IMG/VR virus record: IMGVR_UViG_3300032332_001787
Coordinates: 64,001-128,000 of that record
Source: a virus
Lineage: Duplodnaviria; Caudoviricetes
Length of the DNA: 64,000 nt
Direction: 5' to 3' (one strand)
In this document: in pieces, positions 1-64,000 of the stretch
How positions within the stretch are numbered: position 1 is the stretch's first letter
How the letters are laid out: the number at the start of each line of letters is the position of its first letter
Notes under the pieces: generated by a model
The model's database searches: none
Seen by the model: the letters and a program-made list of their open reading frames with translations, nothing else
What the model was told of the DNA's origin: nothing
Position numbers and translations under genes: made by a program

Positions 1-11
1 TTGATGGAACT

Positions 12-233
12 TTGAGTATGAAAGTGGGAAGTAATATTCCTTTTTATAGATTGGCTCGTTCTATTGACAAAGATAAGGGGCCAGATGTTTGGCATACTTC
101 TTGCAATGACAATATTAATGGCAAGATTACTAATACCCTTATTTGGTGGGGCAAAGAGGACGAGCCTGAGTTATTCTATCGTAATAAAGATGGTAAGCTG
201 TTTACTGTAAATTTTGAACCTTTTGAGGCATAG
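12..233 (+). CDS. hypothetical protein
   Basis: ORF in + strand gene run. Confidence 0.6.
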   Translation: MSMKVGSNIPFYRLARSIDKDKGPDVWHTSCNDNINGKITNTLIWWGKEDEPELFYRNKDGKLFTVNFEPFEA

Positions 234-236
234 TTC

Positions 237-626
237 GTGACTGGTTTAAATATTCAAGCCCCGTGGTCTACCCTTTTAATTAATGGTCAGAAAACGGTCG
301 AAACCCGCTCCTATCGACTCCCACAAAGACTAGAGGGAGTTGAGTTGGCACTTATTGAAACTCCGGGGAAATCGGCTAAGTTTAAAAGTAGAATTATTGG
401 AACAATTACTTTTAGTAGTTGTTTTCAATATCAGAATAAAGGTCACTGGGCTTTTGATTACGAAAGACATTGTGTTCATATTACTAATGAGTATGGTTGG
501 AAAGATGATAAGCCTAAGTTTGGATGGGTTGTAAAATCTGTCAATAAATTTGAAAATCCAGTTGACCCTCCAGCTAAACGTGGTATAATTTATGCTAAAG
601 ACTGCCTTTTGGAGAAATTTATATGA
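237..626 (+). CDS. ASCH/PUA-like domain protein
   Basis: GLNIQAPWSTLLINGQKTVETRS N-terminal ASCH motif. Confidence 0.75.
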   Translation: MTGLNIQAPWSTLLINGQKTVETRSYRLPQRLEGVELALIETPGKSAKFKSRIIGTITFSSCFQYQNKGHWAFDYERHCVHITNEYGWKDDKPKFGWVVKSVNKFENPVDPPAKRGIIYAKDCLLEKFI

Positions 627-832
627 GATGGGTTTTTATTGTTGCTAGAAATTCTACGATTGAAAAAGTTAAAGTCTTTGATGATTATTTTCAGGGAGAG
701 ATTCACGCTAATGAATATCTTAGGATAGGATTTGGGGTCAATGAAGTTGATTTTCCAGAATATCGTAAGGGAGAGTATTATCAAAGTGCTGATTCTGGAG
801 TGAGCGTTGGTCTTTATAAGGATAATACCTAA
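623..832 (+). CDS. hypothetical protein
   Basis: ORF, ATGA overlap with previous gene. Confidence 0.65.
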   Translation: MRWVFIVARNSTIEKVKVFDDYFQGEIHANEYLRIGFGVNEVDFPEYRKGEYYQSADSGVSVGLYKDNT

Positions 833-841
833 AAATTCAAG

Positions 842-869
842 TTGACCGCTGAGTATGACGATGTATAAT
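842..869 (+). promoter_or_regulatory. sigma70-type promoter
   Basis: TTGACC-N16-TATAAT, spacer contains GACGAT. Confidence 0.7.
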
Positions 870-918
870 TCAAGAGTATCGAAAGGTTATTTTAACAAAC
901 ACAAACCGGAGTTTTATT

Positions 919-1089
919 ATGAGCGTTTTTAAGATTAGTGTTTTGGTTGCTGCTTTTTTGAGCTTTGCTCTTAGTGTTGGTCTTTGGTTTAGCGGTATGC
1001 CAGAGGCTAAAGATAGTGGACTTTTTGTAGGTTTGTGGGTTCCTAGTATTCTTAGTCTTGGTAATCTATTCTCTTATAAGGGAGATTAA
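919..1089 (+). CDS. small two-TM membrane protein (56 aa, not in ORF track)
   Basis: MSVFKISVLVAAFLSFALSVGLWF...GLFVGLWVPSILSLGN; GGAG RBS. Confidence 0.7.
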   Translation: MSVFKISVLVAAFLSFALSVGLWFSGMPEAKDSGLFVGLWVPSILSLGNLFSYKGD

Positions 1090-1091
1090 TC

Positions 1092-1301
1092 ATGGAAATG
1101 TTTATTTTTTTTGCAGGTCTAATAATTACTCTGATTGTTAGCTCTGGTTTGGCTATTAGTATTTTGTTTTTGGGTGACATGAATCCAGACTCTAAAAGAA
1201 ATCGTAGAGTTAACTATACATTGTCTGATTTGAAAGATAATGAAAATCTGAAAAAACTCATAGCAGAAGTAAAGGACTATAAAGAAAAAGTTCTTAGCTG
1301 A
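1092..1301 (+). CDS. small membrane protein
   Basis: N-terminal hydrophobic helix; GGAG RBS. Confidence 0.65.
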   Translation: MEMFIFFAGLIITLIVSSGLAISILFLGDMNPDSKRNRRVNYTLSDLKDNENLKKLIAEVKDYKEKVLS

Positions 1302-1318
1302 TTTTGTAAAGTTGGTTG

Positions 1319-1346
1319 TTGACAAACGCCGATAACACAGTATACT
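1319..1346 (+). promoter_or_regulatory. sigma70-type promoter
   Basis: TTGACA-N16-TATACT, spacer contains GCCGATA. Confidence 0.75.
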
Positions 1347-1369
1347 TGGGTATCCTTTGGAGAAAGTTT

Positions 1370-1534
1370 ATGAGTCCAACAGTTCAACAAAAAGTTCAAG
1401 ATTTGATTGATAAGTATTTCATTGGTGAGAATAATTACTATCTGCTTATCAAACAAGATCACCTAAACAAATTCTTGTCGGAATACAACAAGATTATTAT
1501 TACTCGTACCGTAGAAGTTTGTGGCCTACATTAA
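1370..1534 (+). CDS. hypothetical protein
   Basis: ATG at 1370 after GGAG. Confidence 0.55.
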   Translation: MSPTVQQKVQDLIDKYFIGENNYYLLIKQDHLNKFLSEYNKIIITRTVEVCGLH

Positions 1535-1550
1535 TAAATTGGAGAAAAAC

Positions 1551-1862
1551 ATGACAATTCAACAGCTTCGCAATAGTGGATATAAGGTTAGAGTTCTTCA
1601 CAATCGGCTTTACAATGGCTATTATAAGTGGCAAGTGGGCAGCAAGTCTAGTGGTGAACAGGGCTATGGGCCTATTGATCCAGACACTAAAGGTGGGTCA
1701 ACTCAAATTATAATTGATGGCCCATCTGGCGATCACTATGATGGACTCGCTATTTGCAGCAAGAAAGAAAACTACAATAAGAAACTGGGGGTTAGAATTG
1801 CTCTTGGACGATGCAATATTGACAAAACTTTTTATGTTAGAGCAGAGGCAACAAATGAGTAA
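1551..1862 (+). CDS. hypothetical phage protein
   Basis: ATG after GGAG; YNKKLGVRIALGR motif. Confidence 0.7.
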   Translation: MTIQQLRNSGYKVRVLHNRLYNGYYKWQVGSKSSGEQGYGPIDPDTKGGSTQIIIDGPSGDHYDGLAICSKKENYNKKLGVRIALGRCNIDKTFYVRAEATNE

Positions 1863-2016
1863 TGAAGAAAAGATGGAAGAGATTAGGCGGCTATGCTTGG
1901 GTATTATGCAGGTTTGGAGCCAAAAATCTACTTATAATGATCCTTATGAGGATGGACGAATTGTGGGCCGCTCAACATTAGCAGAAACTATTCTGGAGAT
2001 TATTAATCATGGCTAA
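1855..2016 (+). CDS. hypothetical protein, paralog of 3674-3856
   Basis: shared Y-x-DGRIVG-x-x-x-LA-x-x-IL motif. Confidence 0.6.
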   Translation: MSNEEKMEEIRRLCLGIMQVWSQKSTYNDPYEDGRIVGRSTLAETILEIINHG

Positions 2017-2266
2017 GAGTTTTGAAGATTTATTGAAGAAAACTTGTTCCAAAGATGTTATTATTGCAGGGTATAAGAAAACTATGGATTACTGGGCAGA
2101 ATATATTGGTATGCCTGATCTATTTAAAAGTAGTGATATAGTTCTTCCTGCTGGTTTTAGTCCTAAGAAACTTTCAAAGATTTTCAAACCATACTCTATC
2201 ACAACTAAAACGGTTAGTTATTATAGTCCACCTAAGAGGCGTGACGTTTCACGACGTTGGAAATGA
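2009..2266 (+). CDS. hypothetical protein
   Basis: ORF overlapping neighbours. Confidence 0.6.
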   Translation: MAKSFEDLLKKTCSKDVIIAGYKKTMDYWAEYIGMPDLFKSSDIVLPAGFSPKKLSKIFKPYSITTKTVSYYSPPKRRDVSRRWK

Positions 2267-2538
2267 GAACATTTAAAGAAGAAGTAAGAAAAGTCCTTGA
2301 CGATGTAAGCTGTGATATTTGTGGAAAGAGTACCACTAACTATCCAGATGTTGGGCCAGATTATGCTACCCTAGAATCCTATTGGGGATATGGCTCAAGT
2401 AATGATGGTTCAAAATATGAGATTCATATATGCGAGTTTTGTTTTGATGAAACTCTAGAATTTCTCAAACAAAAAAGAAAGAGTGTTTTGGGGCCGTTTA
2501 GCTACCCTTTTAAGCCAGACCCTTTGGATGGAGTATGA
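2263..2538 (+). CDS. hypothetical zinc-ribbon protein
   Basis: CDICG ... ICEFC pairs. Confidence 0.7.
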   Translation: MRTFKEEVRKVLDDVSCDICGKSTTNYPDVGPDYATLESYWGYGSSNDGSKYEIHICEFCFDETLEFLKQKRKSVLGPFSYPFKPDPLDGV

Positions 2539-3146
2539 AAAACTCAATAACCCTAATTGGCGATGTTCATGGCAAGTATAAGCGTTACCATGAAATTATC
2601 AGAGAAACAGATCGTCATCCTTATACCATTCAACTAGGTGATTTTGGTTTTGATTATGGTACAGTGTTTAATGTAGATGATGAGAAACACAAGATCATAG
2701 GAGGCAATCATGACCATTATGATAGGATTATTCATATTCCTCATTACTTGGGAGATTATGGTTTCACCACATTAAATGGAATATCATTCTTTTTTTATCG
2801 TGGAGCCTATAGTATTGATCGTCAAGATCGAACTATTGGAATAAATTGGTGGGAGCAAGAACAGGTTACTATAGACCAGTTCATGAAAGCAAGAGAACTT
2901 TATAGAGAAATTAAGCCCGACATTGTTTTAACTCATGATTGTCCAGATGAGGTTAGTCTAAAAATATTGGATCGTAACCAAAGAAAATATGAGAACCTAA
3001 CAGGATGGGCTTTGCAAGAGCTATTTAATATTCATCAACCTAAGAAGTGGCGATTTGCCCACTACCATAAGAGTTGGAATATGAATATAAGTGGCACAGA
3101 CTTTAGATGTTTAAATGAATTGGAAACTGAACTATTGACAGTCTAG
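2535..3146 (+). CDS. calcineurin-like metallophosphoesterase
   Basis: GDVHG, GDFG, GNHD, THDCP, AHYH motifs. Confidence 0.9.
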   Translation: MKNSITLIGDVHGKYKRYHEIIRETDRHPYTIQLGDFGFDYGTVFNVDDEKHKIIGGNHDHYDRIIHIPHYLGDYGFTTLNGISFFFYRGAYSIDRQDRTIGINWWEQEQVTIDQFMKARELYREIKPDIVLTHDCPDEVSLKILDRNQRKYENLTGWALQELFNIHQPKKWRFAHYHKSWNMNISGTDFRCLNELETELLTV

Positions 3147-3162
3147 TATCGGGTAGTATAAT
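3135..3162 (+). promoter_or_regulatory. sigma70-type promoter
   Basis: TTGACA-N16-TATAAT, spacer contains ATCGG (reverse of CCGAT). Confidence 0.75.
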
Positions 3163-3167
3163 TAAGA

Positions 3168-3259
3168 TGTTGATGCCGAAAGGTTGGGGTCGCGGGTATC
3201 CTCACAATCAACAGCCGTAGGTTTTGTTTGCAGAAAAGTTTTCGTAAATGACCAAAACC
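3168..3259 (+). ncRNA. candidate structured RNA / leader
   Basis: TGTTGAT/ATCAACA three-way junction with GCC-GAAA-GGT hairpin, then GGTTTTG/CAAAACC stem; starts at promoter +1. Confidence 0.45.
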
Positions 3260-3288
3260 AATTCTGTCTTAATATAAAGGGTTAGATC

Positions 3289-3525
3289 ATGTGGAATCAT
3301 AGAATAATTAGACATATCGAACATAGAACTCATATGGATGATAGTATTTATTATGCTATTCATGAAGTTTATTACGATGAAAATGGAAAAGTAAAAGGCT
3401 GGACAGAAGAACCTATTAGAATCTTGGAAGAAAGCTTAGAAGATCTGAAAGTTACCCTACAAAGACTAATAGAATCTTTTGATAATCCTGTTCTTGATGA
3501 GGAAACCAAGGAGGCTATTCTGTGA
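3289..3525 (+). CDS. conserved phage hypothetical protein
   Basis: MWNHRII...YAIHEVYYDENG motif. Confidence 0.7.
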   Translation: MWNHRIIRHIEHRTHMDDSIYYAIHEVYYDENGKVKGWTEEPIRILEESLEDLKVTLQRLIESFDNPVLDEETKEAIL

Positions 3526-3673
3526 CAGAAAATGAAAAGTTTGTCATATTCTGGCTATACAATACAGTTGCTAAAAGGATGCCAGATAATCCTTATGGTT
3601 CAAACGATATTTTAGTCAATGGTATTAACGTAACAGAAACCGTTAGAAAACTATTACAAGATAGACTATTTGT

Positions 3674-3856
3674 ATGAACGAAATAGAAAAAGCTAACATA
3701 CTTGAAATAATGAAATTGTGCAATCGAAAGATTCAAGATCAAAAAGACCATGAATCTACTACCGGATATGGTGAAGATTATAATGATGGTAGGATTGTTG
3801 GCGGTGCTGCATTAGCACGAAAAATACTAAATATACTAAAATACATTGAGCTTTAA
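3674..3856 (+). CDS. hypothetical protein, paralog of 1855-2016
   Basis: DYNDGRIVGGAALARKIL. Confidence 0.6.
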   Translation: MNEIEKANILEIMKLCNRKIQDQKDHESTTGYGEDYNDGRIVGGAALARKILNILKYIEL

Positions 3857-3978
3857 TCATGAATACATTACCAGATAGCAAAATTCCTTGGTGGGATAAT
3901 CACTATGAAGATGTTTATAGTGAAGAAGTAGAAGATGGTTATCCTTATGATGTGGGAACTAAAGTACAGGAATAAATT

Positions 3979-4761
3979 ATGTGGTTCAGACCAAGATCAA
4001 GAATTCATCATTGGAATTGTTCTAGGTTCGCGGATTTTGTTCGCGGAGAAAAGAAACCGTTTGCTTTAGAGTGGGGCAAATGGGATGAGTGGAAAAAAGA
4101 ACAAAGAAAGAAAAGACCAATTCGATTCTGGTTATCTGAAGAAGTATTACCTAAACTACAGGATTTGATCTTGTTTCCTGTGGACGTTTACACTGAGATT
4201 AGGTATTATATTAATAATCGTTGGATAACCAAAACACACTATCTAAAAACTGGATTAGAGCCAGGACATTACTATGAGCTTGATTACAGAATTCTTCATG
4301 GTTTGTTTAATGAGCTTGTGGATTTTGTAGAGATTGAATATGCTCATCTAGCAAAATGGTCTCTTAAAAAGGGTGCTAAAAACTACAAGTTTAAGAATGG
4401 ACGATCCGTTGAAGCAGGATTAGCTTATCTAAAATGGGCTTGCTCTTTAAAGTATACCAAAGATTGGGGTATAGACAAAAAAGACCCAAAGTATGGAAAG
4501 CCAACCCATCAAGCCGTTTCTGCACAAAAGATCAAAGAACTTTATCTCTGGTGGAAAGATCGTCCGAACAGACCAGAACCTATGGACGTTGCCAAATTAT
4601 CTTGGAATCAAGATAAAGAGAATAATTTGATGGACGGTAAGATAACAAGAAAAGAATTATCTCAATTCAAAAAACTTGAAAAGATTGAAATAGACTACGA
4701 AAAAGAAGATACCAAAATGCTTATTGAACTAATTAAAATCCGCAAGGAGTTATGGTCATGA
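3979..4761 (+). CDS. hypothetical Trp-rich phage protein
   Basis: 260-aa ORF. Confidence 0.8.
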   Translation: MWFRPRSRIHHWNCSRFADFVRGEKKPFALEWGKWDEWKKEQRKKRPIRFWLSEEVLPKLQDLILFPVDVYTEIRYYINNRWITKTHYLKTGLEPGHYYELDYRILHGLFNELVDFVEIEYAHLAKWSLKKGAKNYKFKNGRSVEAGLAYLKWACSLKYTKDWGIDKKDPKYGKPTHQAVSAQKIKELYLWWKDRPNRPEPMDVAKLSWNQDKENNLMDGKITRKELSQFKKLEKIEIDYEKEDTKMLIELIKIRKELWS

Positions 4762-5105
4762 GAAAAGTTAATCTAGAACACGATCTTATCAAATCGGATT
4801 ATATTACAAATAAATGTGCCAACAGTGAATCTTACAGCCAAAATCTTTATGCTGCTATGTGTAACAACTTATTCTATAAAGATGATGAAGAGTGGAGTTG
4901 TTCTTGGAGATATGCTGGGGGTGTTGTGGCAGACATTAGGACTGTTGGAGAAAGCTATCTTGACTTTTATTGCAGCGGAATAGGTAGCGGTCGTGAGGGA
5001 TATGTAGGCGAGAGTTTTGTTACTGATGAAATTCGATCAGACTTACTACAACTAGGATGGACTATCAAAGAATATCCTCAGAGCGAACAAGTTGATGCTA
5101 TCTAG
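4758..5105 (+). CDS. conserved phage hypothetical protein
   Basis: SQNLYAAMCNN...WSCSWRYAGG motif. Confidence 0.75.
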   Translation: MRKVNLEHDLIKSDYITNKCANSESYSQNLYAAMCNNLFYKDDEEWSCSWRYAGGVVADIRTVGESYLDFYCSGIGSGREGYVGESFVTDEIRSDLLQLGWTIKEYPQSEQVDAI

Positions 5106-5157
5106 GGAGTTCCTATTAAAAAGAGGGTACTGCTATCACCTTGGTTGTTTTAACTGT

Positions 5158-5180
5158 CCCTATGGTGACGATCCATAGGG
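5158..5180 (+). terminator. hairpin (possible terminator) abutting promoter
   Basis: CCCTATGG-TGACGAT-CCATAGGG perfect 8-bp stem; no U-tract. Confidence 0.4.
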
Positions 5181-5181
5181 C

Positions 5182-5210
5182 TTGACAAAGGAACCAAAGG
5201 ACGTTAAACT
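5182..5210 (+). promoter_or_regulatory. sigma70-type promoter
   Basis: TTGACA-N17-TAAACT. Confidence 0.65.
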
Positions 5211-5249
5211 AGAACCTAACGACGAATCATCCACTAAAAAGGAAAAGCA

Positions 5250-5465
5250 ATGAACGAGTCAGTAAATCAAGCTATTTGTGATTTCTACAATAGCGTTTGG
5301 AATTATATGAAAGCTGAATATAAACCAAAGTGGGCTAGGCTTTATAATGCTGAAAAAACTTTGGATGAAATGATTCAAATTACTGGGCAGTATTATCTTG
5401 GTGGAAATAATGTTGTAGATACTGCTGGAGACATTGTTAGGCTTCTCAAAAAGAAACATCAATGA
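5250..5465 (+). CDS. hypothetical protein
   Basis: ORF with RBS. Confidence 0.65.
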   Translation: MNESVNQAICDFYNSVWNYMKAEYKPKWARLYNAEKTLDEMIQITGQYYLGGNNVVDTAGDIVRLLKKKHQ

Positions 5466-5674
5466 GCTATTCTGAATTTAAAAACAAAGTTGATCATTAT
5501 TATAAACAATATGGTCTGAGATATGGTCAAACAGTTATGAATACTTTGTCAGAAGTTTGGCCTGATAAGCACAAAAAATTAATCTCAACAGATTTAGATT
5601 GTTTTTACAACGACAAAAGAGTAGAGACAACACTAAGCTACCTAGAAAAAGCATGGAACCATGAACCAAGTTGA
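5462..5674 (+). CDS. hypothetical phage protein
   Basis: LRYGQTVMN motif; ATGA overlap. Confidence 0.7.
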   Translation: MSYSEFKNKVDHYYKQYGLRYGQTVMNTLSEVWPDKHKKLISTDLDCFYNDKRVETTLSYLEKAWNHEPS

Positions 5675-5897
5675 TAAATCTAATCCTTTCTTTGATATTG
5701 ATACCTATATTAATAGCTTAGAAAAAACTATTGAACAACAGAAATATACTATTGAGTCTCTTAAAAATGAGATTAGAACCCAAAGAAAAGAAATAGGTTC
5801 TTTGCGAGAAGAACGCAGACGATTATTAGATCAAGACAAGCCTCCGATGTTTGACCACAACCTATGGATAGAAAATGGAGATGATAATGAAAGATAA
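5661..5897 (+). CDS. coiled-coil hypothetical protein
   Basis: heptad-like charged sequence. Confidence 0.65.
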   Translation: MNQVDKSNPFFDIDTYINSLEKTIEQQKYTIESLKNEIRTQRKEIGSLREERRRLLDQDKPPMFDHNLWIENGDDNER

Positions 5898-6102
5898 GAC
5901 AGAAGTTTTTGCTATTGGTACTGATGTTAAGTTGGCTGAAGATGTTTTTGGCAAGGTAACAGGTATTAATATTCGTGGCAATAATTCAATCAGCTATGAA
6001 ATCGGTTGGTGGAATGGACGAAGCTATGATTGTAAGAATTTTGCTGACTATGAAATCGAAAGCACTCTTTCAACAACAAAGCAAAAAATTGGTTTTGTTT
6101 GA
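5875..6102 (+). CDS. hypothetical protein
   Basis: ORF. Confidence 0.65.
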   Translation: MEMIMKDKTEVFAIGTDVKLAEDVFGKVTGINIRGNNSISYEIGWWNGRSYDCKNFADYEIESTLSTTKQKIGFV

Positions 6103-6106
6103 AGTA

Positions 6107-6135
6107 TTGACAAGGACTGACCGATAAGATAGAAT
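6107..6135 (+). promoter_or_regulatory. sigma70-type promoter
   Basis: TTGACA-N17-TAGAAT, spacer contains CCGATA. Confidence 0.75.
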
Positions 6136-6145
6136 GAGAGAGCGA

Positions 6146-6235
6146 ATGGATTGGGATTTTACTTGGTTAATCGAACTAACTTTAGTAATTATTGTATTTT
6201 TTGTTTTTGGTTATTTTTTAGGAGTCTATTGGTGA
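6146..6235 (+). CDS. 29-aa single-TM peptide (not in ORF track)
   Basis: MDWDFTWLIELTLVIIVFFVFGYFLGVYW; GTGA overlap with next gene. Confidence 0.5.
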   Translation: MDWDFTWLIELTLVIIVFFVFGYFLGVYW

Positions 6236-6558
6236 ACTCTACAACTACTAATTTTCATGACCATATTCATATATGGCTGGATACTCTTGAGATAAAAGCC
6301 AAACAACAAACCTATGGGGATGAACAAACCGTTTATTATTTCTTCAAAGAAAACAAGAAATACTACAAGATTACTCAGGTTTGGGACGGCGTTGAAACTA
6401 TTCATGCTTTTGTAGATAAAATTAATGGAAACATTTATAAGCCATCAAGTTATAGCACTCCCTATAAAGATGCTAGATACAACTTATTCGATGACCATAA
6501 AAAACTAATTGATGAATGTGACTGGGCTGGACGTTATTTATACAAGAGGACGGGATGA
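6232..6558 (+). CDS. conserved phage hypothetical protein
   Basis: GTG start after GGAG; KYYKI...HAFVDK.NG.IYKP motif. Confidence 0.7.
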   Translation: MNSTTTNFHDHIHIWLDTLEIKAKQQTYGDEQTVYYFFKENKKYYKITQVWDGVETIHAFVDKINGNIYKPSSYSTPYKDARYNLFDDHKKLIDECDWAGRYLYKRTG

Positions 6559-6755
6559 CTAATAAAGATCAAATTAAGAAAGCCCTAGAAACAATAGGAA
6601 CAGAAAAAGCACTACAGTGTTTAATTGAAAGTATTGACGAAAGTACAGACTGGAGTAATGCTCCTATCTGGAAATTTAAACTTATTGAAAATTTAGAAGA
6701 TGCTTATAACTCATACATGGATCAATTTAGTAAGGAGATAACTAATGCGTCTTGA
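6555..6755 (+). CDS. hypothetical protein
   Basis: ORF, ATGA overlap. Confidence 0.65.
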   Translation: MTNKDQIKKALETIGTEKALQCLIESIDESTDWSNAPIWKFKLIENLEDAYNSYMDQFSKEITNAS

Positions 6756-7092
6756 TTTGGCTATGGGATTAAAGGTTGGAGACAAGATTGTTAATGTATT
6801 TATGGATGAGCTTGTTATATCAGCAATAGACCATAGTTATGATCCTAAACCACCAGTATTTATTGCAGTAGATACTATGCTACAAAAGCACTATTTGTGG
6901 TTTGATGATATTTATTATCCAGACTTGTCTGATATTTGTGACGAAGAAAAAAGTTTTGTTTTATGGGCCAAAGATAATAAACAATTTGTTGGAGAAAATT
7001 CTCGCCTATTCAAGACTGTTTATATGCAGGGATTCTCTATGGGCTTTGATCATAAAAGAAAATTATCCTATGAAGAGGCTATGCAAAAATGA
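6745..7092 (+). CDS. hypothetical protein
   Basis: ORF with GGAG RBS. Confidence 0.7.
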   Translation: MRLDLAMGLKVGDKIVNVFMDELVISAIDHSYDPKPPVFIAVDTMLQKHYLWFDDIYYPDLSDICDEEKSFVLWAKDNKQFVGENSRLFKTVYMQGFSMGFDHKRKLSYEEAMQK

Positions 7093-7340
7093 TGATCTCT
7101 GAAATCAAAAAGTGGGCCAAAACCCAAGGCTATGAAGTAATTAAAGATAAAGAAGATGGTCTTTATTATTGGGCTAAGTTAGATGCTGGGCCAGATGCTA
7201 GTGGAGTAGCAAAAAGCGTTAGTAAAGTAGCTACTGCTATTTTTAATCATATGACAGATGATAAGTGGGTTGAACATCAAACTAAGTTTAAAGAAGCAAA
7301 AGATGACGTTAAATTTACTGTGAGCGACTATGGCTCTTAA
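7089..7340 (+). CDS. hypothetical protein
   Basis: ORF, ATGA overlap. Confidence 0.65.
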   Translation: MMISEIKKWAKTQGYEVIKDKEDGLYYWAKLDAGPDASGVAKSVSKVATAIFNHMTDDKWVEHQTKFKEAKDDVKFTVSDYGS

Positions 7341-7824
7341 AAATCTATATATCGACAGAGAATGGGAAACTAAATGTATAGATAAAATATGTCAAGAAAT
7401 TTGTCAGAACAGTCTTATTAATCTAGCTAGTAAAACAGCAGTATTGCAGTTAAGTTATGAGTATTCTGGATTAATGGCTCAACTAATAGCTCATAAATTA
7501 TCTAATAAGGATGAACCACTAGACATAGAACCAGTTAATATTCCATACAAAGATGAATTTGAAGCAGTTATTCATCCAGATCAATTAGACCCATACTATT
7601 CATTAATTGTTGTAGATAGTGGATGTTTGAGTGGAAATAACTTTAGAAAAATAGAGAAAAAGCTTTTAGATTATGGTTATCCAAGATCGCAGTTATTTTT
7701 TACTTGCATAGCTTGTGATCTGAATAGCGTTTTTCGTCCAGATTTTTGTCCAATATATTTTGATGGAAATAATCAAATCTGTCACTTCTGGTGGGAGACA
7801 AGAACAGATAAGTTTAAAAGATGA
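7330..7824 (+). CDS. phosphoribosyltransferase-fold protein
   Basis: LIVVDSGCLSGNNF resembles the PRPP-binding loop (VDDxxxSGxT). Confidence 0.55.
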   Translation: MALKNLYIDREWETKCIDKICQEICQNSLINLASKTAVLQLSYEYSGLMAQLIAHKLSNKDEPLDIEPVNIPYKDEFEAVIHPDQLDPYYSLIVVDSGCLSGNNFRKIEKKLLDYGYPRSQLFFTCIACDLNSVFRPDFCPIYFDGNNQICHFWWETRTDKFKR

Positions 7825-8060
7825 AATACGTTAAATTTATATCTAAGTCAAATGAATGGTTTGATAATGGTACGGAGGTTTTTGATGCCACAATATGTGA
7901 TTGGGGTAGGACTCTAAAAAGAATGTCTATAGAAGATTATAAAAACACATGGATTAAAGCAGGTCATATACTTGGCAGAGGACTGAAAAATGGTTTTTGG
8001 GATGAAGAACTTTGTCCATTAGAAGAGTTTGAAATACTATATACAGAGGATCAAGTATGA
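7821..8060 (+). CDS. hypothetical protein
   Basis: ORF, ATGA overlap. Confidence 0.65.
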   Translation: MKYVKFISKSNEWFDNGTEVFDATICDWGRTLKRMSIEDYKNTWIKAGHILGRGLKNGFWDEELCPLEEFEILYTEDQV

Positions 8061-8704
8061 GTGTAAAATTAATTTCAGTGACTCCAGACGCAGAAAAACT
8101 TATGGCTTATTGTGCCAGAGTAAGTAATCCTAGTGGACAAGATCGTGATGATTATGCAAAACTCTTAGGTTATTGTATTAAAAATCAACATTGGAGTATA
8201 TTTGAACAAGCTTTCCTAACTGTAGAGATCAACACAACCAGAGGATTAGCTGCACAAATTTTACGACATAGAAGTTTTACTTTTCAAGAATTTAGTCAGA
8301 GATATGCGGATACTACTCTGTTAGCTGAAGATATTCCTTTGTTTGAACTTAGGAGACAAGATACTAAAAATAGACAAAATAGTATTGATAATATACCAGA
8401 CGAGATTAAAGTTAAGTGGAACAGTAAAATTCGTGAGCATTTTGCTAAAGCTAAAGCTATTTATGACGGTATGATAGCAGATGGTATTGCTAAAGAATGT
8501 GCTAGATTTGTGTTACCTCTATCCACCCCGACTAGGCTTTACATGAGCGGATCAGTACGCAGCTTTATACATTGGATTGAATTAAGAACTGGTCACGGCA
8601 CTCAAAAAGAACATATGATTATTGCTAATGAGGCTAAAAATATTTTTTCTGAACAATTTCCCACAGTATCAGAAGCACTAGGATGGAAGAATGAAAATGT
8701 ATAA
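8057..8704 (+). CDS. thyX: FAD-dependent thymidylate synthase
   Basis: HWSIFEQA, QILRHRSFTFQEFSQRY ThyX motif, AKECARFVLP. Confidence 0.97.
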   Translation: MSVKLISVTPDAEKLMAYCARVSNPSGQDRDDYAKLLGYCIKNQHWSIFEQAFLTVEINTTRGLAAQILRHRSFTFQEFSQRYADTTLLAEDIPLFELRRQDTKNRQNSIDNIPDEIKVKWNSKIREHFAKAKAIYDGMIADGIAKECARFVLPLSTPTRLYMSGSVRSFIHWIELRTGHGTQKEHMIIANEAKNIFSEQFPTVSEALGWKNENV

Positions 8705-8885
8705 CATAACAGCACAAGTTTATGATTTACACGATCATTCTAAACAGCATCTTTTAATTAATCAAGTTATGGATGCAGCATCAGAAGAGGATGCTATTTT
8801 TCAATTTAAAGATCAGAACCGTATTAAGTTTCAGGTAGTTAAAATACACTCTGTAGAGCAATTTGAATATGGAAACCAAATCTAA
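8691..8885 (+). CDS. hypothetical protein
   Basis: ORF. Confidence 0.6.
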   Translation: MKMYNITAQVYDLHDHSKQHLLINQVMDAASEEDAIFQFKDQNRIKFQVVKIHSVEQFEYGNQI

Positions 8886-9504
8886 TCTTACAATCAAGAT
8901 AGTTAGAGAATTACTAGATTATGAATTCTCTGTGCTGTTATACAATAAAGAACAATTGCCAGATGCTTGCGGGGGATGGTGTTCTATTGATGAAGATGGT
9001 AAAGAATTTGCTATCGCTATGAAACATCACATGAGTTTTGAGATTATTCTTCATGAATATTGTCATTTCTTACAATGGAGAGATGATCGTAAATTATGGA
9101 ATAGAAGTATGTTAACATATGATATTCTTTTTGACTGGATTAGTTATCCTTCATTAGTCTATAGTCCATTTCTTAAAGACTGCAAGATTACTTCAGAACA
9201 ATTAGATCAAAGTTTACATGATATCTTAGAGATAGAACACGATTGTGAAAGAAGAGTTCTTAAATTAGTTAAGAATTGTCCTATTGAAGATTTTGATACA
9301 GATAAATACATTCGTGCTGCTAATGCTTATTTGTGGAGCTATCATATTAATAGAGAATTAAGAATGAGACCCAAAACCCCAATATATTCACAAGAACTGT
9401 TAGAGCATATGCCTAATACTTTTAATAATGATCTGTCTTTTTATTTAGACAAGTATAATTTAACTGATCCTATTCGACAAGCATTGTTGGCTGAATACGA
9501 ATAG
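8863..9504 (+). CDS. putative zinc metallopeptidase-like protein
   Basis: ILHEYCHFLQ (HExxH) plus downstream IEHDCE. Confidence 0.6.
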   Translation: MNMETKSNLTIKIVRELLDYEFSVLLYNKEQLPDACGGWCSIDEDGKEFAIAMKHHMSFEIILHEYCHFLQWRDDRKLWNRSMLTYDILFDWISYPSLVYSPFLKDCKITSEQLDQSLHDILEIEHDCERRVLKLVKNCPIEDFDTDKYIRAANAYLWSYHINRELRMRPKTPIYSQELLEHMPNTFNNDLSFYLDKYNLTDPIRQALLAEYE

Positions 9505-9525
9505 CTCTGGCGTGAAAAATAAAGA

Positions 9526-9554
9526 TTGACACGCCGACTTGCCGATGATATAAT
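9526..9554 (+). promoter_or_regulatory. sigma70-type promoter
   Basis: TTGACA-N17-TATAAT, spacer contains GCCGAC and GCCGAT. Confidence 0.8.
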
Positions 9555-9579
9555 GTCGGCTCACACAAGGAGTATACGA

Positions 9580-10494
9580 ATGGGTAGGATTGGTCTTTGC
9601 TGCATTTCTCTCAAACTTAAAGAACAAGGTTTTGGTCATCAGACCATGACTTTTAAGCGTTTCAATTCTTTGTTGCGAGAAGAAGCATTAGAAATTCTTG
9701 GATCACGAATTCAAAACAATCTGATGGTTACTGACAAGACTATCAAATTTTGTGCAGAAAATAATTATGTTTATCGTGTTAGTAGTGATATTTTTCCACT
9801 TATTACTTATGACGAAGCTAATGTGAATCTTGAGGATTTGCCTAACTATGATGCTATTCAAGACGAGTTTGATAATATTGCACAGAGCATATCCTCTACT
9901 AATGTACGGGTTTCTGCTCATCCTAGTGAATTTAATAGTTTGTCAAGTCTCAACGAAAAAGTTGTCGAAAAAACAATTACAGAACTCAATTTCTATAGCA
10001 GTTTCTTTGACAGAATAGGATTACCAGCAGACCGACGATCACCCATGAATTTTCATGTTCATAATAATAATGGAACCAGAGAAGAAATTGCTCACAGATT
10101 CTACAACAACTTCAAAAAACTGGACAATAATTGTCAAGCCCGCGTCACAATCGAAAACGACGACAAACTTAACTGCTGGAGTGTCAAAGAACTAGTAGAT
10201 ATTTTTCATCCGATAACCCGTATTCCAATATGCTTCGACTATCTGCATCATAAATGTCATCCAAATGGTCTTACAGAATGTGAAGCAATTAATATGTGTT
10301 GGGATACTTGGCAAACCACTCCATTATTTCATTATAGTGAGAGTCGCCCCGGTAATAATCCACGGGCGCATTGTGATGTTCCTACTCAGCCTTTTGATAC
10401 TTATGGTCTAGAATTTGATATTGATTTTGAGGTCAAAGGAAAAGACCTAGCTATTGCAGAATATAATGAAATTTTAACTACACTGTCTAAATAA
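9580..10494 (+). CDS. uvsE: UV-damage endonuclease (UvsE/UvdE)
   Basis: RIGLCC, YRVSSDIFP, RVSAHP, IENDDK, ICFDYLHH, FHYSES, DFEVKGKD motifs. Confidence 0.93.
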   Translation: MGRIGLCCISLKLKEQGFGHQTMTFKRFNSLLREEALEILGSRIQNNLMVTDKTIKFCAENNYVYRVSSDIFPLITYDEANVNLEDLPNYDAIQDEFDNIAQSISSTNVRVSAHPSEFNSLSSLNEKVVEKTITELNFYSSFFDRIGLPADRRSPMNFHVHNNNGTREEIAHRFYNNFKKLDNNCQARVTIENDDKLNCWSVKELVDIFHPITRIPICFDYLHHKCHPNGLTECEAINMCWDTWQTTPLFHYSESRPGNNPRAHCDVPTQPFDTYGLEFDIDFEVKGKDLAIAEYNEILTTLSK

Positions 10495-10504
10495 GGAGAT
10501 AATT

Positions 10505-10654
10505 ATGGCTCAAATAGGTGCAATTTCAATTAGTCCGAATGTTAATACCCAAGCAATTATTAACTTGCTAAAGGAAGATAAGAAGATTACTATTGGTCAG
10601 GAGCAGACTGCCGCTGATGGCTCTCGCTATATTCCAATAGAAAAGAATGGATAA
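10505..10654 (+). CDS. hypothetical protein (49 aa, not in ORF track)
   Basis: AAGGAG RBS then MAQIGAISISPNVNTQ. Confidence 0.6.
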   Translation: MAQIGAISISPNVNTQAIINLLKEDKKITIGQEQTAADGSRYIPIEKNG

Positions 10655-10657
10655 AAA

Positions 10658-10819
10658 ATGAGTGCATGGCTTATAATAGTAACAGGATGTATTTACGCTT
10701 TCGTTGCTTTTGAACAAGGTATGAAGGGTAATTATCCTCTTTGTATTATGTATATTGGATATAGTTGGGCTAATATTGGAGCTTATTTGTTAGCGATATC
10801 ATCTAACTCTGGAAGATAG
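10658..10819 (+). CDS. small two-TM phage membrane protein (not in ORF track)
   Basis: MSAWLIIVTGCIYAFVAFEQG...GYSWANIG. Confidence 0.65.
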   Translation: MSAWLIIVTGCIYAFVAFEQGMKGNYPLCIMYIGYSWANIGAYLLAISSNSGR

Positions 10820-10829
10820 GAGCAATAAT

Positions 10830-11024
10830 ATGAAAGAACCAACTAGAATTAAATTAAGTCCAGAAACACCAACACCCAAAGAACCACCTAGATATAGACT
10901 ACTATCATCAGATAAACCAGAATGGAATATTTCTGGTCAAGATAATGATGATATGTACATTGAATCTGATTTGGATGAGATAAACAAAACATTGGATAAA
11001 ATTAATCGTGAAGATAATTCATAA
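10830..11024 (+). CDS. hypothetical protein
   Basis: ORF with GGAG RBS. Confidence 0.6.
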   Translation: MKEPTRIKLSPETPTPKEPPRYRLLSSDKPEWNISGQDNDDMYIESDLDEINKTLDKINREDNS

Positions 11025-11466
11025 AACCATCAAGAAAGCTTACGAAAATTGGAATCCTAATTCTTTAATTCGTTGTTATCATTATGCGGCAGTTTTTGAT
11101 GGAACAAGAATGATTGAGTTTGCACAGAATAATCCTATCAAGATGAGTACGAAAGCTTTTAGAATAGGAAAAAGATTTAATATCCCCAAATACTTGGAGT
11201 ATCCATATGTACATTCAGAATCTCATCTTATTTCTAAATTACTTGATCGCTATAATTCCATTGATCCTAATTGGAGCATATGTGTCTTACGAATTAACAG
11301 ACAGGGATTAATACTTGGCAGCAAGCCCTGTGTTAACTGTTCCAAACTATTAAGTGCTGTTGGACTTAATGAAGTTTACTATAGTGACGATAATGGAAAC
11401 TTCGTTTGTCCTACTAAAACCATCAAGATTGATTGCTCTATCATACCAATTCCTCAAGTTTCCTAG
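11008..11466 (+). CDS. zinc-dependent cytidine/dCMP deaminase-like protein
   Basis: VHSE ... KPCVNC zinc motif, EVYYS. Confidence 0.8.
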   Translation: MKIIHKTIKKAYENWNPNSLIRCYHYAAVFDGTRMIEFAQNNPIKMSTKAFRIGKRFNIPKYLEYPYVHSESHLISKLLDRYNSIDPNWSICVLRINRQGLILGSKPCVNCSKLLSAVGLNEVYYSDDNGNFVCPTKTIKIDCSIIPIPQVS

Positions 11467-11494
11467 TTGACAACGCCGATTCTTGTGATATAAA
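11467..11494 (+). promoter_or_regulatory. sigma70-type promoter
   Basis: TTGACA-N16-TATAAA, spacer contains GCCGAT. Confidence 0.7.
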
Positions 11495-11528
11495 ACACTT
11501 GTTGTCGCCGCACTACTTTGGAGAAATT

Positions 11529-11747
11529 ATGAATTGTATTTATTGCAAAAATTGTGTTGGTGTTGAACGGTATGAATTTCTTATTGAGACTAATCGTAAT
11601 ATAGTTTGTAAAGAATGTTCAGCAGAGCAAAAGGCTGTTGGATTTATGGATTGGGGACATAAGACCGCACCAAGTTTGGTTATGGTTCCCAGTAATGCTA
11701 AGGAGACTATTAGGATTTTGGATAGAGCAAATCGACGTGCCAGATAA
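11529..11747 (+). CDS. C4 zinc-finger protein (DksA/TraR-like finger)
   Basis: CIYC...ER...VCKEC; ATG after GGAG. Confidence 0.6.
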   Translation: MNCIYCKNCVGVERYEFLIETNRNIVCKECSAEQKAVGFMDWGHKTAPSLVMVPSNAKETIRILDRANRRAR

Positions 11748-11771
11748 TTTAAACGGAAACAGGAGAGCTAG

Positions 11772-12020
11772 ATGATTAGCGACTATGAAATTGAGAGTTT
11801 GCTTTTTAAGCAAGTAGATAAGCCGAAAAATCATTTGATGACAAAAGTTATTAATGTATTTCATGACTATTATCGCATTAATGTTTATACTCAAATTGAA
11901 GAAGATGGATTGCTAAAAAGAAAAATTTCTCAAAGTTACATGACAACTTTTAGAAAAGACATTTTGACAATTATTCCAGATCCAGATAAAAAGCCAGACG
12001 ATCTTAAAAAGAAAAGGTGA
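11772..12020 (+). CDS. hypothetical protein
   Basis: ORF with AGGAG RBS. Confidence 0.7.
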   Translation: MISDYEIESLLFKQVDKPKNHLMTKVINVFHDYYRINVYTQIEEDGLLKRKISQSYMTTFRKDILTIIPDPDKKPDDLKKKR

Positions 12021-12023
12021 GTT

Positions 12024-12245
12024 ATGCCAATAGCAACTTTAAAATTTAAACTACCAGAAGAACAATACGAGTTTGATACTGCTACCCAAGCTAGTGATGC
12101 TAAAAGAATGTTGTGGGATTTTTCTCAACAATTACGATCTTGGCAGAAATATAGCAATGATTTCACCGATGCTGGTGATGCTCTTGATAAGATTAGATCA
12201 GAATTTCACAGATTAGCTACTGAATATAATATCAATATAGACTAA
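12024..12245 (+). CDS. hypothetical phage protein
   Basis: ATLKFKLPEE motif. Confidence 0.7.
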   Translation: MPIATLKFKLPEEQYEFDTATQASDAKRMLWDFSQQLRSWQKYSNDFTDAGDALDKIRSEFHRLATEYNINID

Positions 12246-12255
12246 GGAGATTATT

Positions 12256-12528
12256 ATGCCACTTTTTGAAGTTAGTACAGTTTCTTTGTTTCGTCACAAG
12301 TATGTTATTGAGGCCAAAAATCTTGAACACGCTTATGATACCGTACTTATTGACCATCCAGAAGCCCTAACCCAAAAGTTTCTGGACGAAAATATTATTG
12401 ATGGTCGAAAGATTGGTCGCAAAGAATTTGAAAAACTTTGTGATGATTCTATGAATGATAGTAGCGAATTGAGCAATGCTCATCTTGGAACAAAAATTAT
12501 ACATAAGGTAAATTACAATGAGTCCTGA
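12256..12528 (+). CDS. hypothetical protein
   Basis: AAGGAG RBS. Confidence 0.7.
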   Translation: MPLFEVSTVSLFRHKYVIEAKNLEHAYDTVLIDHPEALTQKFLDENIIDGRKIGRKEFEKLCDDSMNDSSELSNAHLGTKIIHKVNYNES

Positions 12529-12925
12529 ACTAGCAGATAAATTAATCTCAGCATATCCTGAACAGTTTAAAAATCTTACATGGATAGAGTGTGGTGATGG
12601 TTGGTTTGGTATTTTGTCAAGACTTTGCTATATCGTAGATTGTCGTCTTGTTTATAAGAAAAAACTTAATGAACCTCTAGATTTTTTCTATTGGAGTCAG
12701 ATTAAAGAAAAGTTTGGTGGTCTAAGAGCCTATGCTTATGGTGCTGATGACTTTATTAGAGGAGCAATAGAAATGGCAGAAAGTATGAGTTATATTACCT
12801 GTGAAGTAACTGGTGAAAGGGGTAGGATTAGAAAACAAATGCTCAATGAAGCACAAGAGCCTATTCCAGCATGGATTAAAACTCTTTGTGACGATGAGGC
12901 TAAGAAAGAAGGATATGTAGTATGA
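12518..12925 (+). CDS. conserved phage hypothetical protein
   Basis: ECGDGW...QIKEKFGGLR...TCEVTG motif. Confidence 0.8.
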   Translation: MSPELADKLISAYPEQFKNLTWIECGDGWFGILSRLCYIVDCRLVYKKKLNEPLDFFYWSQIKEKFGGLRAYAYGADDFIRGAIEMAESMSYITCEVTGERGRIRKQMLNEAQEPIPAWIKTLCDDEAKKEGYVV

Positions 12926-13608
12926 CTTTTGATGCTATAGTTATTAGCGATATTCATTTAGGGAGTAATGTTTGTCAAGCTAAAACTTTGGCATCTTTTT
13001 TGTCTAGGATTGAACTTGGAGAGACCGATACTGATACTTTAATTATTAATGGGGATTTATTTGACAGTTGGGATTTTCGTAAACTTAAAAAAGACCACTG
13101 GAAAATATTATCTCAAATCCGTAAAATCTCTGACACTATTAAAGTTATCTGGATTAGTGGCAATCATGATGGGCCTGCTGATATGGTTAGTCATTTGATT
13201 GGGGTTGATTTTATGAATGAATATAGTTTTATTAGTGGAGATGAAAAAATACTAATTTTGCATGGAGATATTTTTGACAATGTTATCTCCAGATATCCTA
13301 GACTAACTAAAGTAGCTGACTATGTTTACCGATGGTTACAAATCTATGCTGGATTATATTTCTCCAACCTTGCTAAACGTAGTAGTAAAACCTTTTTAAG
13401 ATGTTCTCAGGAAGTTTGTGATAGGGCTAAATCTTATTGTTCCATTAAGAAATGCGACTCAATAATTTGTGGTCATACTCATTTAGCTACAACAGATGTT
13501 TCTGGATCAACAAACTACTATAATAGTGGATGCTGGACAGATCATCCTTGTTCATATATCTCTATTAAAGATGGTCACATTAAAATAAATTATGTGGATA
13601 TTCTGTAG
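12922..13608 (+). CDS. metallophosphoesterase, UDP-2,3-diacylglucosamine hydrolase-like
   Basis: SDIHLG, NGDLFD, GNHD, LHGD, CGHTH, NSGCW motifs. Confidence 0.88.
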   Translation: MTFDAIVISDIHLGSNVCQAKTLASFLSRIELGETDTDTLIINGDLFDSWDFRKLKKDHWKILSQIRKISDTIKVIWISGNHDGPADMVSHLIGVDFMNEYSFISGDEKILILHGDIFDNVISRYPRLTKVADYVYRWLQIYAGLYFSNLAKRSSKTFLRCSQEVCDRAKSYCSIKKCDSIICGHTHLATTDVSGSTNYYNSGCWTDHPCSYISIKDGHIKINYVDIL

Positions 13609-13646
13609 ATTTTTGAAAAATTCTCAGAATCACTAAAGAATCCCTC

Positions 13647-13674
13647 TTGACACTGCCGATAACTGATGTATACT
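13647..13674 (+). promoter_or_regulatory. sigma70-type promoter
   Basis: TTGACA-N16-TATACT, spacer contains GCCGATA. Confidence 0.75.
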
Positions 13675-13709
13675 TAGAGCATAACGTCAACCAATACAGG
13701 AGAAAGAAG

Positions 13710-14114
13710 ATGGCAAAGGGTCAAAAAACTTGTGATAAGTGTGGAGCCTGCACAGGCCCGCGAGCTTATATGTGTCCTAAATGCAATACTCCCTTCGTCT
13801 TTAAGGCAAAGAGTAAAGAAGCAAAGAACACAAAGATAATTAGGGACTTTAATTGGAAGGAACTGATCAAAGGCGACCGCATCAGAGTTGCTGGAGGCCC
13901 ATATTTTGCAAGGGGTGGTGACTTCATCCCGATGGGTTATAGGGGTCGTTTTGTTGTAGAGGGGATTGACCAGCATGGAATTAAAGCATGGGGTCTGGAC
14001 AAGCACCAAGGCTTCTGTCATATTTATATGGGGCCAGACTTTCAGAACAAAGAAACCCACGTTTGGAAAATTAAACATAAACTCTTGAAACTGAAACCAA
14101 AGGTAGAAGTATAA
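13710..14114 (+). CDS. zinc-ribbon hypothetical protein
   Basis: CDKCG...CPKC; AGGAG RBS. Confidence 0.75.
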   Translation: MAKGQKTCDKCGACTGPRAYMCPKCNTPFVFKAKSKEAKNTKIIRDFNWKELIKGDRIRVAGGPYFARGGDFIPMGYRGRFVVEGIDQHGIKAWGLDKHQGFCHIYMGPDFQNKETHVWKIKHKLLKLKPKVEV

Positions 14115-14395
14115 TGAGTCTCACCCAAGAACAAAAAGACCAACTTAATAATTTGGTTGATTGTAGAGATGATATGGTGGATACGCTATATCATATCGAA
14201 CGTATTTTAAAAACTTATTTTCCAGAAGAATTCGAGAGAGCAATTCAATTCTATCTGCCTCAAATTACCACTGCTCTTTATGAGGATAAAAAGTGGCTAA
14301 GTAGAGGCGAGTATAGTTTGCAGAACACTATTGACAATCTGCTGGAGCGGTGTAAAATTGATAGCGATGGCAAGGGTACTACAAAATATCTTTAA
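14114..14395 (+). CDS. hypothetical protein
   Basis: ORF, TAATG coupling. Confidence 0.7.
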   Translation: MSLTQEQKDQLNNLVDCRDDMVDTLYHIERILKTYFPEEFERAIQFYLPQITTALYEDKKWLSRGEYSLQNTIDNLLERCKIDSDGKGTTKYL

Positions 14396-14408
14396 TTGGG
14401 AAATAATA

Positions 14409-14780
14409 ATGGAAAGCTATAGTATTATTGATTTGGAAGGTTATGCAAAAGCCATGAGAGATGGGGCTGCATCGTCATTTGAAAAAGATTATACAGAAAA
14501 TTTGGATGAGTTCATTTCTATTGGTCAAGTGATTAATATGATCAAGAAAAATAATCTTGGTCTAGATGAAGAAGGTAATTACCTTATCAATGAACAGATT
14601 TTTGATGATGTATTCAATGATATTAGAGATTGGCTTTATGGAGTTGGTCTAGCTAAACTTGCTTCAAAAGGATTCGTAGAATGTGCTTGGGATAATGAAT
14701 CTAATGATATGGTTTTTTGGCTGGCAAACAAAGACAAGACAAGTGTTTCTGCAAAACCCTCACAGGATAACGATGACTAA
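14409..14780 (+). CDS. hypothetical protein, CAWD family paralog 1
   Basis: C-terminal VECAWDNESNDMVFW. Confidence 0.75.
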   Translation: MESYSIIDLEGYAKAMRDGAASSFEKDYTENLDEFISIGQVINMIKKNNLGLDEEGNYLINEQIFDDVFNDIRDWLYGVGLAKLASKGFVECAWDNESNDMVFWLANKDKTSVSAKPSQDNDD

Positions 14781-15123
14781 TTATATTAAGATTAGAAACC
14801 TCAAACTTTTCACGAAAAGTATTAGAAAAAATGTGGTAATGGTTTTCCCTAAATCGTATCATAATCAAATAAATAATCTGATTTCATTGGCTCAGGCAGA
14901 AAATTTGGTTAGAAAATATATTGAACCGGGATACAACGATGAATTTATTATTTCTGAATATAATTACAATCATCTTTGCACAGAAATTAAAAAATGGATT
15001 TACAACTCAAGCTTGAGTCAAGTAGCTTCATCTGGAAAAATAGAGTGTGCATGGGACGATGATTCTAATGAGATGGTTTTTTGGCATCCAGAGTCTAACG
15101 AAACATTCAACACTATTAAATAA
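14773..15123 (+). CDS. hypothetical protein, CAWD family paralog 2
   Basis: C-terminal IECAWDDDSNEMVFW. Confidence 0.75.
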   Translation: MTNYIKIRNLKLFTKSIRKNVVMVFPKSYHNQINNLISLAQAENLVRKYIEPGYNDEFIISEYNYNHLCTEIKKWIYNSSLSQVASSGKIECAWDDDSNEMVFWHPESNETFNTIK

Positions 15124-15124
15124 T

Positions 15125-15280
15125 ATGTCAAAAGAAGAAATACAACATCTAAAAGATCAGATACATGATTTGAAGGAATATCTATATTCTGATTTATGCA
15201 AGGCTTGTGGGGATGCTGCTTTATCTCTAGATAAAATTAATGAAAGACTAATTCAACTAGAGTCACAACAAAATTCCTAA
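15125..15280 (+). CDS. small coiled-coil protein
   Basis: ORF from ATG 15125. Confidence 0.55.
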   Translation: MSKEEIQHLKDQIHDLKEYLYSDLCKACGDAALSLDKINERLIQLESQQNS

Positions 15281-15285
15281 AGGTC

Positions 15286-15314
15286 TTGACAGTGGTTGGT
15301 CGATAGGATACAAT
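15286..15314 (+). promoter_or_regulatory. sigma70-type promoter for tRNA/tmRNA
   Basis: TTGACA-N17-TACAAT, spacer contains GTCGATA; 8 nt upstream of tRNA. Confidence 0.75.
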
Positions 15315-15322
15315 AACATTAC

Positions 15323-15402
15323 GCTCCCGTGCCGGTGGTTCCCGGCAGTTACTCTTATAAGGTAATCCGAAAGGGGACTTGGTTCGATTCCAAGCGGGAG
15401 TA
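15323..15402 (+). tRNA. tRNA-Ile(UAU), atypical; CCA not encoded
   Basis: acceptor GCTCCCG/CGGGAGT; anticodon arm TTACT-CTTATAA-GGTAA (TAT at 15356-15358); T arm CTTGG-TTCGATT-CCAAG. Confidence 0.85.
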
Positions 15403-15427
15403 TTTCATAAAATAAAGGGAATTATTC

Positions 15428-15637
15428 ATGAGACTGCAACCACTAACAGTTATTTTTGCAGGATTATTCCTAACATCATTAGGATTTAATTTTCTTCTCT
15501 ATTCAGATATTCAAAGACTCAAAAAGCTGGACAACAAACCAGCTAGGATTATTATAGAAAGACAACCAGAAATTCATATTAAACCAGAAGTTTGGGGGTA
15601 TACTAAAGAACGGGCGATTCCTGGTATCGACAGGTAA
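15428..15637 (+). CDS. small membrane-anchored protein overlapping tmRNA 5' end
   Basis: N-terminal TM helix; last ~26 nt overlap tmRNA. Confidence 0.55.
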   Translation: MRLQPLTVIFAGLFLTSLGFNFLLYSDIQRLKKLDNKPARIIIERQPEIHIKPEVWGYTKERAIPGIDR

Positions 15638-15965
15638 AAAGAAATATAAATTGCATTGACTGGTTGATCGACCGGCCAGTATAAAAGTCGATTAAAAAAT
15701 GTTAATTGGCGAAGTTTCAACTCTCGCTCTCGCTGCCTAATTAGTTAGGTAATGAGTGGGGCGACATGAGCCTTATTACCAAATCATGATGACTCCGATA
15801 ATCGGATATGGAAGTCTAACCAGACATAAATAGGAATGATGATTGTACTCAATCTGACGCAGATAATTCTGATAGCTTTGTTATTTGTGTGATAACAAGT
15901 AACTAACAATGTAGAAGTTTATATAGACGTTTACACTGGACGGGGTTCGATTCCCCAATCGTCCA
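15612..15965 (+). ncRNA. ssrA: tmRNA (transfer-messenger RNA), tag (A)GEVSTLALAA
   Basis: 5' GGGCGAT pairs with 3' ATCGTCC with G3.U70; T loop TTCGATT; pk1 ACTGG/CCAGT and ATCGAC/GTCGAT; tag ORF 15708-15740 ends LALAA*. Confidence 0.93.
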
Positions 15966-15974
15966 CTTAATATT

Positions 15975-16316
15975 ATGAGAAAAATTTGTACTTATTGTGA
16001 GAAGCGTAAAAACCTAGCAAGTTTTCCCAAACACAGTATGTACAAAGATAATCTTGATAGTAGATGTAGAAAATGCGTTAAGAAACATTCTAAGATTAGA
16101 GTTAAGCTACATAAAAAAGCTCCCCCAAGACCAGAGATTTGTGAGTGCTGTAAAAAAGTTCCATATAAATGGGCTTTGGATCATGATCATGATGATAATA
16201 GCTTTAGGGGCTGGCTCTGTGAGCCTTGCAATACTGGTATAGGTAAACTTGGGGATGATTTTCAGAGTATTGTGAACGCTATGAATTATTTTCTTTCAAG
16301 ACCAAATCGTAAATAG
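15975..16316 (+). CDS. endonuclease VII-like (His-Me) putative homing endonuclease
   Basis: CECC...ALDHDH...FRGWLCEPCNTGIG motif plus N-terminal CxxC/CxxC. Confidence 0.85.
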   Translation: MRKICTYCEKRKNLASFPKHSMYKDNLDSRCRKCVKKHSKIRVKLHKKAPPRPEICECCKKVPYKWALDHDHDDNSFRGWLCEPCNTGIGKLGDDFQSIVNAMNYFLSRPNRK

Positions 16317-16323
16317 ACGATAC

Positions 16324-16352
16324 TTGACAAGAGGACTACCCTATGGTAGAAT
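16324..16352 (+). promoter_or_regulatory. sigma70-type promoter (ligase operon)
   Basis: TTGACA-N17-TAGAAT. Confidence 0.75.
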
Positions 16353-16377
16353 TTGGAAAACACAGGAGAAATTAGAA

Positions 16378-17703
16378 ATGTCGTTTGAGCATCTTAATGG
16401 TTTTGTTCGTGATCTGAAAGCAACTAGCAGCACGCTTGATAAGGTTGGAATTATTGAGGATTATACTTCATCCAATGATGATGGAGCTAAGTTTATCAAA
16501 AAGATTCTGCTCTATACCTACCATCCCCTTTGGCAATATAATGTGACCAGCGATAATCTTAAAAAGAAAAAGCATCTGCGTGGTCGTGTTTATGACTGTA
16601 TTTTTAAATTGCTGGATGATCTGAAGAATAGGAAAATCACTGGTCATGATGCTATTGGAGCAATCAATACCTTTATACATAAAGATACCTTGCAAGGAAA
16701 ACAACCAGACAAAGAGTTTGAAGATCTAGTTCACTGCATAATTGATAAGGATTTGAAAACCCGTGCTGGGGATAAGCTAATCAATAAGGCTATTCCAGAT
16801 CATATCCCCACATTTAGTGTTGCTCTAGCGGACAAGTATGTTCCTAAAATTGTAGACTGGAAGGATGGATGGTATGTTAGCAGAAAGATTGACGGTGCTA
16901 GATGTATTGGTATTGTTGATACTAATGGCGATACTACCTTCTATTCCCGCACGGGAAAAAACTTTGATACTCTTGACGTTGTTAGCGGTGGGATTAAAGC
17001 TTTGGGACTTACTAATGTAGTTCTTGATGGAGAGCTTTGTCTTGTGGATGAAGATGGTAACGAGGATTTTCAAGGGGTGATGAAGGAGCTTCGCAAGAAA
17101 GATCATACCATCCCTAATCCTTCATATAAGATTTTTGATATGATTACTCATGATGAGTTTTATAGCCAGAAGGGAGAATATAATAGACCTTTTGGTATCA
17201 GGCTCAAGAATCTTACAGAAATTATGAAGAAGAACGAGTGTCCTTGCTTGACGCTATTGGAACAATCTTTGGTTAAGGATGAAAACCAATTCCAAGAAAT
17301 GATTAAACAGTCTAGCCAGAATGGCTGGGAGGGTCTTATGCTTCGATCTGATGCTCCATATAAAGGCAAACGATCCAAAGACCTACTAAAATATAAATCA
17401 TTCTTTGATGACGAATATGAAGTTCTCGACACTGAAATGGGGCCATTCCGTTATGTTAAGGATGGTGCAGAATGTGAGGAGACTATGCTCAGTTGTGTAA
17501 CCATTAAGCATAAGGGTTATGATGTTAGGGTTGGGTCTGGTTTTAGTATTGAACAAAGACAGGAGTTTTATAAGAATCCTAAGAAAATTCTTGGTAAAAT
17601 TATTACTGTCCAATATTTTGAAGAGACAGAGAACGAAAAGGGTGGTATTAGTCTAAGGTTTCCTACATTTAAAATTCTACATGGAGATGATAGATCAATA
17701 TGA
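16378..17703 (+). CDS. lig: ATP-dependent DNA ligase
   Basis: motif I SRKIDGAR, LDGEL, KIFD, WEGLMLR, LLKYK, GSGF, SLRFP. Confidence 0.95.
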   Translation: MSFEHLNGFVRDLKATSSTLDKVGIIEDYTSSNDDGAKFIKKILLYTYHPLWQYNVTSDNLKKKKHLRGRVYDCIFKLLDDLKNRKITGHDAIGAINTFIHKDTLQGKQPDKEFEDLVHCIIDKDLKTRAGDKLINKAIPDHIPTFSVALADKYVPKIVDWKDGWYVSRKIDGARCIGIVDTNGDTTFYSRTGKNFDTLDVVSGGIKALGLTNVVLDGELCLVDEDGNEDFQGVMKELRKKDHTIPNPSYKIFDMITHDEFYSQKGEYNRPFGIRLKNLTEIMKKNECPCLTLLEQSLVKDENQFQEMIKQSSQNGWEGLMLRSDAPYKGKRSKDLLKYKSFFDDEYEVLDTEMGPFRYVKDGAECEETMLSCVTIKHKGYDVRVGSGFSIEQRQEFYKNPKKILGKIITVQYFEETENEKGGISLRFPTFKILHGDDRSI

Positions 17704-25491: not shown

Positions 25492-28173
25492 ATGAAGTTG
25501 GCAGATAGGACGATTGAGACTCACAGCGTTGGAGTTGCAAGCAGGAATCAGTTTAATATTGCTCAGACGAGCAAAATGTTTAAAATCCTTTCAGACTCTC
25601 TTTATTCTGATAAGGTTATGGCTGCAATTCGTGAGCTTTCTACTAATGCTTATGATAGTCATATCTCTGCCGGGAATAAGAACCCCTTTAAGGTGACTTT
25701 GCCCACTGCTGCTAATCCCACTTTTGTGGTGAGAGATTATGGTACTGGTCTTAGTCAGGCCGATATGGAGGACTTGTACACAACCTATGGAGCATCCAAC
25801 AAGAATGATAGTAATGATTTTGTTGGTTGCCTTGGTCTAGGGTCTAAGAGTCCGTTTGCCTATACCAAAAGCTTCACTACTGCATCATATTATAACGGTA
25901 AGAAGTATACCTATATTGCGGCGATTGATGAGAGTGGTGTTCCTACTCTGAATCTTTTTAATACTTCAGATACGTCTGAGCCTAATGGTCTTGAGATTAG
26001 TTTTGCTGTTAAGCAGCATGACTTTCAAGAATTTACGGATAAAGCTAAGAGAATCTTTCATTATTTCCGTATGAAACCCATCCTTGAGGGTGGTATCGGT
26101 AATAATCTTCAAGATCATAAGTATAGCAACACCAACATTATCATTAGTGGTGAAGGTTGGAGGGTTTGCCGACTCAACAATGATAATAGCTATTTTCCTA
26201 ATGGCTATCATCGAATTGATAGTGGTATCGTAGCTATCATGGGTAATATTGCTTATCCTGTTCAGGCCGCACAGATTGTTGGTCAAGAGAAGGATGAGAT
26301 GCCCGATCATATCCAGAAGTGGAATAGAGCTTTCCAGAAAGCAGATATTGATTCTTGGAAGAGCTTCGTGGGAGAGATTCTTAACTCTGGTCTTTATCTT
26401 GAGCTTGATTTTGGTATCGGTGAATTGGAGATGGATGTTTCCCGTGAAGGTTTGCAGTATACCAAGGATGTTATCAAGACTCTGCGTAAAAAGACTCAAG
26501 AAATTTATATGGAGATGAAGGAAGAATTCTCCAAGAAGATCAAATCTGCCCAGAATAAGGTAGAAGCAATTACTTCATACTATACTATGAATGAATTGGC
26601 TGGCGGCTGGGGTGTTGGTGCTACTTGGACTGATCCCAAGGGCAAAGACCATCCTATCAACTCTGGCAATGACTTGGAATATAAAATTCCTGCCGGTAAG
26701 AGTCTGTACGTTTTTAATTATAAGACTGCTGGCTATCGTTCTCGTCGCCAAGTTGCTATGACAGATAGAATCCATCACGAAACCCTTACTGGTAAAGGTT
26801 CCTATTATTGGAATAACCAGAAGAAGAAGGGTAAGATGAGTTTCTTTGTGTGTGATGTTGCTAGTGAAGAAAGTGCCAAGAAGATTCTTACAAGGTTTTG
26901 TAATGCGAACGATTGCTTTGCTTATCTGATGATCGACACTAAGGATCATACAAAAAGCAATGAGGGTTTTGATCAACTGATCGAAGATGTTGGTGCTGAA
27001 AATCTGCTAAAGGTTTCAGACTATAAGCATCTGACACAAAGTTCTGGCCCAAGAAAGTCTTACAGTAGAAATTCTAATGGTAGTGTCAGTGATCAAGATG
27101 TATTCTTTATCTATGGTCACGATAAGGACAGTAAGCAGATTACAAATCCTTATAATGATGCTACATATTTGAGAATTCTGTCAGAAGAACAGCTAGAGAA
27201 TTTTCTGGAACAAGATGAGATTGTTTATGTTCCCATGCTGAGATATGGAACTGAGTCTGAGTCTGGTTGTCCAGAGATTTGTAGCATTACTAGAACTCTC
27301 CAAGAAGATACTCTGAAGAGCATAGTCAAGGATTTGGTTGGCAATAGTAAGATTTATGCTATCAAAACAGCTTTCATTAAAAAGCTTGAGAAGGATGGTT
27401 ATAATCTTGTTAACTTCAATGATTTTTTGAAGCGTCAACTCAAAATTGTAACACAAAAGCACTTTAAGAATCTTGGTTCTATCAACAAGCTTGTTGAATA
27501 TTGCAAGAAGGATTATGCAACAGAGGAGAAGAATGGTGGGGGATACAGATATTATCAGCACGGAACAACGGATAAGCAGTTTATGTTTCATATTCTGAAT
27601 ATCTTTGGTCTGGATTATGATAAGTTTATTAACAACAAGACTCTTGTTGATTGCTTGAATAAAACTATCCTCACAGAGTTCTTTGCTAATACTGTTCATC
27701 TCAGTCCTTTTAATATTCCACGATTCAGTCAAACAGAATATCTTTCTCATATCTCTAGGCTTATGAAAGAGGCTGGGATTGAAGATGTTGACAGTAAAGA
27801 GATTCGTAATGCTAATTTGGCCTATAATACTTTGACACGTATGATTACTGATCATTTGTATTGTGTGCCAAATACAGACAAGGCAGAAGGTTTTGTCAAA
27901 ATTATTCGTGGAACTTCTACTCAAGATATTAAAACATGGAAAATCTCTGAGATTAGGGAAAAGATTAAGACTGAGGTAGATAAGAATCCTATGCTGAAAC
28001 TTATTATGGGCAATCATCAAGTCTCTGGTAATCTGGTAGATCTTAAGTCTAGTCAGAATCCTATTATCGAAGATCGTTCATATTATGGAAAACAGAGTAG
28101 GGATTGGGTTGAACAAATGAGCCAGGAAAATATTGACCTATTTAAGATTCAGTTGAGTAGTTTGATCAAGTAG
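25492..28173 (+). CDS. rIIA: rIIA-like protein (N-terminal GHKL/Hsp90-like ATPase)
   Basis: LSDSLYSDKVMAAIRELSTNAYD, VRDYGTGLS, GCLGLGSKSPFAYT; upstream of rIIB. Confidence 0.85.
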   Translation: MKLADRTIETHSVGVASRNQFNIAQTSKMFKILSDSLYSDKVMAAIRELSTNAYDSHISAGNKNPFKVTLPTAANPTFVVRDYGTGLSQADMEDLYTTYGASNKNDSNDFVGCLGLGSKSPFAYTKSFTTASYYNGKKYTYIAAIDESGVPTLNLFNTSDTSEPNGLEISFAVKQHDFQEFTDKAKRIFHYFRMKPILEGGIGNNLQDHKYSNTNIIISGEGWRVCRLNNDNSYFPNGYHRIDSGIVAIMGNIAYPVQAAQIVGQEKDEMPDHIQKWNRAFQKADIDSWKSFVGEILNSGLYLELDFGIGELEMDVSREGLQYTKDVIKTLRKKTQEIYMEMKEEFSKKIKSAQNKVEAITSYYTMNELAGGWGVGATWTDPKGKDHPINSGNDLEYKIPAGKSLYVFNYKTAGYRSRRQVAMTDRIHHETLTGKGSYYWNNQKKKGKMSFFVCDVASEESAKKILTRFCNANDCFAYLMIDTKDHTKSNEGFDQLIEDVGAENLLKVSDYKHLTQSSGPRKSYSRNSNGSVSDQDVFFIYGHDKDSKQITNPYNDATYLRILSEEQLENFLEQDEIVYVPMLRYGTESESGCPEICSITRTLQEDTLKSIVKDLVGNSKIYAIKTAFIKKLEKDGYNLVNFNDFLKRQLKIVTQKHFKNLGSINKLVEYCKKDYATEEKNGGGYRYYQHGTTDKQFMFHILNIFGLDYDKFINNKTLVDCLNKTILTEFFANTVHLSPFNIPRFSQTEYLSHISRLMKEAGIEDVDSKEIRNANLAYNTLTRMITDHLYCVPNTDKAEGFVKIIRGTSTQDIKTWKISEIREKIKTEVDKNPMLKLIMGNHQVSGNLVDLKSSQNPIIEDRSYYGKQSRDWVEQMSQENIDLFKIQLSSLIK

Positions 28174-28194
28174 TCAGAAATTTCTCAAGACCCC

Positions 28195-28222
28195 TTGACA
28201 AGCTTGCCGATTAGTGTAAAAT
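28195..28222 (+). promoter_or_regulatory. sigma70-type promoter
   Basis: TTGACA-N16-TAAAAT, spacer contains GCCGAT. Confidence 0.75.
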
Positions 28223-28264
28223 GACAGTATCACAGGTATCGTAACTAACACAGGAGTTTGGATT

Positions 28265-29143
28265 ATGGCTGTTCCGTTTATGTTTGTGGATGGTAATTTG
28301 ACGCTGGTTCTTAATAACCAGAGTTATCAGGTATTGCCGGATCATATCAACTATAAGTTGATTCTGGAAAGACTTCCCTCTGCTACGGCAGAGGAATTGT
28401 TGGAAGTTGTTGATGTTCAAAAGGCTGTTGTCTCTTTCAGCGATGGTCTTGTGGAGATCAAGAATGGACAGGTTCTTTATGAAGGTGAGGAGGTTCATGG
28501 TAGTATTAGTAAGAGAATTTTGGAGTTTATGAGCAAGGGATTGCCATTCCAGCCCCTCGTCAATTTCCTGAATAATCTCATGGAAAATCCAAGTATGCAG
28601 AGTCAGAAGGAACTGTATGATTTCTTGGAACATGAGCATCTGCCTATCACTGAGGACGGTTTCTTCCTTGCTTATAAGGCTGTTCGTTCAGATTTTAAGG
28701 ATAAGTATAGGGGAGTTTTTGACAATAGGGTTGGTCAGGTCTGCACAATGCAACGAGCAAAGGTAGATGATGATCGTGGTCGTGGTTGTTCTAATGGACT
28801 TCATGCTGGAGCATTGAATTATGTTGCTGGTTATGGTAGTCTGGAAGCTGGCGACCGCATTGTGATCGTCAAGATTAATCCCAAGGATGTTGTCAGCGTC
28901 CCTAGTGATTGTAACTATGAAAAGCTCCGCACTTGTCGCTACGAAGTAGTTGGCGAGTATGAGGGTGAATTGCTCAAGCCTCTTTATAAGGCTGATTTTA
29001 GTCAGGACGATTATGACAATGATGAGGATGATTATCTGAATGATTATGATGAGAGTTATTGGGATCAGTTTGATGAAGAAGAAGAAGAAGAAGAAGATGA
29101 TAATGATGATGAAGATTATGACGATGAAGATGACCAGTATTGA
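28265..29143 (+). CDS. rIIB: rIIB-like protein
   Basis: LPITEDGFFLAYK, CSNGLHAG, VKINPKDVVSVPSDC, KLRTCRYEV; acidic tail. Confidence 0.88.
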   Translation: MAVPFMFVDGNLTLVLNNQSYQVLPDHINYKLILERLPSATAEELLEVVDVQKAVVSFSDGLVEIKNGQVLYEGEEVHGSISKRILEFMSKGLPFQPLVNFLNNLMENPSMQSQKELYDFLEHEHLPITEDGFFLAYKAVRSDFKDKYRGVFDNRVGQVCTMQRAKVDDDRGRGCSNGLHAGALNYVAGYGSLEAGDRIVIVKINPKDVVSVPSDCNYEKLRTCRYEVVGEYEGELLKPLYKADFSQDDYDNDEDDYLNDYDESYWDQFDEEEEEEEDDNDDEDYDDEDDQY

Positions 29144-29156
29144 TTCTTGATAGTCA

Positions 29157-29237
29157 AGGTGGTGTTTGGAACTTGTAAGATAGTACCTATATAGTTTTTA
29201 CTATCATACAATAACGGTTCGATTCCGTTACCATCTT
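29157..29237 (+). ncRNA. tRNA-like element resembling tmRNA tRNA-like domain
   Basis: 7-bp acceptor AGGTGGT/ACCATCT, stemless GG loop, 12-bp interrupted stem, T arm AACGG-TTCGATT-CCGTT. Confidence 0.6.
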
Positions 29238-29317
29238 TTAAGATATTGCTTTTGATGGTAGTGTTTACTGTCCCAATATCAAAAATGTAGATAGGAAGTT
29301 GGAAAAAGGAATAACAA

Positions 29318-30472
29318 ATGTTTAGCGATACTTTGACTTTTAATCCGTTCGATAAGACTCATAGTGCTATTGGTACAAAAGATCAGATTGCTTTGCGAAA
29401 TAAATTTTTTGATTCTTTTGGTGGTCAGCAGATTTTTTGCTATAATGGTGATCCTCGTAAGAAGATCAGTAGTATGAATCATACAGATCATCTTACCACT
29501 GTTGCTATTGCCAATGATAGTCAAGGTGCTGATGCTTACTTCTATGTTAATGGTGGACGTAAGCAATATGCTATTAGTAGAATTCGTGCTTGTTTTGTTG
29601 ATATGGATGCTGGACGAGATGATCAGGGTCGTTATTTTAAGCCCAGTATCGTCATGCAAAAGAAAAAGGAATTCTTGAACCAAATCAATAACTTTCCTGT
29701 AAAGCCAAGTTGGGTTGTTGATACTCGTAATGGTTATCAGTGCTATTGGATTCTAAACCAAAACAATATAAATCCTCACAAGACTTATTGGAATGGTATT
29801 CAAAAGAAACTAGTAAACCACTTTGGTGGTGATGCCCGAGCTATCAAGATTAATCAGATTTATAGAATCCCTTATACTTGGTGGAGGAAGGGTTGGGAAG
29901 GAAAACAACCTTATTTTACTAGTATTTTGTCGGGATCAACTGGTGATTGGGTAAATATTGAACAGCTTAAAGAAGCTCTTGACGGAGTTTCTGCTGTGGT
30001 TAATATTGTTGCTAATAAGACTAGTGACGAATGGTTTAAGGAATATGCTAAAGCTTATAAGAGATCCGATGTTACTGGAGTTCCGGTTTCAGTTAATGTT
30101 GCTGCAACTATTGCCAGTCAGATGAACTCTTTAAACCCTAACACCTATACCAATAGCACAGACGATATCAAGAAGTATAACAATTCTAAGTATGTTTATA
30201 CTAGTAGCGGCGCTCTGTTCAATAAGGCTTATGGTGATCCTACTCCAGTATCTCCTGTGGTTGAGGATGATACAGATTCTCTTGGGACGCTTCCTGCTGA
30301 CGCTGGAGGCGAGGATTTAGATCTTGACGGTTCACAGACCAAGCTTTTAAAGACGGTCGTGGAGTTCCTTAATCAAGTCTCAACGCCCCTCTACTTTAGC
30401 AACAATAGATTCCTATCTAATGCTGCTAAAGAACTAGCGTCTAAGATCAGTGACAAATTTTGTATCGGTTGA
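29318..30472 (+). CDS. RepB-like primase domain protein
   Basis: ACFVDMD, PSWVVDTRNGYQCYW, FGGD.RA...RIP. Confidence 0.7.
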   Translation: MFSDTLTFNPFDKTHSAIGTKDQIALRNKFFDSFGGQQIFCYNGDPRKKISSMNHTDHLTTVAIANDSQGADAYFYVNGGRKQYAISRIRACFVDMDAGRDDQGRYFKPSIVMQKKKEFLNQINNFPVKPSWVVDTRNGYQCYWILNQNNINPHKTYWNGIQKKLVNHFGGDARAIKINQIYRIPYTWWRKGWEGKQPYFTSILSGSTGDWVNIEQLKEALDGVSAVVNIVANKTSDEWFKEYAKAYKRSDVTGVPVSVNVAATIASQMNSLNPNTYTNSTDDIKKYNNSKYVYTSSGALFNKAYGDPTPVSPVVEDDTDSLGTLPADAGGEDLDLDGSQTKLLKTVVEFLNQVSTPLYFSNNRFLSNAAKELASKISDKFCIG

Positions 30473-30479
30473 GGGTTTA

Positions 30480-30516
30480 GTGTCAGGGGTATTGGGAGTC
30501 CCATACCCTTTGACAC
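30480..30516 (+). terminator. hairpin, probable terminator
   Basis: GTGTCA-GGGGTAT-TGGG / CCCA-TACCCT-TGACAC after stop. Confidence 0.5.
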
Positions 30517-30541
30517 AACCAATATATAAAGGAGAAAACAA

Positions 30542-30796
30542 ATGGGTAGACATACTAATCCACTTTTGCAACTTTTATTATCTGATGAAGAAGCGAAGAA
30601 AAAGTTTATTGAATTGATGAGCGAGCTAGGATCAGCAAAAGATCTTTATCATTATTTTGAAGAAAACAAGTTTTATGGTAATAAGTACTATCTTAGTTGC
30701 CAAACAATTAATAATATCATAAAGAGATTAGGATTTAAAGGCCGCAGAGGCCGTAATCGCCACGGAGTTCCTCAAAATAGATATAGCTATAGGTAA
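30542..30796 (+). CDS. small basic hypothetical protein
   Basis: AAGGAG RBS; HTH-like LSCQTINNIIKRLG. Confidence 0.65.
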   Translation: MGRHTNPLLQLLLSDEEAKKKFIELMSELGSAKDLYHYFEENKFYGNKYYLSCQTINNIIKRLGFKGRRGRNRHGVPQNRYSYR

Positions 30797-30801
30797 ATAC
30801 T

Positions 30802-31212
30802 ATGCACGAAGATTATGAAGAGGACAACTACGACAATCACGATAATAGTCAGGACAATTTAGAGAGTCATTATAAAAAATACTTCAAGTTTGATCCCGAT
30901 GCTTGGGACGCTTGGGGAAAAATGTTATATGATGCTTTGAATGAAATAGTTGAGTATCCTTCAAATGTATGGTATATTGGCCCGAGCTTTCCGAAAGGTT
31001 CGTTACCTGTGAATGATTACTTCTCCAAGTCAGGGAACTTCAAAAATTCACTGTATTTGGGGAATAATCATTATAAAGAACCAATATACAAAAAAATATA
31101 CTTTGTTCATGATAAATTGAATAGTGAGTATAAAAATCATTTAAGAACACATGCAGTTCACTTTTTACAACAACCAAACTACTATAATGGTATGTTTGAT
31201 ATTTTAAATTGA
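30802..31212 (+). CDS. hypothetical protein
   Basis: ORF. Confidence 0.65.
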   Translation: MHEDYEEDNYDNHDNSQDNLESHYKKYFKFDPDAWDAWGKMLYDALNEIVEYPSNVWYIGPSFPKGSLPVNDYFSKSGNFKNSLYLGNNHYKEPIYKKIYFVHDKLNSEYKNHLRTHAVHFLQQPNYYNGMFDILN

Positions 31213-31218
31213 GGAATA

Positions 31219-31470
31219 GTGATGTTACCAGCAACATTTTTATATTTATCGATGTTTTTCAGTTCATTGACTGAAACTTCTTTTATTGCTTATGATTTAG
31301 CTACCCATATGAGCAAAGCACAAAGGGTAGAATGGTCAAAAATGACTGACGATTCTGGTAATGTGAGATTTACTATTACTTTTCATAAAATGCCGATATT
31401 AGCAGAATTAGGTTTTGAAAGAACTTTTGTGGACAAACACAACAACTGTCAGTCAGAATTAAGGAAATGA
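31219..31470 (+). CDS. hypothetical protein, possible signal peptide
   Basis: ORF with GAGG RBS. Confidence 0.6.
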   Translation: MMLPATFLYLSMFFSSLTETSFIAYDLATHMSKAQRVEWSKMTDDSGNVRFTITFHKMPILAELGFERTFVDKHNNCQSELRK

Positions 31471-31712
31471 ATATGAATACTTATTTTGAAGTAAAATTTA
31501 ATAGAGTCGAATATAATAAAGTAGTTGATAGTATGTCCGAAGTAATTTTGTTAATAGCAAAGAGTCTAAATGAAGATAGGGCTATAGCAGAAATAGTTGT
31601 GGAGAAAGACAAGAAAACCGATAGAGTAACAACCATTTACAAACCAGACTTCTCTGCTAAACTCAGATGGACAGAGATTCCTAAATACGAAGGAGAAACT
31701 CTGGTATCATGA
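31467..31712 (+). CDS. hypothetical protein
   Basis: ORF. Confidence 0.65.
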   Translation: MNMNTYFEVKFNRVEYNKVVDSMSEVILLIAKSLNEDRAIAEIVVEKDKKTDRVTTIYKPDFSAKLRWTEIPKYEGETLVS

Positions 31713-32131
31713 GTAAAGATCAGTGGTTTTTTATTAATGATTTTGATGAATTTGTAGACCATTCAAGGTCATTAGTCTTTAAGTTTTTTGGAGAAGTCAA
31801 TAATATAGCTGATGATTCAATGACAGCTTCATTGGCAAAATTGAGTCATGAAGAAATAAAGGAAATGGATGAAACTCTGACTCATGAAGAATCAGCAACT
31901 ATTATTAAAAATCACGCAAAACAACAAATTAATAGAAAAACAAAACAAATAAGATATTGTCTTACAGATAAACTATTACAATCAATTATAGAAGATCTGA
32001 ATAGTAGAATGGTTAGCAATATATTAAACTCATTGGTTAATAAAGGTATTCTTGATAGTGCTTATGATGACGAACAAAACGATTTTATTTTTTGGGTAAA
32101 AGAAGAAAAACAAAAACCTGAAAATAATTGA
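31709..32131 (+). CDS. hypothetical protein, CAWD family paralog 3
   Basis: LVNKGILDSAYDDEQNDFIFW. Confidence 0.7.
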   Translation: MSKDQWFFINDFDEFVDHSRSLVFKFFGEVNNIADDSMTASLAKLSHEEIKEMDETLTHEESATIIKNHAKQQINRKTKQIRYCLTDKLLQSIIEDLNSRMVSNILNSLVNKGILDSAYDDEQNDFIFWVKEEKQKPENN

Positions 32132-32187
32132 AATTGGTTGGTAGTAACACATTGGTTAAATAACATTTACTTTGGAGATAAGATAGT

Positions 32188-33105
32188 ATGGCTAATGCAA
32201 TTAGGCCCACGAAATTTAGTGAAATTACTGGTCAGTCAGAGGTTATAACAAGACTAGGAATTATCGTTGCAGGCTGTAAAAATTCAGCGGGCGTGATGCC
32301 TCATGTTTTAATAGATGGCCCGCCGGGGCTTGGAAAGACCACCATTGCCAGTGCCATAGCAACAGAGATGGGAGTGAATCTATATACCATCAATGGAGCG
32401 GGCATCCGCAGTATTAAAAATATTCTTCCGTATCTTACTGGCATGGAACCAAGGTCAGTATTATTTATTGATGAAATTCATAGACTTCCTAAAATTGTTG
32501 AAGAATTTCTATATCCTGTCATGGAGGATTTTGTTTTAAATATCACTGTTAAAGGTGATGATGATAAGGATAAGCCAGAAACTATCGAACTGCCAATGTT
32601 TACTGTGGTAGGGGCTACAACTAGCGGAGGTTCTCTAAGTCAACCTTTCTATGATAGATTTCAAATTAAAGAACATTTGTCTTTCTATAATGAAACTGAT
32701 CTAGCTAAATTAGCCCGGTTAAACGCAACTAAGCTCGGACTAATGATAAATGATGATGATCTTTTAGAAATAGCCAAAAGAAGTAAAGGAACACCTAGAA
32801 TCTTAAATGCTAGGCTTCAATGGTATAAGAACTGCGTTGCTTATTACCCAGACAAAGTAATGACTGTTGATGATATTTTTATTAATCAAGGTATTGATAA
32901 AGATGGTCTAGATGTGTATGATAAGATGTATCTTAAGGTTTTAGCTAGTAGTAAGGGTGCTGCTTTGGGACTAAAGAGTATTTCTTCTTTGACTGGTATT
33001 GCTATTGAAACAATTGAGAATAGCATTGAACCTTATCTCGTCAGAAAAGGTTTTGTTGTAAGAACCCAAAAGGGAAGAGTTATAGGCTCATATAAAAATG
33101 AATGA
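32188..33105 (+). CDS. ruvB: Holliday junction branch migration helicase
   Basis: IRP..F.E..GQ, GPPGLGKTT, FIDEIHRL, EEFLYPVMEDF, GATT, RSKGTPRI, TIENSIEPYL, RTQKGR. Confidence 0.95.
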   Translation: MANAIRPTKFSEITGQSEVITRLGIIVAGCKNSAGVMPHVLIDGPPGLGKTTIASAIATEMGVNLYTINGAGIRSIKNILPYLTGMEPRSVLFIDEIHRLPKIVEEFLYPVMEDFVLNITVKGDDDKDKPETIELPMFTVVGATTSGGSLSQPFYDRFQIKEHLSFYNETDLAKLARLNATKLGLMINDDDLLEIAKRSKGTPRILNARLQWYKNCVAYYPDKVMTVDDIFINQGIDKDGLDVYDKMYLKVLASSKGAALGLKSISSLTGIAIETIENSIEPYLVRKGFVVRTQKGRVIGSYKNE

Positions 33106-33430
33106 AATATCAATATCTATAAACTTACCAACTATGATTTTTTTCTCAATCACACTCCTAGCAATAGGGGTGTGTTTGTTTTTAATAGGCTATTTTTATG
33201 GTTTGTCCAAGATTGGTAATGGTGTATCTAATTTAGTTATAGATAGGCCGAAAAACTTTTTTGGCCATAATGTTACAAAAAATAACAAAATATCTATTGA
33301 CAATACTAAAGTTGTAACAGATATAAAAACTGATAATTTAGAGAAAAAATATGAATCTTTGGGCGAAATCAAAAATTCTGAAGATAATATATCTGAATCA
33401 ATCAATAAACTGAAAAATTTAAAGAGGTGA
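33098..33430 (+). CDS. single-TM protein with C-terminal helical domain
   Basis: TM IFFSITLLAIGVCLFLIGYFYG. Confidence 0.7.
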   Translation: MNEISISINLPTMIFFSITLLAIGVCLFLIGYFYGLSKIGNGVSNLVIDRPKNFFGHNVTKNNKISIDNTKVVTDIKTDNLEKKYESLGEIKNSEDNISESINKLKNLKR

Positions 33431-33433
33431 TTT

Positions 33434-34438
33434 ATGGCTGGATGTGGCTTAGACGTTGGTACAAGCTATATAGTTTTATCAAGAGAAGAAAATAATAATT
33501 TAACATACAAAGATTTTAGAGATGCTTTTTATGTTATCAAGCCTACAACTCCAGTTGCCACCAAGATGATAGAAAAAGGATTAACTGGGAAAGTATTTAT
33601 TAAAGATGCTGACGGATCATTTATTTTGTTGGGTAAAGACGCTATAGAAAAAGCCATAGAAAGAAATGATACAGCAAAAAGACCTATGTATAAAGGGGTA
33701 GTATCTGCTAAGGAAAAGGATGCAAAAAGGGTGTTAGCTTTTATTCTTAAGGAAGTAGTCGGACAAGCTTCGGAGCCCGGTGAAAAGTTAGTCTTTTGTG
33801 TTCCCGCACAACCAGTAGATCAAGAAGATGAAGATTTTGATGTGGGATATCATGAAGATGTTGTAAAAACTATTCTTGCAGAATGTGGCTATAGTGCTAG
33901 AGCTATTAATGAAGCAGAAGCTCTTTGTTATGCTGAGTTAGAAAACGATGAGTACACAGGTATAGCAATTAGCTGTGGCGCAGGAATGACGAATGTTTGT
34001 GTGATGTTAAACGGCGAACCAACAGTAGTATTCAGCACAACCAAAAGCGGAGACTGGATTGATCGTATGAGTGCTGTGGCAACAGGAGAGCCTGACAGTG
34101 TTGTTCAAGCAGAGAAGGAGGGTGGTGGTTTTAAAATCGGAGAGCCTATAGAAAATCCAGTTTTAGGTGCGGTGTCAGCTTATTATGAAAGACTAATTGA
34201 TTATACGACAAAACAATTGTCTGCTGCATTAACTGGGCATAAATCTTTACCTAAATTCAAAGATGCTTTAACCATAGTTGTAGCCGGTGGAACATCACAA
34301 GCTAATGGATATATCGAAGAATTTACTAAAAAATTAGCAGATAATAATTTTCCGCTTAAGATTAAAGTAGTCAGACATGCTGCGGACCCCTTACATGCAG
34401 TTGCTAAAGGATGTTTGATTGCGGCAAAGGTATTATGA
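33434..34438 (+). CDS. actin-like ATPase (MreB/MamK/FtsA superfamily)
   Basis: phosphate-1 GLDVGTS, NEAEA, phosphate-2 SCGAGMT, adenosine VAGGTS, DPLHAVAKG. Confidence 0.85.
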   Translation: MAGCGLDVGTSYIVLSREENNNLTYKDFRDAFYVIKPTTPVATKMIEKGLTGKVFIKDADGSFILLGKDAIEKAIERNDTAKRPMYKGVVSAKEKDAKRVLAFILKEVVGQASEPGEKLVFCVPAQPVDQEDEDFDVGYHEDVVKTILAECGYSARAINEAEALCYAELENDEYTGIAISCGAGMTNVCVMLNGEPTVVFSTTKSGDWIDRMSAVATGEPDSVVQAEKEGGGFKIGEPIENPVLGAVSAYYERLIDYTTKQLSAALTGHKSLPKFKDALTIVVAGGTSQANGYIEEFTKKLADNNFPLKIKVVRHAADPLHAVAKGCLIAAKVL

Positions 34439-35224
34439 TCATACTTTAATTTGACCATCATCAAAATAAGTTGGAACAACATCCCATCCTTTACAAACCA
34501 TATCTACGCATGTCAAATTTGAATCTGGACCAAACCAAGTAGATGGCATTAAAACTTGTCCTTGTTTTTTAGATAAATAAGCTGACCACCAAGAAAAAGA
34601 AGAATTAGATAAAATAAAATTATTACACATAGATAATATCCATAGTATTTCTAAAGGTTCTGTTTTATCAATAAAAGTAGCATTTTGCAAAGTTATATTT
34701 GATCTGCACCAATCAATATCATCGCTACATATGATGTAAGAATCAGAATGAATAAGGTTTGCACAATAATTTATATACTCTATAGAAATAACTGGATGGA
34801 TATTTGGATAATATAAATAATCTCCACGTCTAACATGTATGGCTGTAGTGTTGTTGGACATTAGATGTTTATTGTTTTTGATAAAATCATCATTGGGTCC
34901 AAACATAGAGCATATTAATGGTCTATGGTGATTGAAATATTTATCTGTTTGACCATATCCAGTTAGAATTAAATTTTTATTTGGAAGAATTTTAATTGGA
35001 TTATAGTTATGGGATACCGAGATGTGAGTGTAGTCTGAAATATCAATATCTAAGTATTGAATATTTTTTAGAATACTATTTTTATATTCATGATAAACAC
35101 CAGGATTATCTTTATGAATAAAAAATTTTAAATTATTATCTATTGAGATAGCTGTACAGTATGCTATTTGAAATAGATTATTCCCCAATCTCCCAGCAAG
35201 ATTACATGTTATTTTATTTGGCAT
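34439..35224 (-). CDS. alpha-1,2-fucosyltransferase (GT11)
   Basis: GRLGNNLFQ, GYGQ..KYF, AIHVRRGDY, SDDI.W, SNSSFSWWSAYL. Confidence 0.9.
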   Translation of the reverse strand: MPNKITCNLAGRLGNNLFQIAYCTAISIDNNLKFFIHKDNPGVYHEYKNSILKNIQYLDIDISDYTHISVSHNYNPIKILPNKNLILTGYGQTDKYFNHHRPLICSMFGPNDDFIKNNKHLMSNNTTAIHVRRGDYLYYPNIHPVISIEYINYCANLIHSDSYIICSDDIDWCRSNITLQNATFIDKTEPLEILWILSMCNNFILSNSSFSWWSAYLSKKQGQVLMPSTWFGPDSNLTCVDMVCKGWDVVPTYFDDGQIKV

Positions 35225-35921
35225 AGTCTGGCAATTCTTGGTAATAATTATTTATAAATTTTGGATCTAAAATAATTTTTCCTTCTTCTTTATTTACCAT
35301 ATTATCTATTTTGTTTAGTATACTATTGCCTGTGCCTAGTCCAGATATATGATAAGTATTCATACCCCACCTATATATCATTGTTGGTTTTAGTGTTGAT
35401 GTATAAATTTTAGCATTATTTTCAAAAGTTATTTCTACATCTTCATTAGATGTTTTATCGGGAAAAGTAATTCTATCTAAGTATTTTTTTGTATAAATAT
35501 TTCCATTATTTATATTATTACTAATTTGAATAAATTTATTATCAGTAAAGAAATAGTGTCCATTAGATCTATAAATCTCATATTCAGGATTGTTCAGTAT
35601 ATCATAGCACGCATTTTGTATAGCCCAAGGACATAATAAATCATCATCATCAAGCCTATAGATATTATCGTATTGACATTGTTTGTAACCAAATTCAAGT
35701 TTAGCTGATAATGACTTGAATCTATTTTTTGTATTTATGATTCTAACGTTACAAGAATAATTTATTGAGTACTCAACAGATACTGAATCATTAATTATTA
35801 CCATCTCACAATCATATTTTGATTCATTTTGAGATAAAAATGAGTAAATAGCTTCTTCAAGAAGACGGTATCTGTGATAAGTTAAAGTTAGTATTGAGAT
35901 CATAAAGTTATACTTATACAA
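35214..35921 (-). CDS. glycosyltransferase family 2
   Basis: ISILTLTY.R, RLDDDD, NED motifs. Confidence 0.85.
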   Translation of the reverse strand: MYKYNFMISILTLTYHRYRLLEEAIYSFLSQNESKYDCEMVIINDSVSVEYSINYSCNVRIINTKNRFKSLSAKLEFGYKQCQYDNIYRLDDDDLLCPWAIQNACYDILNNPEYEIYRSNGHYFFTDNKFIQISNNINNGNIYTKKYLDRITFPDKTSNEDVEITFENNAKIYTSTLKPTMIYRWGMNTYHISGLGTGNSILNKIDNMVNKEEGKIILDPKFINNYYQELPDYAK

Positions 35922-35937
35922 TATTTAATATTATTTT

Positions 35938-35958
35938 TATACACTAATAATGTGTATA
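35938..35958. promoter_or_regulatory. divergent pair of GTGTATA motifs
   Basis: TATACAC (35938-35944, - strand) and GTGTATA (35952-35958, + strand) between divergent genes. Confidence 0.55.
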
Positions 35959-35993
35959 TTGAATTAGTTTATATACTATATAATAGGTAATTT

Positions 35994-36302
35994 ATGTTTG
36001 GATTTTTTAAAAAAATAAGATATGCAACAAGATCTCCTAAATGGGTAAATGTTCGTAAAGAGCATTTAAAGAATTATCCACTATGTGCAGCTTGCGGAAA
36101 AGACTCAAAATTAGAAGTTCATCATAAAATTCCAGTACATATTAGTCCAGAACTTGAATTAGAACCTTCTAATTTAGTTACATTATGTGCTGATCCTTGT
36201 CATATTATATTTGGTCATTTAATGAATTTTAAAAGTTACAATAAAAATGTGGTCGAAGACTCTATGGTGTATTTAGATAAGGTAAAAAATCGACCAAAAT
36301 AG
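35994..36302 (+). CDS. HNH endonuclease
   Basis: CAACG...LEVHHKIP...NLVTLC...CHIIFGH. Confidence 0.88.
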   Translation: MFGFFKKIRYATRSPKWVNVRKEHLKNYPLCAACGKDSKLEVHHKIPVHISPELELEPSNLVTLCADPCHIIFGHLMNFKSYNKNVVEDSMVYLDKVKNRPK

Positions 36303-36334
36303 AATGTCGTATATTTTGCCCAAGGAGTACTATA

Positions 36335-37093
36335 ATGAAGATACTCACTTTTTTTATGGGCTTATTACTAATTATTAATTCAACAGCAATATCTGGAACA
36401 ATAGATCCAGCAGTGCCTGATGAAAAATATATCGAATATGGATCAAAATTTGACCATACCGGAGAAATAGTTTGTTATGATAGTCAGGGTATGTCTGTTG
36501 GTTCTGGTGTTGTATACAGACCTCATTGGGTGATTACTGCTGCTCATGTAGTTAACCAAATGACTAATCATTCTTTTGTGTTAGATGGGAAGAAATATAA
36601 AATTACTCAAATTATTTGTCACCCTGAGTATAGAGAAAATTTATGGGGATATCATGATATAGCTCTTTGTTTTATTGAAGAAAATATTGATATAAATAAA
36701 TATCCAGAATTATATGAAGATTCGGACGAAGCTGGTAAGGTATGCGCTATAACTGGAATGGGTTTCACTGGTAATTTTAACACAGGCGTAAAGATCAAAG
36801 ACTACAAAAAAAGAGCAGGATCAAACATAGTCGATAAAACAGAAAGAAATACTTTAGTCTGCTCTCCTTCGCGGCCCGGTCAAAAAAGTACAGAGCTTGA
36901 ATATCTAATTGCTTCTGGAGATAGTGGAGGTGGTTTATTTATTAATCATAAATTAGCTGGAATAAATTCTTCTGTAATGGCAGTAGATGGGAAACCGAAT
37001 TCTAATTATGGAGACGAGAGTTCTCATACAAGAATTAGTTTATATAGTAGTTGGATCAAAAAAGAAACTGGAATCTTAAATGAAAAAAAATAA
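36335..37093 (+). CDS. trypsin-like (S1) serine protease with signal peptide
   Basis: ITAAHV, HDIAL, GDSGGG triad. Confidence 0.93.
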   Translation: MKILTFFMGLLLIINSTAISGTIDPAVPDEKYIEYGSKFDHTGEIVCYDSQGMSVGSGVVYRPHWVITAAHVVNQMTNHSFVLDGKKYKITQIICHPEYRENLWGYHDIALCFIEENIDINKYPELYEDSDEAGKVCAITGMGFTGNFNTGVKIKDYKKRAGSNIVDKTERNTLVCSPSRPGQKSTELEYLIASGDSGGGLFINHKLAGINSSVMAVDGKPNSNYGDESSHTRISLYSSWIKKETGILNEKK

Positions 37094-38012
37094 AAATAAC
37101 TGTAAATTATTACCACATATTAGAACAGATTTGTATGGCTTATCTCCTGATAGTATGCAATTTTTTAGTTGGCCTATTAAAAAATTTGATGTAGAAAAAC
37201 AATGGAATCATTCTCAAGGAGAAGGCGTTACAGTAGCGGTGATAGATACTGGTTGTGACGTAAATCATGAAGATTTAAAAGATAATATTATTGATGGATA
37301 CAATTTTATAAATCCAGGCAAAGATCCTGTAGATGAGAATGGTCATGGTACACATGTTTCAGCTACAATAGCAGCCATAAATAATGGCATAGGAATGGTA
37401 GGAATTGCTCCAAGGTCGAAAATCATGCCTGTTAAAGTGCTGGGTGCTGACGGAGCAGGTAGTAATATAAATGTCGCAAACGGCATTGTGTGGGCTGCTG
37501 ACAACGGAGCAGACATCATAACCATGTCTCTTGGTTCGGAAAATCCATGTGATCAGATAGCGCAAGCTATAGAATATGCAAAAAACAAAGAGTCTATTAT
37601 TTTTTGTGCTGCTGGAAATAGTGGAATAGAATCAGGTATAATGTATCCAGCTAAATATAATCATACAATTAGCATTGGTGCCATAGACGAAAACTTAAAT
37701 ATTTGTGAATTCAGTTGTTGCGGAGATGAGCTTGATTTCTTAGCGCCCGGCCATAATATAGTTAGTGCAGTGCCTAACAATAAATATGCTTCGATGACTG
37801 GAACCAGCATGGCTAACCCATTTGCGGTGGGGTGTGCCGCTTTATTTTTATCATATGCTAGAAAAATTAAATTCTCTTCGTTAGACAATATGTTAAGAAA
37901 TACAGAAGACTATATTTCTATTTTTGCAAAAAAATCTTTGAAACTGAAAGATAAAAAATACTCTGGCAATAAAAAATACGAGGGGTATGGTATAATCAGA
38001 CCCGTGCTCTAA
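37080..38012 (+). CDS. subtilisin-like (S8) serine protease
   Basis: VAVIDTG, GHGTHV, AAGN, GTSMANP. Confidence 0.95.
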   Translation: MKKNKNNCKLLPHIRTDLYGLSPDSMQFFSWPIKKFDVEKQWNHSQGEGVTVAVIDTGCDVNHEDLKDNIIDGYNFINPGKDPVDENGHGTHVSATIAAINNGIGMVGIAPRSKIMPVKVLGADGAGSNINVANGIVWAADNGADIITMSLGSENPCDQIAQAIEYAKNKESIIFCAAGNSGIESGIMYPAKYNHTISIGAIDENLNICEFSCCGDELDFLAPGHNIVSAVPNNKYASMTGTSMANPFAVGCAALFLSYARKIKFSSLDNMLRNTEDYISIFAKKSLKLKDKKYSGNKKYEGYGIIRPVL

Positions 38013-38096
38013 GAATATTATTAACCCAACCCCTGCATAATACATATGTTTTTTCATAGAATCTGTCAAGTTTTAGAAATTGCAATCCTTTCACAC

Positions 38097-38125
38097 TTGA
38101 CTTCCACTTTCTTGGATTGTACTAT
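38097..38125 (+). promoter_or_regulatory. sigma70-type promoter
   Basis: TTGACT-N17-TACTAT. Confidence 0.55.
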
Positions 38126-38146
38126 AGAAGACGAGGTGTTTTAGCA

Positions 38147-38335
38147 ATGTCCGATCCAGATTTTGAAAATCGTAAAACTTCCAGGAGACAAAGTCTCCAA
38201 CAGAAGTTGTCTATGAGACATAATGACAATAATGATGTTCGCGACCTAAAAAAACTCAAAAAAGAGTTTAAAAGAAACAAGGAATCTTTAAGACAGGAAG
38301 AATTATGGGACGATTGGGAAGATGAAATATCTTGA
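38147..38335 (+). CDS. small basic hypothetical protein
   Basis: GAGGTG RBS, ATG 38147. Confidence 0.6.
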   Translation: MSDPDFENRKTSRRQSLQQKLSMRHNDNNDVRDLKKLKKEFKRNKESLRQEELWDDWEDEIS

Positions 38336-38585
38336 AGAATTAAATCCTGGCGACTTATTTTTGTGGAATAATGATAAATTTATTTTAACCACAGATTTTA
38401 AGCAAAGCAAAGAAGATAAATCTAAAAAAATGGCCATAAATATACAGAATGGCTTTGTTCAATGGATTATAGAAGATGCTATAGTTGAAGACTTGGATCT
38501 TTATTATCGTGATAAGGATGCTAATATAGTAGCTTTAAAGGAAAGAAAAAATGAATATACAGAGAAAAATAATAACTTTCCTTAA
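38322..38585 (+). CDS. hypothetical protein
   Basis: ORF. Confidence 0.65.
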   Translation: MKYLEELNPGDLFLWNNDKFILTTDFKQSKEDKSKKMAINIQNGFVQWIIEDAIVEDLDLYYRDKDANIVALKERKNEYTEKNNNFP

Positions 38586-38835
38586 ATCTTTAGCGTTTCA
38601 TGTTTGGGGTGGCTTCCCTAAATCCACACAGACAGAGATTGATAGTAGATTGAACATTTGCAAGAACTGTGAAATGTTTGATAATACTCATAGTCAGTGT
38701 CTCGTGTGCGGGTGTAATTTAAGTTCTAAAAAAATATTCATGAACAAATTAGCCTGGGCCGACCAAAAATGCCCTCTAGACAAGTGGGGTGCAATAAATA
38801 GGAGTAAAAATGCAACAGCAAACAACAACAAATAA
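38551..38835 (+). CDS. Cys-rich zinc-binding hypothetical protein
   Basis: RLNICKNC...CLVCGC...CPLDKW. Confidence 0.75.
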   Translation: MNIQRKIITFLKSLAFHVWGGFPKSTQTEIDSRLNICKNCEMFDNTHSQCLVCGCNLSSKKIFMNKLAWADQKCPLDKWGAINRSKNATANNNK

Positions 38836-39361
38836 TACATATCAAAATACTTTTCATACTATTAAGAATAGAAATATTTTTAGTTCAATAGTTGATAGGA
38901 TTAAATCTGAACAGAATGGAGCTACGATAATAGTCCCCCATGTTTGCAATAATGTTAACGCTTTTGGTGCTGGTTTTGCTGGTCAAGTAGCAGATCTTTA
39001 TCCAGAAGTAAAAGCTAATTTCCATATGCTTGGACAAAAGGCTAAACTCGGACATGTCCAGTTCATTAACGTTAGGTCAGATAAAAAATATAGACATAGT
39101 ATTATATTTGCAAATATGATAGCTCAGAATAAACTTATTAATGCCAATAATAAACGACCCCTCAACTATGCTGCGCTAGCATATTCTATGAATGAAGTCA
39201 AGTCTTTTGTAAAAAAATTACAATCAAACAACGAAACTAACAAAGTAGAAATACATGCACCAAAATTTGGTAGCGGATTAGCCGGAGGTAATTGGAATTT
39301 CATTTCTGAATTAATTAATGACGTTTGGTATGATTTGCAGGTTTATATTTATTTACAATAG
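38810..39361 (+). CDS. macro domain protein (ADP-ribosyl hydrolase-like)
   Basis: HVCN...FGAGFA, ANMIAQ, HAPKFGSGLAGGNW. Confidence 0.85.
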   Translation: MQQQTTTNNTYQNTFHTIKNRNIFSSIVDRIKSEQNGATIIVPHVCNNVNAFGAGFAGQVADLYPEVKANFHMLGQKAKLGHVQFINVRSDKKYRHSIIFANMIAQNKLINANNKRPLNYAALAYSMNEVKSFVKKLQSNNETNKVEIHAPKFGSGLAGGNWNFISELINDVWYDLQVYIYLQ

Positions 39362-39474
39362 AATTGGAGACTATATTATGTACTATTGTGCTCTTTGGAT
39401 TATGCTTATTTTGGGTGTTATTAAGGGCTTAAATAATTTATACGGATTTAACAGGAATTAAAACTAATTTTTCT

Positions 39475-40005
39475 ATGAATAGATTACGAAATCAACGAGT
39501 ATATTTAGCTGGTGCTATGGATAGAGTTGCCGATAGAGGAGCAACATGGAGAGATAATATTACTCCTTTTTTAATACAAATGAGCATAGAAGTTTTTAAT
39601 CCTATTACTAAGCCAACTAATATTGGATTAGAAGATAGAGATGTTCATAATATTAAAACAAAACTAAAAGAAAAAGGAGACTATGATGAACTCACTAATA
39701 TGATGAAAACAATCAGACGAGTAGACTTAAGGCTCGTTGATATTAGTGATTTTTTAATTGTTAACCTAAATTTAGACACTCATCCATGCGGAACATACGA
39801 AGAAATTTTTCTAGCTAATAGGTCAAAAAAACCCATATTAGTACATGTAGAACAAGGCAAAAATAATGCTCCAGATTGGCTATTCGGTACTATTCCTCAT
39901 CAAATGATTTTTTCAGCTTGGGATGAAATCAAAGAATATTTGCAACATATTAATAGTCATGAAAATATAGACACTCACCGAAGATGGCAATTCTTTTTTG
40001 TATAA
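39475..40005 (+). CDS. nucleoside 2-deoxyribosyltransferase-like protein
   Basis: VYLAGAM, WR, FNP, DL..VDISD, GTYEE. Confidence 0.75.
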   Translation: MNRLRNQRVYLAGAMDRVADRGATWRDNITPFLIQMSIEVFNPITKPTNIGLEDRDVHNIKTKLKEKGDYDELTNMMKTIRRVDLRLVDISDFLIVNLNLDTHPCGTYEEIFLANRSKKPILVHVEQGKNNAPDWLFGTIPHQMIFSAWDEIKEYLQHINSHENIDTHRRWQFFFV

Positions 40006-40213
40006 ACATACAATGGCTAAATATTACGTATCTTCTGGCCAGATTAAGCATGTTATTAATAGAAAAACTCACTCATCTGCTATAATAGATACATTAAAAT
40101 ATTATAGAGGAAAAGGATTAATGACAGCTCTCAAGATATGCATAAGCGAATCTGGTTGGACTAGAGGACAGATATGCTATGATATTGATTTTTTCTTGAA
40201 GGATATTACATGA
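39998..40213 (+). CDS. hypothetical protein
   Basis: ORF. Confidence 0.6.
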   Translation: MYKHTMAKYYVSSGQIKHVINRKTHSSAIIDTLKYYRGKGLMTALKICISESGWTRGQICYDIDFFLKDIT

Positions 40214-40671
40214 AACACACAGTAAGGCCCGATGACACAAAAAAATTAGATTATATACCTCCAAATAAAGTCATTATTGGAGACTCTAAAATTCAGGGCA
40301 GAGGGGTTTTTTCTTTAGTTGATATTAAGAAAGGTGAAATTATAGAAAGATGTCCATTGATAGAAATGGAATATAGATCCAAATATCAATTAGATCCTAC
40401 TATTTTTGCATACTTATATGCTCAACCTCCATGCGATTGCGAAGAATGTACTAAACATGGATTTATTCTTAATATGGCGTTAGGATATGGGATGATGTAC
40501 AATCATCAAGATAGTCCAAATGCTTTATGGAAATTTAATTATACTCAGTCTCTTGGAGACGTAATAGCCATAAAAGATATCAAAGCAAATGAAGAAATTT
40601 TTGTTAGTTATGGTAATTGTTATTTCAATAGTAAAGACATAAGTACAGGAATAGAACAGGTAAAAGCATAA
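40210..40671 (+). CDS. SET domain protein 1
   Basis: SKIQGRGVF, YNHQDSPN, IKANEEIFVSYG. Confidence 0.9.
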   Translation: MKHTVRPDDTKKLDYIPPNKVIIGDSKIQGRGVFSLVDIKKGEIIERCPLIEMEYRSKYQLDPTIFAYLYAQPPCDCEECTKHGFILNMALGYGMMYNHQDSPNALWKFNYTQSLGDVIAIKDIKANEEIFVSYGNCYFNSKDISTGIEQVKA

Positions 40672-40673
40672 TT

Positions 40674-41138
40674 ATGTTAGACGAAAAAAATATAGAAACA
40701 ATATCTGATGTAGAATTTTATTCACCATCTAAAATTATTATTAAACCATCTACTATACATGGAAGAGGAGTTTTTTCTACTCAAAATATCTTAGAAGGAG
40801 AACTAGTAGAAAGATGCCCCATGGTACCTCTAGGTTTTAGGTCTAGATATCATAGTGATCCTCAAATATATAACTATTTATATAGCCAACCTCTTTGTGA
40901 TTGTAGAGAGTGTGCTTTGCATGGGTTTTTCTTCCATATGATATTAGGATATGGCATGCTTTACAATCATCAAGATGATGCTAATACAACATGGAAGTTT
41001 GACTACAATAAATCTTTTGCTGATGTTATCGCTAATAGAGACATAGAATCAGGTAGTGAAATTTTTGTAGATTATGGTGTGAAATACTTTTACAACAAAG
41101 AAAAAATAGAACGAGATCATGCAAAAAATAATCAATGA
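40674..41138 (+). CDS. SET domain protein 2
   Basis: STIHGRGVF, YNHQDDAN, IESGSEIFVDYG. Confidence 0.9.
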   Translation: MLDEKNIETISDVEFYSPSKIIIKPSTIHGRGVFSTQNILEGELVERCPMVPLGFRSRYHSDPQIYNYLYSQPLCDCRECALHGFFFHMILGYGMLYNHQDDANTTWKFDYNKSFADVIANRDIESGSEIFVDYGVKYFYNKEKIERDHAKNNQ

Positions 41139-42246
41139 ACTGAAATTAGATTTTGATGACGTACTGATTAGACCCAAAAGATCCACACTATCAAGCAGAT
41201 CTGAGGTTTCTTTGATCAGAGACTTTCATTTCAAACATTCACTAAGAAAGTTTTCTGCTGTTCCTGTTATTGTAGCTAATATGGATACTACTGGCACTTT
41301 TGATATGGCTAATGTTGTTTGTGAACAACAAGGCATGGTCGCATTACATAAGCACTATAAACCAGATCAACTGGTTGAATATTATTGCAATAGCACTAAT
41401 GATCATAAAGAATTAACATTTTACTCTACCGGAACTTCATCTTCTGATATTGAAAAACTTACTTATGTATTTAATGCGATCAAGTCTAGAAAATGTTTAT
41501 TACCAAATATTTGCGTCGATGTGGCTAATGGATACAGTGAAAAATTTGTAAAAACAGTATCTCATATACGAAAACTATATGAAGAAATTATTATTATGGC
41601 AGGAAATGTCGTAACTCCGGAAATGGTAGAGGAATTAATTCTTCATGGAAAAGTAGATATTGTTAAGGTTGGTATAGGACCAGGATCTGTTTGTACAACC
41701 AGATTAAAAACTGGAGTCGGATATCCTCAGATATCTGCTTGTTTAGAGTGTTCTGATGCTGCTCATGGTCATGGAGGACATATATGCGGAGATGGAGGAT
41801 GTAAAAACGTTGGAGATATTTGCAAGATTTTTGGAACTAATGCAGATTTTGTAATGGTTGGTGGACTTTTTGCTGGTTGCGAAGAAAATGAAGGAGAATG
41901 GCAATATGAGTATCAAGCTGGATTTGGCGTAGGATTAGCTGAGCCGTTTTGGCAACCATTTTATCCTGGTCATGATGGACCAAAAAGAAAAACAAAACTC
42001 AAATTTTATGGTATGAGTAGTAAAGAAGCTATGAATAAACACCATAATGGAGTAGCTGATTATAGAACTAGCGAAGGTAAATGCGTAGAAATACCATACA
42101 AAGGTCCTGTTAAAAATATTATATCTGATATTTTTGGTGGTTTACGAAGTGCTTGTACCTATATAGGAGCATCAAAAATAAAAGACTTTGGCAAAAAAAC
42201 TACTTTTATACAAGTTAATAACACACACAATAAGGTTTTTGAATGA
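41119..42246 (+). CDS. guaC: GMP reductase
   Basis: LKLDFDDVLIRPKRS, ANMDT, DVANGYS, KVGIGPGSVCTTR, GGLRSACTY. Confidence 0.93.
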   Translation: MQKIINELKLDFDDVLIRPKRSTLSSRSEVSLIRDFHFKHSLRKFSAVPVIVANMDTTGTFDMANVVCEQQGMVALHKHYKPDQLVEYYCNSTNDHKELTFYSTGTSSSDIEKLTYVFNAIKSRKCLLPNICVDVANGYSEKFVKTVSHIRKLYEEIIIMAGNVVTPEMVEELILHGKVDIVKVGIGPGSVCTTRLKTGVGYPQISACLECSDAAHGHGGHICGDGGCKNVGDICKIFGTNADFVMVGGLFAGCEENEGEWQYEYQAGFGVGLAEPFWQPFYPGHDGPKRKTKLKFYGMSSKEAMNKHHNGVADYRTSEGKCVEIPYKGPVKNIISDIFGGLRSACTYIGASKIKDFGKKTTFIQVNNTHNKVFE

Positions 42247-43301
42247 ACATTAATTTATATGCTCCAATAGGCGTCACTGGATATGGTAATGTTGCTGTTA
42301 ATCTTCTTAAGGAACTAAATAAAACAGAAAATGTATGCCTATCTCCTATTGGAACACCTAGACCAGAAACACAAGAAGATGCAAATATTATAGAGGAGTG
42401 TTTAAATAAACAATCAATAATAGATTACAATTCAGTTTGTGTTAAAATTTGGCATCAATTCGATTTAATAACCAAGGCAGGAAATGGTAAATATTTTGCT
42501 TATCCATTTTTTGAACTTGACACTTTTAATGATCGAGAAAAACACCATCTATTATTTCCAGATGAACTTATTGTTAGTTGTGAATGGGCTAAAAATATTC
42601 TTGTTAATCACAATATAAAACAAAAAATATCTACAGTTCCTTTGGGCATTGATCCAAAAATTTTCTATCCGATACAAAGAGATAGTAAATTACCTAACTA
42701 TATTTTTCTCACTATTGGCAAATGGGAAATAAGGAAATCCCATGATGTTATTATAGAATGTTTTAGTAAAGCTTTTAATGAAACAGATAACGTTGAGCTA
42801 TGGATGATAACCAACAACCCGTTTCTGAATCAAGAACAAGAGAATGAATGGTTAATGATGGTTCAACAGTCTAAATTAAGAGATAAAATTAAAGTCTTCC
42901 CAAGGCTTGCTACACAAGAAAATATTGCTGAAGCCATATCATATTCAGATTGTGGAATTTATATTTCTAGAGCAGAGGGGTGGAATCTTGAATTACTGGA
43001 AACTATGGCAATGAACAAACCAGTTATAGCAACAAACTACTCTGCCCATACAGAATATTGTAATTCTAATAATAGTTATTTAGTTGATATTAATACTACC
43101 GAAAAAGCTATTGATAATAAATGGTTTCATGGAACTGGTAATTGGGCTAAAATAGACGATATCGCAAAAGACCAAATTATTGACTATATGAAATATGTGT
43201 ATACTAATAATATTAACACTAACCAACACGGACTTGAAACAGCACAAAAATTTACTTGGGAAAATTCGGCTAAAGCTTTATTAAGGTGTATAAATAAATA
43301 G
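42243..43301 (+). CDS. glycosyltransferase family 4 (GT-B)
   Basis: GKWEIRK, SRAEGWNLELLETMAM.KPVIAT, FTWENSA. Confidence 0.88.
   Translation: MNINLYAPIGVTGYGNVAVNLLKELNKTENVCLSPIGTPRPETQEDANIIEECLNKQSIIDYNSVCVKIWHQFDLITKAGNGKYFAYPFFELDTFNDREKHHLLFPDELIVSCEWAKNILVNHNIKQKISTVPLGIDPKIFYPIQRDSKLPNYIFLTIGKWEIRKSHDVIIECFSKAFNETDNVELWMITNNPFLNQEQENEWLMMVQQSKLRDKIKVFPRLATQENIAEAISYSDCGIYISRAEGWNLELLETMAMNKPVIATNYSAHTEYCNSNNSYLVDINTTEKAIDNKWFHGTGNWAKIDDIAKDQIIDYMKYVYTNNINTNQHGLETAQKFTWENSAKALLRCINK
43285..43292 (+). promoter_or_regulatory. putative phage-specific promoter motif GTGTATW
   Basis: GGTGTATA(AATA) 29 nt upstream of ATG 43321. Confidence 0.5.
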
Positions 43302-43320
43302 ATCCAGGAGATACTATATA

Positions 43321-43854
43321 ATGCCCATTCCACAACCACATAAAAATGAAGATAAAGAACATTTCGTTTCTCGTTGTATGAGTGACGAAGTTATGAAAAA
43401 AGACTATAAAGATGGTAAACAGAGAGTTGCTGTTTGTCTTCAACAAACTAAAAGCTCTTTAATAGAAGAAGTACAATTAAATTTAGCATATAGACAACAT
43501 GAATACGATGATAATTGGGATGAATGGGTTGTAGAAGTTGAACCAGATGTTATTTTTGATGAAGATGAGAGTTTAATTGCCGCAGAAAATGCAACTAAGA
43601 AAAAAGTTAAACTCAATAAGCCTTTTAGAACTCCAAGTGGACCCAAAAAATTTAGCGTTTATGTCAAAAATGACAAAGGCAATATTGTAAAAGTAAATTT
43701 TGGCGATCCAAATATGGAAATTAAAAGAGATGACCCAGAACGCAGAAAATCTTACAGAGCAAGACACAACTGCGATAATCCTGGCCCCAAATGGAAAGCC
43801 GAGTACTGGTCTTGCAAAATGTGGTCAAAAACTAACGTGAGTGATTTAACATAG
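43321..43854 (+). CDS. conserved phage hypothetical protein
   Basis: MPIPQP...FVSRCM; KFSVYV...VNFG...RKSYRARH.C...YWSCKMW. Confidence 0.75.
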   Translation: MPIPQPHKNEDKEHFVSRCMSDEVMKKDYKDGKQRVAVCLQQTKSSLIEEVQLNLAYRQHEYDDNWDEWVVEVEPDVIFDEDESLIAAENATKKKVKLNKPFRTPSGPKKFSVYVKNDKGNIVKVNFGDPNMEIKRDDPERRKSYRARHNCDNPGPKWKAEYWSCKMWSKTNVSDLT

Positions 43855-43863
43855 GAGACTGAA

Positions 43864-44400
43864 ATGTCAGAGAAAAAAACTATTGATCAACTACTTAATG
43901 AACAAAATCAAACAAAGGCTCAACAAGTCGAAGGATATACCTCAGACACTGTTATAGAACTAATAAAAAAATCACTCAATATTCACTGGCAACAAACCAC
44001 TGTTTTAACAGCCCAAGCAGAACATCTTCAAAGGTGGGGTTATAAGAAATTAGCAGCAATTATTAAAGAAGATGCTATTCAAGAACAAACACATGCTGCA
44101 ATTAATATTAAAAGATTAGAATTTTTTGATGCTGATTATCAACCATTAGTACTAAATCCTCCCGTTTGGAAAAGACATGATATGGTTGCGATGATTAATT
44201 ATAACCTCGCCTCAGTAAGAGAAGCATCAGCAGCAGAGAGAGCAACAATAGTTGCTGCAAGAGCAGTAGGGGATGAGATAACTGCTAACATGTTTATTGA
44301 GCTATTAGAAGGTAGTGAAGATGGTATCATTCTCTATGAGGGTTTTTTAAAGTTGATCGAACAAATGGGTATAGATAATTTCTTAACACTACAAGTTTAA
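43864..44400 (+). CDS. ferritin/bacterioferritin-like protein
   Basis: four-helix pattern; WGYKKLA...EQTHA...RLEF; D.ITANMF..LL..SE. Confidence 0.7.
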   Translation: MSEKKTIDQLLNEQNQTKAQQVEGYTSDTVIELIKKSLNIHWQQTTVLTAQAEHLQRWGYKKLAAIIKEDAIQEQTHAAINIKRLEFFDADYQPLVLNPPVWKRHDMVAMINYNLASVREASAAERATIVAARAVGDEITANMFIELLEGSEDGIILYEGFLKLIEQMGIDNFLTLQV

Positions 44401-44414
44401 TAAGGATATTTATA

Positions 44415-45413
44415 ATGGATAGAATTCACAACATACTAAACGGTATCCAAGAATCTGTCTCTGGACAAAAGACATTTGATGGCAAAAAAAGAAGTGATCT
44501 TAAAGATAGTGATTTTCTTTTTCCAGAAACTCGTTCTTTTCCAATAACTACTCCAGCAGACGTAAAAGATGCTATTAGTAATTATGGACGAATGAGTGGC
44601 AAGATGAGTTATGATGCTTTTTTGAATAAATTGTATAATATGTGCAAAAGAAAGGGATCAGAATTCGTTGCTGCATTACCAGAAGCAAGTAAAGAAAAAT
44701 TAGATATAAAATCAAAATCTGATACTATTTTTGACGATAGACTAATATTGAATCCGGACCCACAAAATACAAATAAAACTGATTATATTGAAGATGAATC
44801 TGATGATGATAGCATGTTGGAGCTTGATGAATATAAAAAAGAGTATCTTCAGATGGTACTAGGGTCTTTAAATAAGATATTACATAACGTATCTGATATT
44901 TTAAATAATTCTGATCTGGATCGCGTAAAAGAAAATTTGACAGAACCCTGGCTTCAGGGTATGATTGCTGTTGTTGATGACAATGTGAGCACAATTCATG
45001 ATTTTGTCAAGTTCTATGACTCCGAAGACGATAGTGAAGAAACAGAAGCCACTCGTAAAGAAATAGATCGTCATCGTAAACATCATCATAAAGAGAAACC
45101 AACCGTCAATCTTTCATACAGAGGGTCGCCTACTATAATAACTCATATTAATGTGCCTCATAATGAACAGAACGAACATGAATCTCATGAAGAACCCAAC
45201 GAAAATAATGAACCAACTGAGACTAATGAAAGTCCTAGCGAGAGTCCATCCACAATGGCAGCGCCAGATGTAAATAGACCAGGACTATGGGAAAACATTC
45301 GCAAAAAGAAAGAAAGAGAAGGTAAGAACTATAAGCCAGCAAAGCGTGGAGATAAGGATAGACCAGATCCAGAAACATGGAAAAATCTAACCAAAGAAGA
45401 CAAGAAGAAATAG
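44415..45413 (+). CDS. hypothetical multi-module phage protein
   Basis: 332-aa ORF; C-terminal RPGLWENIRKKKER motif. Confidence 0.75.
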   Translation: MDRIHNILNGIQESVSGQKTFDGKKRSDLKDSDFLFPETRSFPITTPADVKDAISNYGRMSGKMSYDAFLNKLYNMCKRKGSEFVAALPEASKEKLDIKSKSDTIFDDRLILNPDPQNTNKTDYIEDESDDDSMLELDEYKKEYLQMVLGSLNKILHNVSDILNNSDLDRVKENLTEPWLQGMIAVVDDNVSTIHDFVKFYDSEDDSEETEATRKEIDRHRKHHHKEKPTVNLSYRGSPTIITHINVPHNEQNEHESHEEPNENNEPTETNESPSESPSTMAAPDVNRPGLWENIRKKKEREGKNYKPAKRGDKDRPDPETWKNLTKEDKKK

Positions 45414-45457
45414 TTAGTTTGTATTGATACTAGGACTTAAATAAAAGGACATTAAAA

Positions 45458-46042
45458 ATGGAACAAGAGTTTGAGGATCTGTCTACATATATTACTTTAG
45501 CAAAGAAGATAATATCCAAGTTTGCCCCAGGTTTTTATTCAACACTAAGACAAGAGTTGTTGTCTAATGAAGACGCTATTGCAGATATAGCTTCTGCTAT
45601 TATGGTTGGAGATTGGAGATGGGACAAAAATCGTACTGGATTCGATGGAAAGTCTAAGACAAGATATTCATACAGAAATCAATGTGGTATTTGGGCCATT
45701 AAAACCTACCTATCCGGCAAGTACAAAAAGCAAAATAGTCACTACTCATTAGATAATCTGAATAAAGATTCAGATTTTAATTTCTCAGATAATATTGCTG
45801 ATAAACCGGAATACGATCCAGCTACATTAGCAGAAGAGTCTGAGTATGACAAATCATTGAAAGCTAATATAGATACCATTTTATCATCTGGTTTAATTTC
45901 CGAAAAACAAAAGGAACAGATTCAGAAATATTATCTAGAAGATAAAACTCTATCTGAAATCGGTAAAGAATTTGGAGTAACTAGAGAAGCAGTTAGACAA
46001 AATATTCAGAAAGGATTAGCTAAAATAAGAGAATATGTTTAA
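45458..46042 (+). CDS. RNA polymerase sigma factor-like protein
   Basis: region 2-like WD..R.G...YSY..QCG.WAI; region 4 HTH KTLSEIGKEFGVTREAVRQ. Confidence 0.8.
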   Translation: MEQEFEDLSTYITLAKKIISKFAPGFYSTLRQELLSNEDAIADIASAIMVGDWRWDKNRTGFDGKSKTRYSYRNQCGIWAIKTYLSGKYKKQNSHYSLDNLNKDSDFNFSDNIADKPEYDPATLAEESEYDKSLKANIDTILSSGLISEKQKEQIQKYYLEDKTLSEIGKEFGVTREAVRQNIQKGLAKIREYV

Positions 46043-46382
46043 TATTAGTATTCAACTTTATGTATTATCTTTTGATTTTGAGAAAAACGAAAGATGTTTT
46101 GTTTCTACTGATAGCAATGTCTACCTACCTCTTCAAAAAGAAATAGAACATAATTCTTTATCTATTGAAGATAATCTAGCAGAACTATTCGAAAAACATA
46201 TACAGCTTGGTTTTGGTTGGGTTAAACATATTATAATAGGTGTTACTAAATTAGACGAAAATATCAACATGTGTTATGCATGTTCAATTCCTCCTGGTAC
46301 TCCACTAATAAATTCCTACTATAAAAGTAGTAATGTAGCTATTATTAATCCATTAGCCAGAAAAGCACTATTGTATGTTTAA
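46035..46382 (+). CDS. hypothetical protein
   Basis: ORF. Confidence 0.7.
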   Translation: MFNISIQLYVLSFDFEKNERCFVSTDSNVYLPLQKEIEHNSLSIEDNLAELFEKHIQLGFGWVKHIIIGVTKLDENINMCYACSIPPGTPLINSYYKSSNVAIINPLARKALLYV

Positions 46383-46806
46383 TTTTTTTCGTAAACAAAA
46401 AACACTAGAAGAAAATAAAGTAATCAAAACTCAAGTAGTAGAAAATATATCAACCAAAACAGAAGAAAAAAATAAACATATTTGTAGCATAAATGTTCAA
46501 CTTAATATAGATAATACAATAGATATAGTATGTCATTGGCCTGATTTAGATAATCTAGATGAGTTAATTATAAATGACATAGCTAATAAATATGCTACAA
46601 TGATTTATCTATTAGATAGTGGATCACTAAAAAAAGACATAGCAGATACTCTATCATCTATATGTGAAAATAATATTTATGACACATATTTTTCTCGTCA
46701 GGTTTTGACAAGGTGGTTAGAACTATTCGAAAAACAACATTTGGCCGATTCTAACCAGCCACTAATCAAGCCTTCTAGTGTATTTAAAAATTACTCAGGG
46801 AAGTGA
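46375..46806 (+). CDS. hypothetical protein
   Basis: ORF; ends PLIKPSSVF. Confidence 0.7.
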   Translation: MFNFFRKQKTLEENKVIKTQVVENISTKTEEKNKHICSINVQLNIDNTIDIVCHWPDLDNLDELIINDIANKYATMIYLLDSGSLKKDIADTLSSICENNIYDTYFSRQVLTRWLELFEKQHLADSNQPLIKPSSVFKNYSGK

Positions 46807-46830
46807 TTTTAGAACCATTAAGGATAGATA

Positions 46831-47265
46831 TTGATGAAAAATATTTATGGAGAAGATAATCTAATTGTCTGGCAAAAATGGTTTGATCCATTTGGCAGCG
46901 ATGATTCTCCACCTAATATTTCGTATTCTAAAAACCATGACGAAGAATTAGATTCTTCAGATATTGCAGATTCTCATTTTAAAGATATTTCAGCTAGTCA
47001 ACCCATGAGAGCTATCTCTACTCCTATGGGATTGATACCATATACAGAAAATACTGCTTGTAGTAAAATTTTTAATTTTTGGGTTGGACATACTAACTTT
47101 AATTTAACTAATCTAGTAGTTGAAATTATTGAAGATACAGATGGCGTAGAAACTTTAGATATTTTTACTAGATATAGATTTCGTATAGCAATAGGGAAAA
47201 ATTTTGATGATGCAAGAGTAATGAAAGCAATTAATGATCAGGTATATAAATATTTAGGAAATTAA
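46831..47265 (+). CDS. hypothetical protein
   Basis: ORF; IFNFWVGHTNF, IFTRYRFRIAIG. Confidence 0.75.
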   Translation: MMKNIYGEDNLIVWQKWFDPFGSDDSPPNISYSKNHDEELDSSDIADSHFKDISASQPMRAISTPMGLIPYTENTACSKIFNFWVGHTNFNLTNLVVEIIEDTDGVETLDIFTRYRFRIAIGKNFDDARVMKAINDQVYKYLGN

Positions 47266-47268
47266 ATA

Positions 47269-47943
47269 GTGACAAATACATCAATAGATAATCAAATCAA
47301 TGATATTCATAATTTTAATATTGATGTAAAAAACAGAGAAGTGTATTTGCATTCATATATTGATTCTCAAGAAGAAGGCGGAGTAGATTATAGGTCCGCA
47401 GTAATATTTGAAAAAAATATCAGATATTTTAATACTCTATCATATGATCCAATATTAGTTCATATGCATCTACCAGGAGGAGACTGGCAAGATTGTTTGG
47501 GCATATATGATACCATAAGATTTTCTAAAGCTAAGATTATTATTTTAGCCTATGCCAAGGTAGAATCTTCAAGCAGTGTAATATTACAGGCTGCTCCACT
47601 AAGAATTTTAATGCCAAATACAAATGTTATGATTCATTATGGATCATTTAGTATGGATGCAGAACACAGTAAAGCTGCCGCTGCTGGTATTCAATGGAAT
47701 GAAAAAGAATGTGAAAAAATGATTGATATATTTACTGATAGATGCATGGAAAGCGAAATGGCCAAACAAAAAAATTGGAAAAAAATGATGGCAAGAAAAC
47801 ATATCATTTCTCAACTAGCAAATAAATGTGATTGGATTTTAACAGCTAATGAAGCCGTAGACTACGGCTTTGCTGATGGTGTATTAGGTAGTAAGAAATA
47901 TCCTACTATGGAACTACTTAAAACACATAAGTTTAAAAAATGA
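47269..47943 (+). CDS. ClpP-like (S14) protease
   Basis: HLPGGD...GIYDTI, VESSSSVIL (Ser), MIHYG (His), CDWILTANEAVDYG (Asp). Confidence 0.85.
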   Translation: MTNTSIDNQINDIHNFNIDVKNREVYLHSYIDSQEEGGVDYRSAVIFEKNIRYFNTLSYDPILVHMHLPGGDWQDCLGIYDTIRFSKAKIIILAYAKVESSSSVILQAAPLRILMPNTNVMIHYGSFSMDAEHSKAAAAGIQWNEKECEKMIDIFTDRCMESEMAKQKNWKKMMARKHIISQLANKCDWILTANEAVDYGFADGVLGSKKYPTMELLKTHKFKK

Positions 47944-48593
47944 TTATAGAATACTGCTTATACGACATCTCTCTTTCTGATGAAGAATTTAAACAAAATA
48001 TAAATTCTGCTATTTCATATAAGCCAAAATCTGTATCTGTTTTATCTTCTTATGTTAGATTAGCTAAAAATTTATTACCAGAAGATATTACTCTTTGTTC
48101 TTCTATAGATTATCCTCTTGGTACTTCTGATACTAAGAATAGAAATATGGCTATCGAAACATCAATCAAATCTGGTGCTAAAATTATTAATTTGGTATCA
48201 CAACCTTATTATTTTTGCAACAGGAAATATGATAAATTCAGAGATGATATTAAAAGCAATTTAGAAATTTGCAATAAACATTCTGTTGAATTAAGATATA
48301 CTCTTGAATATAGAGTTTTTACCTATGAATTATTATACAAAGTATCTCAAATCTTACTAGATATTGGGGTGAATACGATATATCCATCGTCCGGGTATTT
48401 ATTAGATGATATTAATGACAATATTTTAGCCACAGCATTAATTAATAAAAAAATACCGATTAATATTATTGCTAATGGCAACATATGGAATATTAGCCAA
48501 ATTAAAACAGTTTATAAGGCCAATCTTTTTGGTATTATGGTCAATTCTATTAATGCTTTAAAATTATTAAGTGAAAATAATTCGTCTTATTAA
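47940..48593 (+). CDS. DeoC-like TIM barrel lacking catalytic lysines
   Basis: IDYPLG, GAK.INLV, TIYPSSGY vs FVKTSTGF. Confidence 0.65.
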   Translation: MIIEYCLYDISLSDEEFKQNINSAISYKPKSVSVLSSYVRLAKNLLPEDITLCSSIDYPLGTSDTKNRNMAIETSIKSGAKIINLVSQPYYFCNRKYDKFRDDIKSNLEICNKHSVELRYTLEYRVFTYELLYKVSQILLDIGVNTIYPSSGYLLDDINDNILATALINKKIPINIIANGNIWNISQIKTVYKANLFGIMVNSINALKLLSENNSSY

Positions 48594-48599
48594 AAAATA

Positions 48600-48607
48600 G
48601 GGGTATA
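48600..48607 (+). promoter_or_regulatory. putative phage-specific promoter motif (variant GGGTATA)
   Basis: intergenic, followed by TATAAT, upstream of GGAG-ATG 48644. Confidence 0.4.
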
Positions 48608-48643
48608 GTATAATTAGTCTTTTTCAAACATACGGAGAATATC

Positions 48644-49192
48644 ATGGCAACATCTAAAGTTAATGGTTCAGACTATGCTGTTCCACCTAATACAAGAAGT
48701 AGTGGATCAGTTAATAATCATGGTGTGGTTGCCAGAGGCGGCTCAGTTGCTTCCGGTAAGCTCACCAATGTTGGAGTATCTCGTTATAACTCAACAGTTT
48801 TTGCATCAACTGTTCTTGATAATAGTTGGGCAGATAAGGCTGTTTCTGCCGGTATCTTTGCTTATGGAGATAGAGATGGTGTCGCTATGAGAAGCACATC
48901 TACTCTAAGTGGTATCTCTAATACAGTACTACGTAGTGGAGCTAATGTTCCGGGTTTAATGAGAAGTATCCACAAGCTTGAAGTATTAAGAACTCGCAGA
49001 TTTACTAGTGCTATCAGAGCTAATAAGTATAATAGATTCACTGGACAGTTTGAAGTTGGTTATCCAGTAGTAGCTGTTGACTCACTAACAACAGATAATG
49101 CTGCGAACCCAACCAGAGGCGTCCCAGGTCAAATTGTTTACAAGCTTGGCCAGCCTGTACCATTTACCCAGAATTATCAGTCTGAATCTTGA
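48644..49192 (+). CDS. putative virion structural protein
   Basis: Ser/Gly/Val-rich ORF, strong RBS, own terminator. Confidence 0.6.
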   Translation: MATSKVNGSDYAVPPNTRSSGSVNNHGVVARGGSVASGKLTNVGVSRYNSTVFASTVLDNSWADKAVSAGIFAYGDRDGVAMRSTSTLSGISNTVLRSGANVPGLMRSIHKLEVLRTRRFTSAIRANKYNRFTGQFEVGYPVVAVDSLTTDNAANPTRGVPGQIVYKLGQPVPFTQNYQSES

Positions 49193-49214
49193 TTCAAATA
49201 ATTTAATTAATAAG

Positions 49215-49258
49215 AAACAAGGCCACTTACACCTAGAGTGTCTGTGGCTTTTGTTTTT
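49215..49258 (+). terminator. rho-independent terminator
   Basis: GCCAC..ACAC-CTAGA-GTGT..GTGGC followed by T-tract. Confidence 0.65.
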
Positions 49259-49272
49259 AATGGAGAATATTT

Positions 49273-49587
49273 ATGAACGAAGCTCATGTGTGGCAAATTA
49301 TTGCTTCTACTAGTATTGGTATTATAGTAACACTCATTACATTTTGGGCTGCTTTAGTGCGTAATATTGTAACCAAGTCTGAAATTGAAAATTTAATACA
49401 AACCCATTCTCCATATCTTCAAGATAGACAATTTATAATGGAAAGATTAGCTAGTAATAAAGAAAACCAAATCGCTTTTGCTACTGCTCTGCAAAGAAAT
49501 AGTGAAGTTATGAATGAGCTTAGAATTCAAATGACAATATTAACTAAAACTTTGGAAACACTAGAAGACAGAATAGATAAAAACTAA
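49273..49587 (+). CDS. TM plus coiled-coil protein
   Basis: N-terminal TM, C-terminal heptads. Confidence 0.7.
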   Translation: MNEAHVWQIIASTSIGIIVTLITFWAALVRNIVTKSEIENLIQTHSPYLQDRQFIMERLASNKENQIAFATALQRNSEVMNELRIQMTILTKTLETLEDRIDKN

Positions 49588-49599
49588 GTATTGTAATTT

Positions 49600-49607
49600 A
49601 GTGTATT
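49600..49607 (+). promoter_or_regulatory. putative phage-specific promoter motif GTGTATW
   Basis: intergenic AGTGTATT. Confidence 0.45.
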
Positions 49608-49645
49608 AAACCTTATAATTACCTCTTACTAAAAAGGAAAATGAT

Positions 49646-50224
49646 ATGCTTATTGATGAACAAAATCCGAAACTAGGTGCAAATCTAGACCTTAATAGTT
49701 TTAATATTGCAGGCACAGGTTCTATTGATGCTATTGGGAGTGGAAATTTTACTCAAGGTCTATATATTAATAGTACTGGAGTGAGCTTAAACAATCACAC
49801 TCATCTGATAGCAAATATAAGTGGATTGCAAATTGCTCTGGATAATAAACAACCATCTGGCAGCTACGCTCTATCTAGCCACACTCATCTAATAGAAAAT
49901 ATTAGTGGATTGCAAATTGCGCTGGATAACAAACAACCATCTGGTTCTTATGCTCCTGCTGTGCATACTCATACCTCTTCTGATATTATAGGATTCAATA
50001 GTTCTGTTAGTGGATTGCTTCCTGTCTTAAATGTTGCTGGAAGTAGCAATATCGATGTTGTTTCCATTAATAAAACATTTACTATTACTTCTACTGGATT
50101 AATTAAAAGTGATGTAACAAACATCAATAATGCTTCAATTGTTAATAATATTGTTGTAATGAGTGAAGCAAACTACAATTCACTTGCTGTTAAAGATTCC
50201 AACACCATTTATTTTGTAACCTAA
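49646..50224 (+). CDS. tail fibre-like protein with HxH repeats
   Basis: HTH(His-Thr-His) repeats; C-terminal SEANYNSLAVKDSNTIYFV. Confidence 0.7.
   Translation: MLIDEQNPKLGANLDLNSFNIAGTGSIDAIGSGNFTQGLYINSTGVSLNNHTHLIANISGLQIALDNKQPSGSYALSSHTHLIENISGLQIALDNKQPSGSYAPAVHTHTSSDIIGFNSSVSGLLPVLNVAGSSNIDVVSINKTFTITSTGLIKSDVTNINNASIVNNIVVMSEANYNSLAVKDSNTIYFVT
49796..49972 (+). repeat. 84-nt tandem repeat within CDS
   Basis: two copies of HTHLI.NISGLQIALDNKQPSGSYA, third HTH start. Confidence 0.9.
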
Positions 50225-50225
50225 T

Positions 50226-50696
50226 ATGAATATTAATTTAAAAAACTTACTTAATGCATATGGTAAAAATGCTCATATTTCTAATATTCCAGATAGTAAT
50301 ATCAAGTATGGATCAAATAATGGAATAGCTATATATAGTGGAACAAACTTGATTAAAAAAGTATATTATGGTACAGTAACACTATTTGATAGCCATATTC
50401 ATGCTCAAGCAGAAACTATTATTTCTTGTCGCGATAATGAAATATTAAAAATTAATAATCTTTATATTACAAATATAGATGGATTAAATAATGCTACAAT
50501 AACAGCATACATTAGTCATAACGATGAGACCCTAAGCTATATTGCTAAATATTTCCCTGTAAATGCTAGTCAAACAGTTGATCTTATTATAGGACAAACA
50601 TCATCAATATATCTTACAGAGGGTCAAAGTATTAAATTAATTACCAATGTTAATAATTGTCTTTCTGGTTTTATAAGCTACGAAGAACTATCTTAA
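50226..50696 (+). CDS. putative virion protein
   Basis: beta-rich; ends IYLTEGQSI...FISYEEL. Confidence 0.6.
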   Translation: MNINLKNLLNAYGKNAHISNIPDSNIKYGSNNGIAIYSGTNLIKKVYYGTVTLFDSHIHAQAETIISCRDNEILKINNLYITNIDGLNNATITAYISHNDETLSYIAKYFPVNASQTVDLIIGQTSSIYLTEGQSIKLITNVNNCLSGFISYEELS

Positions 50697-50712
50697 TATA
50701 ACGGAGAAAAAT

Positions 50713-50934
50713 ATGCCCAGACCTTTTACAGATATCTCAAAATCAATTAGTACTAATCCTATTAAAAATGGAACACTAGTAACTTCTACAACATTTACAG
50801 GAAAATATTCTGTTAATAATAATTATGTTAAAAATACTCCAATTATAGATACTATAGCTAGCAAATATGGCTATAGATTCTATAACGGAATTTTTGTACA
50901 ATTAGTTGGTGACCAAACACTAATAGGTGGATAA
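50713..50934 (+). CDS. hypothetical protein
   Basis: GGAG RBS. Confidence 0.6.
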   Translation: MPRPFTDISKSISTNPIKNGTLVTSTTFTGKYSVNNNYVKNTPIIDTIASKYGYRFYNGIFVQLVGDQTLIGG

Positions 50935-53174
50935 TGAGTATAAAAAGAATAAATCAATTTCCAGAAGGTAGTGGCAGTCTAACCTCAGATGACGTTTTCC
51001 TATTTATGGATGATCCATCTAATAGTGGAACCACTAAGAAAATTAGTTTGAATCAAATAGCAAATGCTATTGGGGGAAATGCTTCAATTCTAAAATCAAC
51101 ATATAGTTCAGGAAATGAAGGCGGCGAAATACAACTAGCAAAACCAGTAAACAGTTCATTGAATGGTGATGTTGTAGTTGATGTTTATCAAGATAAATTA
51201 CGTATATTTGAAGGTGGAGGAAATTCTCGTGGAGGTTATTTTGATTTGACCACAATGGGAAATAATGCATCTACAAATTTATCTAATTCAACTAACGGTA
51301 CAAGTTTTCAAATATCCTCAGTAGACCTTCATAATGGAGGAGTACAGAATGCTCAAGTTTTAAAATTTGACAATTCTAACTATCAATCAGTAATTACAGG
51401 ACCAATCCCAACATCAGGTAATACAGCACAAAGATTAATCATCCAGGGTCAACGTGCGCAAGGTGGGGGTGAGGGTGGAGATGTTTATTTATGGGGTGGT
51501 GATGCTGATATTAATGGTGGTGATATTAAAATATATGCTGGTGATGCTGATAGTAACGAATCCGGGAATGGTGGATATATTAATATTGACGCTGGCAATG
51601 GACATGATAATGGTGGACAAGTTAGTATTAGTGCTGGAAACTCTTCTGTCCAAGGTGGAAATGTTAATATTCGTGCTGGCTATCCGAGCGGGAATGTTGT
51701 AATTGATGCTAATGGAGGTAGTCAAAGTTGGAATTTTAAATCAGATGGTACAGTATCCTTACCATCAAATACTCTAGATGGTGGAACCAATAGTATAGAT
51801 ATCAAAAGCTCAAACTATGCTGGATTATGGTATCAGTCTGGTCCTAGTGGAACACCAGATAACTATATAGAAAATCCAAATAATAATAGTGAAGCTTATT
51901 TTTGGACAACATATGATGGCACACATATTGAAAACTATAGAGTTAATGACGGAACCAATCCATCATTGAGTTATGAATGGCATTTTAGTAATGATGGTAA
52001 ATTAAGACATCCAGATGGAACAACTAATAGCGGAGGAACTGTGGTTGCTCCTGGAACATATGATATACAAAGTATTGAGAATACGCTAATTCAAACCAGC
52101 GCTAGTGCTCAAGCCAAAACTTGGGACTTTGGTACAGATGGTGGTTTAACACTACCAAAAGGAAGCATACTAAGCGAAACAAATAATACAGTGTCTTTAA
52201 TGCCACCAACAGCGTCTTCTGGACAGAGCTTGGTAATTCGTCCAACCGCTGCACCTTGGAGTATTAATTCTAGTAATTATATTGAGTATGGTAATTCTAT
52301 CACTATTTCAGTTACTATAAATGGTTGGGTTTATTTTGGAACAGTAAACTATACAATCTCTGGTGCTGGAGTTACTTCACAATCATTAGGTCGAGAATTA
52401 ACTGGCAAAATAACTTTCTCAGGCATTAGTGGTCAACCAGATACAAAAAATATTACTTGGACTATACCAGCTAATAGTAATATCTCCGAATTTACTTTTA
52501 CATTAACTAGTGTTGACGGAACAAGACCGGGTCCAGATGTTGCAGACGCAAACCTTTATCCAGAACTATATTACAATTTTGAAGAATCCAACGGAATGCC
52601 TATTGGTCAATTTATTACAGTAACCAATAATGGAATATCTAGTTCAGAGCATAGTCATGTACATCTTGTATCAGGAGATCCTTCAACAGTTGATATTTAT
52701 TTAGGTGATGATGATCAATACGTTAAGATTGAAAAAAATGGTGGAGATGTGATTGTTGGCACCAATTCAAATACTCACCTTTGGACTTTTGATACAGACG
52801 GCAAATTAATATTACCAGGAGGATATGCTCAAGTTGTTGTAGAGGGTGATGCTGGGGTTCGTATTGGAACAGCGGAAACTAACGTTGCTCCCAATAGCCA
52901 AATTAAAATCGGCGGTGCTGAACATGCGTTTGAAATCTTTGGAGGGCCTCCTGGATATAGCTGGAAGTTTGAAGGAAATGGTGAACTAACATTACCAGCT
53001 AGTGGTAGTATCACATTCCCAGATAATACCACCCAAACTTCTGCTGGCATACCAAGTAATACCGGACTAGTTCCAAATTCAGTTAGTATTACTAATATGG
53101 TTAGTATCTCACAAAGTAATTATGATGCGATAGCAACAAAAGACCCTAACACATTGTACATAATTAATAACTGA
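50934..53174 (+). CDS. tail fibre protein
   Basis: Gly-rich GGxxxIxAG repeats; five WxFxxDGxLxLP modules; C-terminal SQSNYDAIATKDPNTLYII. Confidence 0.75.
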   Translation: MSIKRINQFPEGSGSLTSDDVFLFMDDPSNSGTTKKISLNQIANAIGGNASILKSTYSSGNEGGEIQLAKPVNSSLNGDVVVDVYQDKLRIFEGGGNSRGGYFDLTTMGNNASTNLSNSTNGTSFQISSVDLHNGGVQNAQVLKFDNSNYQSVITGPIPTSGNTAQRLIIQGQRAQGGGEGGDVYLWGGDADINGGDIKIYAGDADSNESGNGGYINIDAGNGHDNGGQVSISAGNSSVQGGNVNIRAGYPSGNVVIDANGGSQSWNFKSDGTVSLPSNTLDGGTNSIDIKSSNYAGLWYQSGPSGTPDNYIENPNNNSEAYFWTTYDGTHIENYRVNDGTNPSLSYEWHFSNDGKLRHPDGTTNSGGTVVAPGTYDIQSIENTLIQTSASAQAKTWDFGTDGGLTLPKGSILSETNNTVSLMPPTASSGQSLVIRPTAAPWSINSSNYIEYGNSITISVTINGWVYFGTVNYTISGAGVTSQSLGRELTGKITFSGISGQPDTKNITWTIPANSNISEFTFTLTSVDGTRPGPDVADANLYPELYYNFEESNGMPIGQFITVTNNGISSSEHSHVHLVSGDPSTVDIYLGDDDQYVKIEKNGGDVIVGTNSNTHLWTFDTDGKLILPGGYAQVVVEGDAGVRIGTAETNVAPNSQIKIGGAEHAFEIFGGPPGYSWKFEGNGELTLPASGSITFPDNTTQTSAGIPSNTGLVPNSVSITNMVSISQSNYDAIATKDPNTLYIINN

Positions 53175-53182
53175 GAATTCGC

Positions 53183-55114
53183 ATGACAACAATAAATAGC
53201 GAAATATTTTTAAGCAACTCCAACATAACCTCTGTTAAATTAGGAAATACTGGTGTTTCTAAAATATTTTTAGGAAATAATATAGTATTTGAAGCTACTG
53301 ACAACTGCCCTGACTCAACGTCTAGCGTTAAAATGACAGGATGGTTTGTTGGTGATCGAATTCTATCTCCGATTGGATATGCTCCTTATGGACGTGAAAC
53401 TTATATCTATGGGGATGAAGCTGTTCGATATGAAACTGGAGTATGGATTTATACTAATACTGGAGGAGAGATTGTTAGGGCATATAGTTATGCTGACCGG
53501 CCTTGGCTAGTAGAGTGGCCGTCCCCATATGCTGCTGAGAAAGTTCGTCAAGATGGTACGTCATGTGAGTCTGCAAGTACAACAACCACTACAACAACCA
53601 CAACAACCACCACAGAAGCACCAACTTTTGGAAGTTCAGGATTTCAGTGGATGACAATGAATTCTATTACAGAGTCTACAGCATCAGGGATTGGTCAAAA
53701 TAATATAACAATAAATGTTACCCAAAATGGTGGCGGTATGTTTCTACATAACGGAGCGGTCGGAGCCACTAATTTTCCAATAGAATATGGAGTACCAACT
53801 GACGGTAATCAAATTGCAAACACTCAACCCGGAGTATTTACTGCAATATTTAGTTCACCCGTTACAGATGCTCTTGTTGCATTTGCCAGTGTCGGACAAG
53901 CAGGATTACAAGTTCCTGTTATGGTACTTGATGAGAATTCTAATCCAAAACCTTTTACTCCAATTTGGTCGTCCAATGCTATTATTCCGGGTACACAAAC
54001 AACGTATTTGAATCAAGTAAGTCCAACTCAATACACACAATTTGTTGGAGAAGAAGGATACAATATTATCCGAATTGACGGAACAATGAGTAGTGTGACA
54101 TTCAATTATGGCTCCGCTGAATATTACTGCACAGTTTGTTTTGGATTTGTGGATCAAAATGTTACAACCACTACAACCACAGAAGCACCAACAACCACAA
54201 CCACAACTACAACACCAGCTACAGTATCGCCAGGAGCTAATTCTGCTAATTTTAATGTTTGTGCTGATTGGGATGGCGCGGATGGCAATGTTACTACTGT
54301 GGGAAGTAATGGTGGACCTAGTGCATACGGTACTTATGATCAAAGTGGACAGGTTTTTGAGTGGAACGATTTAGATAACACTCCCGACTCGTCTCGCGGG
54401 TTGCGGGGCGGCAATTGGTACTTCAACAGTCAGTTCCTCTTGTCGTCCTCCTTCAACAAATTGGAAGACCCGTCGTTCAAGAACTTCTACATCGGTTTTC
54501 GTCTCGCTAGTTCCTTCTCTATACTTAATCCTTTAAATCTTCCTAACTTGGTAGCTGTTAGTGATGTTAACAACGCTTCTGATACTGCGGGAAGCATTGG
54601 AAAAGGAGGTGTAAGTTACAATTATGCTATAGGAAAATATCTTGTAACTAATAGCGAATATGTAGAATTTTTAAATGCTGTTGCTGCAACCGACACATAT
54701 TCTCTTTACTACTCAAGGATGGCAGGTGATATAGGTGGTATCACAAGATCAGAAACTAGTGGAAGTTATACTTACAGCGTAAAAACTAATTACGGAAACA
54801 AGCCGCTCAACTGGGTAAGCTGGTTTGATTGCGCCCGATACTGTAATTGGTTACACAACGAAAAACCAACCGGGTCTCAAAACAGCAGTACTACCGAAGA
54901 TGGAGCTTACACATTAAATGGTGCCGTTTCTGGAAATGCCGCTGTCAGAAACTCCGGAGCAAAATACCACATCCCCACAGAAAACGAATGGTATAAAGCG
55001 GCTTATTACAAGGGTGGCGGGACCAATTCTGGGTATTGGAGTTATGCCACCCAAAGCGATACTAATCCAACTTGCGTTAGTGCTGATGCTTCCGGTAATG
55101 GAATAATACCATAG
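53183..55114 (+). CDS. adhesin/receptor-binding protein with Thr-rich linkers and permuted FGE-sulfatase (CLec) domain
   Basis: YGTYDQSGQVFEW, RGGNW, GFRLA precede GKYLVTNSEY, WVSWFDCARYCNW, PTENEWYKAA. Confidence 0.8.
   Translation: MTTINSEIFLSNSNITSVKLGNTGVSKIFLGNNIVFEATDNCPDSTSSVKMTGWFVGDRILSPIGYAPYGRETYIYGDEAVRYETGVWIYTNTGGEIVRAYSYADRPWLVEWPSPYAAEKVRQDGTSCESASTTTTTTTTTTTTEAPTFGSSGFQWMTMNSITESTASGIGQNNITINVTQNGGGMFLHNGAVGATNFPIEYGVPTDGNQIANTQPGVFTAIFSSPVTDALVAFASVGQAGLQVPVMVLDENSNPKPFTPIWSSNAIIPGTQTTYLNQVSPTQYTQFVGEEGYNIIRIDGTMSSVTFNYGSAEYYCTVCFGFVDQNVTTTTTTEAPTTTTTTTTPATVSPGANSANFNVCADWDGADGNVTTVGSNGGPSAYGTYDQSGQVFEWNDLDNTPDSSRGLRGGNWYFNSQFLLSSSFNKLEDPSFKNFYIGFRLASSFSILNPLNLPNLVAVSDVNNASDTAGSIGKGGVSYNYAIGKYLVTNSEYVEFLNAVAATDTYSLYYSRMAGDIGGITRSETSGSYTYSVKTNYGNKPLNWVSWFDCARYCNWLHNEKPTGSQNSSTTEDGAYTLNGAVSGNAAVRNSGAKYHIPTENEWYKAAYYKGGGTNSGYWSYATQSDTNPTCVSADASGNGIIP
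54383..54509 (+). other. DGR variable-repeat-like segment
   Basis: about 53% GC island; 15 of 25 codons between RGGNW and GFR end in C. Confidence 0.55.
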
Positions 55115-55120
55115 CCTATT

Positions 55121-55128
55121 GGTGTATT
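55121..55128 (+). promoter_or_regulatory. putative phage-specific promoter motif GTGTATW
   Basis: intergenic GGTGTATT. Confidence 0.45.
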
Positions 55129-55169
55129 ACTATCTTAGATATATAATCTATTTTTAATTGGAGTTTAAA

Positions 55170-55496
55170 ATGGTCAAACCTGGCTATAAAACTAGTGAAT
55201 TTTGGTTCACTATGGTTAGTTTTATTTTTAGTGGTTTGTATCTAATGGGAATTATTGGAGAAAATTCTCAAAAAGAAGACTTGATTCAAGAAACTAGTAA
55301 AGGACTAGAAGCTACAATATTAATTATTGGACAATTAACAATACTATTTAAATATATCAAAGGAAGAACAGATCTGAAAAAGACTTGGTGGAGCACAGCA
55401 ACTCCAGAAGAAAGAAAAGAAGCAAATAGAAAGAATAGCCAGCCTTTAAGAAAAAAGAGAAAAACAAATGGAAAACCAAAACCAATCAGTAAATGA
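55170..55496 (+). CDS. holin-like two-TM membrane protein
   Basis: KPGYKTSEFW N-terminus, two TM helices, basic C-tail. Confidence 0.55.
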   Translation: MVKPGYKTSEFWFTMVSFIFSGLYLMGIIGENSQKEDLIQETSKGLEATILIIGQLTILFKYIKGRTDLKKTWWSTATPEERKEANRKNSQPLRKKRKTNGKPKPISK

Positions 55497-55893
55497 TCTT
55501 GGATATTTAGTAGTCAAAGCTAAAGAAATACTTAAAAGCGCAAAAGCAGTAGCAATGCCACAGGCTTGGAATGTTTTACAACTAGCCACAGCAGAAGTTA
55601 TTCAAAACATAGAAAATAATAATCCCTCTCTTAAAGGGGTTGATAAAAAAACACTTGCTATGACTATGATCTCTAAGTTTTATGATCAAGTATTTACAAT
55701 AATAAATTTTCCATTTGTGCCACAGATTCTACAGCCTATTATACAGAAGTATGTGAAACAAATTCTCATGCTATTAGTCAGTGCAACTATTGATGCTTTG
55801 GTTACCACTTTCAGAAATAGTGGAATTTTTGTTGATCCCAATACTAAGGTCGATCCTGTCGTTGATAATACGCCTCCCGTTTCAGACAAATAA
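55468..55893 (+). CDS. hypothetical protein
   Basis: ORF. Confidence 0.7.
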   Translation: MENQNQSVNDLGYLVVKAKEILKSAKAVAMPQAWNVLQLATAEVIQNIENNNPSLKGVDKKTLAMTMISKFYDQVFTIINFPFVPQILQPIIQKYVKQILMLLVSATIDALVTTFRNSGIFVDPNTKVDPVVDNTPPVSDK

Positions 55894-55904
55894 GGAATAA
55901 TAAA

Positions 55905-56294
55905 ATGAATTTTACAGAGAGCTTTCAAGAATTTAGTAGTAAACTGAGCACAACGGATTTGGCTCTTTATGCCGGTGTTGGTCTTGTATTATGGGTTTTG
56001 TTTAAGGACAAGCTTAGTCCAGTACAAAAGTTTCTTACTGGTTTAGTTGATAAGTTCAAGGGTACTACTAGTAGTTCTACTTTACCATTAGTAACAGTAC
56101 CATCAGTATCTCCAGTAGTTGTTCCGAAAAGCACTAATGCTGAAGATACCTTTTTTAAACTAGTAGTTTCATGGAAACAAACTCGTGATCTAGCTGTTCA
56201 GAGCGGTTGTTCTGAAGCAGTCAAGGTTGCTGATCAAATGTTTCCATTTTTAAGCCCCAACGTATGCAAAAAAAATGAGGATAAGGTATCATGA
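55905..56294 (+). CDS. membrane protein
   Basis: TM ALYAGVGLVLWVLF. Confidence 0.7.
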   Translation: MNFTESFQEFSSKLSTTDLALYAGVGLVLWVLFKDKLSPVQKFLTGLVDKFKGTTSSSTLPLVTVPSVSPVVVPKSTNAEDTFFKLVVSWKQTRDLAVQSGCSEAVKVADQMFPFLSPNVCKKNEDKVS

Positions 56295-56782
56295 ACCAAA
56301 AAAATATATTACTAGGATTAGCCGCTTTATTAATTGTTGTTGGTTTACTTAAGCCAGAGTTTTCAAATATTCTTGGCCCAAACAAACCAGCAAAAGTAGA
56401 TGTTTTAGAATTATCAGAACCAATAGATCCAGCTGTTAAAAAAGAAGCAGATGATGTTGTTACAGTTCTAAAAGAAGCTGGTGCTAAAGTAGATGCTAGA
56501 AGATTAAGAGATTTGTATATGGATTTGGCAAAGCTCGTTGAGCTTGACGGAGAAAATGAAGTAGTTAAAAGTACAGAAGAAATTCGTCAAGCTAATAGTT
56601 TGGCTGGTGTGATGCTTAGACTAGATATTAAGGGTAAGTATCCTGACCTAGCTAAAGAAACAAAAGAAGTAGTAGTTGCTTCTATTGGTGATGATCAAAT
56701 TCTTTTATCAAAAGAGCTCAGAGTTAAAGCCGTAGAAGGTCTTAATGCTTTAGCTTGGGCTTGTAATACGGGGTCAAAATAA
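56291..56782 (+). CDS. signal-anchored hypothetical protein
   Basis: N-terminal hydrophobic helix. Confidence 0.75.
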   Translation: MNQKNILLGLAALLIVVGLLKPEFSNILGPNKPAKVDVLELSEPIDPAVKKEADDVVTVLKEAGAKVDARRLRDLYMDLAKLVELDGENEVVKSTEEIRQANSLAGVMLRLDIKGKYPDLAKETKEVVVASIGDDQILLSKELRVKAVEGLNALAWACNTGSK

Positions 56783-57708
56783 TGCCAAGACTTTCTCCTA
56801 AAGAACTATATGATAATTATCGCAAGGGATTTAGTGGATGTATCTGGGAACAGCACGTCTACGATCATTTTATGGAGAATGCTAAATATCCATTATTTGG
56901 CGATGCTAGTAAAAAAATTAGTGGAACTGGTAAAGGTAAACTTTCAACACCATACAAAAGCGTGTTACGATTTGAGAAGAATCCTTATAATGAAAGACAA
57001 ACTGTCGGGGATTGTGTGAGTCATGGAACACGAAATGCTTGTGATATTACCCGAGCAGTAGAAATTGATATTGGTAATGAGAGAGAGGACTGGGTAACAA
57101 AAGGAGCAACAGAAGCTATTTATGGAGCTAGAGGTTTTTCTGGAGAAGGAATGAGTTGTGCTAGGGCTGCTGAGTTTGTTAGCAAGATTGGCGGAATTGT
57201 TCTTAGAAAAAATTATCCCGGCATTGCTGACTTTAGCAAATATAATGGAAATCTAGGTGCTGGTTGGGGAGGTAGAGGACTTCCAGATAAAGTATTAGAT
57301 TTAGCCAATGATCATCAAATTAAAACTGCTTCATTAATAAGAACAGTAGAAGAAGCTCGTGATGCTCTTGCTAATGGTTATGGAATAGCAGTATGTTCTA
57401 ACTATGGTTTTAGTAACACCAGAGATAAAAAAGGATTTGCCAGAACATCTGGCAGTTGGGGCCATTGTATGGCTTGGACAGCTTGCGATGATACTAATGG
57501 AGAGCCAGCATTTCTAGTACAAAATAGCTGGGGTAAATGGAACGATGGAGGACATCCAGAATGGGGGCCAATTCCAGACGGATCATTTTTAATTCATGCT
57601 GATGATGCTGCTGGAATGCTTTCAATGAATGGCTCTTATACATTCAGTGGTTTTGACGGTTTTCCTCTACAAAAACTACCAAGCTACGGATTTGAAGACT
57701 ATCTATAA
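56782..57708 (+). CDS. papain-like (C1) cysteine peptidase
   Basis: QTVGDCVSHG (Gln/Cys), WGHCM (His), VQNSWG (Asn). Confidence 0.88.
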   Translation: MPRLSPKELYDNYRKGFSGCIWEQHVYDHFMENAKYPLFGDASKKISGTGKGKLSTPYKSVLRFEKNPYNERQTVGDCVSHGTRNACDITRAVEIDIGNEREDWVTKGATEAIYGARGFSGEGMSCARAAEFVSKIGGIVLRKNYPGIADFSKYNGNLGAGWGGRGLPDKVLDLANDHQIKTASLIRTVEEARDALANGYGIAVCSNYGFSNTRDKKGFARTSGSWGHCMAWTACDDTNGEPAFLVQNSWGKWNDGGHPEWGPIPDGSFLIHADDAAGMLSMNGSYTFSGFDGFPLQKLPSYGFEDYL

Positions 57709-57746
57709 AATTCGTAATAGGGTATTTTAAATAACGCCTAATATTA

Positions 57747-57754
57747 GGTGTATA
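57747..57754 (+). promoter_or_regulatory. putative phage-specific promoter motif GTGTATW
   Basis: intergenic GGTGTATA. Confidence 0.45.
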
Positions 57755-57791
57755 TATTTATATATCTCAATTCCTTCTATGGAATAATTTT

Positions 57792-58010
57792 ATGAATTTA
57801 AGAGAAAGACTAGAACTCAGAGCTGTTATCAATATGATTATTGGTCTCATTGAGACAATTACTAAATTGTTTTCTAAGGCTCAAGAAAAATTTGGACCTA
57901 AACCAAAAGTAGACACTCCAGTTAAACCCAATAGGCCACGACCACTAAAAAGGGTTATTGACACTATTGATAATGTTATACCTCTTCCATGGAGAGATAA
58001 AGATGAATAA
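57792..58010 (+). CDS. hypothetical protein
   Basis: GGAA RBS. Confidence 0.65.
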   Translation: MNLRERLELRAVINMIIGLIETITKLFSKAQEKFGPKPKVDTPVKPNRPRPLKRVIDTIDNVIPLPWRDKDE

Positions 58011-58356
58011 ATTATTTGTTGGTTTATTTTGTGTTAGTCTGTTGTTTACTCAGTCTCACTACTATGGCTCAACAACGGCTCCTGTAACTCTTGCTGGCGG
58101 TATTATTAAAGCAAAGCATGTACAGGAAGCTACCCAAAAGTATAAAAGAAAAGACTGCCCCATTTGCAAGGGAAAAGGTTGGTATATGAGCGGTGACGGA
58201 ATTCTTAAAATTGATTGTAATTATTGTGAAGCAGACAAAGGGTCTGTGTCGGTAGGACCAATAAAATCGATCACACCAACAGTCCCCAAAGTCTATTCTG
58301 CTCCAATAGATTGTCCAAATAATCAATGCCCTATTAATAAAACACCAAGGAGATAA
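58003..58356 (+). CDS. exported protein with CxxC zinc motifs
   Basis: signal peptide; CPICKGKG...CNYC. Confidence 0.7.
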   Translation: MNKLFVGLFCVSLLFTQSHYYGSTTAPVTLAGGIIKAKHVQEATQKYKRKDCPICKGKGWYMSGDGILKIDCNYCEADKGSVSVGPIKSITPTVPKVYSAPIDCPNNQCPINKTPRR

Positions 58357-58361
58357 ATACT

Positions 58362-58760
58362 ATGGCTGATAATGAAAAACTCAAAGCTATAGCTATTAAA
58401 GTTTTAGAAAAGTCTAGAGTACCCAAAGAAGATAATTATGGATTTGCTATTGTTACTATTTTAATGATTATTAGCATAATTTTAACTTGTGTGAGAATAC
58501 TCCAAGAGTGTAATAAGAATAAACTATCAGTACAATCTACGTCTGAAGATAAATATGCTATGTATGGCGAACAACTTAAAACATTTAGTGAAAAACGTGG
58601 TTGGTTTACAAAAATGAGAATTAAAAAAATTCTAAGAAGAGAAATGACAAAAGAAGATTATGAAAAATATTCTTTATCAATATTGAATGCTTTGTTAGAA
58701 AAAGGAGAAACTCTCACGGATGATGAAATTAGTACTTTAGTGGAGGCAGCAAATGTTTAA
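58362..58760 (+). CDS. single-TM membrane protein
   Basis: FAIVTILMIISIILTCVRI. Confidence 0.75.
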   Translation: MADNEKLKAIAIKVLEKSRVPKEDNYGFAIVTILMIISIILTCVRILQECNKNKLSVQSTSEDKYAMYGEQLKTFSEKRGWFTKMRIKKILRREMTKEDYEKYSLSILNALLEKGETLTDDEISTLVEAANV

Positions 58761-58998
58761 TTTATTAGTATGGTCTATTTATGGTTTATTCACAGGAGCA
58801 ATTGCTAAAAGTATTGTTCCGGGCGAAGAAAAGATGGGATTTTTCCAAACTATTGCTTTAGGCGTTGCCGGATCTTATGTTGGAGGATCGTTGCTATATC
58901 TTTTAGGTCAATATGAAAGCGTATCTCCTGCCGGTGTGATTATGGGAGTTATAGGATCGGTTGTTGCTTTAGTGGTTTATAATAAACTAACTAAATAA
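58753..58998 (+). CDS. GlsB/YeaQ/YmgE (transglycosylase-associated) membrane protein
   Basis: G...GAIAK.IVPG...G...TI.LG.AGSYVGG...GV.GSVV.L..Y pattern. Confidence 0.85.
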   Translation: MFNLLVWSIYGLFTGAIAKSIVPGEEKMGFFQTIALGVAGSYVGGSLLYLLGQYESVSPAGVIMGVIGSVVALVVYNKLTK

Positions 58999-59038
58999 TA
59001 TCTAATAGTACTATTAAGATTAAATCTAATATGACTAT

Positions 59039-59046
59039 AGTGTATT
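59039..59046 (+). promoter_or_regulatory. putative phage-specific promoter motif GTGTATW
   Basis: intergenic AGTGTATT. Confidence 0.45.
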
Positions 59047-59084
59047 GATAGATATACTATATTAGGATTTATTTAGGCTAAAAT

Positions 59085-60635
59085 ATGTTTACTCCAAGAC
59101 AACTATATATTAAATATTCTTTAGGGCCTTGTAATGGATCAGTAGGAACTGGAACTCCTTATGATTTACCTAGATTAATTCAATTTTTAAAACACCTTAA
59201 ATATCCATGTGTTCAATCGGCTCCTCACGCTACTGTTGTTCCATCAGAATCTAATCCATTAGGCATTCAAGGAACAGGAACTAATAAGATAGGTATTCCA
59301 TATAAATTTTTGTGCAAAGTTGATCCTGAAGCTTTTACAGAGATACAACCTTCAATACAAAGCGGAACTTCACATGGAATTAGAAATGCTTGTGATATTA
59401 CTAGAATTTGCGATATAGAAACTTCAAATAATAAAGACTACAGAACTTGGATTAGTAGAATGGCTACAGAATATCTAGAACATTATGGAGGCAACTCATT
59501 ACCAGACTGTTTAATGGTTCTTGGCCCAGACTTAGTCCCCGAAGCAACTGCTGAATATAGAGCAACTGGGTGTGGTATTTTGGGAGCTTGTTTACCCAAT
59601 ACTCAATATGGTGCGGCTGGAGCTAATCATGGTTGTGAAAAAAGACCAGGAGAATTAACCGCTAAATGCACGAGCTGTGGAATATGTAATGACTCTGATC
59701 CTACTGACCCATGCTGCGGATCTAGTTGTGAAGATTATACTAATAAATGTTGTCGCGGCATTCTAACAAACAGAACGGATTTCTCTTATATTGTACCTTC
59801 AGATGATGGATATTTTGGAGGTAATATATTTAGTGGTTTTGTTGATCAAATATTAAAACATGTTGGTATTTTACTTAGAAAAAGTTATGGTGGATATGCT
59901 AATTTTATAGATAATAGCGGGTCAAATTTTTATGCTGCTAGAGATGATGTTTTTTTAAAGTATTTTCAGGGAATAAATGGATATAATTATACAAATGATA
60001 CCGCGAGCGCCATTAATCAAAGTATTCAAAGATTTCGTACCGTTGCCTTTCTTAATCAAAATAATACCACTACAACAGTTAATACTATAAAAGACTTATT
60101 ATTTAATGGGTATGGAGTAGTATTAATGAGCAATGTCGGCTTTCCAGATTCCAGAGATTCTACAGGATTGAGCTATCCGGATAAAATTTGGTATCATACT
60201 TATTCTATCATAGGTTATGACGATACTAAAATAGAATACCCTGAGTGTGTTTATATACTAGCTAATAGTTTTGGAGACTGGAATAGTGGTGGACATCCTA
60301 GCTGGGGTCCTTTACCAGCTGGTAGTTTTTTGGTTACAGAAAGTCATTTAAAAGGAATGGTGGCTTTTAATCAATCTCCAAGCCTAATGGGATGCAGGGG
60401 TGGTTATTGCCCTCCTCCTTGTTCTCCTGAAATGGTTTCATTATATGCAGGATGCACAGAGAATAATAGCTGTGTTCCTTTTGAATGCTCTGATAGACAA
60501 CGAGCATTTGGTATGGCATTTGGATTATCCACATCAGAAGGTTTTCCAAAAAGAACATTAAATTATCAACAATTTTTACCTACTAATAATTGGCGTTTGT
60601 TTGATAATAGTTCAGAATTGTATTTTGATGAATAG
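59085..60635 (+). CDS. papain-like protein with catalytic Cys lost and Cys-rich inserts
   Basis: QSGTSHGIRNACDITR vs DCVSHGTRNACDITR; WYHTY, LANSFG retained. Confidence 0.7.
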   Translation: MFTPRQLYIKYSLGPCNGSVGTGTPYDLPRLIQFLKHLKYPCVQSAPHATVVPSESNPLGIQGTGTNKIGIPYKFLCKVDPEAFTEIQPSIQSGTSHGIRNACDITRICDIETSNNKDYRTWISRMATEYLEHYGGNSLPDCLMVLGPDLVPEATAEYRATGCGILGACLPNTQYGAAGANHGCEKRPGELTAKCTSCGICNDSDPTDPCCGSSCEDYTNKCCRGILTNRTDFSYIVPSDDGYFGGNIFSGFVDQILKHVGILLRKSYGGYANFIDNSGSNFYAARDDVFLKYFQGINGYNYTNDTASAINQSIQRFRTVAFLNQNNTTTTVNTIKDLLFNGYGVVLMSNVGFPDSRDSTGLSYPDKIWYHTYSIIGYDDTKIEYPECVYILANSFGDWNSGGHPSWGPLPAGSFLVTESHLKGMVAFNQSPSLMGCRGGYCPPPCSPEMVSLYAGCTENNSCVPFECSDRQRAFGMAFGLSTSEGFPKRTLNYQQFLPTNNWRLFDNSSELYFDE

Positions 60636-60643
60636 GAAACATC

Positions 60644-64000: not shown

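Follow-up and report, generated by a model that had tools for sequence, protein, structure and literature searches.

A large, uncultured freshwater phage encodes, 13 nt past the stop codon of its rIIB gene, an 81-base tRNA-like RNA composed of an acceptor stem, a mini D hairpin, a long arm and a T arm. Purifying selection acts on this element, including the 13-nt loop of the long arm, and in relatives its helices are marked by compensatory changes. An earlier note on this DNA had proposed a tRNA-like RNA devoid of both a message domain and a usable anticodon, and this proposal is borne out, with the acceptor and the T arm as it described them. As for the function, we see about an even chance that the element might be a processing signal akin to the t-elements of plant mitochondria, one that would bound the rII message and release an 81-nt RNA. 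The stretch of DNA that we analysed at its full length of 64,000 nucleotides (the window, to which all positions refer unless another locus is named) represents bases 64001-128000 of the 230,097-bp IMG/VR phage record IMGVR_UViG_3300032332_001787.

The element occupies positions 29156/7-29237 of the + strand. The 5' strand of its acceptor stem (29156..29163) pairs with 29230-29237: AGGTGGT at 29157-29163 and ACCATCT at 29230-29236 form 7 bp, A29156-T29237 is an optional eighth pair, and the pair in the place of 3:70 is G29159.T29234. Next comes the mini D hairpin of 3 bp, GUU-UGG-AAC (29164..29172, GTTTGGAAC), whose GG is invariant and probably packs against the T loop to build a tRNA elbow. 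The anticodon arm is replaced by a long arm (29173..29211), in which a lower helix of 5 bp (TTGTA 29173-29177 with TACAA 29207-29211) is separated by an A.A mismatch from an upper helix of 7 bp (GATAGTA 29179-29185 with TACTATC 29199-29205) that closes the 13-nt loop CCUAUAUAGUUUU (29186-29198), inside which lies the palindrome CUAUAUAG. The T arm, AACGG-UUCGAUU-CCGUU (29213..29229), is canonical, and GGTTCGATTCC at 29216-29226, flush with the acceptor strand, corresponds to the pseudouridine-arm motif GGTTCRANYCC of t-elements. The 3' end (29230..29239) consists of the acceptor strand 29230-29236, the discriminator U29237 and two more conserved U; CCA is not encoded. In other words, the element has the stacked acceptor stem (7 bp) and T stem (5 bp) of a canonical tRNA along with a UUCRANY T loop, whereas a 5+7-bp arm with a 13-nt loop takes the place of the usual anticodon arm, whose stem has 5 bp and whose 7-nt loop carries U33, the anticodon and purine 37. 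All helices listed by the earlier note are present in the sequence where it had placed them. The exception concerns the D region, GUUUGGAAC, which had been taken for stemless and is really a 3-bp hairpin: GUU/AAC covaries with GUC/GAC, GA/UC and CCGC/GCGG.

Folded as a single sequence, the 81 nt are modestly better than shuffles (z = -2.8). The window copy is called neither by ARAGORN at default settings nor by Rfam, be it at gathering thresholds or at E<=10, and the same programs do call a tRNA-Ile(UAU) at 15323-15402 and a tmRNA at 15612-15968 (72.7 bits) in the same window. For an isoleucine tRNA, the extra arm of this tRNA-Ile (+ strand, 80 nt) is unusually long. Two further candidate features were set aside. 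A sigma-70-like promoter inside the element (TTGGAA-18-TATAGT) matches a pattern that occurs no more often than expected by chance, and other clades have not retained it, and pairing among the three GAU(A/G)GU(A/C) copies in the leader, the arm and a second hairpin is contradicted by the arm, which changes independently of the other two.

To address the conservation of the element, we scanned IMG/VR with the rIIB protein, which yielded 363 confirmed related stretches, 80 of which were kept; three DNA-pattern scans added more. In the structure-blind MAFFT alignment A1 (30 variants), 97.3% of cells pair and 14 of the 28 pairs show changes on both sides, a result matched by none of 500 shuffles. 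When the partners were slid by 1-3 columns as a control, pairing fell to 38-61%. RNAalifold recovered the same four helices unaided, and a model-based alignment of 50 members contains 20 compensatory pairs. Compensatory changes affect acceptor pair 7:66 (U-A with C-G), pairs 10:17 and 11:16 of the mini D hairpin, 8-9 pairs of the long arm and 3-4 of the 5 pairs of the T arm, where 99% of cells pair. Covariation in relatives, which the earlier note had named as a check, thus supports all four helices. The element stands downstream of rIIB in 49 of the 50 aligned family members. The exception is L119; in its sub-clade, rIIB and the element are separated by an inserted gene for a 210-aa HNH endonuclease. 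In L079 (3881-4513), and likewise in the group of L080, L081 and L119, an HNH-type endonuclease gene sits exactly in the rIIB-element spacer, and in L079 the element lies directly 3' of the stop of this gene. Cultured relatives were not found by blastn, and the nearest rIIB proteins are at most 43% identical. R1, a covariance model that we built from the element family, detected no element after rIIB in Xoo-sp13, PA5oct or LR756511 even with filters off. In PA5oct, which is a cultured but distant phage, an ordinary hairpin-plus-U-tract terminator is present at the corresponding site, L243:2251-2276 (AAAGGGAU...AUCCCUUUUUA).

Selection was measured as the mean pairwise difference among 45 distinct haplotypes of the window's clade. 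The 12-nt spacer preceding the element differs by 0.345, as much as the third codon positions of rIIB (0.284), and the 4 nt after the element differ by 0.246. Within the element the values drop to 0.065 for paired and 0.054 for unpaired positions; the 13-nt loop (29186-29198) has 0.057 against ~0.3 at neutral sites, and the T loop shows no variation (0). The element is therefore about five times less variable than adjacent neutral sites. The conserved block extends from ~29150-29156 through the three U's 3' of the acceptor strand. Since these limits coincide with the tRNA-like ends, what selection preserves is the tRNA-shaped RNA itself, in the sequence of its loop as well as in its pairing.

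The element shares its strand with both neighbours and marks a gene boundary within a co-directional unit. Upstream are rIIA (25492-28173, +) and rIIB (28265..29143, +; PHROG 609/3803 RIIB, E 2.4e-71), the latter followed by the variable spacer, or 5' leader, at 29144..29155. The 174-nt gap between rIIB and the next gene houses all the helices listed. This next gene (29318..30472, +; 384 aa) is weakly RepB-primase-like: it matches PF16793 (RepB_primase) with E 0.023, below the family cut-off, and phrog_2478 with E 0.0023, and in its Atlas neighbour clusters RepB_primase or PriCT_1 occurs in 13-16% of members. Consequently, of the placement between rIIB and a primase gene given in the earlier note, the rIIB part stands firmly and the primase part has weak matches. 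Two lake/freshwater metatranscriptome runs gave contigs from relatives, which cover small shares of the stretch and leave 29079-29226 uncovered. It is also worth pointing out that very acidic, D/E/Y-rich sequences adjoin the tRNA-like elements of this phage: one is the C-terminal tail of rIIB (29000-29140), the other a 57-aa ORF (G000:C1:52640-52813) that precedes a second tRNA-like element described below. ORFs of the type 'MHEDYED...' lie directly 3' of the element in the phages with short forms and in some of clades B and C (L118, L071, L065 and others).

A second hairpin follows the tRNA-like RNA (29242..29280, +), as had been noticed earlier, and it is real: 99.2% of cells pair and 7 pairs show compensatory change. 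It consists of two 7-bp helices separated by an internal loop, the outer one being GATATTG 29242-29248 with CAATATC 29274-29280, and is capped by the loop GUGUU. The hairpin is found only where the RepB-primase-like gene follows and is absent in L028, L078, L163 and the short forms. Judged by this distribution, it travels with the downstream gene rather than with the tRNA-like RNA, and it is a separate conserved 5'-UTR element of that gene, not a part of the tRNA-like RNA. A cut by RNase Z after 29237 would make the downstream message start four bases before the hairpin, which could then protect the monophosphorylated 5' end of this message.

The family comprises hundreds of members in five structural grades. 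Clade A, that of the window, has the 5+7-bp arm with the loop described above. In clade A' the arm is similar, its loop is UCUAAUAGUUUG and the T stem has 6 bp. Clades B and C share a 6-bp stem with a covarying 26:44 pair and carry CUCU(A/G)G, followed in clade C by a small covarying hairpin and then A-N-A-C, and in clade B by a 19-20-nt loop ending in AUAC. In the short forms of ~60 nt (L118, L065, L072 and L073) the arm is absent and only a 13-nt linker is left; their D hairpin is CCGC-UGG-GCGG. L066 is an odd member. Across the family the acceptor stem, the GG hairpin, the T arm and the U-rich trailer are nearly constant, and it is the lower arm that is remodelled or absent. A motif Y-U-(A/G)-G recurs in the variable region of all clades but L066 and is followed in most by UU.

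Some of these forms are still close to tRNA. The best relative in clade C, L190, reaches 28.3 bits with the Rfam tRNA model RF00005, just under the cut-off of 29, and scores lower with the models of the tmRNA clan. When its settings are relaxed, ARAGORN takes the forms of clades B and C for tRNA(CUA) or tRNA-Gln(CUG) into which 12-17 nt have been inserted after position 37. Taken together, these results indicate that the family descends from tRNA and not from tmRNA, and the sequences of clades B and C suggest a tRNA-Gln or amber-suppressor gene as their ancestor. The B/C forms at L057:3885-3970, L182:3522-3610 and L190:1585-1674 are near-canonical cloverleaves with a CUA/CUG anticodon-like triplet, G37 and an insertion. 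One might thus take the element for a tRNA pseudogene in decay, or else for a suppressor tRNA-CUA that still decodes and contains a small intron, and both the relaxed ARAGORN reads and the Rfam score of clade C would be in line with this. However, strong purifying selection and compensatory change show that it is not decaying, an anticodon loop is missing from the window's clade and the whole arm from the short forms, position 36 toggles between A and G in close relatives, and we know of no bacterial splicing route for inserts of only 12-17 nt. Nor do the loci show any sign of TAG recoding, for which a CUA suppressor would be needed: in most of them code 11 by itself gives a coding cover of 0.83-0.95, and reading TAG as sense gains no more than reading TGA or TAA as sense. 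For the window copy decay or decoding is largely refuted already, and we consider this explanation highly improbable. An attP site, or a piece copied from the end of a host tRNA, was considered and rejected as well: of 185,579 species genomes, none contains the 21-mer that covers T arm and acceptor, and the 5' half covaries too.

A G3.U70 pair is the determinant recognised by AlaRS, and the D region of a tmRNA TLD has no stem. On these grounds the earlier note had viewed the element in terms of a tmRNA TLD and AlaRS, a framing that is not supported. The G3.U70 pair is indeed present in the window copy, but it is not conserved across the family. With 7 bp counted from the T stem, clades A and A' have G.U at 3:70; single haplotypes of clade A, and the short forms, have A-U or G-C; and clade B has A.C, G.A or A.A. 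Clade C is divided among these three types. The caveat that A1-U72 and U73 are not those of an alanine acceptor was well placed: the phage's own tmRNA has the acceptor GGGCGAU/AUCGUCC followed by A, i.e. G1-C72, G3.U70 and A73. The search against the tRNA, tmRNA and Y-RNA models of Rfam, suggested as another check, left the window copy unmatched even at E<=10 (tmRNA clan RF00023: 28900-29600). A Y-RNA-like mimic of the YrlA kind is disfavoured as well, as there is no Rfam match and both ends of the RNA are in the acceptor stem and not in a Ro-binding stem. Since some relatives lack any arm, the element is unlikely to be a decoy for anticodon nucleases.

Nonetheless, a mimic of tmRNA in the form of an RNA reduced to the TLD, as in mycobacteriophage DS6A, deserves consideration. 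Such an RNA would bind SmpB, perhaps also AlaRS and EF-Tu, and thereby inhibit or retune trans-translation in the host. The architecture fits (acceptor, T arm, no anticodon), G3.U70 is found in this phage and its clade, and the phage already touches trans-translation by encoding the full tmRNA at 15612-15968. The precedent is that of DS6A: according to passages in PMC4131195 and PMC11915505, both citing Mao et al. 2009, this phage has a TLD-only RNA, and a molecule similar to it, chargeable or not, strongly inhibited tmRNA, perhaps by titrating SmpB. We could not locate this RNA in the DS6A genome, where it is unannotated in JN698994 and where ARAGORN, applied to the first 50 kb, gave only a tRNA-Lys. 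Against the mimic of tmRNA stand the variable 3:70 pair, the A1-U72 pair and U73 set against the end of the phage's own tmRNA, the covarying hairpin in the D region, and the tmRNA-clan models, which do not match the window copy while a sister clade matches tRNA best. In addition, R1 scores the 3' end of the tmRNA no better than an ordinary tRNA (16.2 bits against 13.1 bits for tRNA-Arg). The element shows none of the defining sequence features of a TLD, and we judge this mimicry unlikely. Neither an SmpB gene nor a CCA-adding enzyme was found in the phage, and a complete relative of 230,691 bp has the element and no tmRNA match. Next to the tmRNA, a 69-aa ORF with a hydrophobic helix (15428-15637, +) runs 26 nt into the tmRNA 5' end and has its stop inside the tmRNA; if RNase P cuts at that 5' end, the message of this ORF would lose its stop and become a substrate of trans-translation.

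Our preferred explanation is processing. The element is a tRNA-derived, anticodon-less 'top-half' tRNA mimic that would work like the t-elements and mascRNA, a proposal which in our estimate could equally well prove right or wrong. It would be co-transcribed with rIIA-rIIB, and host RNase P and RNase Z would recognise the 12-bp stack of acceptor and T stem and, with it, the elbow that arises where the T loop meets the GG of the mini D hairpin. RNase P would be expected to cut at 29156/29157 and RNase Z, or an equivalent 3' pathway, after U29237; CCA would presumably be added after the cuts, which would also release the ~81-nt RNA. Perhaps this RNA has a role of its own, as the conserved loop suggests. 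According to passages in PMC4919922 and PMC4810234, RNase P, RNase Z and the CCA-adding enzyme read the acceptor/T stack and the elbow, and RNase P is known to act on mRNAs, phage regulatory RNAs and MALAT1 (PMC4919922).

Several observations argue for this processing, besides the covariation of all four helices and the tRNA ancestry of the family. The parts that are nearly constant in the family are the features that these three enzymes need, and conservation starts and stops at the tRNA-like ends, with 0.345 and 0.246 in the flanks and 0.05-0.07 within. The genuine tRNA genes of the phage have no CCA and have T-rich trailers like that of the element. Moreover, the tRNA-Ile and tmRNA genes are wedged between ORFs of the same strand with tiny spacers, so this phage must already have polycistronic RNA processed in the manner of tRNA precursors. 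A second anticodon-less tRNA-like element, 82 nt long, lies outside the window just past the tRNA cluster (G000:C1:52819-52900, +). It is built of the acceptor GUGUGUG/CACACAC, the D-like hairpin UCUAG-GUGGGA-CUAGA and the T arm GUUGG-UUCAAAU-CCAAC. The way in which it exactly fills an intergenic gap, beginning 5 nt past the stop of the small acidic ORF and ending 3 nt before the next ATG, is again what processing would lead one to expect, and both the element and its spacing are kept in 7 relatives. A possible third, mini element of 55 nt (G000:C1:44627-44681 = L239:1502-1556, +), also outside the window, has a 7-bp acceptor with G.U at 3:70, a CUAGC-loop hairpin and a T arm with the loop UGCGAUU, and scores only 17 bits on R1. 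The ~870 nt upstream of it contain no long ORF and have a structured look, and Rfam finds nothing there.

There are also points against processing. A bare cutting signal leaves unexplained the conserved 13-nt loop (0.057) and the covarying inner hairpins of clade C. Several clades have mismatches near the top of the acceptor stem. As only about three such elements exist in 230 kb, they do not serve as general punctuation. Finally, once RNase P had cut, the rII message would have no obvious 3' structure to protect it.

Alternatively, the element might stay uncleaved as the 3' structure of the rII transcript, its closed acceptor helix and U run acting as a weak intrinsic terminator, as a block to 3' exonucleases, or as both. 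A run of 3-5 U directly follows the acceptor stem in almost all members, with a few odd ones breaking it; the T arm and tail were flagged as terminator-like by a scan; and Pseudomonas phage PA5oct has a plain hairpin with a U tract in the same place after rIIB. However, such a role has no need of an invariant T loop, a GG hairpin and a tRNA ruler of 12 bp, the genuine clustered tRNA genes have similar T-rich trailers, and the stem beside the U run is GC-poor. We regard a terminator or exonuclease block as quite improbable.

The conserved loop is better accommodated if what matters is the released RNA. Once excised and provided with CCA, it might persist as a stable tRNA-like small RNA acting in trans, either as a sponge or decoy for a host factor that reads tRNA acceptor ends or elbows (proposed candidates are end-modifying defence toxins, tRNA enzymes and EF-Tu) or as a scaffold for a partner of the loop; to us this appears doubtful. 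In a formulation that includes SmpB among the readers titrated, or has the RNA present its palindromic loop, a trans-acting phage factor is a minority possibility. Its effect would be to retune host translation or to blunt a defence directed at tRNA ends, or alternatively to allow dimerisation or partner binding through the loop. What speaks for a trans-acting RNA is purifying selection on the loop, the replacement of the palindrome CUAUAUAG by another palindrome, CUAAUUAG, in L038, the recurrence of Y-U-(A/G)-G in the variable region, and the presence of further anticodon-less tRNA-like genes in the phage, one of them beside the tRNA cluster. The species 1 and 2 RNAs of T4 (rnaC and rnaD) are similar in that they are stable, non-decoding, partly tRNA-like and belong to an rII-carrying phage; they differ in being located in the tRNA cluster and in being longer than our element. 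On the other hand, the loop is wholly different among clades and missing in the short forms, the palindrome switch comes from a single haplotype, and complementary targets of the 13-nt loop in the phage genome occur at chance level only: a search of the window and the genome for an antisense target found nothing beyond chance.

If processing is the right explanation, large freshwater phages borrow the tRNA-trimming enzymes of the host to cut their own polycistronic messages. Such a device is documented in plant mitochondria and for MALAT1, and our literature search found no paper on it as a conserved, gene-linked RNA family of phages. If instead the RNA acts in trans, it would form, together with the two other anticodon-less genes of this genome, a class of phage 'half-tRNA' regulators. 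Irrespective of this, the element accounts for a conserved 'empty' intergenic region downstream of rIIB, and its family is a ready candidate for a new RNA family entry. The family also offers a natural series from near-tRNA to a 60-nt minimal form, from which it can be read which parts of a tRNA survive the loss of decoding. A word of caution is that a single G.U pair is no ground for annotating a tmRNA fragment or an alanine tRNA.

Among known RNAs, canonical tRNA (RF00005) shares with the element the acceptor stem, the T arm and the GG of the D region, whereas the element has no 7-nt anticodon loop and its window copy is not matched by the model. The TLD-only tmRNA of DS6A and the CDS-less tmRNAs of organelles, as presented in passages of PMC4131195 and PMC11915505, share the acceptor and T arm and likewise have no decoding or message part; that of DS6A is also a small phage RNA. 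Compared with such TLDs, the G3.U70 pair of the window copy is only partly family-wide, and the element differs from a tmRNA TLD in that it has no tmRNA model match, U73, a hairpin as D region and tRNA ancestry. The MALAT1 transcript contains an embedded tRNA-like structure that is cut by RNase P and RNase Z, which sets the end of the upstream RNA and frees the small mascRNA (PMC4919922). The proposed likeness lies in the tRNA-like structure embedded in a longer transcript. Unlike the phage element, MALAT1 is eukaryotic and nuclear, and its upstream RNA is protected by a triple helix; no such structure precedes the element. In plant mitochondria, t-elements are cut by RNase P and RNase Z to form mRNA ends, and the excised piece receives C/A additions (Forner et al. 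2007, PMC1920247). Both t-elements and the phage element have a tRNA-like fold with an intact pseudouridine-arm motif GGTTCRANYCC and an acceptor-like stem, both are non-canonical in the remainder, and both are found at the boundaries of protein genes. The phage element differs from them in residing in a phage of a bacterial host and not in an organelle, in its cleavage being a prediction, in having an extra arm and loop under selection, and in belonging to a large syntenic family linked to rIIB.

Follow-up and report, generated by a model that had tools for sequence, protein, structure and literature searches.

DGRs are viewed as self-contained cassettes with targets in their own genome. In Bordetella phage BPP-1 (mtd VR, avd, TR, brt) the cassette lies in cis, the 3′ end of mtd holds the variable repeat (VR), and the loop of a receptor-binding protein of C-type-lectin fold is written from the template repeat (TR), with AAC codons turned into NNC codons. 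In cells, a DGR can have several or remote targets, with a single RT and TR serving non-adjacent VRs, and the known remote targets share the genome with the RT. Large DGR surveys search for VRs beside the RT only (PMC8144416). In the engineered system of Guo et al. (2011; PMC3240598), a phage-borne target is rewritten by an avd-TR-brt donor that resides in the cell; the target need contain only sequences at and just past the 3′ end of the VR, and the system depends on an IMH and a GC-rich hairpin. At the protein level, TvpA of Treponema denticola (PDB 2Y3C) has the FGE-type CLec fold with its VR in the RGG...GFR segment, and this fold and its sequence motifs characterize the formylglycine-generating enzyme/SUMF1-EgtB-PvdO superfamily (PF03781).

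The locus analysed here lies in a window of 64,000 nt (positions 64,001 to 128,000 of the virus record IMGVR_UViG_3300032332_001787). The phage genome containing the window (G000: 230 kb, CheckV 100%, 35% GC) is that of an AT-rich jumbo phage from a lake. Similarly to BPP-1, a receptor-binding-type protein of C-type-lectin fold carries a loop in which AAC codons of a TR seem to have become NNC codons and, as in TvpA, the VR is placed in the RGG...GFR segment of an FGE-type fold. On the contrary, Avd, RT and TR are absent from the phage, the VR lies in the middle of the gene and the template sits in bacterial chromosomes. VRs apart from their RT and TR recall the cellular DGRs with remote targets, but here VRs having the scaffold of the TR are on another replicon of very different composition, a phage of 35% GC against bacteria of 63–67% GC. 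Fold and motifs are those of PF03781, but in the phage the unit is permuted and used as a putative variable binding module, and a hairpin like that of the engineered system was found neither after phage VRs nor after bacterial ones. A cassette of PVC bacteria (e.g., L110 and L111) shares with the window the VR/TR scaffold at the nucleotide level and ~50–55% amino acid identity over both halves of the domain. Its target has the canonical order, a signal peptide, a PEP-CTERM and the VR near the 3′ end, whereas the phage version is permuted, linked by poly-Thr to fibre modules and AT-rich outside the patch.

A GC-rich patch within a permuted lectin domain

The features of the locus are collected in table 1. 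The protein P0001 begins with an N-terminal docking segment and a small domain; poly-Thr linkers stand before and after the middle domain, and one permuted FGE/CLec unit closes the protein. The only PHROG match of the fibre-like gene preceding it is a short C-terminal one, and the relative P0014 adjoins a gene with Mtd_N and Phage_tail_C. The P0001 gene had no match among 50,697 phage records (blastn). The linker ahead of the unit is the boundary of module swaps among related phages. For instance, identity to L002 begins at 54204, and a contig of run X2 joins 54162 to 55145, skipping the unit. The latter is a self-contained, repeatable module, since many homologues start it at residue 2–9 or end the protein with it. 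The gene psbA was not found in G000, which weakens the idea of a cyanophage.

Table 1. Positions of the genes, domain segments and patch within the window
Feature	Positions	Strand	Basis
Fibre-like gene of 746 aa with many G/N/S repeats, upstream of P0001	50934..53174	+	ORF and sequence
Tail-fibre-tip or receptor-binding-type gene, P0001, 643 aa	53183..55114	+	ORF; Pfam FGE-sulfatase 1.4e-16
Poly-Thr (ACN repeat) linker ahead of the permuted unit	54162..54241	+	Repeat family D1
FGE-sulfatase/C-type-lectin-fold unit modelled as circularly permuted, aa 345-643	54215..55111	+	AF2 model, VIA alignments
Segment matching the C-terminal half of canonical FGE/CLec (NSANF...GNV.EW...RGG...GFRLAS), placed first	54236..54514	+	Sequence, structure
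Probable DGR-written patch (VR), 38 codons	54386..54510	+	Homology to bacterial TR, codon statistics
Segment matching the canonical FGE N-terminal half, placed last	54545..55111	+	Pfam, identity to host target

The FGE/CLec fold that had been proposed for this gene was borne out by the Pfam match (aa 477–611 against profile positions 34–126 of 255) and by the superposition of an AF2 model on solved FGE-fold structures. The unit is modelled as one compact domain (pLDDT 94.8, pTM 0.94). In VIA alignments, whose Z values are modest and refer to a predicted model, residues 107–289 match CarF 2–184 (Z 6.6) and residues 4–100 match EgtB-IV 332–442 (Z 5.2). Residues 102–299 match 2y3c (Z 5.8), and Mtd 269–374 aligns with residues 11–98, within the first 100 residues of the unit. 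A phmmer search of aa 345–643 against PDB sequences gave no match, and Foldseek aligned only ~100 columns of the model (TM ~0.22), a low coverage which is expected from the permutation.

The two halves of the fold stand in reverse order. The segment placed last carries the motifs Y.IGKY.VTN.EY..FLN ... VSWFDCARYCNWL ... PTENEWYKAAYY and is 55% identical in amino acids to the N-terminal half of the host target, with a third-position identity of 0.25. In the bacterial target L065 the order is canonical, i.e., the part matching query 113–296 is followed by the part matching query 9–106. According to the model, the FGE/CLec domain of P0001 is circularly permuted. This accounts for the position of the VR in the middle of the gene instead of its 3′ end, with ~600 coding nt following the patch within the ORF, as had been noticed. 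The context of a fibre gene and the hypervariable loop point to a putative binding module rather than an enzyme.

The original prediction started from a GC island at 54381–54510 and from the C-ending codons within it, and both are real. The G+C content is 69 of 130 nt against a mean of 45.1 (sd 8.8) in G000, where 1.2% of the 130-nt windows reach at least 69; since ~60 further GC-rich stretches of this length exist in the genome, the island by itself is not unique. Of the 25 codons between W and GF, 15 have C in the third position, where the amino acids would lead one to expect 3.3 (C3 in the ORFs of G000 is 0.118); 0 of 1e6 simulations reached 15 (plain binomial 1.2e-8). From RGLRGG to GFRLA, GC3 is 30/38 against 8.3 expected (P<1e-6), and TTC, AAC and TAC are used in 10 of 10 cases, compared with 17–19% across G000. 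Along P0001, GC3 is 0.78–0.88 at aa 405–434 and 0.2–0.35 outside. The patch (125 bases) aligns to the bacterial TR from GAC TCG TCT CGC to CTC GCT AG. Its edges are sharp and coincide with the limits of the TR: at third positions, the identity with the gene of the GC-rich host is 0.75–0.88 in the patch and ~0.25 elsewhere, and values of 0.75–1.0 are confined to the TR span.

The template repeat and its bacterial cassette

Neither a TR copy nor an RT is present in the window, as the original prediction had stated, and the same applies to the rest of G000. Profile searches of the whole 230-kb genome detected no RVT_1 and no bAvd, while BLAST and a scan allowing a template A opposite any patch base found no second copy of the patch in the window or in G000. 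The idea of a phage running its own DGR is thus not supported, as RT, Avd and TR are all missing from its genome. Among related phages, 0 of 48 records (47 plus the L057 record; nine at least 90% complete) have an RT, no phage unit has a TR nearer than 10 kb, and the host RT protein matches phage genomes solely through its TR-encoded tail.

The TR was deduced from a codon alignment of ~15 related phage VRs, in which scaffold codons are the same at synonymous sites and NNC codons are interspersed. This identity holds even in phages of the GC-rich-patch subgroup having only 60–69% amino acid identity. A first guess at the TR (a 21-mer) gave nothing in viral contigs. Metagenome contigs were scanned with a pattern in which AAC was set at two variable codons, and one near-identical AAC-rich TR was recovered in 11 contigs (12 contigs of bacterial type in all), with 63–67% GC. 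In viral contigs the scaffold pattern met VRs only and no TR. AAC stands at about 12 codons of the bacterial TR, which is 37 codons long in every case recovered. The derivation of the NNC codons from AAC template codons is therefore upheld, the template having been predicted from the VRs and then recovered in bacteria. The search beyond the window, which had been proposed as a check, found TR and RT in GC-rich bacterial contigs and not in G000.

In the bacteria the cassette is ordered as FGE target, bAvd, RT (RVT_1, 81 bits) and TR, and its VR/TR pairs differ at 0–4 non-A and 14–21 A positions. The contig of L110 has 79.7 kb with housekeeping genes aboard, which indicates a chromosomal context. 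The target is composed of a signal peptide, an FGE-sulfatase domain and a PEP-CTERM anchor, and 3′ of the VR there is only the PEP-CTERM tail. VRs and TR were located in GC-rich MAG contigs (two of 532 kb and 93 kb among them), mostly of Planctomycetota and some of Verrucomicrobiota, and an RT 96% identical to that of the cassette is present in the Planctomycetota MAG G049. The TR and RT thus lie outside the phage, in GC-rich PVC bacteria (mostly Planctomycetota), a taxonomy which rests partly on the MAG binning of short contigs.

In the alignment of the window VR with the TR there are 95 matches and a gap of one codon; 14 of the mismatches fall on A sites of the TR and 13 on its other bases. 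Adenine sites are preferentially changed (14/31 vs. 13/91 of the other sites; OR 4.9, p=8e-4). Respective counts of A-site and non-A mismatches are 13 and 3 in L012 (p=6e-7), 18 and 4 in L034, and 17 and 5 in L057. Ranked by their non-adenine mismatches to the TR, the phage VRs form a decay series from 3 to 31, with the window copy at 13, while unrelated paralogues show 35–43. The 38 codons of the window VR exceed by one the TRs recovered, an indication that its own template variant is not among them; no 38-codon TR was found in 401 Planctomycetota genomes, where the known TR occurs in G049 only. Part of the 13 non-A mismatches may be due to the codon gap or a template variant instead of decay. 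With these results, there is little doubt that the patch of the window is a genuine DGR variable repeat.

Route of the patch into the phage

Ongoing diversification of the VR, which the original prediction had proposed to look for, was not found in the nearest comparison. The relative L002 is 95.5% identical over the module and its VR differs at 4 of 127 bases, only one being an A-site change; the copy thus appears static. The VR is the same in L103, L104 and L105 from three samples. In the assembled contigs of four runs (Logan), the source run has one form of the VR and X2 an L002-like form. In a cluster look-up for near-identical proteins L012, L057 and P0014 were singletons. In one other cluster (P0034), compared at the protein level, variable columns were ~3.6-fold enriched in the loop. 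A chimeric assembly was ruled out, as the patch recurs across many independent assemblies and samples.

The best explanation begins with a DGR of PVC bacteria that rewrites the ligand-binding loop in an FGE/C-type-lectin protein which is secreted and anchored by PEP-CTERM. Large AT-rich lake phages bear the homologous lectin domain, in permuted form, on genes of tail-fibre type, and in one phage subgroup the loop is a GC-rich patch with the exact TR scaffold and NNC codons. During infection, recombination or gene conversion with the already diversified target gene of the host would bring the patch into the phage, and in the lineage of the window phage it would since have remained static, drifting toward AT. 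To this route, i.e., recombination or gene conversion with the host target gene, we assign a probability of roughly 0.55. Since the patch seems to be static and to drift toward AT, P0001 is most likely a receptor-binding lectin of fixed specificity, with a loop taken ready-made from the hypermutation system of the host.

Recombination is seen directly in two phage copies, as the phage units L013 (8626–8697) and L036 contain sequence specific to the host target 30–48 nt upstream of the TR boundary; L013 shares 94% identity with host L081. In the host genes L081 and L090, the interior of the VR is AT-rich and phage-like. The fallback offered with the original prediction, that is, capture from a GC-rich host, holds in part, the GC-rich sequence being that of a DGR repeat from a GC-rich bacterium.

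The GC-rich tract begins at the TR 5′ boundary in seven of the nine fresher phage patches, the one of the window included, and none of these seven has a flank specific to the host gene. Such a start is predicted by TR-templated homing and fits recombination only if crossovers are restricted to the short shared ends. In the small samples available, no near-identical host twin of any phage VR was found, and phage–host VR pairs differ at 17–21 of 96 positions, like independent host–host pairs.

A competing and less probable reading, which we hold as tentative, is that the infected PVC bacterium rewrites, through its chromosomal DGR acting in trans, the lectin loop of these RT-less AT-rich lake phages; its Avd, RT and TR would use the phage VR directly as a remote target. 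The phage VR would keep both ends of homology, which are retained in the phages, and the copy in the window would not have been rewritten recently. In favor of this reading, the patches of the window, L012, L034, L057, L050, L007 and L020 start at the 5′ boundary of the TR and stop at its 3′ boundary (GCA AG), and the immediately adjoining phage sequence is AT-rich. L012, which has only three non-A mismatches, even shares a sub-variant (CTC CGC) with one TR type, and at A sites every phage VR is an independent draw. There is also the laboratory precedent of a donor plasmid with avd, brt and TR, resident in the cell, which rewrites a phage-borne target (PMC3240598), and DGRs are known to reach remote targets inside one genome, which large surveys miss by design (PMC8144416). 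Against rewriting in trans, near-identical phage copies showed no variation in any of the available comparisons, and the host-gene flank in phage copies and the AT-rich VR interiors in host genes are left unexplained. A search for hairpins or cruciforms 3′ of the VRs gave nothing conserved in bacteria or phages; perfect stems of at least 6 bp within 75 nt of the VR 3′ end numbered none in phages and one after bacterial VRs. As the GC hairpin of BPP-1 type is missing after the bacteria's own working VRs too, its absence in phages carries no weight.

It is improbable that the patch is a relic of a DGR of the phage itself; in this case, an ancestor of these phages would have had its own cassette in cis, and after the loss of RT and TR the VRs would have stayed behind as orphans. 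The static and partly decayed state of the window VR would agree with such a loss, but the lack of an RT in G000 and in all 48 related records, and of a TR remnant near any phage unit, does not. Moreover, the matching TRs are in chromosomal DNA of 63–67% GC beside a PEP-CTERM cell-surface target, and in GC content and codon usage the phage VRs stand out as host-like islands, some within 3–5 non-A bases of the bacterial TR and far younger than their flanks.

An origin without a DGR, in which the island would come from codon selection at this place, from biased gene conversion or from a fragment acquired by ordinary horizontal transfer, and the NNC pattern would be coincidental, is hardly credible. 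The ~60 other GC-rich stretches of G000 would allow it, but the predicted TR was recovered, mismatches concentrate at adenine sites, phages with only 60–69% amino acid identity have the same scaffold even at synonymous sites, and the boundaries of the patch are those of the TR.

Binding-site cassettes common to bacteria and phages

DGR-written binding-site cassettes are common to a bacterial cell-surface lectin and to the tail-fibre lectins of phages without an RT. Several independent and recent transfers are visible, together with progressively decayed copies, and the exchange seems to have occurred in the reverse direction too, from phage to bacterium. By either route, recombination or homing in trans, the diversity produced by host hypermutation would supply phage receptor-binding proteins. 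If rewriting in trans were true, it would be a case in nature of a virus exploiting the hypermutation system of its host across replicons, and identity between phage VR and host TR would double as a marker for host prediction.

For this group of uncultured jumbo phages, the shared repeat offers a putative and testable host link to PVC bacteria. The procedure followed here, in which the TR is inferred from the VRs and then scanned for, may serve as a search recipe for other orphan VRs. As the model indicates, the CLec/FGE domain tolerates circular permutation with its variable loop still presented, which is relevant to the engineering of proteins on DGR scaffolds.

The GC-rich patch and its recurrence in related phages

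The patch lies in a phage genome of 230,097 bp (34.7% GC, rated 100% complete by CheckV), of which the window covers bases 64001-128000. As the original prediction had claimed, it is placed mid-gene and forms a GC island (69 G+C in 130 nt). The ORF encodes 643 aa, and the island is within the top 1.2% of the genome's 130-nt windows. Between W and GF, 15 of 25 codons end in C, compared with 3.3 expected for these amino acids under the codon usage of this genome (P<1e-6). From RGLRGG to GFRLA, 30 of 38 codons end in G or C (8.3 expected under the same codon usage). A template repeat (TR) and a reverse transcriptase (RT), for which a search of the rest of the genome had been proposed, are not located there. 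BLAST detected no second copy of the patch in the 230,097 bp, a scan letting any patch base face A gave no candidate template, and RVT_1 and bAvd are both absent.

In the 51 related loci fetched from viral contigs, a sharply bounded island in the RGG-GFR loop was found in approximately 15 units of roughly 13 phage contigs, with GC3 of 0.78-0.88 versus 0.2-0.35 across the rest of the unit. This subgroup was chosen by the island itself, but the distribution of that feature is bimodal, and more distant paralogues have no island. Its members share only 60-69% protein identity with the window unit and have scaffold codons in common which are identical even at synonymous sites (e.g. CGG GGC GGC, TTG TCG TCC TCC, CCG TCG, GGT TTT CGT), interleaved with NNC codons varying at positions 1-2. 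This is the signature of variable repeats (VRs) derived from a single conserved TR whose variable codons are AAC. No TR was found within 10 kb at any related phage locus, and no RT in 47 related phage records or in that of phage locus L057 (9 of these 48 records being at least 90% complete).

The window and its relative L002 differ at 4 of 127 VR bases; two differences are synonymous and only one is an A-site change. Sequencing run X2 holds the same VR form as L002, and three phage loci (L103, L104 and L105) from three samples have identical VRs. Ongoing diversification in this phage gave no sign in this comparison of assembled contigs, which could miss rare variants.

Coordinates of the features in the window and in the fetched records
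Record	Positions	Strand	Feature
Window	53183-55114	+	ORF, 643 aa (P0001), carries the patch
Window	54381-54510		GC island
Window	53183-53600		small domain near P0001 N-terminus (CPDSTSSVKMTGWFVGDRILSPIGYAPYGRETYIYGDE...)
Window	54204-55054		stretch with 95.5% DNA identity to L002
L002 (phage)	12400-12919		C-terminus of P0014 (972 aa)
L002 (phage)	6015-9992		gene upstream of P0014 homologue
L008 (phage)	3083-19613		seven paralogous permuted units
L081 (bacterial)	3976-4066		VR of PEP-CTERM target gene
L067 (bacterial)	1830-1900		stem-loop after TR (example)
L067 (bacterial)	570-1952		RT frame continuing through TR
G050, contig C1	272981-273101		VR
G050, contig C1	302491-303673		RT

The bacterial template and its phage copies

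A single scan of metagenome contigs for the inferred scaffold, with two of the variable codons set to AAC, recovered a near-identical AAC-rich repeat in 11 contigs of 63-67% GC, agreeing with the predicted TR at all variable codons. These contigs hold a real diversity-generating retroelement (DGR): an RVT_1 RT (81 bits), VR/TR pairs mismatched at 0-4 non-adenine and 14-21 adenine positions, and the gene order FGE target, bAvd, RT, TR. The targets begin with a signal peptide, followed by the two halves in canonical order, the VR and finally a PEP-CTERM anchor. In a 79.7-kb NCBI contig (L110), the cassette is found amid transketolase, LptF/LptG and other housekeeping genes. The TR scaffold is also present in GC-rich contigs of MAGs, mainly Planctomycetota with some Verrucomicrobiota; contigs of 532 kb and 93 kb are among them. 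Several donor contigs are short, with taxonomy by binning. A Planctomycetota MAG (G049) carries a 96% identical RT together with the TR.

A conserved, strongly structured GC-rich stem-loop (about -40 kcal/mol over 90 nt) follows every TR in L059-L069 by ~20-90 nt and is likely to be the DGR RNA's spacer or priming region. In L067 the RT frame continues through the TR in the frame of the VR; other gene calls end at 371 aa. In the Chthoniobacterales MAG G050, one VR shares 85% identity with the Planctomycetota-type TR. An RT 29.5 kb away has its own TR, of only 74% similarity. Possibly this bacterial VR is a remote or an orphan one.

Third-codon-position identity between phage and bacterial genes is ~0.25 throughout (near chance), except that precisely in the TR span it reaches 0.75-1.0; directly 3' of this span it is ~0.12. 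By this sequence comparison, the phage patches are copies of the bacterial repeat. Mismatches to the TR are biased to adenines in the window VR (OR 4.9, p=8e-4) and strongly so in L012 (p=6e-7). The series can be read as patches of differing age drifting to the AT-rich composition of the phage. A caveat to this reading is that the window VR has 38 codons, versus 37 in all recovered TRs; 38-codon VRs are present in bacteria, and therefore a TR variant of matching length is likely to exist.

Mismatches of phage patches to the bacterial TR
Unit	Non-A	A
L012	3	13
L034	4	18
L050	4	15
L057	5	17
L020	7	18
L007	8	15
L036	8	21
L013	11	14
Window	13	14 + one codon gap
L002	15	14
L006	15	19
L003, L004	22	
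L005	26	
L026	31	
Unrelated paralogues	35-43	

Routes of entry into the phage

Two routes fit the data, and recombination with the target gene of the host is favored, with a probability of roughly 55%. In phage unit L036 and in the second unit of L013, sequence specific to the host gene is present 30-48 nt upstream of the TR boundary (94% identity over 72 nt between L013 and bacterial L081). Conversely, the VR interiors of bacterial L081 and L090 are AT-rich and phage-like, which looks like phage-to-host transfer. Exchange by recombination therefore happens, apparently in both directions.

Trans homing, in which the host's DGR wrote the phage VR, is distinctly less probable. In seven other phage units, the window included, the patch begins at the TR 5' boundary and is immediately adjoined there by phage sequence; this argument is weak because homology for crossovers exists only within the shared ends. 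The A sites of each phage VR are an independent draw, and phage-host VR pairs show 17-21 differences in 96 positions, similar to host-host pairs. In laboratory work, a cell-resident donor can rewrite a target borne by a phage (PMC3240598). A BPP-1-type hairpin was not found 3' of the VR, even after the bacteria's own targets. That a phage ancestor had its own DGR in cis and lost it is very improbable.

That the phage host is a DGR-bearing bacterium is suggested by the shared cassette alone.

In L081, a Planctomycetota-type MAG contig of 64% GC, the VR interior has 27% GC over 30 nt. The 5' flank variant AAT AAG GGA ATC is common to this target and phage L013.

The lectin unit and its modules

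Residues 345-643 of the window protein form a repeat unit shared by a very large family, with 2,540 representatives (E<1e-30) in an exhaustive search; in this family the unit often begins at residue 2-9, finishes at the C-terminus or is repeated in tandem. Pfam matches residues 477-611 to positions 34-126 of the 255 of the FGE-sulfatase profile, and the RGG...GFR segment, C-terminal in canonical domains, precedes this stretch at residues 405-441. The AlphaFold2 model (60-sequence alignment) is a single compact domain (pLDDT 94.8, pTM 0.94). In exhaustive structural comparison both halves align in swapped order: model residues 107-289 with the first 184 residues of CarF (Z 6.6), 102-299 with TvpA (Z 5.8), 4-100 with the last part of EgtB-IV, 332-442 (Z 5.2, rmsd 2.9), and 11-98 with Mtd 269-374 (Z 3.0). 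Foldseek aligned only ~100 columns to FGE-fold structures. Swapped halves and a short alignment are the pattern expected of a circularly permuted domain, as the lectin domain is in this predicted structure, with modest Z values; the VR lies mid-gene because of the permutation.

Among known systems, those nearest to this one are BPP-1 Mtd, TvpA (which has remote targets) and cellular DGRs acting on targets in trans. The present case differs from them in three points: the VR gene is on one replicon (a 35% GC phage) and the RT and TR are on another (bacteria of 63-67% GC), the lectin domain is circularly permuted, and the orphan patches form a visible decay series. Surveys demanding a VR adjacent to the RT would miss such a case (PMC8144416).

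Related phages shuffle modules. For instance, the small domain near the P0001 N-terminus is found at the C-terminus of P0014 in L002, and the FGE units have 95.5% DNA identity; at the joints there are poly-Thr or Pro-Thr linkers. In an X2 contig, window 54162 is followed by 37 other letters and then by 55145. A relative in that sample is therefore without the whole permuted unit, which makes this module polymorphic (present or absent) at the poly-Thr linker. Upstream of the P0014 homologue is a gene with Mtd_N and Phage_tail_C domains; thus an Mtd-like N-terminal fibre domain adjoins the CLec tip from a separate gene. In L008, a 151-kb phage record, the seven units lie within ~17 kb, their loops all differ and none has a GC-rich patch. 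In another phage-type sub-lineage (P0034), the loop is variable at the protein level among close relatives: 12 near-identical proteins (603-621 aa) differ at 12 of ~28 loop columns versus 71 of ~598 elsewhere.
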